Source: Prorocentrum cordatum (taxonomy: Eukaryota). From it: 54,259 nt of DNA. A program made the position numbers and the translations under genes. Of the stretch, positions 1-54,259 are shown piece after piece. The notes beneath the pieces were generated by a model that was given only the letters and a program-made list of their open reading frames with translations, did not search any database and was not told the DNA's origin. Within the stretch, counting starts at the first letter, position 1. Each line of letters begins with the position of its first letter. The DNA is taken from assembly GCA_963575745.1 (NCBI GenBank), contig CAUYUJ010000255.1, positions 62,001 to 116,259 of the forward strand, written 5' to 3'.

Positions 1-879
1 ATCCCTGTCAAAGAACAGTGAACAATCCACTCTGGGGCAAATAACTTGGGTCATGATCGGGGGGGTGCGCGAGCAGTTTGTCTTGATTTTAACAGGGACG
101 GCGGGGGGTGCCATAATGTTCCCTGCTGCGCGCAGGGCCAGCATCCCTAAACGAAATAGAATGCACTTCGCGACAAGATCTGGATCATGCGCGGGCACCC
201 CGCGATCACTGCGCAGTGGTTTTGACTGGGACGGCGGGGATGCTGGCATATTGCCTGCTATGTGCAGGCCCACCAGACGCTGTGCTGGCCACCCCGCCGC
301 GATTGCGCACTGGATTTCGACAGGGGTGGTGGGGGCCGACACATTTCGCGATGTGTACTGCGACGCGCGCAGGCGCACCTGGCACACTCTGCGCGTGCCC
401 CGGACGCGGAGCACTTTGCGCGGCTGGAACATGTGGCACACATAGCGCACGTGGATCACGTGGCGCAACTGGCGCACCAGGCGTGCCCGGCACGCTTCGG
501 CCACAGGGTGGCCTGGCGCACCTGGTGCGCGTGGCGCGCCTGGCGCACCTCGCCCCAGCGTTGCGCACATGGGGTCTGTTTTGGTTCCCAGTAGCTGTCC
601 ATTCAAAGCCTACCTACCGCTGAACGCGCTGCAGCTCGGGTGCTACTTCTGTGTTGGGAGGGCGGGTGACAGTGCGTGACGCGGGTTACGGGCGGGGAGG
701 GCGTTTTGACCCCTCCCCCTGCCCCCCCCCCCTGGGTCTGGAGGGGACCGGCCGCGGGTTGTTAGAGCGTACAGGATGGCCTCGGCGAGGAAGCCCAACT
801 CACTCATGTTACTAAGGTTGTTGGCCACCTGTTGGCCTCCAAGGGGGGGGGACTCTAGTTGAGGAGCCCCCATCCTTTG

Positions 880-1175
880 ATCGATCTCCTCCAAGGCCCC
901 CCAGGCTCCCAAGGGCGCCCCAAGACGGCACCGAGAGGTGCTCAGGAGGCCCCAAGAGGCCCCAAAGAGGCCCCCAAGATGCCCCCAATAGGCTCCCAAG
1001 AGACCCCCAAAGGCCCAAAGAGGCTTCCCAGAGGCACCCCAAACACCTCACGATACCCCTGGGACTGCCAAAAGACCCCAAAACACACCAAGAGAACTCC
1101 AAGAAGCTCTCAGAAGAAATCCGAAAAGACTCCAAGAGGCATCCAAGAGGCTTCTGCCCGTTCTCCTTGCCCTCC

Positions 1176-1208
<33 letters not shown>

Positions 1209-1370
1209 TCCTCCTGCATCTCACATGTCCTCCTCCATCCTCCTCCTCTTAGCGTACGACGTTTTACCCAGCTTCATTTTCCACTGCAGGCTCCTCCACA
1301 TCCCTGATCAGGGTAACTCGTCTGGGCATTGTTTCTGGATGGGGCTGGTGGTGTTACGCGAAGCGTTTCT
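880..1370 (+). mobile_element. CCCAAG-minisatellite interspersed element (partial copy) ending in GGGGCTGGTGG..ACGC-GAA-GCGT hairpin
   Basis: Degenerate (G/A)GGCCCCAAGA tandem units at 890-1150, same unit family as 7590-8230 and 40320-40970. Terminal motif ggatggggctggtggtgttacgcgaagcgt near 1337-1366. Confidence 0.5.
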
Positions 1371-1509
1371 ACATGCAGTGTCTGTGGCGGGAGCCACGTG
1401 GTGTAAGCTCAGTGGTGCAATCTGCGTGGTGCGAGCTAACGAGGCGCGAGTCACGCGGCGCAAGCTGCGTGGTGAACCCTGTGGACCTGTGGGCTAAGAG
1501 GCGCAAGCC

Positions 1510-1945
1510 ATGGGAGGCAATCTCCGTGGCGTGAGCCGTGCAGTGCACGCACGGTGCGCCCGCGAGGCGGCCACAGGGGCGACCGCGTGGCAGCGCCGCG
1601 CCAGACCCACACACGCAGCGCACGAGGTGGCCACGAGGCGGCAGCGTGGCGGACCTCGCCGGGCCCACACGGCGTGCGAGGCGGTCGCGCGGCGGCCACG
1701 GGCGGCAGCATGGCCCGCCCGGGGCACGAGGCGGCCACGAGGCGGCCAGGAGGCGTCCGCGGGGCGAAGACCTCGCCAGACCCACCCAGCGCAGGAGGCG
1801 GGCACGAGGACCGGCAGCGCGGCAAAACCTGGCCAGGCCCAAGCAGCGCACGAGGCGGCCACGAGGCGGCCACGGGCGGAAGCGTGGCGAAGTCTCGCCA
1901 GGCCCACACAGCGCACGAGGCGGCCACGAGGCGGCCACGGCGGGA
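1510..1945. repeat. Degenerate GAGGCGGCCAC(GAGGCGG) tandem repeat
   Basis: Repeated gcacgaggcggccacgaggcggccac units at about 1560, 1620, 1725, 1848 and 1912. Confidence 0.75.
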
Positions 1946-3340
1946 CCACGGAACACTCTCGCCTGGCCCAACCGATTCCTCAGTGAGACAATCAAGATCC
2001 CCTGAGTGTACGCATGCACCGTAGAAGAGCGCAGACGGAGGTAGGATCACTGCGTGCAACTCGTCATGACAACGGCATGGGCACGCTCACCAGTCTGCGT
2101 CTTGCCCACCAAGCGGTGCGTAGCCGACGGGACGGATCTGGTCGGGTGTAAGCAATTTGTCAACAATATCGGGCCACCCACATACGCCGAATAAGTCCGA
2201 GCCGTCCCACAAGGGCAGTAAAGACTGCGAGGGACACTAGAGAAGCCATCATCAGTGCTCAGGAAGATGCAATTCCAGTCCACCAACTGGTTGTCGAGAG
2301 GAGGGAGGAAGCGAAGGTAGGCGGAGGGAGGAAGACCAAATGGGCCTGAAAGGCCTCGTGGCCGTGGGTGGGTATTTCCCCCCTCTCGATCCTCGTAGGC
2401 CTCTATCACCAGCTCCCCCATGCCGCCGACCACCACGGAGTCGACCACCCGCTCGAGAAACCTGCAGAAAACCAGGAGGAGGATCCAACCTCTTCCTCCT
2501 CCTCCTCCTCCTCCTCCACCTCCCCTGCCTCGTCATACCTCTTTTTCCTTCTCTTCCTCAATCTCCTCCCCCCACCTGCCTCCTCGCCGTCTCCCCCATA
2601 CCTCGTCGTTGTCCTCCTCCTCCTCCTCCTCCTCCTCCTCCGCCTTCCCTTATAGCTTCTCCTTGTCCTCCTCGCTCCTCGCTCACCTCCCTCTACTTCC
2701 TCATCCCCCTCCTCCCTCCCCCCTCGCCCTCCTCCTCCTCTCTCTACCTCTTGCTTCCCCCCCTCCTCCTGCCTCCTCCTCCTCCTCGTCCTCCTCCTCC
2801 TCCTCGCCCTCCTCCTCCATCCGTCTTTCTCTCAGATCGCTCCCCCTCGACGCACCACCGCAGAGATATCGGCACGGCGGCCAAGTGCGTTCCGCCGACT
2901 CGTTTTCACTACGTGGCTCGGGCCTGAAGGCCCAACACGTTCCCTCTGACATGTTGCAACACCTCCACCGTTGGGGTGCACTTTGAGTTCCGTGCGTGGC
3001 CCTCGTTTTGGCGGCGGGCACGTTCGTCCTGGCTCGCTCCAACACCCACCTGTGCATGCAGCGATCCCCGCTCTCAAGCTGTAGCTCACGCCGTATCACC
3101 AGGCTCCTTCGCCCCAGCATGGCCCCACAATTGCACGAAGAGAGGGTTGATCACGTTCAACACGGGCTATCGCTCGAGACGTCCTCGGCATGTCTGCCCA
3201 GGGAACTTCCACCCGTGGCGCAAACATGTGGGTGACGGGCCGCGTCTGACTTGAGACTCTCGCAGGGAGGAGGAGGAGGAGGAGGAGGAGGAGGAGGAGG
3301 AGGAAGAGGAGGAGGAGGAGGAGAAGGAGGAGGAGGGAGA

Positions 3341-3391
3341 TCCGCACCCTTTTGGCTCAAGCCATTTTGGCTCAAGCCATTTGGGCTCTAG
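3341..3391 (+). other. Tandem relict dinoflagellate spliced-leader sequences (3 copies)
   Basis: tccgcacccttttggctcaag + ccattttggctcaag + ccatttgggctctag, compared with DinoSL DCCGTAGCCATTTTGGCTCAAG. Lies 33 nt upstream of an ATG. Confidence 0.9.
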
Positions 3392-3424
3392 CCTCGCGCG
3401 CGCCGGGGTTCTTTCGAACGCGGC

Positions 3425-4246
3425 ATGGCTGCGGTCCTCGCGCGTGGCCATGCTCTGGCCACGCTCGCGCCTCTCGTGTGGGCGGCTGCGGCTTGCGCGG
3501 CGGAGGGCGGCGCAGGGCGCCCCCTCGTCGCCGCCGCCGTGGCGGCCGCCCTCCGCACGGGCTCCGACCTCCTCGGCCTGTCGACGCGGCCCTCTGGGGC
3601 TGGTGCCGACGCGGCCGATGGCGGTGCACCGCATGAAGACGCCCCGCGACCTGGAGATGCGCCGCCTGCCGCTGCCGCGGGCAAAGCAGCGCGTCGTCGC
3701 AGGCGCAGGCGGCGTCTGGCCGAGCGGCGGGCCGCCGCTGCTGCTGCTGGAGCCGCTGGTGCTGCAGCTCGCGCCGACGATGGCGGCGGCGCCGCCGCCG
3801 CTGGGGCTACTGGCGCGGGCCTCGGGCTTGCGCTCGTGGCCATGGCGGCCCCCGACGCCCTCGGCGACGACGACATGGCGTCCATCGACGACGAGTGGGC
3901 TGTCACGCCCGCCGCTGCGGCGCCACCGGTGCCGCCTGCGGCAGTGGCGCGGGTGCCCCCTCGCGACGGCGTTGACGCCGCGGAGCCAGTCGGTGCGGGT
4001 GCGCTGGCTGGCGGAGCGGTGGCGGCGCCTGCGGCGGCTGCTGCTGCTGCTGCCGCGGCGGTGGACGCGGACGCGGAGCGCGGGCGGCTGATGGCGGCGT
4101 ACGTCGGGCTTCCTCGCCGCCCCGAGCCCCCCTGGGGGGCTTGGGAGCGCTGGCCGCTTGGCCGGCTCGCCGCTTTCGTCGTCCAGGCGGAGGCGGCCGC
4201 CGGCTCTGGTGCGGGGCGGGGGAAGCAGAGGAAGGGTCGGCGATAA
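3425..4246 (+). CDS. Intronless Ala/Gly-rich hypothetical protein (273 aa), candidate retrocopy
   Basis: ORF begins just after the SL relics and ends in a basic tail GKQRKGRR. No domain recognised. High GC makes long ORFs easy to obtain by chance. Confidence 0.45.
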   Translation: MAAVLARGHALATLAPLVWAAAACAAEGGAGRPLVAAAVAAALRTGSDLLGLSTRPSGAGADAADGGAPHEDAPRPGDAPPAAAAGKAARRRRRRRRLAERRAAAAAAGAAGAAARADDGGGAAAAGATGAGLGLALVAMAAPDALGDDDMASIDDEWAVTPAAAAPPVPPAAVARVPPRDGVDAAEPVGAGALAGGAVAAPAAAAAAAAAAVDADAERGRLMAAYVGLPRRPEPPWGAWERWPLGRLAAFVVQAEAAAGSGAGRGKQRKGRR

Positions 4247-4619
4247 TGCGCGCCCCCGTGGAGGGGGTGCGCCGCCTGCCCCTTCCCCCCCGCCTCGCAC
4301 ATCTCGGACTCGTTCGGCGTGGGGCTGGACTGGGTCCTTTGAGGCTCGTGGGACGGGCCGCGGTTGTATGTGGCGCGCTGAGAGCGACATCTTGGCGCCA
4401 GGCTTGGTCGAGGAGGAGGAGGAGGAGGAGGAGGAGGAGGAGGAGGAGGAGGAGGAGGAGGAGGAGGAGCAAACGCAGAGCTTGAGGCGCGACGGGCTTC
4501 GTCTAGCGACCTCCACGCTGTCCGTGGAGGTCACTTGCTGGCTCGGGCGGCGCGGGTGGTGTGCACAGGTCGTAGTTTTCGGTGGGCGGGGAAGGCTGAG
4601 CAGCGGCGGGCGGCGGGCC

Positions 4620-7160
4620 CGCGCCTCGGCCTCCGTGCGGCGAGGCGCCGAGCCGAAGGGCCAGACGCGCGGCGGCACGTGCTTCATTCAGGTGCGAGTA
4701 TCTCGCAGCCTCGAACGCGTTCACATCGTAGGAGGCCTGGAGGTCCCTGTACGTGTGGTACATGCGGCACGCGACTGCCAAGCGGACCATCGCGTGGGAA
4801 ACGTGGTTCTCGTCGCTCGGGCCAACGGAGTGGCAGCTGCATTGCAGCTCGAGGTGGGCCAAGAGGCAGTTCGAGAGGCGGCCCCTGGGGTACGCCAGCT
4901 CGTGCCAATGCCTCGGGCAAATGAGGTAGTGCGAGATGCTGTCCGTTGCGTGCTTCGCGTTGCACCCATAGATGCAAGGGCGCCGTTCCGGTTGAACGTG
5001 GAGACGGTACGACGCCGACCATGCGCCAGCCAGTGTCTTCATCGTGGGCCAGAAACGCGATGGGGGCACACGGGCGATCTTTGCTCGCGTGCGCCGCCAG
5101 TGGATCTTGACGCTGTTCGGGAGCTGGTACATGGCGGTCAGGTCATTGAACGAGATGGCGTCTGGATGCAGCTGCTCGTTGATCTCCTCCACGGCGGTGG
5201 TCTCGGACGGGTCGGAGACGACGTCGGCCATGTGTATCCATTGGCGGCGGAGGCGGTGTTCTTCAGCAGCAAGGTTGAACACCGCCTGCATGTCAGACGT
5301 GCGCGGAGTCCTCGCCATGTAGTTCGCCCTGCCACGGCGATTGGCGTCCGAGTCGTACCGGGCCTGTCGGCACATGTTGCGAGCGCGGCGGCGGAGGTCG
5401 TCTCCCGAGGAGGCGGCGAACAGGATTCGCATGCTCCATCGGCGAAGATGTCGGCGTACATGTTGTTCGCACCAGTCCATCCTGTCGCTGTCGCGGCGCA
5501 GCGTGTGGTCCCAGTTGGCGATGTACACGTCGGGGGGCCAGTCCGAGGCCCAATGAGCAAGCACTTCAGCGAGATCATGAAGCTCGCGAACGGCAGCAGC
5601 ATGATTATCTTGGTTTTCAACAGGTGTATGGGGCAGGCGGGAGGGCAGTGGGCAGTGACGCCGGCTGATGAGGAAACGAGAGCGTGGAGTTCAGCATTGC
5701 GCGAGTTGCAGGACTGAGCACTTGATTTCCACCTCCAATTGTAAGATCTTGCTCGGCGGTGGCCATGGGGATGAACGGGAACCAGGCCTTCAGGCGCTTC
5801 ACGGTGGTGATGTCGAAGTTGTCCTCGTGCAGGTGAGTCTGGAGGGCGGCAAGGTATTTCGATTGGGGTGATTCGCGTCGAAGTTCACCCGGCACAAAAG
5901 CAGGTGCGACATGCGGCGGCGGTGGTACCGCCGCCGCGGCAGCACGGCGGTGAGCAAGCAGTAGCTGCTGATGCGCGTGGTCTGCGTTCTTCATCCTTTT
6001 CAGTGCCATGAAGATGGAGCCCTTGCCCGTCGGGAAGGCGGTGCCTTCTTCGCAGCCTGGAGGTGCTGGGCGATCGAAATGGGCGAGGCCCAACATTCGG
6101 CAGACCAGTGGCCCCTCACCGTCGAGACCATGGGGAGGTTCGCCGTGGCGGTCTCGTTGAGCATGTCAAGCAGCGGGGGCCGAACCTTGATGGTAGAGGT
6201 AGCAGACCTCCACAGCGTCGCATTTATCAGCACCTCGACGCCCGTGGGGATGTTAGCACCAGCCCAGTTCTTCAGACCCAGGATGTCCAGCTTGGTGAAG
6301 GCCGAGGGCGGCGAGCGGATTATCTTGTGGAGCAGGTGAATCTCGCGACTGAGCGACAGGTCAGGAGCAGGGAAGAATTGGCTAACGTAGGAGAGCGTCG
6401 TCAGCGCAGAGGAGTTGTATAACGTGATGTTATGTTGAATCGGGGCGTGAGGTTCTCCGAGGATCTGGGCACGGTGTAGCCACTTGGCGGCAGGGGCAGC
6501 CCACTGAGCACGTTCGTCAGCTCCTGGACACATCACCACGCCGAGGTACTTGGCGGAGGAGCCGATCTTGAAGAGGGCCCAGTCGGCGTGGATGTGACCC
6601 AAAGTGTCCTTGAGGCTGTCGACCAGGTCGGAGGAGGCGATGGTCCAGACGGGTACCAAGACGCATTTGCGCGGTTGAAGATGCAAACTAGAATGTTGAG
6701 CAATCGCAAGCAAGTGAGGGCGTAACCCTTCGATGCCACGAGGACAGGCGAGAACACAGCCAAGATCATCAGCACATGCTGTGGCTATACCTCCTTGGAT
6801 GCGCTTGAAGAAGTCGTTGATGCCGATCAGCGCGGGGTCGAAGATCAGGGCCCAGATGGTGCCAACGAGGGGGCAACCTTGAGCGGCCCCGCTGGATGCG
6901 AGAAAGATCGGTCGGCGCGTGCCTCCCATCTCGAGCAGCGCGATCGGCATGTGGTAGAACGCCTGCATCAGGGCAGGGAGGCGGCCGTAGATACCCCAGC
7001 GCTGCAAGATGCTCCACATCCGGGCGTGCACGAGGCCTGGGAAGGCGGCGGCGATGTCCGTGCTCAGGAAGCACGGCTGCAGCGCATGAGCATCAGGCTT
7101 GGTGCTCTACTTGCGGCTGTGCGCGTCGGCTTCGACGATGTTGTCCAGCAACTGGCGTCC
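4620..7160 (-). mobile_element. 5'-truncated, decayed non-LTR retrotransposon (RT plus C-terminal CCHC-type zinc knuckle)
   Basis: RT motifs GRQLLDNI, DIAAAFPGL, GAAQGCPL, ACADDLG, LQPRKC, KYLGV (ORF 6000..7031 plus upstream frame, with an in-frame stop at 7107-7109). C-terminal CIYGC...DSISHYLIC in ORF 4503..5564. Frame breaks near 6000 and 5600. Confidence 0.9.
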
Positions 7161-7460
7161 AGGAGGAGAAGGGGGAGGAGGAGGAGAAGGAGGAGGAGGA
7201 GGAGGAAGAGGAGGAGGATGCTTCCTCGAGCCCCTCCTTGCCCGACACCCGCACGCATGCCGAGGCCGGCACGGACGCAGGGCGATCCTCGGTCGCAGGC
7301 GGTCGTCTCGCCTGGCGTGTCTGCGAGCTGTACGGCCTCCCCCTGGGCAGTGCAGGAAGCTATCGGGATGGAGGGAAGCTCCTTTGCATGCATACATGGC
7401 GTAGGCACGCGAAGGCGGCGCGAGCCGCCACTGGCTTTCACCACTCCAGCGGAGAGAAAT

Positions 7461-8275
7461 CCGCCGACCCCTTGGGGATCATCGGCGTGTGAGATGCTTT
7501 CCCCCTCCCCAAACCCCTCCCCCGGGAGCCTGGTCCGGTCGATTTGGAGGGGGGGGGGGGGGTCGACCACGAGCGCGCCACGGGGCTCTTTCGGCCCCAA
7601 GAGGGGCTACAGACCGCCCAGGAATGCCCCAAGAGGCCTCCAAGACCGCCCACGAGCGCTTCGAGACGCCAAACGAGCGCTCGGAGACGCCCAAGGTGGG
7701 CCCAAGACGGCCCCAGAGGCCTCCAAGACGGCCCAAGAGGTCCCCAAGAGGCATCTTGGGAGCGGCCCAAGAAGCCAAAATCGTTGATTTTCCATTCGTT
7801 TTTGAAGGATTTGGGCCTTCTCGCCCTTTCGGCTTTCCGACGCTCCAAGACGGCCCAAGAAGCTCCCAAGACCGCCCCAAGACGGCCCAAGAGTCCCCCA
7901 AGACGGCCCCAAGACGGCCAGAGAGGGCCCAAAGACGGCCCAGGAGCCGCCCCAGACGGCCCAAAAGGCCCCCAAGACGGGCCCAAGAGGGGGTGAAGAG
8001 GGGGACCAGAAACCGAAAATCCGAATCTTCCGCCCCAAGAGGCCTCCAGGAAGCCCCAAGAGGCCCCCAAGAAGCCGCAAAGAAGCCCCAACAACCCCCG
8101 AGAGGCCCACGATAGACCCCAAGAGACCCCAGAACGGCCCCCAAGAGACTTCAAGAGTGCTCCGAGAAGGCCCCTGACAGACATACCAGGACACCTTCAA
8201 GAGGCTCCAAAGACGGCTCCAAGAGGGGGGACAATGTACATCAAGGGGTCGGCGGTGTGGCGTAAGCCCAAGAAT
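7461..8275 (+). mobile_element. Non-autonomous element with 14-bp sub-terminal inverted repeats, central CCCAAG minisatellite and 3' mini-hairpin (Helentron/DINE-like architecture)
   Basis: ccgccgaccccttg (7461-7474) is the exact reverse complement of caaggggtcggcgg (8242-8255), which is followed by GGC-GTAA-GCC (8259-8268). The interior is GACGGCCCAAGA-type repeats. Confidence 0.65.
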
Positions 8276-10271
8276 CAAGGACCCTGAGGCGCAGAGGCAG
8301 AGGGCGATGTTACACAGAACTCGCATGTCCTCAAGGTGGGCAACCAGGCTACCCCACGGAAGCACCACCAAGATTTCCGCTGTTCGCTGTTCCTCCTCCT
8401 TCCCCTCCCCGTAGAGCCTCCTCGCCCCACGCCACAGGGAAGAGGATCGCTGGGGGCAACAACGAAGAGTCGAGGAGGAGAAGGGAGGGGCGAGGGTGAG
8501 GAACGGGCAGGCGAGGACGGGAAGAATACTAACGAGTAAGGCGGGGTAGCAGGAGAGGGGGGCAGGGGAGAAAACGCTGGCGGACGAAGGAAAGGCAGTG
8601 AAAGAGGGAGGGGTGGAGGAGGGAGGGATGGCTGGAGGAGGCTGTGGCAGAGGAGGACCGAGCAGGAGGGACGAGGAGGGGGGACGCGGAGGAGGAAGGA
8701 GTGAGGAGAAGGGAGGAGGAGGAGGAGGAGAGGGAGGAGGAGGAGGAGGAGGACGAGGAGGAGCAGGGGAGGCATGATGAAGCTGCTCGTTTTCAGTGCA
8801 CTTCAGACCGCTGGGGCCGCGCCTGCGCGGCGGCGCGCGCGGGCTCGCGCGGCGACAGGAGCACCGGGGCCGAGCGGCGCGCCGCGGAGCGCGGCGGACC
8901 GGAGAGAAGGAGCGGGGGCAGGCCAGAGGGGAGGGGGACGCAGGGCAGGGAGGGGATGGAGGGAGGGAGGGAGGGAGGGAGGGAGGAGGGGAGGAGGAGT
9001 AGGGGGAGGAGGAGAGGAGGAGGAAGAGGAGGAGGAGGATAGGAGGAGGGAAGGAGGAGGAGGAGGAGGAGTGAGGAGGGATCAGGAGGAGAGAGAGGAG
9101 GAGGAGGAGCAGGAAGGAAAGGGGAGGAGGAGTAGGAGGAGGAGGGAGGAGGAGGATGAGGGGGAGGAGGAGGAGGAGGAGGGAGGATAGGTTGAGAGAG
9201 GAGGGAAGGAAGGAGGAGGAGGGATGTAGAGGAGGAGAGGAGGAGGAAAGAGCAGGAGGGAAAGGGAAGGAGGAGGAGGAGGAGGAGGGCACGAGAACGG
9301 CGCACATGCACCGCACCATGCCTGGACTCCAACGAGGCCGCGCTGCAGCGTGGTACGGCGCACGGTTGTGGGCCCCGAGGGCCGCAAGACCGCGCGCCGT
9401 ACCGTTCCCGGGGACCGACGGCGCCTCGGGGGAGGCCAACGCGGCACGTTGCATGCAGGTCGTCCTCGGAGAAGGGGGCGGAAGGTTGAGAGCAGAGGAG
9501 GGGCGAAGAGGCAGACGAGGAGGAGCGGGGGAAGAGGACGGAGGAGGAGGGGGGAGGACCTCGAACGGGCAAGGTCGCAGCACGCGGCTCGAACTCGGGC
9601 GGTCTGTCGCGTGCCGCGCGGCCGCGGGAAGAGGAAGAGAAGGGGGGGAATGAAGGAAGGATGCAAAGAAGGAGACGGAGGAGGAGGAGGAGGAGGAGGA
9701 GGAGGAGGAGGAGGAGGAGGAGGAGGAGGAGGAGGAGGAGCAGAAACATCAAGAAGAGGTCGCTGGAGGTACCCAGAAGCTTCCAGAAGCAACAGCAAGA
9801 GCGTCAACACTTGAGGAATTAGGACGCCCGAGGCGGGCACGGAACAAATGGTACGACTCCGAACACCGGCTGCGGTCTGAATCCGACAGCGGCCGCTGTT
9901 GGGCAGGCTGGCTGTTCCGCCTCGAATGGACAGCGCCCGTGGCGACGCCAGCGAGCCCGGCTCCTGATTCATGGAGCGGAGCTGCTGCCGGTCTTCGTTC
10001 CCATCCGTTCCGTACCGACTTTGGTCGCACCGATGGAAGCGATGTGTGGGGGGGGGGGGAAGGCGAGGGGAAGCCTCTGGATCTCCTGCGAGGCCGCCCC
10101 GCTCTGCTCCCAGAGCGCCAGCACCTGGCGGGGCGCAACGGGCAGGCGCCCTCTGGCCGGAGCGGAGCGCCTCGGAAACCGGGCTTGAGGTTGGAGGCTC
10201 CGCCCGGGTCGCGAATCGGCACCGCAGCCGGTTTCCATGACGCCCCCCGGCTCCGGAGGCGGCCATACACA

Positions 10272-10322
<51 letters not shown>
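10272..10322. repeat. (CA)n microsatellite
   Basis: Direct reading. Confidence 0.95.
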
Positions 10323-10325
<3 letters not shown>

Positions 10326-10518
10326 TGTAGATCCTCCTCCTCCTCCTCCTCCTCCTCCTCCTCCCCTCCGCTCCTCCTCCTCCTCCCTCCCGCCTCCCCC
10401 TCCTCCTCCTCCTCCTCCCTCCTCCCTCCTCCTCCTCCTCCTCCTCCTCCTCCTCCTCCTCCTCCTCCTCCTCCTCCTCCTCCTCCTCCTCCTCCTCCTC
10501 CTCCTCATGTGTGTATGT

Positions 10519-13500
10519 GTGTGCGAACGGGGCCCCATCCCGCATCGACTACGTGCTCGCCAGCCCTGCCGCTGTCGACGCCGTCCGGGCGGTCCGGCTC
10601 CGCTGGGACCTCGGGCTGGCCACGCACGCGGCCCTCGTGGTGGAGTTGCGCGTGCCGCGCCCCGAGCCGGCGCTGCTCCGCCAACGGGTGCCCGCCCTGG
10701 ATGGCCCCGCGGTGGCGGACTGGTCAGCGCAGACGGCGCGCGACGCCACGGCCCTCGCGCGCACCCACCACGAGGAGGCTTTCCGGGCAGCGTTGCATAA
10801 CCACGCTCTCGACGAGGCGTGGCGGCAGCTGGGGGCGGCCATGCGCATATGGCTCTCGGCGCGCCTGGGCAGCGCGGAACTCCCAGAGCGTCCGCACGCT
10901 GCGGCTGCCGTGCGGGCCGAACGGCCCCCAGCAGCGGGAGGTGGCGGGGAAGCCGCCGGTGCTGCGGCTGACGCTGCCTTGCTGCGCGTCCGACGCCTCA
11001 GGGGCTTGCAGCACGCGCAGCGGCGCACTACGAGCACCGCCAGACGGACGGCAGCTGCGACCTTGCGGGCGCTGCGGGCCGCCGACGCTGCCGACGCGGA
11101 CTGGGCCCTGGTGCTGGCCGCACTGCAGCCGGACAGGGCCCTCCCGGCCGTGCTCCTAGAGCGCGCGGAGGCTGCGTGGCAGCTCGCGCGGGCTGCGGCG
11201 CGCGGGAGGCGGCAGACGGAATGGCGGCGCTGGGTCGACGACTCGCTCGCCAACGGCGGAGGCAGGCTATACCGCTGGATTCGCGGCGGCGGCAGCCTTG
11301 ATGCCGAGCTCGTGCCTGCTGCCGGAGGCGCTGGGGCCGGCGCCTGCACCCCTGGCGGCCGGCAGTGGCTGCTAACCTTGCAGGGCGGCCCCGCGGCGCG
11401 GCTGCGCTACTACGAGGGCCCCTGGAAGGAGCTGTGGCAGCGAGCCTCGGGCCCGCCGGTCGCCGAGGAGTGGCTGCAGGAACTGGACGGGATGCCGGCA
11501 TTCCCCGACCGCGTGCCTTGGACGGCCGAGTCGATGGGCTCGCTCCTGCGGCGCATGCCCAAGCGCAGGAAGCCGGGGCTCGACGCCTGGACGATCAACG
11601 AGCTCCGGCTGCTGCCGGTAGAGTTGCACTCGTGGATCGCGGACCTCTTCGAGGAGGTGGAGGCCCAGGGCGCTTGGCCCCGGGAGCTCGTCGAGCCCGA
11701 GGGCCTCCTGCTGCCGAAGCCTGGGGGTGGCGAGGGCCCCCTGGAGCGCAGGCCCATATGGTTGCTGCCAATCCTGCGCAGGTTGTGGGCTGCTGGCCGG
11801 GAGCGCCTCTTTGCCCAGTGGCGGTGCCAGACGAGTGGCGGCGTGGCGCAGAGGACCTTGCCTGGGAGCTCTCCTTGGAGCTGGAGGCGGCGGACGTCCT
11901 CTCTGAAGAGATGATGGGCGCAGCCCTGGATTGGCGCAAGGCATACGACCAGGTGGACCTATGCACGCTGCCTGCCGTGCTCGCCCGGGCTGGGGTGCCG
12001 CCTTGGGTTGCCGGGCCGGCGCTGGCGGCCTACGCGGCGAATCGCCGGGTGCGAGTGTGCAAGGCCATCGGCTCGGCGTGGTCGCCCAAGCGCGGCCTCC
12101 TGCCAGGCTGCCCCCTGGCGGTGTTCGTGCTCGGAGTCCTGACGCGGCCATGGATGGTGCGTACGGGCCGCGTGAGCGACCGCCTCCGCCGCAGGGTGTA
12201 CGTCGACGACTTCACGCTCTGGACCTGGGTCGCCGCCGAGGCCGGCGGCGATGCGGCGGACGAGCTCCGGCAGGCGCTGCAGGTCACGGAGGCGTTCGAG
12301 GCGGCCATGGACTGGCAGCTGAACCGGACGAAGTCCCGCCAGGTCGCCGGTCGCGCGGTGTTTCGGCGGTGGCTGGCGGAGCAGACGCCCGGGATCTCCG
12401 CGAAAGTCGCGAGTGCGGAATTCCGCGACCTGGGCGTGGCCGCAACGGCTGGCAAGGCCCGGCGGTGCGCCGTCACCGCGGACCGGCTGCGCGTCGCGCG
12501 GGGCCGTTTCGGCAGGCTGGGCAAGCTGCCGGTAGGCTTTGACGCGCGCTGCCGACTGGGCGCTGCCGCGGGCACGGCTGCGGGCCTGTACGGGGCGGCA
12601 TGCGGCCGGCCACCGGCGCGGGAGTTGGCCGGCCGCGCGGCGGCGCGGCAGGCGGTCTGCAGAGGTGGCATGCGGGCGGCCGCAGAGATCGTGTTCGGAG
12701 TGCTCGCGCCGTGCTGGCGCCTGGACCCGGCGGCGGTCACGGTCCTGGCGCCGCTCTGGCAGGCCGCCAAGGCGCTCCGATCTCGTCGCTTCCCCGTGCA
12801 GCTGTGGCGGGATGCGGCAGCAGCTCTCGGGGCAGGGCACGGGCGCGGGTTCGGGCCCATCTCCGCCGCGCTCCGGAGCCTGACGGAGCTGCACTTGGGC
12901 GCAGACGTCGAATGCTGGACCGGGGTCAGCGCCGCCCCCGCGGGCTGGCGCCCCGCCGACAGGAGTCTGCTTGACACCCGCGCCGTGCTGCTCGAATCGT
13001 GCTCCCGGCGCGAGGCGCGTTCGCTGGCAGAGAGGCGCCCGGCGTTCCAGCACGTCGCAAGCGGCATTGACAGGTGAGCCACGCGGCGGCTGCTCGTCAG
13101 CGGCGCGCTGGCGCCCGACGCTGCCGGGGCGCTCCGCGCCGTGCTTTCGGGGAACGTGGTGACCGAAACAGTGGCCGCGAAGTGGGGCCAGCCAGCGCTG
13201 TGCCCCCACTGCGGCGGCGCGCCCGAGGACCTGGAGCACCGACTGTGGCTGTGCCCGTGCTGGGAGGCCACCCGGGTCGCCGCTCTGGGGCCCGCGGGCG
13301 GGCACCTCGACGCGGTCCGCGCGAGGCTGCCGGCGGAGACCTCCCTTACCGGCGTGCTGCCCCAGGACCTGCGGCTGGCGGCGCTCGCGGAGCAGGCCCG
13401 GCTACCGCTGCCGCTGCCGCCTCTGCCAGACCCGCAGGCCGGCGGCAGGGCGCGCGCTTGGACGGACGGGGCCTGCGCGCGGCCGGGCGACCCGCTGCTG

Positions 13501-14522
13501 GCGCGAGCGGGCTGGGGTGTCCGGCTGGAAGCGGCGGGCGCGACGGGCTTCGTCGAGCGCGGCGGCCCCGTGGACGGCGCGCAGACAGCCCAGCGGGCGG
13601 AACTCACCGCGGCGGTGCACGCGCTGAGCCTGGCCAGGGGGCCGGTCGACATCGTCACCGATTCCCGGTTCGTCAGCCGCGGCGTGGCGGCCATCCGCGA
13701 TGGGGCGAGCCCCGCGGAGCGGGCGCACGCGAATCTGTGGGAGCGCGTGGCCCCGCACTGCCGCAGCGGCGCCCTGCGCGCGCGGTGGGTCAAGGTGCAC
13801 CTTGACGCCGCGGCGGCCCGCGAGCGAGGTCTCCCCCCAGAAGACCACGCCGGCAACGCGGCCGCGGACCGCCTCGCCGGCCAGGCGGCCGGGGCCCGCT
13901 TGCCGCCTCGGGCGCTGCTGCTGGAGCGCGCGCGGGGGCTGGACGCGCTCGCAGCCGTGCAGCGAGCGGGTCATGGCGGCAGTGGAATATTGGCCGTGCT
14001 GAAGGCCAACCACGGCGACGGCGCCCGCCGGCCCCGCGTGCGCCGGCGCTGGGCGGCCCCAGGGCGCAGGCGGCGCGCGCCCCGCGTGGGCGACGACGCG
14101 GCCGTGGCGGCCGCCGCGGCCACCCGAGCGCGGGCTCCGCAGCCCGCCTGGCGTCCGGCCACGCCGGCGGGTGCCGCCGCCGCCAGCGCCCTCTTCGCCG
14201 GCAGCGCGTGGCGGGCCCACGTGGCATCCCAGGGGCCCGCCTGGGTGGCCTGCCTCCGCTGTGGCTGCTGGGCGCCGACCTGGCAGCGGCTGGCGTGCAG
14301 GCCGTGCAGCGACTGGGCCCCGGCGCTGCCGCCGCGCGCCGCCGCTCTGCTGCTGGCGCCGCCGGCCCGGGCGGGCGGCGCGGAGGCCGCGTGGCGCGAG
14401 GCATTGCGGCTGCGGCTCGCGGCGCGCCCGGGCGCGCCGGACTAGCGCGGTCCTCTCCCCCCCACCTCCCCCTCCTCCTCTTCCCCTCTCTGCCACAGGG
14501 CGCCTCGCGGATGGTAAAAAAA
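10519..14522 (+). mobile_element. 5'-truncated non-LTR retrotransposon ORF2: APE endonuclease end, RT, zinc knuckle, RNase H; inactivated
   Basis: SRIDYVLAS...LATHAALV (APE end), KPGLDAW, RPIWLLP, LDWRKAYDQV, GLLPGCPLA, YVDD (12199-12210), CPHCG..EDLEHRLWLC, and RNase H motifs WTDGAC, AQRAEL, IVTDS, VKVH, GNAAADRLA. Frameshift near 11825, TGA at 13075-13077, A7 tail at 14516-14522. Confidence 0.95.
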
Positions 14523-15164
14523 GTGTGTATGTTTGTGTGCATAGGCGGGTATGTACCATGCGGAACTCGAGGAGGGCGCCCAGCGGCGGGGGCCGAAGCA
14601 AGCTGCGTGCTGTCGTCGTCCGCGTGGTCGCCGCCGTCGTCGAACTCAGCCCTCAACTCCTCCTCCTCCTCCTCCCCCTCCTCCTCCTCCTCCTCCTCCT
14701 CCTCCTCCTCCTCCTCCTCCTCCTCCTCCTCCTCCTCCTCAACCCTCAACTCCTCGTCCTCCTCCTCTTCCTCCTCCTCCTCCTCCTCCTCTTCCTCCTC
14801 CTCCTGCCCCTGCCCCTAGCCTTGTGCCCCTGGGCGGTGCATGGTCTACCCTCTTGCCTTCGTTGCTGGAGGGCCCAGCCTTGCGCTTGACGCGCCCATT
14901 CCCAATCTTCTCCCGATCCTCTCCCTCCTCCCTCCCGCCCTCCCTCCTCCCTCCCTCCTTCCTCCCTCCTCCCTCCCTTCCTCCGTTCTCCCTCCCTCCC
15001 TCCGTCTCCCCCCTCCCTCCCTCCCCCTCCCTCCGTCCCTCCCCTCCTCCTCCCTCCTTCCTCCTCCTCCTCCTCCTCCTCCTCCTCCTCCTCCTGCTCC
15101 TCCTCCTCCTCCTCCTCCTCCTTCCTCTCCTCCTCCTCCTCCATTCCTTTCCCTGATAAGCAGC

Positions 15165-15760
15165 TCCACCCTGTCGCACCCCGAGGCCTGCCGAAAAGGC
15201 GGGCGGGGCGTTTCGCCTAAGACCTTTGACAGTAGCTTCACAGTTGGAGGGCGGGCAGCTTTCAAAATGTGGCTCTCGCCGTAGCGCCGCGCACATTCGT
15301 TTCAAACAACTGCACAAGTTTTACGGCCTGAGGGCGGGCCGCTTCCAACATGTGACTCTTGCCTTGGCGCCGCGCACATTCGCCTTCACAATATTCAGAA
15401 AGTTCTCTGATTCAGGGCGGTTCCTTTTCAAGCTGTGGCTCTCGCCATCGCGCCGCGCACACTCGTTTTGCAAAATCACCAGGGTTTCAAGGACTCGCAT
15501 GGCTAGCGTATCAGAAATAGTGTTTGAGAGCGATTCAGGACCGTCAGGGTGCAACAGTTACGTTCTTTCGCGGTGTTGAATTCCTGGAACGGCGTTCTGG
15601 CACGATTCAGAATCGGCAAGAAGCAACAGCCAAATTCAGTCGTGGCGCTGGAGTCCCGAGAATGGTGATTTGGCACGCTTCGGGATCTTCAAACGGTTCT
15701 CTCCCAACGGGGCACTTCCCCAAGTGGAAATGAATCCTTGTCGGGGCCTGTGGAAGGAAG
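15165..15760 (+). repeat. Dispersed repeat of about 600 bp, copy 1 (internal TTTCAAAATGTGGCTCTCGCC..CGCCGCGCACA units)
   Basis: Shares start (ctgtcgc), internal units and end motif (ccaacggggc..ttccc..ggggcctgtg) with 19825-20400. Confidence 0.75.
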
Positions 15761-17149
15761 CTTGAAGGGAGGGTATGTTCCGACATGGTTGACGAGTCTT
15801 GGGTTCACCCGTGTCCTCCTCCTCCTCCTCCAACGACGACGACGACGGCGACGGCGACGACCATCCCCCCTCCTCATCATCTTCCTCTTCTTCCTCCTCC
15901 TCCTCCTCCTCCTCCTCCTTCCTCCTCCTCCTCCTCCTCCTCCTCCTCCTCCTCCTCCGCCTCCTGGTTCTTTCTCCTCCTCCTCCGCCATCCTCCTCCG
16001 CCATCCTCCTCCGCCATCCTCCTCCTCCTCCTCCTCCTCCTCCTCCTCCTCCAAGCCGACGCGGACCCCCTCCCCCTCCCTTCTCCTCCCGCCGCCCTCT
16101 CCTCCCCTCCTCCTCGAGCCCGGCGCCCCCCCCCCCCCTCCCTGCGCGCCTGCTCCCGGGCAGCCTCCGCGGCCCGCCGCTCCCCCGCGCGGGCGCCGGG
16201 GTCCTCCGGCGGCGGGGGCCGGAGCCCGAGGGTGCTGCAGTGCTGGTGGAAGGCGCTCTGGTAGTCCTGGCCCCCCCCCCCCCTCTGCCCCCCGCACGCT
16301 CCGCGTCCTCCTCCCTCCATCCCCTCCTTCCTCCCTGCATCCCCTTCCATCCCTCCCTCCCGTCCCTCTTCCGCTCCCTCCCTCCCTCCCTCCCTCCCTC
16401 TCCTCCTGCCGCTGCTGCTGCTCCTCCTTCTCCTCCTCCTCCTCCGCCTCCGCCTCCTCTTCCCTTCCTCCCCTCCTGAACCTCCTCCTCCTCCTCCTCC
16501 TCCGCTTCCTCATCTTCCTCCTCGTCCTCCTGCTCCTCCTGCTCCTCCTGCTCCTCCTGCTCCTCCTCCTCCTCCTCCTCCTCCTCCTCCTCCTCCTCCT
16601 CCTCCTCCCCGTCAGCCTCCTCCTCCTCCCGCAATATCCCTCCCCATCATCCCTCCATCCATCCCTCTTCCAGCCCGTCCCCCGCAAACTCCCGCCCACC
16701 CGACGATTGTACATTATGAATGCTACTCGCCGCTATTTCCTGACTCTGTCTGGAAGATGCTCCGCCCTCTCCGCGTGCTTTTGTTACACACAGGATCGCT
16801 GTTATACTCATGGGTTCTACCATCCGACTGCTGTCAGCGTTTCAAAAAAAAGGTGTTCCTGCTGCGGCGTGGGCCTCATGTCCGGATCGACGCTTTGATT
16901 CCGTCGTTCAGCATTGCGATCTCACCATGCCGCGGGCCATAGTTCTGTGTGCGAATTGTTTATGCTGCTCCGCTCGGGGCGACACGCTCTTATACCCCAG
17001 AGCCTTACCTTGCCTTGGGGCATCAGAGCTGATATGGCTGCTGACGCCTGATCCTCCTCGGAATGATCCTCCTCTGGGCCATGATGCCGGTCATGTTTTC
17101 GCAGTTGCTGCTGCCTCCGCTGCTGCTGGTCTTCGCGAAGTCCTGCGCA

Positions 17150-18090
17150 TCCGGCGGACCAGGCAGAGCCAGCCAAACTCGCTGGACCTGCCACATCGGC
17201 AGACTAGCCAGACCAGGTACAGAAGCCAATCGACCAACCAACCAAGACCAACCAAGCAACCGGACCAAACCAAGCAGACCAGAACAGGCAAAGCAGATGA
17301 AGTACTCGACCAGCCTGAGCGGACCAGAGCAAGGCCAGCCACGCGAACCGAACAAACCAGTCCAACCGAGCAAACCAGACCAGAAGAAGCACCTGCGCGA
17401 CCACACCGACGAGACCAACAAACCGAGATCGGATCCAAGAGCCCTCCCGACTGGACCAAGGAGCAACCACATGAGACCAAGCAGACCAACCAACCATACC
17501 AACCCGATATGCGAACAGCCAGCGCACACGGACCATGCCGACCAGATCAGTCAGACGAGCTGTACCAGCAAAGGAATTCTGACCAGACAAACCGCACCCG
17601 TCGGACGTACCAGACCAGACCGACCAGACCAAGATGAACTGCTCAACCAACCAGACCAGGCCAGACCACCAGCCAATTCAGATCAATCCCCCCAAGCCCA
17701 GCCAGACGAATTCGACGAACCAAGCCAACCAAACCAGACCGACAGTGACGCGCAGTCCGACCAGGCCAACCAAACCAATCGGACCAATCCAACCAGACCA
17801 ACCAGACCAACCAGACCAATCAGATGAACGCTCCCACGACTTTTTATCAGCAGGCGAACAAAGTTCAACAAGTCAGGCCAGCGAAGCCGACAAAACGCGA
17901 GGACACAGCACGAGCGAAAATCCAAAACACTTTAGTCAAGATGGCCAGCAAGATCAGCAAGTCAAACTGGCGAAGCAGACCAACCAGGCCAGCCAGACCA
18001 GCAAGCCATCGGCACAACATCGAAGCAGACCAACCAGACCAGCCAGACCAACACCTGGCAGCGACACCGCGGCGCTCCGAAGCAGACCAA
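17150..18090. repeat. Degenerate ACCAGACCA/CCAA low-complexity satellite
   Basis: Recurrent accagacc and ccaacc units with strong C/A strand skew. Confidence 0.85.
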
Positions 18091-19286
18091 AACTACATGG
18101 CAATCACAAATCTCACATGCACAAAAACAACAATGCACCGAACGAACAACACACTCTTTTGCTGTCGTCGTGGCTGGCGCCGCGCGCTTCGCCCCACCCT
18201 CAACCTCCCCGAGCCGCGGCCGGCACGCACGCGAGACCGGCGAAGCTCGTGCCCCCGCAGAGGAGCGGCGGCACCCGCCAGCAGACCCCAGCCGCACGGC
18301 AGCACACATCGATGCAGACAGTAGCTGCACCGCAAGCCAACTGCAACGACTGGCGCAAAGGAGCTGGCGTGCCGTCGTCGGGGTGTGGCGCTGCGCGCGC
18401 CGCGCCTCCCGGGACCTCCTCGGGCCGTGCTCGGCCCGCGCGCGGGAGCGCCCTGCGGCCCCTCGGCTCGAGCCCTCGCCTCTGGCAGCGGCACGGCGGC
18501 ACTCCGAAGCAGACCCAGGGCGCAGGCCTCCTCCTCTCTCCTCCTCCTCCTCCTCCTCCTCCTCCTCCTCCTCCTCCTCCCTCCTCCTGCTTCTCCTCCT
18601 CCTCCTCCTTCCTCCTCCTCTCTCTCCTCTTCTTCTCTCCTCCTCCTCCTCCTCCTCCTCCTCCTCTCTCCTTTCCTCTTCTCTTCTTCTTCCTCCCTCC
18701 CCTCTCCCCTCCTTCTCCTCCTCCTCCCCCTCCCCCTCCTCCTCCTCCTCCTCCTCCTCCTCCTCCTCCTCCTCCTCCTCCTCCTCCTCCTCCTCCTCCT
18801 CCTCCTCCGATACGGCAAACACCCGAAGCACTACGGAGAACTGCTGTGCTGCGGGCGCAGCGGGTTGGCGCGGCGCGCGTCGCGCCCACCTGGCCTCTGG
18901 CAGCGACACGGCGGCACTCTGAAGCAGACCCAGGGCGCAGGCGCAGGCAGCACTGCGATGCGGCAAACGTGGGCATCGCACTACGGTTAAGTCGGGCGTG
19001 TCCCTCTACATGGGGATTTTCGACGAAACATAAAAACAGACTCCAAAGATACTCCAGACTGGTCAAACAATACTCAAACAAATATCCCCAGACAATAGTT
19101 TGACTAATTTGGGGTATTCCCCCTGTAGAGGGACAGGCCCGACTTAACACTACGGAGGACTGCCGTGCTGCGGTCGCAACAGGTTGGCGCTGCGCGCTTC
19201 GCGCCGCCCTGGACCCCCTCAAACGACGTTCGGCTCGCAACTCGAACCGTACTCCTCCTCTTCCTCCTCCTCCTCCTCCCCTCTTC

Positions 19287-19317
<31 letters not shown>

Positions 19318-19530
19318 TCCTCCTCCTCCTCCTCCTCCTCTTGTTCCTCCTCCTCCTCCTCCTCCTCCTTTTCCTCCTCCTCCTCCTCCTCCTCCTCCTC
19401 CTCCTTCCTCCTCCTCCTCCTCCTCCTCCTCCTCCTCCTCCTCCTCCTCCTCCTCCTCCTCCTCCTCCTCCTCCTCCTCCCCTCCCCCTCCTCCTAAGCT
19501 CCAGCTGCGAAACAGCGGCACTCCGAAGAC
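18055..19530 (+). repeat. Dispersed unit GGCAGCG..CGGCGGCACTCCGAAGCAGACC repeated 4 times, interleaved with (CCT)n
   Basis: Copies near 18057, 18484, 18899 and 19512. Confidence 0.7.
18986..19148. mobile_element. MITE, 163 bp, 25-bp TIRs, 6-bp TSD ACTACG
   Basis: Left gttaagtcgggcgtgtccctctaca and right tgtagagggacaggcccgacttaac (1 mismatch). actacg at 18980-18985 and 19149-19154. Confidence 0.9.
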
Positions 19531-19824
19531 CAAACGCAAGACAGAAGCTTCGAAACCATTCGGTCGAAGCTTTGCGTCCCGCCGTGCGCGTCGGCTAAGA
19601 ATGTCGTCGTCGGCGCTCCTCTCATCTCCCCTCCGCCTTCTCCTGGTTATCCTGCCCCTCCCGCTCCTTCCAATTCAGTTCCTGCTGCTGCTGTTTGTCC
19701 TCGTCCTCCTACTTCCTCATCCTCTTTGTTCCCTCCTGCGCCCCCTCCTCCTCCTCCTCCTCCTCCTCCTCCTCCTCCTCCTCCTCCTCCTCCTCTTCCA
19801 TCCGTTTCTCGTATAAATAACTCC

Positions 19825-20400
19825 TCACTGTCGCGCCCAAGGACGTGTCAGTAGGGCTGGCTGGGCGTTCCGCCTGAGACTTCCTCACCCGTGCTGACCC
19901 TTAAATTTAGATTTCCAACCGTTTCACGGCTGGTGGGCGGGTCGTTCTCAAACTGTGGCTCTCGCCTGAGCGCCGCGCAAATTCGCTTCAGAAGTTCATT
20001 CAGGAGCTCAACGGATGGAGGGCGGGTCGTTTTCGACATGTGCATCTCGCCCTGGCGCCGCGCACATCCGTGCTAAAAAATCAAAGAGCTTCACGGAAGG
20101 AGGGCGAGTCGTTTTCAAGAAGTGGTTCTCGCAATAGTCCCGCGCACATTCCCATTAAGAGTTTACAGCAGTTCCAGAGAATATGATGGTTGACGTCCCA
20201 GGAACGAAGTTTGACAGCGATGTCTGATTGTCAGGGCTCGACAGTCACGCCGATTCACGATATGAAGTCCCAGGGACGGTCTTCTGGCCCAATTCAGGAT
20301 GGTCAGGACGCACAAATGATGTTGATTCGCGGCGTTGACGGTTGTCTTCCAACGGGGCTTCCCTCAGTGAAGATTAACTCGTGTAGGGGCCTGTGAAGAA
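19825..20400 (+). repeat. Dispersed repeat of about 600 bp, copy 2
   Basis: Similar to 15165-15760. Confidence 0.75.
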
Positions 20401-21187
20401 AGAACTTGGAGGAAGGGGTTCTTGCAAGATCGTTGATGAGTCTTGGGCTTGCACTGGTCCTCTTCTTCGTCCTCCTCTGAAGACGGCACCCATTTTCCGA
20501 AGGTGCATAATATGACAAGGACCTGTTCGGAGTTCCAGGTCGGCCATTTCACTCGTTCGCGGAGAGAAGCAAGTCAACGCCACAGGAAGGGATGTGATGG
20601 AAGGATCGAATGTCAGATGTGGCGCGAACGCACCTGGTTTGTCACCCTCCGCTCCCTTACAGTCAGGGCGTTGACCTAAGGAACCCTAAATAAGGAACGA
20701 GGCCCCTTTTTTTCCATGGGTTAAACTTCGTTTTCCCGTCGAAAACATAAGGAAAAACTGAGGCAAGCTGTGAAACACTTAAGGAACACGAAGCCCCTCC
20801 CCAACGAAAAGGGTTCCTTCTTCAGCGCCCCGACTGTACTCTCCCTCCTCTCCCTTTCTCTTCCTCATCTCCTTCTCCTCTCTCGCTCGCTCACCTCCCG
20901 CGGCGGGCGCTGGCGGCGGGCACAAAGCCGGCCACGCCTCCTTCCTCGCGCTCGACCGAGTGTTCCCTGGTAGCGCTGCCAAGGGCCGTGGCTGGCGCAA
21001 CCCCCTGCTCCCCCCCCCCCAGAGCGACCGATGTTCGAGCCCGTGCCCAGCAGCGGTTGCTCCCGGAGGTCGGTGCTGTGCAATGGGGGTTCGCGCCGGC
21101 TTCGAACCGAGCTTCGCGTGGACGAATTCCCTCTCCCTCATCACGGTTCTCCCTTCCGCCTCTCTCCATCCTCCATCCCTTGAACGA

Positions 21188-21380
21188 AGGATTGCAACAA
21201 AAAAAAACGGACTGCCCCCCCCAAAAAAAGGATTTCAAAAAAAACGGAGGATTGCAAAACAACCCAGGAATGCAAAAAAACGAAGGATTGCAACAAAAAC
21301 GGACTGCAAAAAAACTGTTTTGTTTTGCAATCCTGTTTTTTTGCAATCCTTCTTTTCGCAATCGGTTTTTTTGCAATCCA
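21188..21380. repeat. Fold-back array of GGATTGCAAAA / TTTTGCAATCC units
   Basis: Forward units at 21188-21310 followed by reverse-complement units at 21322-21380. Confidence 0.75.
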
Positions 21381-21991
21381 TCCCTCCTTCTCCTCCAGAC
21401 TCTTCTCATCTCTTCCTCCCTCCTACCGTACCCCGTCCGCATCGATGGTGCGCACAGAGCGGAGCGGAAGCAGAACCCTGCGATCAGTGTCGTCACTCGC
21501 TGCTGCCGCTCATTGGGTACCGATGGTGACCACGAAAAAACACATCCCCAATCCCAAAATCACGGATTCGCCGAGGATTCGAAGATCGGCCAAAGATTTC
21601 GGGGTATGTTTTGCGTTCGTCGTCGTCACCCTGGTAAAACCCTACCCCAAAACCTCCCCCCCCGAAGTCTCGAGGTGTCTGCGTTTTGTTTTGGCCCCCG
21701 CGTTTTTGGGATTGGGCGTCTGTTTTGAGCTAGTGAGATGGCGTGCGAGTGAAGACGGACGCCGTGCCCATTCCGGAGGGCGCGAAATCCCACATTGCCC
21801 GAGGGTGAGGTGGACAGGTTTTCGAACAGTCAACTGCACAATGGATCACATCTTCCCCCACCCGATCGCACCGTCCCCGCTGATCGTGCCTCTTCGGTGG
21901 CCTCCAGAAAAAGCAGAAGCACATTCAAACACCGTCGACCCTGCTTGGATTCCTCCCCCCTTCACGAAATCAAGAATTCACCGTCTCCAGC

Positions 21992-22292
21992 TTTTGGTCG
22001 GGAACGTCCCCCTAGTTAAACGAGGAATTTGGACGACAAATAAAACACCCCCCCACAAATATTCAACAGTAGTTCAAACATGCTGAAAAAATAGCCCTAG
22101 AAGATACATAATATACATATGTATATTTAATGTGTATATATATGTCTATATGTATACATATATATATATATATATATAGTGTCAATGTCTATATATATAT
22201 ATATATATATATGTCGCTCGTACATGGTATATATCTATATATATTGCCATAAATGGAATTCTCCTCCTGTAGAGAGACAGGCCCGACTTAAC
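21992..22292. mobile_element. Second, older copy of the GTTAAGTCGGG MITE with internal (TA)n and 6-bp TSD TCCAGC
   Basis: Right TIR tgtagagagacaggcccgacttaac ends at 22292. Degenerate left end ttttggtcgggaacgtccc. tccagc at 21986-21991 and 22293-22298. Confidence 0.75.
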
Positions 22293-24667
22293 TCCAGCTC
22301 CCTCCTGGGGCCCACCGTGGGCAGTAGTCTTCCGAGCCCTGTCCCGGCCGTCGGCAGCGAGGGCCCCCCCGGGGGCCACCCAGGCAGACGTCGAGGGCAT
22401 CGTCCCTCCTCGGGCTCCCCCTCCAGGTCCCTCCCCCCCTCCTCCTCCCCCCCCTCCTCCTCCCCCCCTGCTCCTCCCCCCCCCTCTCCTCCCCCCCCCC
22501 CCTCCCCCCACCCCTCCTCCTCCCCCCCCCACGCCCCTCCAGCCGCCACCGGCACATCGCCAGCTGCAGCTTCTGCATGTCGGCAGCGCTCTGCACCCGC
22601 TCCTGCAGAGCTCCCAGGTGCGGTGCCCGGTAAATGTTTCAAGGAGTGTTTGGGGGTCTGGAGAGATGGAGGAGAATCCAGGAGAAAGAGCGGGGACATG
22701 CGGAGGAGGAAGAGAGGGGGGAGGGACATGTTAGGTGCGCTCGCGCCGTATATGGTATGCTACCCCATTTTCTCGTCTCTTCCCATTGCGCTGGTTTATT
22801 ATCTATCTGCCGACACGTGTCATAGCTGACCTGGAATTCCAAAAAGGACCCCATCGTTTTATGCGCAATCGGAAACACAGGGTGCCGCGGACATCGGAGG
22901 AGGAGATGGCGGATCAGCAGGATATTGAGCAGGAAGAGAAGGAAGATACCGAGGAAGGAGGAGGACAAGGACGAACAGCAGTAGCAGCGGGAGCTGGAGG
23001 GCAAGTGGCAGGAGGAGCAGGAGGACCAGGGGAAGGCAGAGGGAAACGAGGGGGGCGGCAACAATGAAAGAGGACGGTCTTGCTGCTGGGGCTGCGGGGC
23101 GCCCAGCGGGGCCGCCGCACGGGCGGCCAGCCCGGCCCCCCCAGGGCGCAGCAAGCCTGCCAGACCCCCGCGAGCCAGGGCGGCGCGAGCCAGAGGGGCT
23201 ACGGGAGCGTGTGGGCACACTTGAGCTCACAACATCCCTGGCAGCAGAACTGGCAGTGCGATGCCCCGCGCCCGCGAGGGACGCTGGCCACGCGATGTGC
23301 GCCGGGAGCGACTGGATGTGCTTGGAGTGGTTCGGCAGCGACGCTGGCTAGGCAGTGTGCGCCGGCCGCGGGCGGTTACGCGCGGAGAATCGGAGCGAGC
23401 GTCGTGGCAACACCACCGGAGTGAGCCTCTTGGTTCCAACTCTCGCAACGCGACGCCCGGTGTCCGCGAGCGGGCTTGGAGTGAGCGAAGTACTACGGTC
23501 AAGAATGCCGAGAGCGCGATGTGCGCGCAACGTTGGCGACGCAATGTGCGCCAGGGGCGAGCGAGTACACACGCGAGGCTGACGGGAGGCACACGCACTC
23601 GACAGGGATCCGAGTGGGACGCTAATATCAGGGCGCCAGGTAAGGGAGCTACTATCTGGCGCGCATTGAAGCACGCAGTGGCATAGCGCCTCAGGAGGCG
23701 AAAATGAACGAGTAAGTCAGGAAGGCGATAGGTGGGGAATCCGGCTGGCGAGAGGGGTGCCCCCCCCGCTCCCGCGCCTGGTAGGCCTGGAGCAGCACTT
23801 GCTCGAGCTCGGCATCGAAACTCTCGTACTCGTCCTCTCGGGCGGGGCCAGTCCACGACTACGGCCCAGCGGCCCGGCACGGGGATTACATAACATCCCA
23901 CAAGGATTCGCATCACGATCGGGTGAACTTCGTAGAGATCGCTGGTCGGTCCTAGCTCTCGCGGTGGGGCCTAAGTCATTCCTATCCCTCGCACAAGGGC
24001 TCCATCAGTCTACGATCGGGAACTTTTGGACAGCGTGTCGCCACGGCGGCCCTGGCGACACAGTATACCTTGCGAGTGGGTCGCGTGTCGCTTCGCTTCG
24101 CCAGGTGGGAGGCAGGAGAAAGCTCGGCACGTAGACGCCTGGGCACCGCGAAACGGATAGCGTGTCGCACCGAAGCGTGGTGGGCCAGAACCGGCGGAAC
24201 GGCGCACGACCCAGAAGTTCTCGACTGGAGGTCCCTAGACGTGCATACCCTCGCTCCGTAATTTCGCCAATCTGGGCGGAGCTGCACCCTTCTTCGGTGA
24301 CTGCCCCATCCCCCCCCCGCAAGATGAGGCAGGCAGGTGGCCGACAAGGAGTCCAGGAGAGTGGTCGGAGGGGGCCACCTGGAGTGACTGATGGGGGCCC
24401 AGGCCGCCCAAGATCCTCCAAGTCATCATCATCACCACCATCTTCCTCCCCCGCCTGACACCCCAGGAGGCCCAGGAAGCCCCTCGGAAGCCCTGGCATG
24501 CTCCGAGAAGACCCCTTTCCTTGCAGGGCACTCTGGGGATTTCGCTTGGCTTCCCCGCTACGTATGGTCCCGAAGCCAACATATGTTCAACGGCTACGTG
24601 GATGAAAAGCAGATCGCGTTCGAAATGGGGCTCACGCAGTACAACTCCTGAAAGTCTTCGAGAAGCG

Positions 24668-25345
24668 AATCCCACCAGCCCCCTGGGCGGCAGGTGACCT
24701 CGGAGTGTCGCAACAGCTCCTCTCTGCAATGCTTGCACTGACTGGGGGAAGGGTTTGCTTTGCCAGTCCCCCTGCCCCATGTCGCGATACTTTCGACCGA
24801 CTTGGAATCGACCCTGAGCCATGTGGGTCGTCTTGGAAGCCAGATTTGCTGTATCGGAGGCCGTCTCGGGCCGTTTTGACGGTATTGGAAATCACCTAGG
24901 ACGTTATGGGAAGAAAGGCGGGACCGCTGACACGCAGGCCCCGTCGCCATTGGGGGACTCGAGGGGCTGACCCATTCGATCGAGAGAAGCCTACTCAAGG
25001 CCCAAACTTTGGCCTTCAACTTCACGCTCTGTCTTGAAAGCCGAGGACGCCGATACGCAACGCACAACACCTGGTTTTCCGTTGTGGTCTCCACGCGAGC
25101 CTCCCGAAGCGCGAGGCTTTCCAGCACCACCTGCTTGTTTCACTAAAGCTGTCCCCAAAGCGATCCAAGGGGCCCGTAAGACGCTTGCGAAAGGCCCCCA
25201 AGACGGCCCAAGAGGCCCTCGAGAGGCTCCGAAGACGCCCCTCAAGGGCTCCCACGAGGCCAGCAAGAGGATTCGCGCAAGAGGCCCAGGCGTTAGGGGG
25301 GAGTCTTTGACATGAGCGCCCTCTGAGCGAAGCGCGTGCCACATC
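24668..25345 (+). mobile_element. Degenerate CCCAAG-minisatellite element
   Basis: Starts aatcccaccagcccc, the reverse complement of the ggggctggtgg end motif seen near 1341. CCCAAG units at 25155-25270. gcgaagc near 25328. Confidence 0.4.
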
Positions 25346-26706
25346 CCACAACGAGCCGAGCCTCGTCTCACATGCCTCTCCGACTCTCTCCTCTATCTCT
25401 CCGTCTTCCCCCGTGTTCCCCCTCCTCCAGATCCCCCTCTCAGTTCTCTACACCGGGGAATGCTGATTAAGAAACGAATCGGTTGTTCTTGCCACGGCGA
25501 GCCTTGGCCGAAAAATGAACTCCCCGCCCTGGTCCTGCGGAACGGCCCACAAGCATGGCCCCTCCTGGACACACAGCTTGCTTTTTTTCAGCGCATTGAC
25601 TCGACCCTCCTCCTCATCTACCTCCTCCTCCGCCTCCTCCTCCTCCTCCTCCTCCTCCGCCTCCTCCTCCTCCTCCTCCTCCTCCTCCTCCTCCTCCTCC
25701 TCCTCCCTCCTTCAAATTATGTCGGTCTCCTACTACAACTCCTGCTCCACCTCCTCAGAATCCTTTCATCCTTCCTCCTCCTCCAGTGTCGACCGCACAC
25801 ACACACACAGCAAGCCGAATAATCCGAGCGGCCGACCCTACCACCTACTAAAAAGCACGGAAGAGAAGAGGGAAAGGAAGAGAGAGAGAGAGAGAGAGAA
25901 GACGACAGAACTCCTCCTCCTCCTCCTCCTCCGTCCCGCCCTCCCTCGCTCCATCCTCCTCATACCTCGCCCTTATGCGGCGTCGACCGCCGCCACCACC
26001 ACGGCGACGACAACGACGGCGGCGACAACGGCCGACGACGACAGACCACGACGACGATAAGCGCGACGAGGGCAACGACGACCACCGCCACCACGACCGC
26101 AACAGGCACCACGACCACCAGCCACGACGAGCACGACGGCGGCCGCCGACGCCGGCGGCGGCGACGCCGAAGGCCGGCCTCGCACTCCGCGACGGCGGCG
26201 GCGACCTCCGAGCCGAAGCGGGCGGTGACCTCATCGTAGATCTGGGCCATGCGCGCCTTCGAGGGGGAGGTGGGAGGGAGGCCTCCCTCGGAGTCTCGCT
26301 TCACCGATCTCCCCGTCCCCAGCGGCGTGGCCCGGGCCCCGCCGGCCGATGTGTCCCCCCCCCCCCCAGGTTGGGATGCAGGTCGTGCCCTCGGGCTTCG
26401 AGGGGCGCACCCCCCACTGGGGTGCTCATTCTGTGGAGGGTCTCGAAGGGGAGGGGGAGGGGGATAGGGACCCGTTAAACGACGCCGACCCTCATCGTCA
26501 CGGTTCCCCCCGCCTGCTGGCCTTCGGGACCCCCTTCGCCGCCGCGGCCGGGCGCAGCTCGAACAAGCTGCCCAGGGTGGGCTCTGTCCTCCTCCTCCTC
26601 CTCCTCCTCCTCCTCCTCCTCCTCCTCCTCCCTCCTCCTCCTCCTCCTCCTCCTCATCCCCCTCCTCCTCCTCCTCCTCCTCCTCCTCCTCCTCTCCTCC
26701 TCCTCC

Positions 26707-26738
<32 letters not shown>

Positions 26739-27037
26739 TCTCTCCTCCTCCTCCTCCTCCTCCTCCTCCTCCTCCTCCTCCTCCTCCTCCTCCTCCTCCT
26801 CCTCCTCCTCCTAAGTCTGGAGAGCGGCCCTGGGCCGAACGTGTGATCCTGTGGAGCGCGGAAGGAGGAGAAAGCAATCGCGGAGGCTCGGGGTCTGGCA
26901 GCCCCGACTGGCCCCGATGCTGGGCCTCTCGGCCCGTGGAGGGAGGCCACTCCGAGGGCCTCGGGAGGCCCCTCCAGGGCCTCGGGGGCCTCCAGGGACC
27001 TCCAGTGGATCTGGGCCGCGCACCTCTTCGGCGCCGC

Positions 27038-27104
<67 letters not shown>

Positions 27105-29424
27105 TTCGTCGTCGTCGTAGTTGTCGTTGTCGTCTTCACTCGTCGGTCGTTGGAGGAAGATGGCGAAGAGAAGGAGGAGGAGGGGGAAGAAGAGAAGTGC
27201 GGAGGAGGAGGAGGAGGAGGGCAGAGGAGGAGGGCAGGAATAGGGGAGGAGGGGGAAATTATCCTTCTCCTCCTCCCCTTCGCTTCCTCCTCCTCCTCCT
27301 CCTCCTCCTCCTCCTCCTCCTCCTCTTCCTCCTCCTCCTCCCTCTCTTTTTCCCTCCTCGCGCCCCTCCTCCCACGACGACGGGCAGGAGGCGGAAACGG
27401 GGGGGGGAGCAGACGGAGGAGGGGGAGAAGAAGAAGGGACCAAATAAGGATATTCATTATGCATCCATCCCCTTCCTCCTCCCCCCATACAGCCCTGCGT
27501 TCGTCGTCTTGCGTTTCTTCTCATTATTCATGCTTGCAGTCTTAATCGTATGATCATGTTCAGTCTTAGTAGTAGGAGGGTTGTTCGTTTTCGTCGTCTC
27601 ATTATTATTCTTATGTCCTCCTTCCTCTTTTCCACCCTCCTCCACCCACTCACCCTCTCCCTCCTTGCCCCTGCCTGCTCGTCCTCGTCATACCTCGTCC
27701 TTGTCCTCCTCCTCCTCCTCCTCCTCCTCGTCCACCCCGTGATCCTCCTCCGCCTCCTCCACTGCATGTTTCTCCTCTTGTCTATCACATCCTCCCCCCC
27801 CTTCTCCATCCTCTCCTCCTCCTTCTCCTCCTCCTCCTGCTCTTGTTCCTCGTCCTCCTTCTCCTTCTCCTCCCATTCCTCTTCTTCCTCCTCCTTATCA
27901 TCATCCTCCACTTCCTGCTCCTGCCGCGGCTGCTGGAAATCCTCCTCCTCCTCCTCATCGTCCTCTTCCTTCTTCTCCACTTTCTCTCCTCGTACTGTTC
28001 CTCCCCCTCCTCCTTCTGCTCCTCCACCTCTTTCTCTTCCTCCTCCTCCTCATCCCCCTCCTCATCCTCATCCCCCTCCTCCTCCTCCTCTTCCTCCTCC
28101 TCTCCTCCTCTCTTCCGCCTGCTCCTCCTCACCCTCCTCCCTAACTCCCTCCCTCCCTCCCTCCCGCCCTCCCTGCCTCCCTCCTCCTTTTCCTCCTCCT
28201 CCTCCTCCCTTCCTCCTCCTCCTCCTCCTCCTCCTCCTCCTCCTCCTCCTCCTCCCTCCTTCCCTCCCTCCCTCCCTCCCTTCCCTCGTCCTCCACCGCC
28301 ATCCTTCTCCGAAAGCGGCACCGACGATGCCGACGGCAACGGAGACGCCGACTAGGGCCGACGATGCAGCCGCCAGCGACGATGGCGGCGGTGGATCTGG
28401 GACCGCGCGCACCTTCGAGGCGTTGGCCAACTCTACAAGCTGCCGCTGTGGCCCCGCGTCCTGGAGAGGCACCGCCGACGGGGAGGAGGGACGGCACAGC
28501 AGGCGCAGACAGAGTTTGGTACCGGAAACCTGGAGGCCCACTGGCCGTCGGCCCTTGGCATACGTGAGATGTTGACATTCGTGAAGTGTCTGCGGCTCAG
28601 ATTGGTCCCGAGTGCCCTCTCAGGATAAGACCCCTATGTGAGGAGCACCGCCTGGCAGGCTGGCTCCGTTACGCCCTAGATCTGCGAGCGGCCCAGATGC
28701 TGGAACGCCCCAGAACCAGCAGGGGGGGCGGGGGCAGCAGCATCAGGACGACGACGACGACGACGACGACCACGCGGTCCTCCTCCAGAAACACGAGGGG
28801 GGCCAGCTCCCGGAGCCTCGCCTCCTAGAGCGAAGGGGGAGGCACGGACGCCACATAGATACAGATACGCACAGCCCTACTCTGCCTCCTCCCCGTCGTC
28901 GCCACGGCTGCCGCCGCTATCGTTATCGTCTCCGAGAGGGGGGAGGGCCGAGAGGGGGGAGAGGACGAAAAAGCAGAATGAGGAGGCGACGCAGGGGTTT
29001 TCTTCCTCCTCCTTTTTTGCGTTGAGCGGATTCTAGGTTTACGCCTGTAGCGCTCGTGTGCGGCAACCAGTCAAAACACCAGAGTGCAGACTAAGCGGAG
29101 CAGTACTTGCGAAGAGGCGCATCAGTCCTACATCCCCCGATTCCTCCCATGGGAAGCCCTCAGCGAGGGCCGTGGGTGCCCTCCCTGAGGGCAGCTAGTA
29201 AGCAACCGGAAAGCTGGCACATCTTACTGGACATGTGTCTAGCCTGATGCCAAGTAGCTAACCCTGTGCCCCAGAGAATCATCACCCCAGGATAATAAAG
29301 CTCGGGGGTCTGGCGGTAATAATGTACGATTGTCCTGGGGAAGGTGATGTTAGGTATAGGTTGTGCTGATGAGACGCTGATGATGGTGGTGATCATGGGC
29401 ACTCGCGTAGACTGACCTTGCCAT

Positions 29425-30716
<1,292 letters not shown>

Positions 30717-33700
30717 GGCCAACGAGAGTGGCCCAGGCTGGACCGAGGAGGCGAGGATGCAAGGGTACCCTTGGGAACGCTGCCCGTCCTCACTATGCGG
30801 GCTGACTGCACGCTGGCCGAGGCGAGCGTGGAGGCGACCGAGGCTGCCGCCGCGCGGAGCAGGGCGACAGCGGCGCCCGCCGCCGCTGGAGCGCGGCGCC
30901 CGGCTCCCGCGGGAGAGGCCGCCGCCCGCGCCACCCCCCCGGCGAGGGAGGCGCTGCCGCCGCCGCCGCGGCAGCGCGGCGCCCGACCGCCGCGGCGCCT
31001 CCGCCTCCCCGGGCAGGGGCCCTGGGACAGGCGCAAACGAACAGGCACAAATCACTGGAGTCCCCCATAGTCTCCTGTGCCGTCTGGGCTCTCGCCCTCC
31101 CCGCCGCGTCCCACATCTCTTCCCATATTTTTCCCCGGGGGTCGACGAGGAATTCTACCTGCGTGCTCTTTCCCCTCCTGATCCCCCGCCGTCGCCGGGC
31201 GAGGGAGGCGCTGCGGCCGCCGCTGCTAAAGCGCGCGGCGCCTGGCCCCCCCGCGCCGCCGCCGCCGCCCCCGCCGCCGCCGGGCGGAGCGGGGCGGCTG
31301 CGGACGAGGGGGGCCACGGTCCCCCCCGGGGAGGGAAGCGGGCTTCGATGAACAGGAGCAGCAGCAGCAGCGAGGTCCGAGGACCGCGCCCGCGGCCGCG
31401 GCGGCGCGGCGAACAGAACGTGGACTCCGCGGGGCCTGACGCCCCCCCCCCCCGGAGTGGGAGAGAGAGGGGAGGAGGAAGCGGAGGAGGAGGAGCAAGG
31501 AGGAGGAGGAGGAGGAGGAGGAGGAGGAGGAAGGAGGAAGGAGGAGGAAAGTTCGAGGATGCCTTCCGCCATTCTCGGCATATGGGCGACCCGGGCGAAA
31601 GACTGGCCAGCATGGACACCCGGAGGGGCGAACGGATTTGGCTCTGGACGGGGAGGAAGGGGGGGAAAGAATGAGGATGGGTCGTAGCCATCGTCGTTGT
31701 GGCAATCGACATCTGCCCGTCCGCGCGTCCGTCCGTCCTCGTCGTCGCTGCTTCCGTCCGAGAGAAGGGGGGAGAGGAGGGAGAGGAGGAGGAAGAGGAA
31801 GGAGGAGAAATAGAGGAGGTAGGGAGGAGAACGAGGATGGAGAGGAGAAAGAGGAGGTAGGGATGAGAAAAAGGATGGGGGGAGAGGCGGGAGAGGAGGA
31901 GAAAGAGGAGGGAGGAGAAAGAGGAGGCAAGCAGGAGAGAGAGGATGGGGGGGAGCTGAGGGGGAGGAACGGCAGCGAGAAGAGAGAGCAGGGCGCCGGC
32001 GTGCTGGAGGAGGAGGCAGAGGGGAGGACGGAGAAGGAGGCCACAGACGGGAGGAGGGGGAAGGCTGCTCCCGGGGAAGGCTGCTCCCTCCAAGGGATAC
32101 AACTCACATCGAATCATGCCCCAGTCAATGCTTGCACTGAAGGGTCCTAGCGGATATTGAAAGATTTGGCCAACGCTTCCCGCCTATTTTGGTAGCCGGC
32201 TGGGTTCCCGGGTTCCCGGTTCTGGACTCCCGGGTTCATGGTTATTGGTTCCGGTCCGATTTCGGTGGGTTCCGGGTTCTCGGGTTCCCGGGATCCTGGT
32301 CGATCTCCTTATCGATTTCTGCACCGACCTTGCAGACGTGCTGCAGTGGATTTTCCAATGGATTTCAGTCAATACAAAGCCCCGAAACGGCGAGTGAAAA
32401 ACGAGGTGAATTGCGCGTGGAATCTGTTTAGTCTTCATTCCTGGCCCAAACAAATCCGCACAACATTCACCTCGAGATCTGGAACGAAATGCTCCAGGAC
32501 ACTCCGGGCCCATCCTGTCGTTTTCCAGTCGACATCCGCTCTGCGATGTTGGCGCCATGACACGGCGGAGGGCCCCAGGCCCAACGGGCAGGGCGCTCCT
32601 CGGGTCCTCCGTCCCAGGCGCCTGCAGGCAGACCGCGCGCCGGCGAGGCTGGCTGAGCGGTCAGCAGCCTCTCTCGCTCCACCTCGCTGAGCGATCTCCT
32701 CCTCCTCCTCCTCCTCCTCCTCCTCCTCCTCCTCCTCCTCCTCCTCCCCTTCCTCCTCCTCCTCCTCCCTCCTCCCCCGACATCCTCTTCCTCCCTCCTC
32801 ACCTCCTCTCCTCCTGCCTCCCCTCCTCCTCCTTCCTCCTACCTCCTCCTCTCGCCTCCTCCTCCTACTCCTCCTCCTCCTCCTTCCTTCCTCCGCCTCC
32901 TCCTCTCCTCTCCTCCTCCTCCTACCCCTCCTCCGCCTCCCCCTCCTCCTCCTCCCTCCGCCTACACTCCTCCGCCTCCTCCTCCTCCTCCATCCTCCTC
33001 CTCCTCCTCCCTCCTCCTCCTCTTCCCCTTTCCCTCCTCATCCTCCTCCTCCTCCCTCCTCCTCCTCCTCCTCCTCCCTCCTCCTCCCCCGCCTCCTCCT
33101 CCTCCTCCGCCGCGCCTGTTCCTCCTCCTCCTCCTCCTCCTCCTCCCTTCCTGCTCCTCCTCCGCCTCCCGCTCCTCTCCTCCTCCTCCCTCCGCCTCCC
33201 CTCCTCCTCCCCTCCCCCTTCTTCCTCCTCCTCCTTCGCCTCCCTCCTCCTCAATCCTCCCCTCCTCCTCCTCTTCCTCCTCCTCCTCCTCCCCTTCCTC
33301 CGACTCCTCCCTCCTCCTCTTCCTCCTCCTCCTCCTCCTCCTCCTCCTCCTCCATCCGCCTCGCCTCCCCCTCCTCCTCCCTCCTCCTCCTCCTCCTCCT
33401 CCTCCTCCTCCTCCTCCTTCTTCCTCCTCTCCTCCCCCCTCCTCCTCCTCCGCCTCCTACCTCTCTCCTCCTCCCCCCTCCGCCTCCTCCCGCTCCTCCT
33501 CCTCCTCCTCCTCCTCCTCCTCCTCCTCCTCCTCCTCCTCCTCAGGATGCGGAGCACAGCACCGTGAGCACGGCTTGACTGCGGATACAAACAAGCATCC
33601 ACACGGCCGAGGTGACAACGAGAGGCAGAAGGCACCGCACGGCCTCGAAACGGCTTCTCGAGCAGGCAGCTGCAGTGAGCTTGTGCGGTACGCGCCACAG

Positions 33701-34684
33701 CGGCAGCAAAGCACGAGAGAAGGACCAGAAAACAGGCGTGTGAATAACAAGTCAGGCCCCTTCCCTTCTTCATCACTTGGAAATTTGAAACTAGCCCGAC
33801 GGTCAAGACACCCTGACGTGTCGAGCCTACCGACACACATCCTGACGACACGGGTGCGACAGGCGTGGCATATGAACGTCCATGGGGCGCCTTGGGACAG
33901 CGGTCCACGCATGCCACCGCGCTTCTCCAGCGTATCTCGGCTTCGGGGCCCTAGGACTCGTAAGAAACTGGTAGAACGGGAAAGGCGACAAGGCACTCCC
34001 CATCACCCGCGCAAGAATCCGCGCTTTCCCGAGCAAAGCGTCCAGATCGGCCAGGTCCGCAGAGTTCCAAGCGACATGGACGGACAAGACCTCCTCAGCA
34101 GATTCGTCCGCCAAGAAACTTGCCCGAGCGATGCGGCGTTCCTCGCATGGGATCGCACGAATTACCTCACAACTTCGGTGCGTCTTAGTTTGGTGGGCCT
34201 CGCCCACATTCTGGGCACCTTCGCACAGCAAGAACCTCTCCTCCAGCTGGCATACTCTGCCTTGCTACGAATTCTGGTCAGGGGTCCTAATGTAAAGACG
34301 CACAACCCAAAGACAGCCTGAGTGAACCTGCGCAGGCTTTTGACAAGGCAGGCTAGCATGCATACTGCCATCTGCTCAACAGCTTGTAGAGTCTGAGGGG
34401 GGCTTAGCCAAACTGCCCTCGAAATCTCGCCACAACCTCGTCGGAACCTGATATCAGAAATTAGTCTGCTTCGATCTATCTCCACTGGAACCTTTGGCGT
34501 TTGATTCCAACGGTGCTCGGGCCCATTGGAACAATGTGCGCGTGGGCCGGTGGTGTCGGCCAGCGCGGCAGTCTGATTCGGTCGCAAGTTGCCGAACTCC
34601 TGAAATCGCACGGCACCAGAGCTCCAAAACGAGTGGCGCGGTACTGCAATACACGTCTTGAAAGAACCAGCGGGAGGAAGACAA

Positions 34685-35110
<426 letters not shown>

Positions 35111-35329
35111 AACAAACAAGAAGTAGAGGCAGCCTGGCGTGACGTCGTGACGCTTGTCACGTGTGATACGCTGTCCAATCGGTTGTTGCTCCACCTGTTT
35201 GGTCCAATGGCCCAGGCTGACCTCGGCGCGCACGTCGCGTTTGATAATGTTACAGTAGGGTGTATTATGTCATAACGTTTCTCTTCAATTAAGGTTTTGC
35301 TGATCTGAAGTATGCACTTCTGCACTGTC

Positions 35330-36840
35330 GCACCGTGTAATAACAAGATATGGCTTGTCAGTTTTCTATGGGTTGCTCAGTGATGCTGTGTACGTTATGA
35401 TGAGTTAGTTTGATGCAGTATATGATGCCCTGCTCTGTGATGGCATACCTCTTCACTGAAGCTGTAGTGTTTGGCGTTATGGCAAGCTCTCTGCCGTAGG
35501 GGCATCAGTAGTGAAAGAGATATGCGATTGTCTTCTTGTTACGTTGTGCTCTGATCTCTGTGCACTGCGGTGTGCTATGTTCTGCTATTCTCTGCAATCT
35601 GGTAGAATCTACTAAAATGGATATGTTCGGTGCCGTAGTGTACCAATGGTAAAACAGGTCCGGTACGCCGTGCTATGATCTGTGACGATCTACCCTACCA
35701 TGCTTCCCTGTGTCATAGTATGCGCTGTTATTGTATGTTCTGCTCGATGCTGCGTTTTGTCATGCCCGTCTCTGTCAGGGCACGGTATTCGAGTACTTCA
35801 TATTCCCTGCCATGTCATAATATGGTATGCCGCGGTCCGTCAGGGCATGCGTGTCATGATTTGAAATGCTGCGTTCCTGGGTTATGTTCTGATCTGTTAT
35901 GCCATTGTGTGAAATGTTCTGCCATGTTCTCTTACGCTCTGGTCTGGTAAGCCCTGTATGTGTTGCTATGGTGTGTGGTGTCATGCTATGCGCTCCATGC
36001 TTCATGATGTCATTGCATGCGTTGTTATCGTGTGTCCCCTTAGGTATTGTCCTGGCATGCTATGACATAGTATGCGTTGCTATGTGATCGTGGTATGATG
36101 TACGATGGTATGCTATGCTATAAAGTGCAATGCCGGGGTCTGGCATGATATGATGAATCAGCGTACGAAGTGGTACGTGATGTGATGCTTTGGTACGGTG
36201 TGATATGTGCTGACACGGTGTGTTATGTGATGGTATGTTCTGACATGGCATGTTGTGATATGCTCGGTTAGGAGGTGTGCTGTTATGCTCTGCTATGTAT
36301 CATCCAGTCTCCCATTCTCCCATAGCTTACGATGCTGTGCTGAATTATGTTCTGGTATGGTGCCACATATTCTGCCGCACTCTGCCATGATAGGATTTGT
36401 CACCAGTGCTGCAATGCAATATGCCATGCTGAATGGGCTGTGATACAGTGTATGTTGTGGTGTGTTATGCCATGGTGTGTTATGGTATGCTCTGTTTCGT
36501 CATGTTATGATATGCTCTGCTCTGGTATGCAATGTATGCCCGAGTAGGCCACAGCAAGCGTTGTCATGCTGGGTTGTGTTACTATATGCCATGCCATGCT
36601 ATGTGAGGCTGTGGCATATGATGTGATGGTATGTTCGCTCATGCGATGTGTTGTTATGGTATGCGTGTGTTGCTGGGCTATGGCGTATGAAATGCTGCGA
36701 TGCAGTGCAATGGTATGCACTGCTCTGTCATTGTGTGCTATGGTATGATATGCTATGTAAAACTATTGAGGAATGTTCGGATCTGTTCTGTTGGTGGTGT
36801 GCTGTTATGCTCTGTTCTGCCACATGTTTTAATAGAGTGC
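35330..36840. repeat. Highly degenerate pentamer satellite (TATGC/TGTGC/TATGG)
   Basis: About 5-nt periodicity of TG/ATG units, AT-richer than the flanks. Confidence 0.8.
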
Positions 36841-38022
36841 TGCCTTGTGTATTGTTTTTGTTTGTTTTGAACATTCCGCCCTGTCAGTTGATGCTTTGCC
36901 GGCGCGAGGCGGAAAACTCGGGGACACTCGGGGGATCTGGGGATCTGGCGGCCTCGGGTTGCAGAGTGGCGCGAGGCGACGACGACAACGGCGGCAGCGG
37001 CAGCTACGGAGGCGAATTACGTCCACCTAAGCTGGTGGTCGAATGGGTGTATGTTTTTGTTCTGCGCTGGCCTGTGCTGCGTGAGCATCGACGCCCGTGG
37101 GAAGGCAAGGCAGATCCATCATGGGCGGCCAAGCAATATCCTAGCTCCTAGCGGTCACTAGGCATCATTACTCCAAACAAGAAACCTGGTGGCTGGGCAA
37201 AACAAATTTCGCCTGCGGCGAACCGGCATTGGCAGGTACGACCGGCTGAGGTCGGGCCTAACATATCCACCAGACGGAGATGCCCACCGACCGAACACAG
37301 GGTTTTTGCATGCGAATGCCGATCACTGGAAGATGATTGCAAATTGTGCCGCAATCGAACCCCAAAACCGTACGAAGTCACAGAGAGCGAACCGCACGGG
37401 CGAAGGCAGTGCCACTCGCCCAAGGATCCCCCTGCGAACTCCTTCCTCCTCCCCCGCCCCCTCCCCTCCTCCTCCTCCTCGTCCTCCTCCTCGTCCTGCT
37501 CCTGCTCCTCCTCCTCCTCCTCCTCCTCCTCCAGGAAACCAAGCATATACCCAAATGTACGAGGTCATCAGAGCGCTGTTGCGAACGCGATGGCTTCCCC
37601 CCCAAAAAAAAAACAAAACGCTTCCGATAGAAACCTGGTGCTCCCAGGAGAAGCGACAGCGACGAAGGGCGGCCCCGACCTCTCTCCCCGGGCGCGCTCC
37701 GACGTGAACTTCTGGTCGGATCCAGCCGCGGCGGCAGGAGGCCTTCTCCTCCTCCTCCTCCTCCTTCCTCCTCCCTCCTCCCCTCCTCCACCTCCTCCTC
37801 CTCCTCCTCTCCTCCTCCCCCTCCTCCTTCTCCTCTCCTCCTCCTCCTCCCCTCTCCTCCTCCTCTCCTCCTCCTCCCCTCTCCTCCCCCTCCTCCCCTC
37901 CTAAGGCCCAAAGACGGCGAATCGCGTCGACACCGCCCTCGCCGTCGACGAGACGACGGCGGCGAGGACGAAGCCGCAGCCGTCCTGCGGCGGCGTGGGC
38001 TGCGAATCGCGTCGACACCGCT

Positions 38023-38236
38023 CTCGCCTCGCCCTCGGCGACACGACGGCGGCGAGGACGAGGCCGCCCGGCGGCGGCGTCGACGGCGAATCGCGGTGGC
38101 AGCGTCCTCGCCCCCGACGACACGACGCCGCCGTCGTGTCGTCGAGGGCGACGGCTCTGCCGACGCGATTCGCCGTCGACGCCGCCGCCGGGCGGCCTCG
38201 TCCTCGCCGCCGTCGTGTCGCCGAGGGCGAGGCGAG
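38023..38236. repeat. 214-bp near-perfect hairpin with 73-bp perfect arms
   Basis: 38023-38095 is the reverse complement of 38164-38236. The inner cgacgacacgacg/cgtcgtgtcgtcg stem is also paired. Confidence 0.85.
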
Positions 38237-38467
38237 GCCGGCGAGGACGAAGCCGTGCGACGGCGGCACGAAGGGGCGCGGACGGCCGGGCCGGGCGGGC
38301 GGCGCCCGGACGGCCTCCGCCACGCGTCGAGGGTGCCGCGGCCTCGGCAGCGCCGTCGTCACCGTCCCGAGAGAGAGAGAGAGAGAGAAAAACATACATA
38401 TATACACATATATACATCTATACTGCATGTAAACATATAGAGAGAGAGTGAGATATAGAGAGAGGAG

Positions 38468-38503
<36 letters not shown>

Positions 38504-40151
38504 AGAAAGAGAAAAAAAAAAAAAGGAAAGAGAGAGAAAGAGAGGGATAAATATGCAAAGGGAGAGACATGGGCGCACAGGATCAGTAGGAGGAGGAGGA
38601 CGCGGAGGAGAACCTCCAGACATGTGACGCCTCTCCCACGTCGGGGCACTCGTGGAGGGCCCTCGACTCGCCGCCACGGCTGCATCTGCCTCACACCTCT
38701 CGCCAGACCGCAGAGCCGCGGGGGCGAGATCGTGACTGGAGGGGGAGGAAGACGAGGAGGAGGAGGAAGAGGAGGAGGGGGAGGAGGAGGAGGGGGAGGA
38801 GGAGGAGGAGGAGGGAGGAGGAGGGGGAGGGGAAGGAGCAGCAGGAGGAGGATCGGCGTGGAGGTCGAGAGGGGGGGGGGCCGAGGGCAGAGGGCCGGCG
38901 CGGAGAGCCCGCCGGGGGAGCCCGGGCACGGGGCCGAGGTCCAGACGGAGGCCCAGGTGGAGGTCGGAGAGAAGGTTTGAGCAGGGACCGACCGTCCCGG
39001 CATTCCTATAATGTGGGGTGACGATTAAGAAAAAAAGGAGGGGGGAACGATGAAGAAAATAGTTTCCCACACCGGGGGGGGACGCTCAGAAGCAGGGCTC
39101 GCCTGTGCGGTGTTTCGTCACCGGGGGGGGCGCGCGCCCGAGGACGGCGGGGGGGGGACGATTAAAAAAATAGTTTCCCAGCCCGGGGCCGGTTTTTTCC
39201 AATCATCATCCTGGGCGCCGCCGCAAGAACACGACCCCCGGTAATTTTTCAATCATCATCCTCCATTAGTCATACCACCAAATGTTCTTAGAACCCAGAG
39301 ATGTTCTAAGAACAAAAACAAGCTTCTTAGAACATAACCCCCGATGTGACCAAAACGAGACAGACTCCGCCGGAACTGCTCTGAGAACATTTCGTGGGGA
39401 CCACAAGAGGTTCTCAGAACACTGCTTGGTGGGGCGATAGGCGAGCCGGGACGCCTTGCCACTGCTTGAAAGGTCGACAACCACCAGGCAAACGCTTCCC
39501 CGAGCGTCTGCCCCTGGGGGAATGGGGTCCTGGGGCCAGGCAGCTGGGATCCCGGACGCTGGCGCCAGGGTATGGCCCCCCATCTCCTTGAAGTTACCAG
39601 CCTGGAACATATCCCTATCCTCGCCCTTCTCTTCCACCTTCTTCTCGTCACCCTCGTCCTTCACATCATCATTTTTTCTGCCGGGTGCTAAAGACATCGT
39701 TCGGCGAAAATGGCCCCTCGGAATATTGAATAAAATTGCGGTGCTAAGATATCCCCCGGGGGGGTCTTAATTGCTTCTTCGGGTTATGCTGGGCACCTCC
39801 TCATCACGATGCCAATCTTAGGGATTCCCTTATTTTTTGATGGCAATCCCTAAGATTGTCATCGCCTTCTGGCGTGTCAATCTTAGGGAATAGGGATACG
39901 TTCGAGGCTGGTAATGAAGCACGCCCTGCCCGTGGATGGGGTAGCACCACCACCCCGCCCCACGGACACGGCGGCACACCTTGCACCGACTACCGCTCGG
40001 AGTGGTCAGACAGCTGCGAGAGACGAGGTGTGGGTTTGTCTTCTGGCATTGTGTCCGCTCGCATCTTGAATCGAGACGCTCAAGACGGATTCTGGGTAAC
40101 GCTGCAGCAGATCAAGAGGCTGAAGCTGCGTGCAGCAGCAACTCAAACCAC

Positions 40152-41000
40152 AATTCGCCGGCCCAACGGGCCAGATGCGTGCTAAGATCTCCGGTAACTG
40201 CTTTAGAGTATTTCTGTTTCGCGCGCGAGGGGCGGCCCCTGGGGGTCCCCGGAGGAAAAGTACCCCGGCAGGATCGGATCAGAGATGGTTTTCCGTCTGG
40301 GCGCCGCCCTCGAGACCCTCCAGAGAGCCCCAAGAAGGGTCAAGAGGCCTCCAAGAGGCCTCCAAGATGTTACAAGAGGGCTCGAAGATGCCACAAGGTC
40401 GCTCCAAGACGCCCAAGATTGCCCCCAGACGCCCCAAGAGGCCTCCAAGAGCACTCTCAAGAGGGCCCAAGATGCAACAATCATTGCTTTTCCTTCGATT
40501 TTGGAATGATTCTGGTGTTTCCACCTTTTCGGCTTCCCGACGCCCCAAGACCGCCCAAGAAGCCCCCAAGATCGCCCCAAGACGGCCCAAGAGGGCCCCA
40601 AGAGGGCCCCAAGACGGCCCAAGAGGGCCCCAAGACAGCCCAATGGGGACCCTAGAGCACCCCAAGACGGCCCAAGAGGGCCCCAAGAGGGCCCCAAGAC
40701 GGCCCAAGAGGGCCCCAAGACGGCCAAAGAGGCCTCCAAGACGGCCCAATGGGGCCCCTAGAGCGCCCCAAGAGCGGCCCCAGAGGGGGAGCACGAAACA
40801 ACATTTCGAGCCCTCGGTCCTGAAAGGCCTCCAGGAAGCCCCAAAACGCCCCTGAGAGGCCCCAAGAGGCCCCCAAGAGCTCTCAGGAGGCCCCCAAGAC
40901 GCCCTCAAGAGGCCCCCAAGAGGCTCTAAGAGGCACCTTGGAGGCCCTAGGAGGCCCCCAAGAGTCCCCCACGGGCCGGCGGAATGAGCGAAGCGATTCG
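40152..41000 (+). mobile_element. CCCAAG-minisatellite element with sub-terminal IR and 3' GCGAAGC hairpin (Helentron/DINE-like)
   Basis: cgccggccc (40156-40164) pairs with gggccggcg (40973-40981), followed by aatgagcgaagcgatt. The internal core tttcggctt.ccgacgc.ccaagac is shared with 7827-7850. Confidence 0.6.
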
Positions 41001-41901
41001 ATAATCAGACCACACGCGTGCACATTTGGCCAAAAGAAGAAGCATCCCTCATCCGTCACAGATGCTCGAGGGCAACGCTCGACGCCACTCGGAAGAAGAA
41101 AGACCCCAGCCGGACCGTGTGAAGCAGAGGAACCCCCCTAGGGGACTCTGAGGGCGACCCACTCCCTCCCAGTCGTCGTCCTGGCCACTCACACCTCCGT
41201 ATGAAGGGCGGGAGAATGCGTTCGCGGAGCTGCAGCCCGGGCTCCAACTTAGGTCGATCCTTCTGGGTCGATCTGTCTAGGCTATTACTGGAAGAAGTGA
41301 ACGGAGGCGGGCGGGCTGCATTCTCTCCCTGAAGAGGTTCGCCTTCACTTGGCTGGTGGGTGCGTTGGCAACTCGCACCAGGCGAAGGGGGAGTCAGGTT
41401 TCAACGTGTGGTTGCGCATGCTTCTTTGGACTCGGGCAGTGCCTCAGCCATTGCTGCCGCTGGGGTCCTATGACGCAGTTCTCGCCTCACCCTCTCACCC
41501 TTGCACCCCGCCTCCTCCTCTCCCTTCTCCGCCTCTTCTCAATCCTGCTCCCACCTCTCCTCCTACCCGTCTCCCTGCGCTCTCTCGCATTTTGTGGGCC
41601 CCGGAAACGGCAGGGCCGTTTTTTTCACCGTTTCCAAAAAAAGTCCCTTGAAAATGAAAACGGCAAAGAAACGGCGACCGGAAACGGCAAAAAAACGGCT
41701 CCAGGATTGGAGCCGGAGCCGAACCAGTCAAACAACGGCGACGGAACCGGTAACAATTATCCCGGCAAAGCAACCTAACAGCGATGTGTAGGAGCATATC
41801 TGGAAGCATCCCCCTTAAGATTCAGATGAGAATCCAGTTGTAGAGTTCTGCTGTTCTCGCAGTCGTAGTCGCATTCGCGATGACAGTCGCAGTGGCCTGC
41901 A

Positions 41902-43280
41902 TTAGCCTCAGCCTCAGCCTCAGCCTGCCTCAGCATCAGCCTCAGCCTCAGCTTCAGCCTGCCTCAGCCTCAGCCTCAGCCTGCTCCTGCATCAGCCTCA
42001 GTCTGCCTGCAGCCTCGGCCTCAGCCTCAGCCTGCCTCAGCCTGCCTTCAGCCTGCCTCAGCCTCAGCCTCAGCCTCAGCCTACCTCAGCCTCAGCCTGC
42101 CTCAGCCTCAGCCTCAGCCTTCAGCCCAGCCTGCTTCAAGCTCCTAGCCTCAGTCTGCCTTGCCCCTCCCCATCCCAGACCGGACCCCTCTGCACAGCCC
42201 ACCACCAGCCTCGCGCCTCAGCCTCAGCCTGCCTCAGCCTCAGCCTCAGCCTGCTTCAGCCTCAGCCTCAGCCTCAGCCTTCAGCCTCGGCCTCAGCCTC
42301 AGCCTGCCTCAGCCTCAGCCTGCATCAGCCTCAGCCTCAGCCTCAGCCTGCCTCAGCATCAGCCTGCCTCAGCCTCAGCCTCAGCCTGCCTCAGCCTCAG
42401 CCTCAGGCTGCTTCAGCCTCAGCCTCAGTCTGCCTTCAGCCTCGGCCTCAGCCTCAGCCTGCCTCAGCCTCAGCCTCAGCCTGCCTCAGCATCAGCCTGC
42501 CTCAGCCTCAGCCTCAGCCTGCCTCAGCCTCAGCCTCAGCCCAGTCTGCCTTCCGTCTCCCAACTCAGCTCTCAGGGCCTCAGCCATCGGACCTGCTATC
42601 AGCCTCAGGCCCAGACTCTCAGCATGCCTCAGCGTGCCTTCGGGCCTCCAGCCGCGAGCCGCGAGCCTCGCCTCTGCCTCAGCCTCAACCTCGTCTGGCA
42701 TGAGCCTCGGCTTCAGTCTCCAGCCTCAGCCTGCTTCAGCCTCAGCCTCAGTCTGCCTTCAGCCTCAGCCTCAGCCTGCCTCAGCCTTCAGCCTGCCTCA
42801 GCCTCAGCCTGCCTCAGCTTCAGCCTGCCTCAGCCTCAGCCTGCCTCAGCCTCAGCCTCAGCCTGCTTCAGCCTCAGCCTCAGTCTGCCTTCAGCCTCGG
42901 CCTCAGCCTCAGCCTGCCTCAGCCTCAGCCTGCATCAGACTCAGCCTCAGCCTCAGCCTGCCTCAGCATCAGCCTGCCTCAGCCTCAGCCTCAGCTTGCC
43001 TCAGCCTCAGCCTCAGCCTCGGCCTGCTTCAGCCTCAGCCTCAATCTGCCTTCAGCCTCGGCTTCAGTCTCAGCCTGCCTCAGCCTCAGCCTGCATCAGC
43101 CTCAGCCTCAGCCTCAGCCTGCCTCAGACTCAGCCTGCTTCAGCCTCAGCCTCAGCCTGCCTCAGCCTCAGCCTCAGCCTGCCTCAGCCTCAGCCTCAGT
43201 CTGCCTTCAGCCTCGGCCTCAGCCTCAGCCTGCCTCAGCTTCAGCCTGCAGCAGCCTCAACATCAGCCTGCATCAGCATT
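41902..43280. repeat. (CTCAGC)n / CTCAGCCTGC minisatellite
   Basis: Direct reading. It explains the 582-aa and 414-aa ORFs. Confidence 0.97.
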
Positions 43281-43283
43281 AAA

Positions 43284-43622
43284 AAATGTGGCCCGGGAAT
43301 GGAGTTCTGGGAACTCGAAGACCACGAAGTGGCCTACAGTTGGCTCCGGGAATTCAAAATCATGCCCAGGAATGGAGTTCTGGGAAGTCACAAGAGCACG
43401 ATAGTCGCAGGGCGGGATTCCTGCCGGGCATCCAGGCTGTGGACCGGGAATGGAGTTCTGGGAACTCGAAGACACGAAGTGGCCTACAGTTGGCTCCGGG
43501 CATCCAAAATGTGGCCCGGGAATGGAGTTCTGGGAACTCGAAGACCACGAAGTGGCCTACAGTTGGCTCCGGGCATCCAAAATGTACGCCGGGAATGGAG
43601 TTCTGGGAACTCGAAGACCACG
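43284..43622. repeat. About 73-bp tandem repeat, 5 copies (core GGAATGGAGTTCTGGGAA)
   Basis: Core at about 43296, 43369, 43447, 43519 and 43592. Confidence 0.9.
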
Positions 43623-44043
43623 CTTTGATCGTCGGGTGGCTGTAAGTGCGGTAAGAGCGTTCATCTTACATAATCTTAGTTAAGCCATAGAACGTACACT
43701 TGTTGATCGCGCATCTCATGTGTGCATATGCAAGACTTATGGTGTTTGTAAGTGTAGATGTAAGTAATATACTAAGTTAGATATCTCTGCTAAGTCGATG
43801 GGGCTGAACATATTCGTGTTTTTGCTAATCATTTGCGTATTTTTTATTCTTAACTTTTTTGAAATCCATTGAATTTCCGTTGTTGTTGTTGTTCAGTTGT
43901 TCAGGACCGAGGCGCCGCAGGTATTTGCTGCACCTCGCGGCCGCGGCGCTGCGGGCTGCGCGCATGCCCGCGGGGAGGGGGGAGGGAAGGAGGAAAATGT
44001 TTATCCATGTGTCTTCGGCCCTCCCTTATCCCACCTTTCCTTA

Positions 44044-44394
44044 GGCGGCGCACCGCCTTCTCCTCCGTCGCCTCGTCCTCCGTCGGCGGTAATCCGCCTT
44101 CTCCCCCCCCCATGGCGGCAATCCGCCTTCTCCCCCTCCGTGGCGGCAAACCGCCCTTCTGGCGGCAAACCGTTTTCTCCTCCTTTGGCGGCAAACCGCC
44201 TACCCCTTCTGGCGGCAAACCGCCTTCTCCTCCTCTGGCGGCAAACCGCCTACCCCTTCTGGGGGCAAACCGCCTACTCCTCCTCTGGCGGCAAACCGCC
44301 TTCTCCTCCTCGCGGCGGGAAACCGCTTCTTCCCAACCGCCCTATCGGCGGCTTGCTTTGCCGCCTCCTTCCACCCCCTCGGCGGCAAGCCGCC
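44044..44394. promoter_or_regulatory. Palindrome cluster A: about 12 copies of GGCGG-N4-CCGCC upstream of gene 1
   Basis: Copies at 44044, 44085, 44114, 44142, 44187, 44211, 44237, 44287 and 44381, plus imperfect copies at 44161, 44261 and 44314. The regulatory role is inferred. Confidence 0.6.
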
Positions 44395-44801
44395 CACCCC
44401 TTTCCCCCCTCCCCTCCCTGGCCTCTCCTTGACCCACCCTCCCCCATAGCTCTCTTCTTCCCCCCCGCGCACCCTTCGGCCCCCCCTCCCCCGCCCCCCC
44501 TTCGACACCCTCTCCCCCCTGCGCCCCCCCTCACCCAGGAGGAGGAGGAGGAGGAGGGAGAGGAGGAAGAGGAGAAGGAGGAGGAGGAGGAGGGGGAGGA
44601 GGGGGAGGAGGGGGGGGAGGAGGAGGAGGAGGAGGAGGGGGAGGAGGAGGAGGAGCAGGAAGAGCAGGAGTAGGATATGTCCGTCGCACGCGCGTTGGCT
44701 CGATCCGTTTTGGGCGAGCCCTCCTCCGAGGGCTTCGGGCGGCGTGCGCGCGCGGGGAGTCGCGCACTCCGCTCGGCGCGCGGTCGCGCCGCATCGCTGC
44801 C

Positions 44802-46899
44802 ATGGAGGGCATCCTTCGAGGCCGCCTGGAGGAGTCGCGGGCGGCGTTCGTAGCGCGCGGCAGTGCGACGGAGCACCTTCCTGCCTGCATCCAGGCGGCG
44901 ACGTCCCAGCGCTGGTCGCAGCTCCAGAGTGCGCAGTTTGCTGCTTTGGGCTGCGGCGTGGGGTGGGCGCAGTCCGAGCTGGGAGACTTCTTGCAGGCTC
45001 TGTCGTCGGGCAGCCTGCAGGGGAGGAAGCTCCAGAACTACGAGGGGTTCATTGAAATTCTGACGCCTCAGTTGTGGGAGTTCGTGCTCTCGCCGCATTC
45101 GGGCTTCACTGCCAAGATGGCGGCGTTCTCAGAGCACCTCGGGGCGCTTGGCCTGAGGCATCCGAGCTGCCCGACGGCCGCCAATATGGCAGCATTCTTG
45201 TTGCTGGTGTGCAAGCAGACAGGCGTGGAGACGGGCGAGATCACGAGGGAGCTGTTGCAATCATATCTGGCCACAGTGAAATCCTCGTTCAAGAATCTCG
45301 TGGCGACGATGCCGCCGCCCAGGGATGGCATCCAGGCTCTCCCCATCACGCCTGGGAGGCTCCAGTCTCAGTACCCCATCACGTACGTCGACGCCGTCCC
45401 GCCAGGTGTTGGAGCGACGGCGCCGCAGATAAATCCCGTCGAGATGGTGACGATTGCGAAGCTGATTAATCTCCGTGCAGGGAAGAAGAGCGGCCACCTC
45501 GCGCTGCCCGCGCCTGCGCCCGCCCGCGGCGGGCTGCAGCCATCCCACGGCCCAGGCGGTGGCTCTCCTCAGCAGCACCTCCCCATCGCGGCGGCCGATT
45601 CGTTCTCTGGGCGCTAGCCGACGGCTCCACGGGAAATAACAGAACGCATTCCCCCGCGGGACACCTGGTATTGGGTCGAGGGGTGGGTTCCTGGATCGGC
45701 GCGGGGTACGTTTCTGGATGCCTGGTTGGAGGGCGTGTTGTGAAATATTCCCCCCCCCCCCATCCCCCTAGGGGGATGGGGGGGGGGGAATATTTTCGTT
45801 CGGCGGTGATCCGCCTGATTCCAGGTGGGGCTTTCGCGCAGCGGCGGCCGCTGGCCCAACCCAGCCATCCAGCTGATCGACCGCTCGCAGACGCAGCAGC
45901 CGCAGGAGCCGTTGCAAGAACGAGCAGGTTCGATCCACCAGCTTTCGATGGCGGCGGGGAGTTCGGATGCGCCGTCGACGCAGCAACTGGCGGCACACGA
46001 TGGCGGCAAACCCGCCGACTGTCAGCCGTTATCGAGCACCGCCGCCGCCCAAACGGCCTCGATCAGCAAGAGCCGCGCGGCGAAGAAGCAGAAGAAGCAT
46101 GCGCTGCCGATCGAGCTCGACTCCGACTCCGACTTCGGCATCGTCGCCGTGACGCCGCCGCCCAAGGCTGAGAAGGTCGGCATCGCCGCAGGCTCTCTGA
46201 AGAAGACCCCGACGGAGGCGGCTCTGGCATGGTCGCGGCCATGGATAAGAGGACGAAGGCGGTCAAGACGAAAAAGAACGCTGAGGCGGTGAAGGCCCCC
46301 ACGCTTGCCACGGGCAATGCTGCTAAGAAGACGACGCCGCCTGGCAATGACAACGCGGCAAAGAAGACGACGCCGCCTGCCACGGGCAACGTGGCTAAGA
46401 AGACGCCGCCCCCCACGGGCAAGAAGACGGACGGCGCGGCTGGGAAGGACAAGCAGCGCAAGTGGGCGAAGCCGAGGTGGGAGATGCAGACCACACGCAA
46501 CTTGGCGAGCGGGGTTGGACCTCCCACCGATGAGGCGTCGGGCGCGCGCGGCGATTCCCAGCAGCCCCGCTGGGGTCGCAGTTTGCGCGCCCGCCGCCTT
46601 TCAGGCGACTGTTCATCGTTGCTCCGCCCCCCAGGTGCAGTTCCGCAGCGGCAGGGTCGGCGCCCCTGGCAGCAACGTCAGCCTGAAGTTCATCGCGGGC
46701 GATGAGGCCGACAAGGCCAGATTCTCACCGACGCCCTTCTCGACGCCCTCCTCCGCGCTCTCTTCATTTTCGCCCCTGCCTCGACGCCCCCTCCGCCCCC
46801 TGCTGCCTCGTTGCGCCCGATCGCTCCGAGGCCAGGGCCGTCGCGGAGGCGGAGGAGCTGGTCAAGAAGGAGCTCGCCGCCAGGGCGCGCGGCGAGTAA
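44802..46899 (+). CDS. Cassette gene 1: multi-exon hypothetical protein with K/T/P-rich region; probable frameshift
   Basis: GCCATGG start. Exon 44802 to about 45610, exon from about 45825, frame slip near 46228, and GC-AG introns 46505-46634 and 46716-46830 that join RNL|VQFRSGRVG...DK|ARAVAEAEELVKKELAARARGE in frame. First intron donor uncertain. Confidence 0.6.
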
Positions 46900-46963
46900 T
46901 TCGCGCTACGACTCTTCAACTCTCCAGGCCAACGGGGCGGCCTCGGGATAACAAAAAGGTCGT

Positions 46964-47093
46964 GGCGGATATGCAGCCTCGTGGCGGATATGCCGCCTTG
47001 TAGCGCAGCCTTCTCGCCTTCCAACTCGTGGCGGACATGCCGCCCCCGCCCCACCCCTTTGCGCTCCTCCGCCCTTCAGGCGGACATGCCGCC
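46964..47093. promoter_or_regulatory. Palindrome cluster B: GGCGG-ATATG/ACATG-CCGCC x4 upstream of gene 2
   Basis: 46964 (imperfect), 46983, 47030 and 47079. Confidence 0.6.
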
Positions 47094-47662
47094 GCCCCCC
47101 TCCCCTACTCGGCCCACTCCGCGCCCCCGCGCCACGTCCCTGCGCCCCCCTCTCCGCTGTCAGGCACTGGATCCCACGCCAACTAACGTCGGGGAGACGC
47201 CCACTGCTCGAACGGCGAAGGCGTTCACCAGAATGGCATGGGCGCGCGCGAAGGCACCGACGTTGCCACCGCCCGTTCAACGACGAAAACAAGTGAACCA
47301 AGACCTGCACATTCAAAGGGACGCCAGTTCACTTATATTTCTGGTTCCCAATGCCACCCCCACTCTGCCCCCTCCCCCGGGACCCCGTCGCAAGAACCAG
47401 CGGGGCCCTTCTGAGAGGCCCCCGAGGGCTCGAGGAGCTCCAAGACTTCAATGGGTCCATGGGCAACCCCCTCCCCCTCCTCCCGAAGTCTCGCTTCCGC
47501 GTCCGATTCCATTTCGGTTCGAGCCCGCGGCCCGCGGGTGCCCGCGAGCCCGCGCGGGGTCGGCCCCCCCCTTTCGCGCCGACGCGTGGGCTGGGGCCCG
47601 CGCGCCGAGGCTGCGCCGCAGCCACCGCGTCGCGCTCGGCGCCTCGCACTGCGGCCGCGGCC

Positions 47663-48706
47663 ATGGCAGACAGCGACCGCGCGTTCGACGCGTTGGAGGC
47701 AGCTGCATCGCCAAAACAAGTGGCCCCGCGTGCGGTAGCCAGGGACGCGCGCATCGCGCGCGAAACTGGCTGGCCGCTCTCGGTCGAACGGGTTTGGCGA
47801 TTCGGCGCAGGAGATGTTCGGGCCAGCGATGCAGTTGCTCTCCGACCTTGCGGGCGTGGACAACAACGCAGGGGATCGGTCTTCCTCCGCCAGCGGCAGT
47901 CGGCCAGCCAGCGCGACCACGTTGGCGGCGCAGCCAGCGCGATCGCGCAGCCCGCGCCACCCGCGGGCACCGTCGACGCCGCCGCGCAGGCGGGGGCCGA
48001 CGTCACCGCCGCGGGACCCGCGGCAGCGGCCTTTCCCGCCCTCGGCTCTCGTGAAGGAGCTCGCGTCGCACATGCGGGGCGCGACGCCTGTGGTGGAAGA
48101 GCCCCCCGAGGCGGTGGAGGCGCATCCAGCGCGGTGGAGGCGTTCAGGGCGCAGCTGCGAGCCTGGCTGAGCGACCCCGTTGGGAATCCCATCGACTGGC
48201 GGTCGGAGAACGTGCTCGCCGTGCTCAAGGAGTACCAGATGAAGTACGACTACAAGAAGTTCCGCGACCGCGGCCCGCCTGGCCCCGCCATGGGCGGGCC
48301 GCAGACGTGGCAGGGCCAGGAGTGGCGCGCCAATGCGAAGCGCTGGGGGAACCGAGGTGGCGCAAAGCGCGAGATGTACGCGAAGCTGCACGGCAACAAG
48401 GCAGCGCCGCGGGTGCGCGAGGCGCACGTCCCCAAGCCCCAGCTGATGCATCGGGAGCCCAAGGCGCCGAACTTGCCCAAGACGATGCCTCAGCAGGCGC
48501 CGTGGAGGACTGGCAATATGAACACTCCAGTTCCGCCTCCGCCGCCGAAGACCATGGGGCCGCCGCCGCCGAAGACCAGGCAGCCGCCAGCAGGGAAGCC
48601 CAGCATGGTGCAGCCGAGGGCAGGGCGTCGGCTGCAGCCGACAAGCAAGATGGCCCCACCGCCAGCGAAGCCGCGCCCGCCCGCCCGCCGAGATGTCTTC
48701 TTGTAG
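47663..48706 (+). CDS. Cassette gene 2: hypothetical protein with WQGQEWRANAKRWGNRGG motif and Pro/Lys-rich tail
   Basis: GCCATGG start in frame with ORF 47351..48706. SL-like 22-mer at 47502-47523. Coding-like composition in 48130-48420. Confidence 0.6.
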   Translation: MADSDRAFDALEAAASPKQVAPRAVARDARIARETGWPLSVERVWRFGAGDVRASDAVALRPCGRGQQRRGSVFLRQRQSASQRDHVGGAASAIAQPAPPAGTVDAAAQAGADVTAAGPAAAAFPALGSREGARVAHAGRDACGGRAPRGGGGASSAVEAFRAQLRAWLSDPVGNPIDWRSENVLAVLKEYQMKYDYKKFRDRGPPGPAMGGPQTWQGQEWRANAKRWGNRGGAKREMYAKLHGNKAAPRVREAHVPKPQLMHREPKAPNLPKTMPQQAPWRTGNMNTPVPPPPPKTMGPPPPKTRQPPAGKPSMVQPRAGRRLQPTSKMAPPPAKPRPPARRDVFL

Positions 48707-48868
48707 GGTGATCGCGTGGACCTGCAAGCGGGCTGGGGTGCATAGCTTCCGTAATTCGAGCGCGGATAGTTGCAGCGATCCGCGCTGACGCGTCATGACG
48801 CGCCGCCTCTCCCCGCCTCGTCTCATCTCATCTCTCCTCCCCTCTCTTCGTTGCCGATCTATCTCATT

Positions 48869-49099
48869 GGCGGACGTGCCGCCTCCCCCCGCCTGGCGGA
48901 CAACCGCCGTTCAGATACGAGCATCGGCGCATCGGGTTTGTTCTATGCGGTTGGAAAAAAACACCAGTCCTTCCCTGTGCCACCCATTGGCGGCTAAACC
49001 GCCCTGAAGCCTCCATTGGCGGCCACGCCGCCCATTGGCGGCTAAACCGCCCATTGGCGGCCACGCCGCCCTGAGCCCTCCATTGGCGGCTAAACCGCC
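48869..49099. promoter_or_regulatory. Palindrome cluster C: GGCGG-N4/5-CCGCC x7 upstream of gene 3
   Basis: 48869, 48895, 48989, 49018, 49037, 49056 and 49085. The last five are each preceded by CCATT. Confidence 0.6.
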
Positions 49100-49258
49100 G
49101 CCGCCGCATGCTGGCATCCCGAAATGTGCGATGCCACCGCGCCTCTTACACATGTATGTTTTTGTTGTTGGGACGCTGTATCGGCTCGAATCAAGGCGCG
49201 CACAGGCTCGCGCCCCACGCCGCCCCTGCGCTAGCCGTGCACTTCTCGCCCTGCCGCC

Positions 49259-49897
49259 ATGGCAGGCCAGCAGGGCGAGAAGACCGTCATGTTCGGCTTC
49301 AAGTGCCCACAGAGCAGCAGCTGCAAAAGGGGCGGCAAGTGGTTCCAGGGAGAGACAGCGGAGGCGGCCAGGAACAAGCTGGTGAACCACCTTCGCGTGT
49401 CGCCGTACCACGACTTGAGCGAGGACGAAGCGGAGGTAGCTGCTGTCGCACTCGAGCCCGGCTCGTGGGAAGTCGACCTCGCGGAGTGGCGCCAATGGGA
49501 GGAGGAGAAGGCCAACTGGGGCTCCGCCAAAAGGCGCAAGGGGGCGCCGAAGGTCGAGCTGGCGCCAATCCCTCCACAATCCCGCGTGGAGCGCTCGCAC
49601 CAGCTGAAGGACGCGTTCTCGGGGGGCAGCGGATCGTCAGGCGCAGCTTCGTCAGCCACGGCGGGCATGAGGATGTCCACGGCGTTGGCCAGCCAGAAGT
49701 CGCCCGATAGCATCGTGGTGCTCAACGGCACCCAGTGCCAGGCTGTGCTCGACTCGTTGCGCCGCGCGCGTACTGCGACGCAGATGTGCGCCCAGATATC
49801 GGAGCGCGCGGTGAACGCTTTCCGCCAAGAGGAGCAATGCATCGCCGAGTGCGAGGACGTGCTCGCGAGCTGGCTGGTGCGCAACGCGACCTCGTAG
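49259..49897 (+). CDS. Cassette gene 3: hypothetical protein with C2H2-like N-terminal motif and C-terminal helical/coiled-coil region (212 aa)
   Basis: GCCGCCATGG start. CPQSSSC...NHLRVSPYH. Amphipathic C-terminus DSLRRARTATQMCAQISERAVNAFRQEE. Strong G/C at third codon positions. Confidence 0.8.
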   Translation: MAGQQGEKTVMFGFKCPQSSSCKRGGKWFQGETAEAARNKLVNHLRVSPYHDLSEDEAEVAAVALEPGSWEVDLAEWRQWEEEKANWGSAKRRKGAPKVELAPIPPQSRVERSHQLKDAFSGGSGSSGAASSATAGMRMSTALASQKSPDSIVVLNGTQCQAVLDSLRRARTATQMCAQISERAVNAFRQEEQCIAECEDVLASWLVRNATS

Positions 49898-50582
49898 GTG
49901 CAGGTGCACGGCTGGCAGCACTGATGTCGCCTCAGCATCAGTAGCCTCATTCGCGCAGGCGGCGCGACGCGTCGGCCCTACACGCCCCCCTCCCACTCCT
50001 CCAAAGCAATTTCAATCCACACCCCTGTGTCAGAACAAATTAGGACACCCCCACACACTCCATCCGCACTCAATTCGTGAAGGCCGCCACGCCGAGGTGA
50101 ATTTTGGCCACGCAGGCGGCCGAGTAGCCGTCCCCCAATGCCAGGCGATATGGGGGCGAGTGGACGAGCGGAGCGGGAGGAAGGTGAGGGAACTTCGGCG
50201 GATAAGACAGGTGGGCGGTTGGATGGGATTTGGCAAAAGGGCTGGGTGGAGAAAACTGCATCCGCATAAGAATGAGTGCGGCTATTTTCTGGATGTGCTG
50301 CATCGCCATGTCCGCCCACCCCCCCATCGCCTTGCATGTGATGACGCTCAGGCAGCGCGCCCCGATTGCGCGCGCTCGCCCGTCTCTTCGCTGCCGCTCA
50401 GGCAGCGCGCCTCGCTTCCGCGCTCGCCCGTCTTTTCGCTGCCGCTCAGGCAGCGGTTTGAAGCACGCGGCGCCGTCCGCGGTCGGTAGCGCAGGGCGCC
50501 GCTCCGCCCCTGCTGCTCCGCTTAACTCACTCGGCGGACGTGCCGCTACGCCGCCGCCATGCACTGGCAAAAAAAAGTTGGC

Positions 50583-50730
50583 TGTTATCATATGTTAGCA
50601 GATGTTATCACGCGCCTGATAACACCTGATAACACCTGATAACACCTGATAACATGTTATCAGGTGTTATCATGTGCTAGCATGGTGTTATCACACGCCT
50701 GATAACATATGATAACATATGATAACATGA
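50583..50730. repeat. TGATAACA / TGTTATCA direct and inverted short-repeat cluster
   Basis: tgataacacc tandem units and the reverse complement tgttatca on both sides. Confidence 0.85.
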
Positions 50731-50808
50731 TGTCAATTTTGTGTGGTTTTCATGTTGCGCGCAATTCATTTCAGTATCCGTATCACCTCGTGCGTCCGCC
50801 ACGCTTCG

Positions 50809-51087
50809 AGCGGCTAGTCCGCTGGCGGCCAATCCGCCTCCCTCGCCGCACCCCTGCGCCCTCTCAAGCGGCGAGTCCGCTGGCGGATATGCCGCCCCCT
50901 TCATACCTCACTCCACCCCTCCCTCCACCTTTGAAGCGGCTATTCCGCCGGCGGCTATCCCGCCTCACATACCGCGCGTTTTCTTCGTCATCGCTTTGCG
51001 TCCAGCTCATCTTGGCATCAGGGCCGCGCGCGACGCGCGGCTTCTCGCGTGCCAAGGCGGTCACGCCGCCATGGCGGGGACGCCGCC
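50809..51087. promoter_or_regulatory. Palindrome cluster D: (G/A)GCGG-N5-CCGC(C/T) x8 upstream of and overlapping the gene 4 start
   Basis: 50809 (AGCGG-CTAGT-CCGCT), 50824, about 50867 (AGCGG-CGAGT-CCGCT), 50882, 50935, 50950, 51056 and 51073. Confidence 0.6.
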
Positions 51088-53009
51088 CGCTGAAGATCAC
51101 CAGCAGCATTCTCTGGCAGTGATGTTCGGAGCAGCCAGGCCGAAAAACAAGGGAGTGAAGACCAAGGCGCCCGCAGCGAAGCCCCGTGGGAAAGCTAAGC
51201 TATCGGGGACGCAGATGACACTGACTGGACAGCTTGTGCCGCCGCTCGCATTGACCGACGCAGGGCCGCCGAAGGCACGCGGGAAAAGCAAAGGCAAGGG
51301 CAAAGGTAAGCACCCCGCAGCGTTGAGGACGGCTCGCAACGCTGCGTCAGCCGCAGCTCCCGCCGAAGAACTGCCTCCTCAGGGCGCAGCGGCTTTGCCA
51401 CCAGAGCCGGACGACGCAGCGTCAGAGGCGGCATCGGGCTCCGAGGAGCGCGGCGACGAGTTTGGTTCCGAGCTCGGCGTCAAACAGGATGAGCTTGAGA
51501 GTGCCAAGCGTGAGCTTGAGGAGGAAGAGGCTCCACCGCAGGGCGCGGTAGCCAAGGTTGAGATTGAGGAGCGCTCGCCCGAGGCGGCAGCGCCGCAGGC
51601 GGAGGAGGAGGAGGCAGCTCAGGACGATCCGCCAGCAGGCGCTCCCCAGGTAGGGGAGTTCGTGGATGTGCATGGCATCGAGGATAGCATCGTGCGTTGC
51701 AACCGCTGCTGTCGCACGGCAAAGGAGTGCAACTACAGGATCAGGGCGAAGGGCCAGTCGACTTACCAGTGCGACGCGTGCAACGCGAACGGGGTGCGCC
51801 TTTCTCGGAGGTTCGGACAGTGGCCGCCAAAGTGTTTCGCCAAAATGAAGAGTGAGTTCAAGCAGCAGTTCTACAAGGATCTGGCAGAAGATCCTGGGCT
51901 GTCGAACCTCGATCGCATTGAAGCCTTCGTGGTAAGCTCAATCACTGTCCAACGGATGGAGGAGGAGCGCGTCCGCAAGGGTGGCAAGTACCTTCCGCTG
52001 AGGAAGTGGGCGCACGACGGCTTCGACGCGAAAAAGATTGAAGATAATGTGCAGGATAAGAGGTGGAACCCTGATCTCGGGGAGTGGACGTACAGGCCGC
52101 AATTGGAGGCGGCCTGGAGCGAGACAGCGGAGGCCGCAGTGCGCAACGAGCTGTACACCGATAAGAGGACGCAGGCGAAGCAGAGCGGCCCGCGGGCAGC
52201 GGCCTCGACGGGCGTCGCAGAGCACGGCGGCGACAAGGGCGACAGAAGCGACGAGAGCGACATGTCCAGATCCAGGCGGCGCCGCAGGCGCAGGTCTGAC
52301 AGCCGCAGGAGGAGGAGGCGCAGCATGAGCAGGAGCGACAGCAGGGGCAGGCGCGACAGCAGGAGCAGACGCCGCGACAGACGTCGCGACACCAACCGCA
52401 GCAGGAGCCGCTCGCGCGGCGACCGCGACAGGAGCAAGAGCCGCCGCAAGGGCAGGAGCAAGAGCCGCGGCAAGAGCAAGGACAGGAGCAAGAGCAGGCC
52501 GTTTGGGGGTTCAACGCAGGGGTGTCGCCTGGGTTTCGCATTCGTTTTCGGTTTCCGTTCAACTCTTCAGGTTCGGATCGGGTTATTGATTTCGCTCGGC
52601 TCGAAGTGTTGTCATTTTCGGACAACCCCGAAGGCTCCGCAGGGATAAGGACGCTGAGAAGGAGCGGAGGCGACAGGAAGCGAGGGAGAAGGCCGAGCAG
52701 GCCTAGAAGGAGACGCAGGAGAAAAACCTGGCGCTGAAGTGGATCGGCACCGCAACGAGGCTCGAGACAGAGCTGGACGGGTACCTCGAGCATGAGAAGG
52801 CGGACAAGGTGCCGTCATGGGCTGTGAAGAACGAGAAGGCGGCGAGGAAGTCTGTGGCAGTCATGAAGGCGGTGGCGCAGAAGCGCGTGCACAGCGGCGT
52901 GGCGTTGACGATCACGCAGGACGAGGCCATCAGCATCCAGAAGGATGCGAGCTCGGCGGCGAGGGCCATCGCGGGGATGCTCAAGGAGGCGCAGAAGCAC
53001 AGCACCTGA
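51071..53009 (+). CDS. Cassette gene 4: Cys-cluster (zinc finger-like) protein with acidic N-terminal region, GKYLPLRKW..GFD domain and RS-rich tract; one in-frame TAG
   Basis: GCCGCCATGG at 51071 (alternative ATG 51122). CNRC..C..CDAC at 51698-51781. A GC-AG intron at 52498-52642 joins SKSR|DKDAEKERR to a frame ending at TGA 53009. TAG at 52704-52706 interrupts the last exon. Confidence 0.75.
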
Positions 53010-53100
53010 GCGCCCCATGGTGGCCCAGTACATCATGAAGTACGGCCTGAAAAAGGTGGAGAAGGACCCGAATAAGCAGCGGCCGCTGGGCCGCTCGTGA

Positions 53101-53708
53101 GCAGGGGCGGCAGGCAGTTGGGCCGCTCCTGACGAGGTGTGTGATTTCGTACAATTGTTATTGTTGGTGAAACAACATTTCCACCGCCACCCCACTCGTT
53201 ACCACCGCAGCCCTTCGGTTGGCGGGGATGCCGCCTTTCCACTCTCGCAAGCCCTTGGCGGACATGCCGCCTTGCCTTCATTTGGCGGAGATGCCGCCTT
53301 TGCTGCCCATCGCGCTCCGATGCCTCACTTGGCGAGGCGAAGCGCTTGCATAACTCCCTCCTGCTCGAGCGCGTCCTGCCCGAGACCCTACCGCGCGAGC
53401 TGTGGCTCGCGAAGGCCAGCGACACCGTTGGGAATCCCATCGATTGGCGGTCGGAGACGAAGCAGAGGCGAAGCAGCTCCTTGGCAGGGGCGGCAGTTGG
53501 GCCGCTCATGACGAGGTGTGTGATTTCGTACAATTGTTATTGTTGTTGAAAAAAAAAACATTTCTTCGTTGCCATCGCCACCCCACTCGTTGCCACCGCA
53601 GCCCTTCGTTTGGCGGGGATGCCGCCTTTCCACTCTCGCAAGCCCTTGGCGGACATGCCGCCTTGCCTTCATTTGGCGGAGATGCCGCCTTTGCTGCCCA
53701 CCGCGCTC
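53101..53708 (+). repeat. Direct duplication of an intergenic module of about 220 bp (TTGTT-rich tract plus three GGCGG-N5-CCGCC palindromes; cluster E)
   Basis: 53101-53317 vs 53484-53708. Palindromes at 53221/53257/53284 and 53612/53648/53675. Confidence 0.9.
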
Positions 53709-53762
53709 GCACCGTTCTCTCGCGTTTCCCAATGACATGATCTGCCACCGTCCCACCCCTTA

Positions 53763-53784
53763 TCCGTAGTCTTTGTGGCTCAAG
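53763..53784 (+). other. Full-length spliced-leader relic (19/22 match)
   Basis: tccgtagtctttgtggctcaag vs TCCGTAGCCATTTTGGCTCAAG, 43 nt before ATG 53828. Confidence 0.85.
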
Positions 53785-53827
53785 TGGAGCCGCTCGAGGT
53801 CGTGCCCCTTCGCGGTCTTGCGCCGCC

Positions 53828-54124
53828 ATGGCGAGCATCGCGGACAAGTACGACGTCGATGACTTCGAGCTCATCACGGGTGGCAGTGCGTGGAGCTGGG
53901 CGACCATCGTGGCGCGCTTCATCGAGTGGCGCAATCGTTGCCGCCATGCACGCGCCGCTGGCATCAAGGGCCAGATGCTCATCGACAAGGCGCGGCGCAT
54001 GATGGAGGAGGCGCGCCGCACCGAGGAGCGCGGCAAGATGCTGTGCCAGATGTCGAAGCAGACGGTGCAGGACATCCCAGGCGGCATTCGGTTCTTCTGC
54101 CGCCAGCCGCACCAGGAGAGCTGA
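53828..54124 (+). CDS. Cassette gene 5: small hypothetical protein (98 aa)
   Basis: GCCGCCATGG start right after the SL relic. Coding-like codon usage. No domain recognised. Confidence 0.7.
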   Translation: MASIADKYDVDDFELITGGSAWSWATIVARFIEWRNRCRHARAAGIKGQMLIDKARRMMEEARRTEERGKMLCQMSKQTVQDIPGGIRFFCRQPHQES

Positions 54125-54259
54125 GCGGCGATCGGCTGGGCCGATAGAGGAGGATAAGGAGGGAGAGGAGGCAGGATGAGGAGAGGAGGAGGAGGTGGAT
54201 GAGGAGTTGGAGGCAGCACGCGCACCCGCACTAAGAGCCGCCAGCCGCCGCCGCGCCCG

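What the first reader, a model, noticed from the sequence alone, without database searches (positions are those of the whole stretch)
44044..54124. Modular cassette of five co-directional orphan genes, each headed by a cluster of the same GGCGG-N4/5-CCGCC palindrome
Seen in sequence: five plus-strand genes (44802, 47663, 49259, 51071, 53828), all with GCCATGG starts. Each upstream intergenic region holds a cluster of the palindrome (about 12, 4, 7, 8 and 6 copies). Spacers vary (CAAA, TAAT, ATATG, ACATG, ACGTG, CTAAA, CCACG, AGATG) while the arms stay fixed. Two copies show a compensated arm change (AGCGG..CCGCT at 50809 and about 50867). I saw no such clusters in the preceding 43 kb. Established: dinoflagellate genes are thought to depend little on sequence-specific promoter elements, so a shared operator-like array is unusual. 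Inference: this is a co-regulated gene set with its own cis-element, probably part of a large undescribed mobile or endogenous viral element, or an array in which the palindromes act as binding or recombination sites between cassettes.
Basis: partly seen in the sequence, partly recalled or inferred. Interest (0 to 1): 0.9.

Follow-up and report, generated by a model that had tools for sequence, protein, structure and literature searches.

The report
Palindrome-headed five-gene repeat, red-tide dinoflagellate
A stretch of at least 10.6 kb that is repeated many times in the genome of the red-tide alga Prorocentrum cordatum carries five same-direction genes, each preceded by a cluster of one short GC-rich palindrome, which may be a rare example of a sequence-specific control element in a dinoflagellate.

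Summary
GGCGG-N4/5-CCGCC occurs 36 times in the window against 0.94 expected. 32 of the 36 lie at 44044-53689, in five clusters that each sit upstream of a plus-strand gene.

The region is not a set of single-copy orphans. It is one decayed copy of a multi-copy unit of at least 10.6 kb in Prorocentrum cordatum. A second copy, 98.8% identical and with a different left flank, sits in a mis-binned bacterial MAG contig. Four public runs cover the region collinearly, one of them with thousands of diverged contigs.

That gene belongs to a large unnamed family of marine-eukaryote proteins.

The motif is oriented (T before, pyrimidine after). Its arms are fixed and its loops are free. No cluster follows the last gene.

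My best reading, at about 0.4, is arrays of protein-binding sites that act as gene-upstream modules. Rivals are sense-strand hairpins and REP-like selfish or recombination units. I found no transposase, integrase, polymerase or capsid gene. I could not examine RNA.

Earlier follow-ups in this scan noted other transposon-specific short palindromes elsewhere in this genome.

The parts
43621..54248 (+). Repeat unit shared with the second copy L001 (98.8% identity over 10,642 columns). The left breakpoint is at 43621. The right end lies beyond the window.
   Evidence: blastn and MAFFT of L001 against the window; flanks read; contigs of 4 runs cover it collinearly
43640..43905 (+). AT-rich segment at the left end of the unit. 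It starts GTAAGT and ends with a pyrimidine run plus CAG, so it looks like an intron (inference only).
   Evidence: sequence read
44044..44394 (+). Palindrome cluster 1: 10 copies plus 2 degenerate ones, all with N4 loops (mostly CAAA), in 26/50-bp tandem units. It lies 408 nt upstream of the gene A ATG.
44802..46899 (+). Gene A. Exons: 44802 to about 45610; about 45825/45842 to 46504; 46635-46715; 46831-46899. Introns 2 and 3 are GC-AG. The splice sites of intron 1 are not fixed. The window copy has a stop at 45615-45617 (TGG in L001) and lacks one C after 46227.
   Evidence: tblastn of family members P0016 and P0026 is collinear over these exons; L001 ORFs; indels; family search
45746..45815 (+). 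Inside intron 1 of gene A: a palindrome of about 50 nt (C12...G10 arms) followed by one lone GGCGGTGATCCGCC.
   Evidence: sub-threshold hairpin hits in Rfam
46964..47093 (+). Palindrome cluster 2: 3 exact copies plus 1 degenerate in the window (intact in L001 and in all 4 runs). It begins 65 nt after the stop of gene A.
   Evidence: (46975 A>C)
47663..48706 (+). Gene B. GCCATGG at 47663. The intact copy has a 300-aa open frame from the ATG equivalent to 47814. The window copy lacks one C after 48125.
48869..49099 (+). Palindrome cluster 3: 7 copies, with loops CTAAA and CCACG alternating at a 19/29-bp period. It ends 160 nt upstream of the gene C ATG.
49259..49897 (+). Gene C, 212 aa, intact in both copies. 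It has an N-terminal C..C..H..H pattern and only a weak sub-threshold Pfam C2H2 hit.
50583..50727 (.). 145-bp imperfect palindrome built of 10-bp TGATAACA-type repeats, between genes C and D.
50533..51087 (+). Palindrome cluster 4: one copy at 50533; three doublets AGCGG-N5-CCGCT + GGCGG-N5-CCGCC at 50809-50964; and two copies bracketing the ATG of gene D (51056, 51073).
51071..53009 (+). Gene D. GC-AG intron at 52500-52642. Contains a Cys cluster (C-x2-CC-x5-C-x13-C-x2-C), an Arg/Ser-rich stretch and a C-terminal helical part. The window copy has a nonsense codon (52704 T, A in all runs).
   Evidence: alignment with 10 relatives (9 P. cordatum gene models and one ENA protein)
53221..53689 (+). 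Palindrome cluster 5: 3 + 3 copies. It is doubled by a 383-bp tandem duplication (53090-53317 and 53473-53708) that one run lacks. The junction holds a 40-nt piece of gene B.
   Evidence: joint 53100>53484 in X6
53763..53784 (+). Relic spliced leader (19 of 22 positions of the DinoSL consensus), 44 nt upstream of the gene E ATG and 74 nt downstream of the last palindrome.
   Evidence: score 32; only 1 of 400 random 300-nt segments scored as high, and its score equals that of the other relic, at 3360
53828..54124 (+). Gene E, 98 aa, intronless, intact in both copies. Probably a retrogene.

Best explanation
The region is one decaying copy of a multi-copy unit of at least 10.6 kb in the Prorocentrum cordatum genome. 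The unit holds five co-directional genes (A-E). Gene A belongs to a large unnamed family of marine-eukaryote proteins. Genes B-E are known so far only from this organism or from near-identical sequences.

Each gene is preceded by an irregular array of 4 to 12 copies of an oriented motif, T-GGCGG-N4/5-CCGCC-Y. I read these arrays as homotypic clusters of binding sites for a sequence-specific DNA-binding factor that recognises the GGCGG half-site. The factor could be encoded by the host or by the unit itself. On this reading the arrays serve as gene-upstream promoter or activator modules, and perhaps insulators, that let each gene of the unit be expressed wherever a copy lands.

Shown: the enrichment, the orientation, the fixed arms with free loops, the position upstream of each gene, the multi-copy state and the decay of this copy.
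Inferred: protein binding, the promoter role and the mobility of the unit.
For: Enrichment:
- 36 matches against 0.94 expected; 32 of 36 lie in the unit.
- In a 6.5-Mb GC-rich MAG, 34 of 82 matches lie in the single 11.9-kb contig that is a copy of the unit.

Constraint:
- All five clusters share the 10 arm bases. The 37 copies carry 23 different loops, and the spacers differ from cluster to cluster. The arms were therefore kept while everything around them diverged or was re-amplified locally.

Position:
- 34 of 37 copies are intergenic.
- Every gene has a cluster upstream. Cluster 1 has no gene of the unit before it.
- In L001 the 708 nt after gene E hold no copy. That fits 'upstream of genes' better than 'downstream of genes'.
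- Two copies bracket the ATG of gene D.

Multi-copy unit:
- A second copy is 98.8% identical and has a different left flank.
- 4 of 4 runs cover all 30 bins collinearly. X8 has 16,682 contigs, 10,695 of them only 90-95% alike.
- Ten protein clusters, 78-99% identical to gene D: nine P. cordatum gene models on eight or nine contigs (eight distinct contig lengths among them), plus one ENA protein.
- A chimeric gene model joins exons of genes A, B and D.

Decay of the window copy:
- It has a stop codon, three 1-nt deletions and a nonsense codon relative to L001 and to all runs.

Background:
- A review and the genome paper (passages found with 'find' in PMC11453091 and PMC10666404) describe no such cis element in dinoflagellates.
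Against: - No binding protein was identified. Pfam finds no DNA-binding domain in the five products.
- Loop length varies (12 N4, 25 N5). A rigid dimer would tolerate that poorly, whereas a hairpin tolerates it freely.
- The flanks are not symmetric (T before in 25 of 37, A after in only 2 of 37). The signal is therefore read in one orientation, which also fits a one-strand (RNA or ssDNA) function.
- The three single-mismatch copies inside clusters of L001 are all G-T on the plus strand, and none is A-C. This is a weak hint of sense-strand pairing.
- Cluster 2 lies 65 nt after the stop of gene A but 570-720 nt before the start of gene B.
- Between the window and L001 the motif shows no extra conservation: 2 of 126 differences fall in 543 motif bases, against about 6 expected. 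That is what a dead copy would show, and it gives no support for function.
- I could examine only 43.6 kb of other host DNA.
Confidence: 0.4

Rival explanations
1. The palindromes act as hairpins on the sense strand, in pre-mRNA or in transiently single-stranded DNA. In the space between one gene's 3' end and the next gene's spliced-leader acceptor they would help 3'-end formation, termination or processing, or protect the upstream mRNA.
For: - Fixed stem, free loop of 4 or 5 nt, and mean predicted RNA energy of -7.9 kcal/mol for the 14-15-mers.
- One orientation throughout, with pyrimidine-rich sequence after the stem.
- Three of three single-mismatch copies in clusters are G-U-compatible on the plus strand.
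- AGCGG pairs with CCGCT in 3 of 3 copies in L001.
- Clusters 2, 3 and 5 start 65, 163 and 212 nt after the preceding stop codon.
Against: - No cluster lies in the 708 nt after gene E in L001, and cluster 1 has no gene of the unit before it.
- Cluster 4 starts 636 nt after the stop of gene C and ends at the ATG of gene D.
- The stem sequence itself is invariant and does not covary. That is not needed for a mere hairpin.
- The three compensated copies are tandem duplicates, so they amount to about one event.
- I could examine no RNA evidence.
Confidence: 0.27
2. The palindromes are selfish or recombinogenic units, comparable to bacterial REP/BIME elements or to cassette recombination sites. They would spread and amplify in the spacers, or mark the joints at which genes, including retroposed cDNAs, were added to the unit.
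For: - Local tandem amplification with cluster-specific units.
- A 383-bp duplication of the spacer that holds cluster 5, present in the window and in L001 but absent in run X6.
- A 40-nt piece of gene B in that spacer.
- Gene E carries a clear relic spliced leader just downstream of a cluster. Genes B and D have marginal ones (scores 20 and 18; 11 and 24 of 400 random segments reach these).
- Earlier follow-ups on this genome describe other transposon-specific short palindromes.
Against: - No recombinase, HUH nuclease or transposase was found in the window, in L001 or in the searches.
- The Atlas lead linking gene A to tyrosine-recombinase-derived folds was not borne out by the structure searches.
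- The motif is nearly absent from the other 43.6 kb of the window.
- Genes A and D have introns, so they are not simple cDNA inserts.
Confidence: 0.15
3. The clusters have no function. They would be GC-rich minisatellites produced by slippage, whose shared arms reflect common descent plus gene conversion.
For: The clusters are tandem arrays. Between the two copies available, the motif is no better conserved than its surroundings.
Against: Five separate arrays keep the same 10 arm bases and the same orientation, while their loops, spacers and periods differ. Common descent without constraint would have let arms and loops drift alike.
Confidence: 0.1

Closest known systems
Homotypic GC-box arrays in viral and cellular promoters (for example the Sp1 sites in the 21-bp repeats of SV40; recalled, not tested here)
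   Same: Several copies of a short GC-rich site (GGCGG core), irregularly spaced, directly upstream of genes of a compact multi-gene element.
   Different: Here the sites come as inverted pairs with a 4-5-nt gap and a fixed orientation. The organism is a dinoflagellate, in which no such promoter element is described. No Sp1-like protein was identified.
Bacterial REP/BIME elements (repetitive extragenic palindromes)
   Same: Short GC-rich palindromes confined to spaces between co-directional genes, often in clusters, with a conserved stem and a variable loop.
   Different: REPs are spread over the whole genome and are tied to RAYT transposases. These palindromes are confined to one repeat unit of a eukaryote, and no such enzyme was found.
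Integron gene-cassette arrays with attC sites
   Same: Co-directional genes separated by palindromic sites, with signs of modular rearrangement in one spacer.
   Different: attC is a single 57-141-bp imperfect palindrome per cassette, read by an adjacent integrase. Here there are arrays of 14-15-bp units, no integrase, and two of the genes have introns.
Gal4-type CGG-Nx-CCG upstream activating sequences of fungi
   Same: Inverted CGG triplets, several per upstream region, shared by a set of genes.
   Different: In each Gal4-type family the spacer is fixed; here it is 4 or 5. No Zn2Cys6 domain was detected in the five products.
Other transposon-specific short palindromes noted by this scan in the same genome (e1-7695511, e1-7630429, e1-7628073)
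   Same: One short self-complementary word, written many times in one orientation and confined to one repeat family of this dinoflagellate.
   Different: Those motifs run through coding sequence as well, and their elements carry transposases. This one is kept to the spacers ahead of genes, and no transposase is known for the unit.

Membership tests
Integron-like cassette array | Integrase (tyrosine recombinase) gene next to the array | tested here: not met
   Pfam on the five products, on 92 further ORFs of the window and on the ORFs of L001 finds no integrase. Only 54 kb plus 1.3 kb of extra flank were available.
Integron-like cassette array | One long imperfect palindrome (attC) per cassette | tested here: not met
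   The spacers hold 4-12 copies of a 14-15-bp unit instead.
REP/BIME-type extragenic palindromes | Short GC-rich palindromes restricted to extragenic space, often clustered | tested here: met
   34 of 37 copies are intergenic, in five clusters.
REP/BIME-type extragenic palindromes | Dispersed through the genome and associated with a RAYT/HUH enzyme | tested here: inconclusive
   Only 4 scattered matches in the other 43.6 kb of the window. No HUH domain was found. The whole genome could not be scanned.
Gal4-type UAS (Zn2Cys6 sites) | Zn2Cys6 binuclear-cluster protein and a fixed spacer between inverted CGG | tested here: not met
   No Zn_clus hit at E <= 1 in the five products. The spacer is 4 in 12 copies and 5 in 25 copies.
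Tyrosine-recombinase-derived domain (Crypton, DUF3504, NDC10_II) for gene A | Recombinase-like fold and/or a family profile match | tested here: inconclusive
   The Atlas lists such families at score 0.93 among 30 hits. Pfam finds nothing in gene A or in 40 relatives. Confident models (pLDDT 89 and 95.6) have no PDB match by Foldseek. With VIA-align the best Z for the core is only 4.5.
Dinoflagellate retrogene (gene E) | Relic spliced leader just upstream of an intronless ORF | tested here: met
   19 of 22 positions at 53763-53784, 44 nt before the ATG. Score 32, reached by only 1 of 400 random segments (it scored 34, as does the known relic at 3360). The consensus used was recalled from memory.
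Endogenous virus or polinton-like element | Capsid, pPolB, packaging ATPase or integrase genes | tested here: not met
   None found in the window or L001 by Pfam. No relative of gene D in IMG/VR. No BFVD match for the gene A model. The right end of the unit is unknown.
3'-end hairpins after genes (Mimivirus 'hairpin rule' type) | A palindrome after each gene, at the poly(A) site | tested here: inconclusive
   Clusters follow genes A, B, C and D, but none lies in the 708 nt after gene E. Poly(A) sites could not be mapped.

The most novel reading that the evidence does not exclude
The unit is a eukaryotic counterpart of a gene-capture platform. The palindrome clusters would be landing or joining sites at which new genes, including reverse-transcribed spliced-leader mRNAs such as gene E, are added one after another. 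Each captured gene would at once acquire the unit's own upstream control module, so the clusters would be both recombination sites and portable promoters.
Probability: 0.07. Interest if true: 0.9.

Novelty: new variant of a known kind. Interest (0 to 1): 0.6.

Why it matters
Dinoflagellates are regarded as poor in sequence-specific transcriptional control. The reviews I consulted describe only a TTTT box and very few transcription factors (PMC11453091, passages). A short, oriented motif that is strongly constrained and repeated ahead of every gene of a multi-copy unit is a concrete candidate cis-element, and it can be tested with oligonucleotides and nuclear extract.

It also adds to a pattern seen elsewhere in this genome, in which each large repeat family carries its own short palindromic word. 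That pattern may point to a general tagging or control system for repeats in these huge genomes.

There is a practical point as well. A copy of this eukaryotic repeat sits in a public MAG labelled Myxococcales, which is a contamination case.

Tried and rejected
- **RNA evidence.** No RNA holder was listed among the 24 runs. All four runs I laid are contigs of DNA or of unknown kind, so transcript starts, ends and splicing could not be seen.
- **JGI metagenome contigs.** No relative of gene D and no match to a two-palindrome pattern taken from cluster 5.
- **IMG/VR.** No relative of gene D. A double-motif pattern found 20 loci. The two with clusters (L019, L027) are 24-nt coding repeats in phage genes and are unrelated.
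- **Pfam.** Nothing credible for the five products, for 40 of the 150 listed relatives of gene A, for the flank ORFs of L001 or for P0002. In the other 43.6 kb there is only a reverse-transcriptase fragment at 6003-7106 on the minus strand.
- **PDB by sequence.** Nothing for the gene A or gene D profiles.
- **Structure of gene A.** The models are confident, but there is no Foldseek match in PDB or BFVD. VIA-align found only a generic helical bundle for residues 1-74 (Z up to 7.4) and Z <= 4.5 for the core. The tyrosine-recombinase lead from the Atlas is therefore left open. The Atlas gave nothing for gene D.
- **Rfam.** Only sub-threshold miRNA-like hits on the three long palindromes.
- **Terminal repeats.** No terminal inverted or direct repeats between the ends of L001. 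No further piece of the unit in that MAG.
- **Relic spliced leaders.** Not supported upstream of genes A and C (scores 12-14, typical of random segments).
- **Earlier notes of this scan.** Nothing by place, by sequence or by the motif word that bears on this region.

Full report
**Observation**

The pattern GGCGG-N4/5-CCGCC occurs 36 times in the 54,259-base window. Dinucleotide-preserving shuffles give 0.94 on average, at most 5, and 0 of 100 reach 36. Thirty-two of the 36 lie between 44044 and 53689. The four others (3782, 3785, 5918, 10943) are isolated or sit in low-complexity sequence. The core GCGG-N4/5-CCGC gives 58 matches against 7.5 expected.

If the outer pair is allowed to be A..T or G..T, the unit holds 37 copies: 34 intergenic and 3 inside gene spans. 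The five GCCATGG starts are there.

**Organism and copy number**

The conserved part of the fourth ORF finds ten protein clusters at 78-99% identity. Nine are unnamed Prorocentrum cordatum gene models, with eight distinct contig lengths among them. The tenth comes from ENA. No whole genome is held for the window.

A scan of one genome per prokaryote species with the first ORF found a single locus, L001. It is an 11,916-base contig of a MAG labelled Myxococcales. L001:703-11332 aligns with window 43621-54248 at 98.8% over 10,642 columns. To the left of 43621 the two differ completely. The window has a 73-bp satellite there. L001 has GC-rich sequence with a long minus-strand frame. At the right the window merely has six extra bases and then ends, while L001 runs on for 584 bases.

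Contigs of four public runs (a marine metagenome and three runs labelled as organisms) cover all 30 bins of 43630-54259 collinearly. They share about 1% differences from the window. One run has 16,682 contigs on the stretch, 10,695 of them only 90-95% alike. Depths of 23-40 in a run of only 206 million letters suggest a high copy number, but the tool warns that summed contig depth is not a copy number.

One P. cordatum gene model (P0002) strings together exons of the first, second and fourth genes. That shows the same order at another locus. The region is therefore one copy of a multi-copy unit of at least 10.6 kb, and not a set of single-copy orphans.

**State of this copy**

Relative to L001 and to all four runs, the window copy has:
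- a stop where the others read TGG (45616),
- three missing C residues (after 46227, 47227 and 48125),
- a nonsense codon (52704).

Differences between the two copies in genes C and E are all amino-acid changing (6 of 6 and 2 of 2, read). This is a decaying copy.

**Genes**

The ORF at 44802 and the broken frames at 45948-46899 form one gene, A. Members of its family align collinearly to 44811-45485, to 45753-46079 (with a shared GRWPNPA motif) and to 46623-46721. A fourth piece at 46822-46884 matches their C-terminal helix. Introns 2 and 3 (46505-46634 and 46716-46830) are GC-AG, the commonest type in this species (51% GC donors; Table 2 of PMC10666404, seen as a passage). The splice sites of intron 1 are not fixed.

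A HMMER search of 1.84 billion representatives finds 151 proteins at E <= 0.001 and 14 at E <= 1e-10, typically 450-540 residues long. The ten I looked up all come from ENA or Logan assemblies and carry no names. None of the 40 I scanned has a credible Pfam domain.

The family has four parts: a helical N-terminal domain with an LGLRxPSExT motif, a long basic linker, a short C-terminal beta-type motif, and a final helix. AlphaFold models are confident (pLDDT 89 for 271 residues, 95.6 for the core). They match nothing in PDB or BFVD beyond a generic helical bundle. A language-model lead to tyrosine-recombinase-derived families is therefore left open.

- Gene B has its long frame from 47814 in the intact copy.
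- Gene C is 212 aa, with a C..C..H..H pattern.
- Gene D has a GC-AG intron at 52500-52642, a Cys cluster and an Arg/Ser-rich tract, and ends at 53009.
- Gene E is 98 aa.

None of B-E has a known domain. Gene C has one near-identical relative only.

Gene E is preceded, 44 nt before its ATG, by a relic spliced leader matching 19 of 22 positions of the recalled consensus. Its score is 32; only 1 of 400 random segments scored as high, and that score equals that of the other relic, at 3360. Gene E is therefore probably a retrogene. Upstream of genes B and D the matches are marginal (scores 20 and 18). Upstream of genes A and C there are none.

**The motif**

The ten arm bases are the same in all five clusters. 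The 37 copies carry 23 different loops, 12 of four and 25 of five bases. Spacers and tandem periods differ from cluster to cluster.

The motif is oriented. The base before it is T in 25 of 37 copies (29 of 39 in L001). The base after it is T or C in 28 of 37 and A in only 2.

The variant AGCGG is matched by CCGCT in 3 of 3 copies in L001. The window has lost one of these pairs. The three are tandem duplicates, so they count as about one event. The three single-mismatch copies inside clusters of L001 are all G-T on the plus strand.

Between the window and L001 the motif is no better conserved than its surroundings (2 of 126 differences in 543 motif bases). That is expected for a dead copy.

As a GC-rich control, the 6.5-Mb MAG has 82 matches, 34 of them in the one contig that is the unit.

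**Position**

Every gene has a cluster upstream. The last copy ends 408, 570-720, 160, 107 and 139 nt before the ATG of genes A to E. Two further copies bracket the ATG of gene D.

Cluster 1 has no gene of the unit before it. The 708 nt after gene E in L001 contain no copy. This favours a gene-upstream role. However, clusters 2, 3 and 5 also begin only 65-212 nt after the preceding stop codon.

**Interpretation**

I think the arrays are most likely homotypic protein-binding sites that give each gene of the unit its own upstream module (confidence 0.4). In favour are the invariance of the arm sequence, the upstream position and the irregular spacing.

The variable loop length, the one-way flanks and the G-T variants fit the main rival, sense-strand hairpins acting in the precursor RNA or in single-stranded DNA (0.27).

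A REP-like or recombination role (0.15) draws on four things: the local amplification, the 383-bp duplication of one spacer that one run lacks, a 40-nt piece of gene B in that spacer, and the retrogene E.

A function-free minisatellite (0.1) does not explain why the arms, but not the loops, are identical across five arrays.

No transposase, recombinase, polymerase or capsid gene was found in the window, in L001 or in the searches.

**What is known**

Passages found in the P. cordatum genome paper (PMC10666404) and in a 2024 review of dinoflagellate genomics (PMC11453091) mention no palindromic cis-element. The review describes a TTTT box in place of TATA and few transcription factors. Two further literature searches listed nothing on such a motif; I saw only their listings.

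Earlier follow-ups of this scan on other pieces of the same genome describe other short palindromic words confined to particular transposon families. I did not test those. They suggest that this is one case of a wider habit of this genome.

**Limits**

- No genome-wide scan was possible.
- No RNA evidence could be examined.
- Only two DNA copies were available.
- The right end of the unit is unknown.
- The supplements of the genome paper were not consulted.

Noticed in passing
L001 (whole locus; contig JAAEPE010000042.1 as printed): A public MAG labelled Myxococcales contains an 11.9-kb contig that is 98.8% identical to this dinoflagellate repeat, so it is eukaryotic contamination of a bacterial bin. 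No other contig of that MAG matched the ends of the unit.
   Followed up: partly
window 50583-50727: A 145-bp imperfect palindrome made of 10-bp TGATAACA-type repeats lies between genes C and D. It is conserved in L001, and run contigs break there. It looks like an iteron or origin, or a foldback insertion. Its function is unknown.
   Followed up: partly
window 45746-45795: A nearly perfect palindrome of about 50 nt with C12 and G10 arms sits inside intron 1 of gene A. It is reminiscent of the inverted-repeat 'introner' introns reported for this species.
   Followed up: no
window 3350-3393: Tandem truncated relic spliced leaders (a 15-bp period, 2.9 copies) lie far from the finding. This is the classic mark of a recycled retrogene.
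   Followed up: partly
window 6003-7106 (minus strand): A reverse-transcriptase fragment (Pfam RVT_1, E 5e-06, below the curated cut-off). It is the only recognisable domain in the other 43.6 kb.
   Followed up: no
window 41904-43622: A 1.4-kb (AGCCTC)n array is followed by a 73-bp satellite (4.6 copies) that abuts the left breakpoint of the unit exactly at 43621. The first 40 bases of the unit (43621-43661) are also shared with another sequence variant in three runs, seen as a loose end at 43661.
   Followed up: partly
window 29426-30716 and 32696-33543: Very long trinucleotide arrays ((GTA)n of 1.3 kb and (CTC)n of 0.85 kb), plus many other CCT/GGA arrays through the window.
   Followed up: no
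window 44537-44675: A (GGA)n array lies between cluster 1 and gene A. The N-terminal extension of a relative only 69% identical (P0012) looks like a translation of such an array, so its position may be old.
   Followed up: partly
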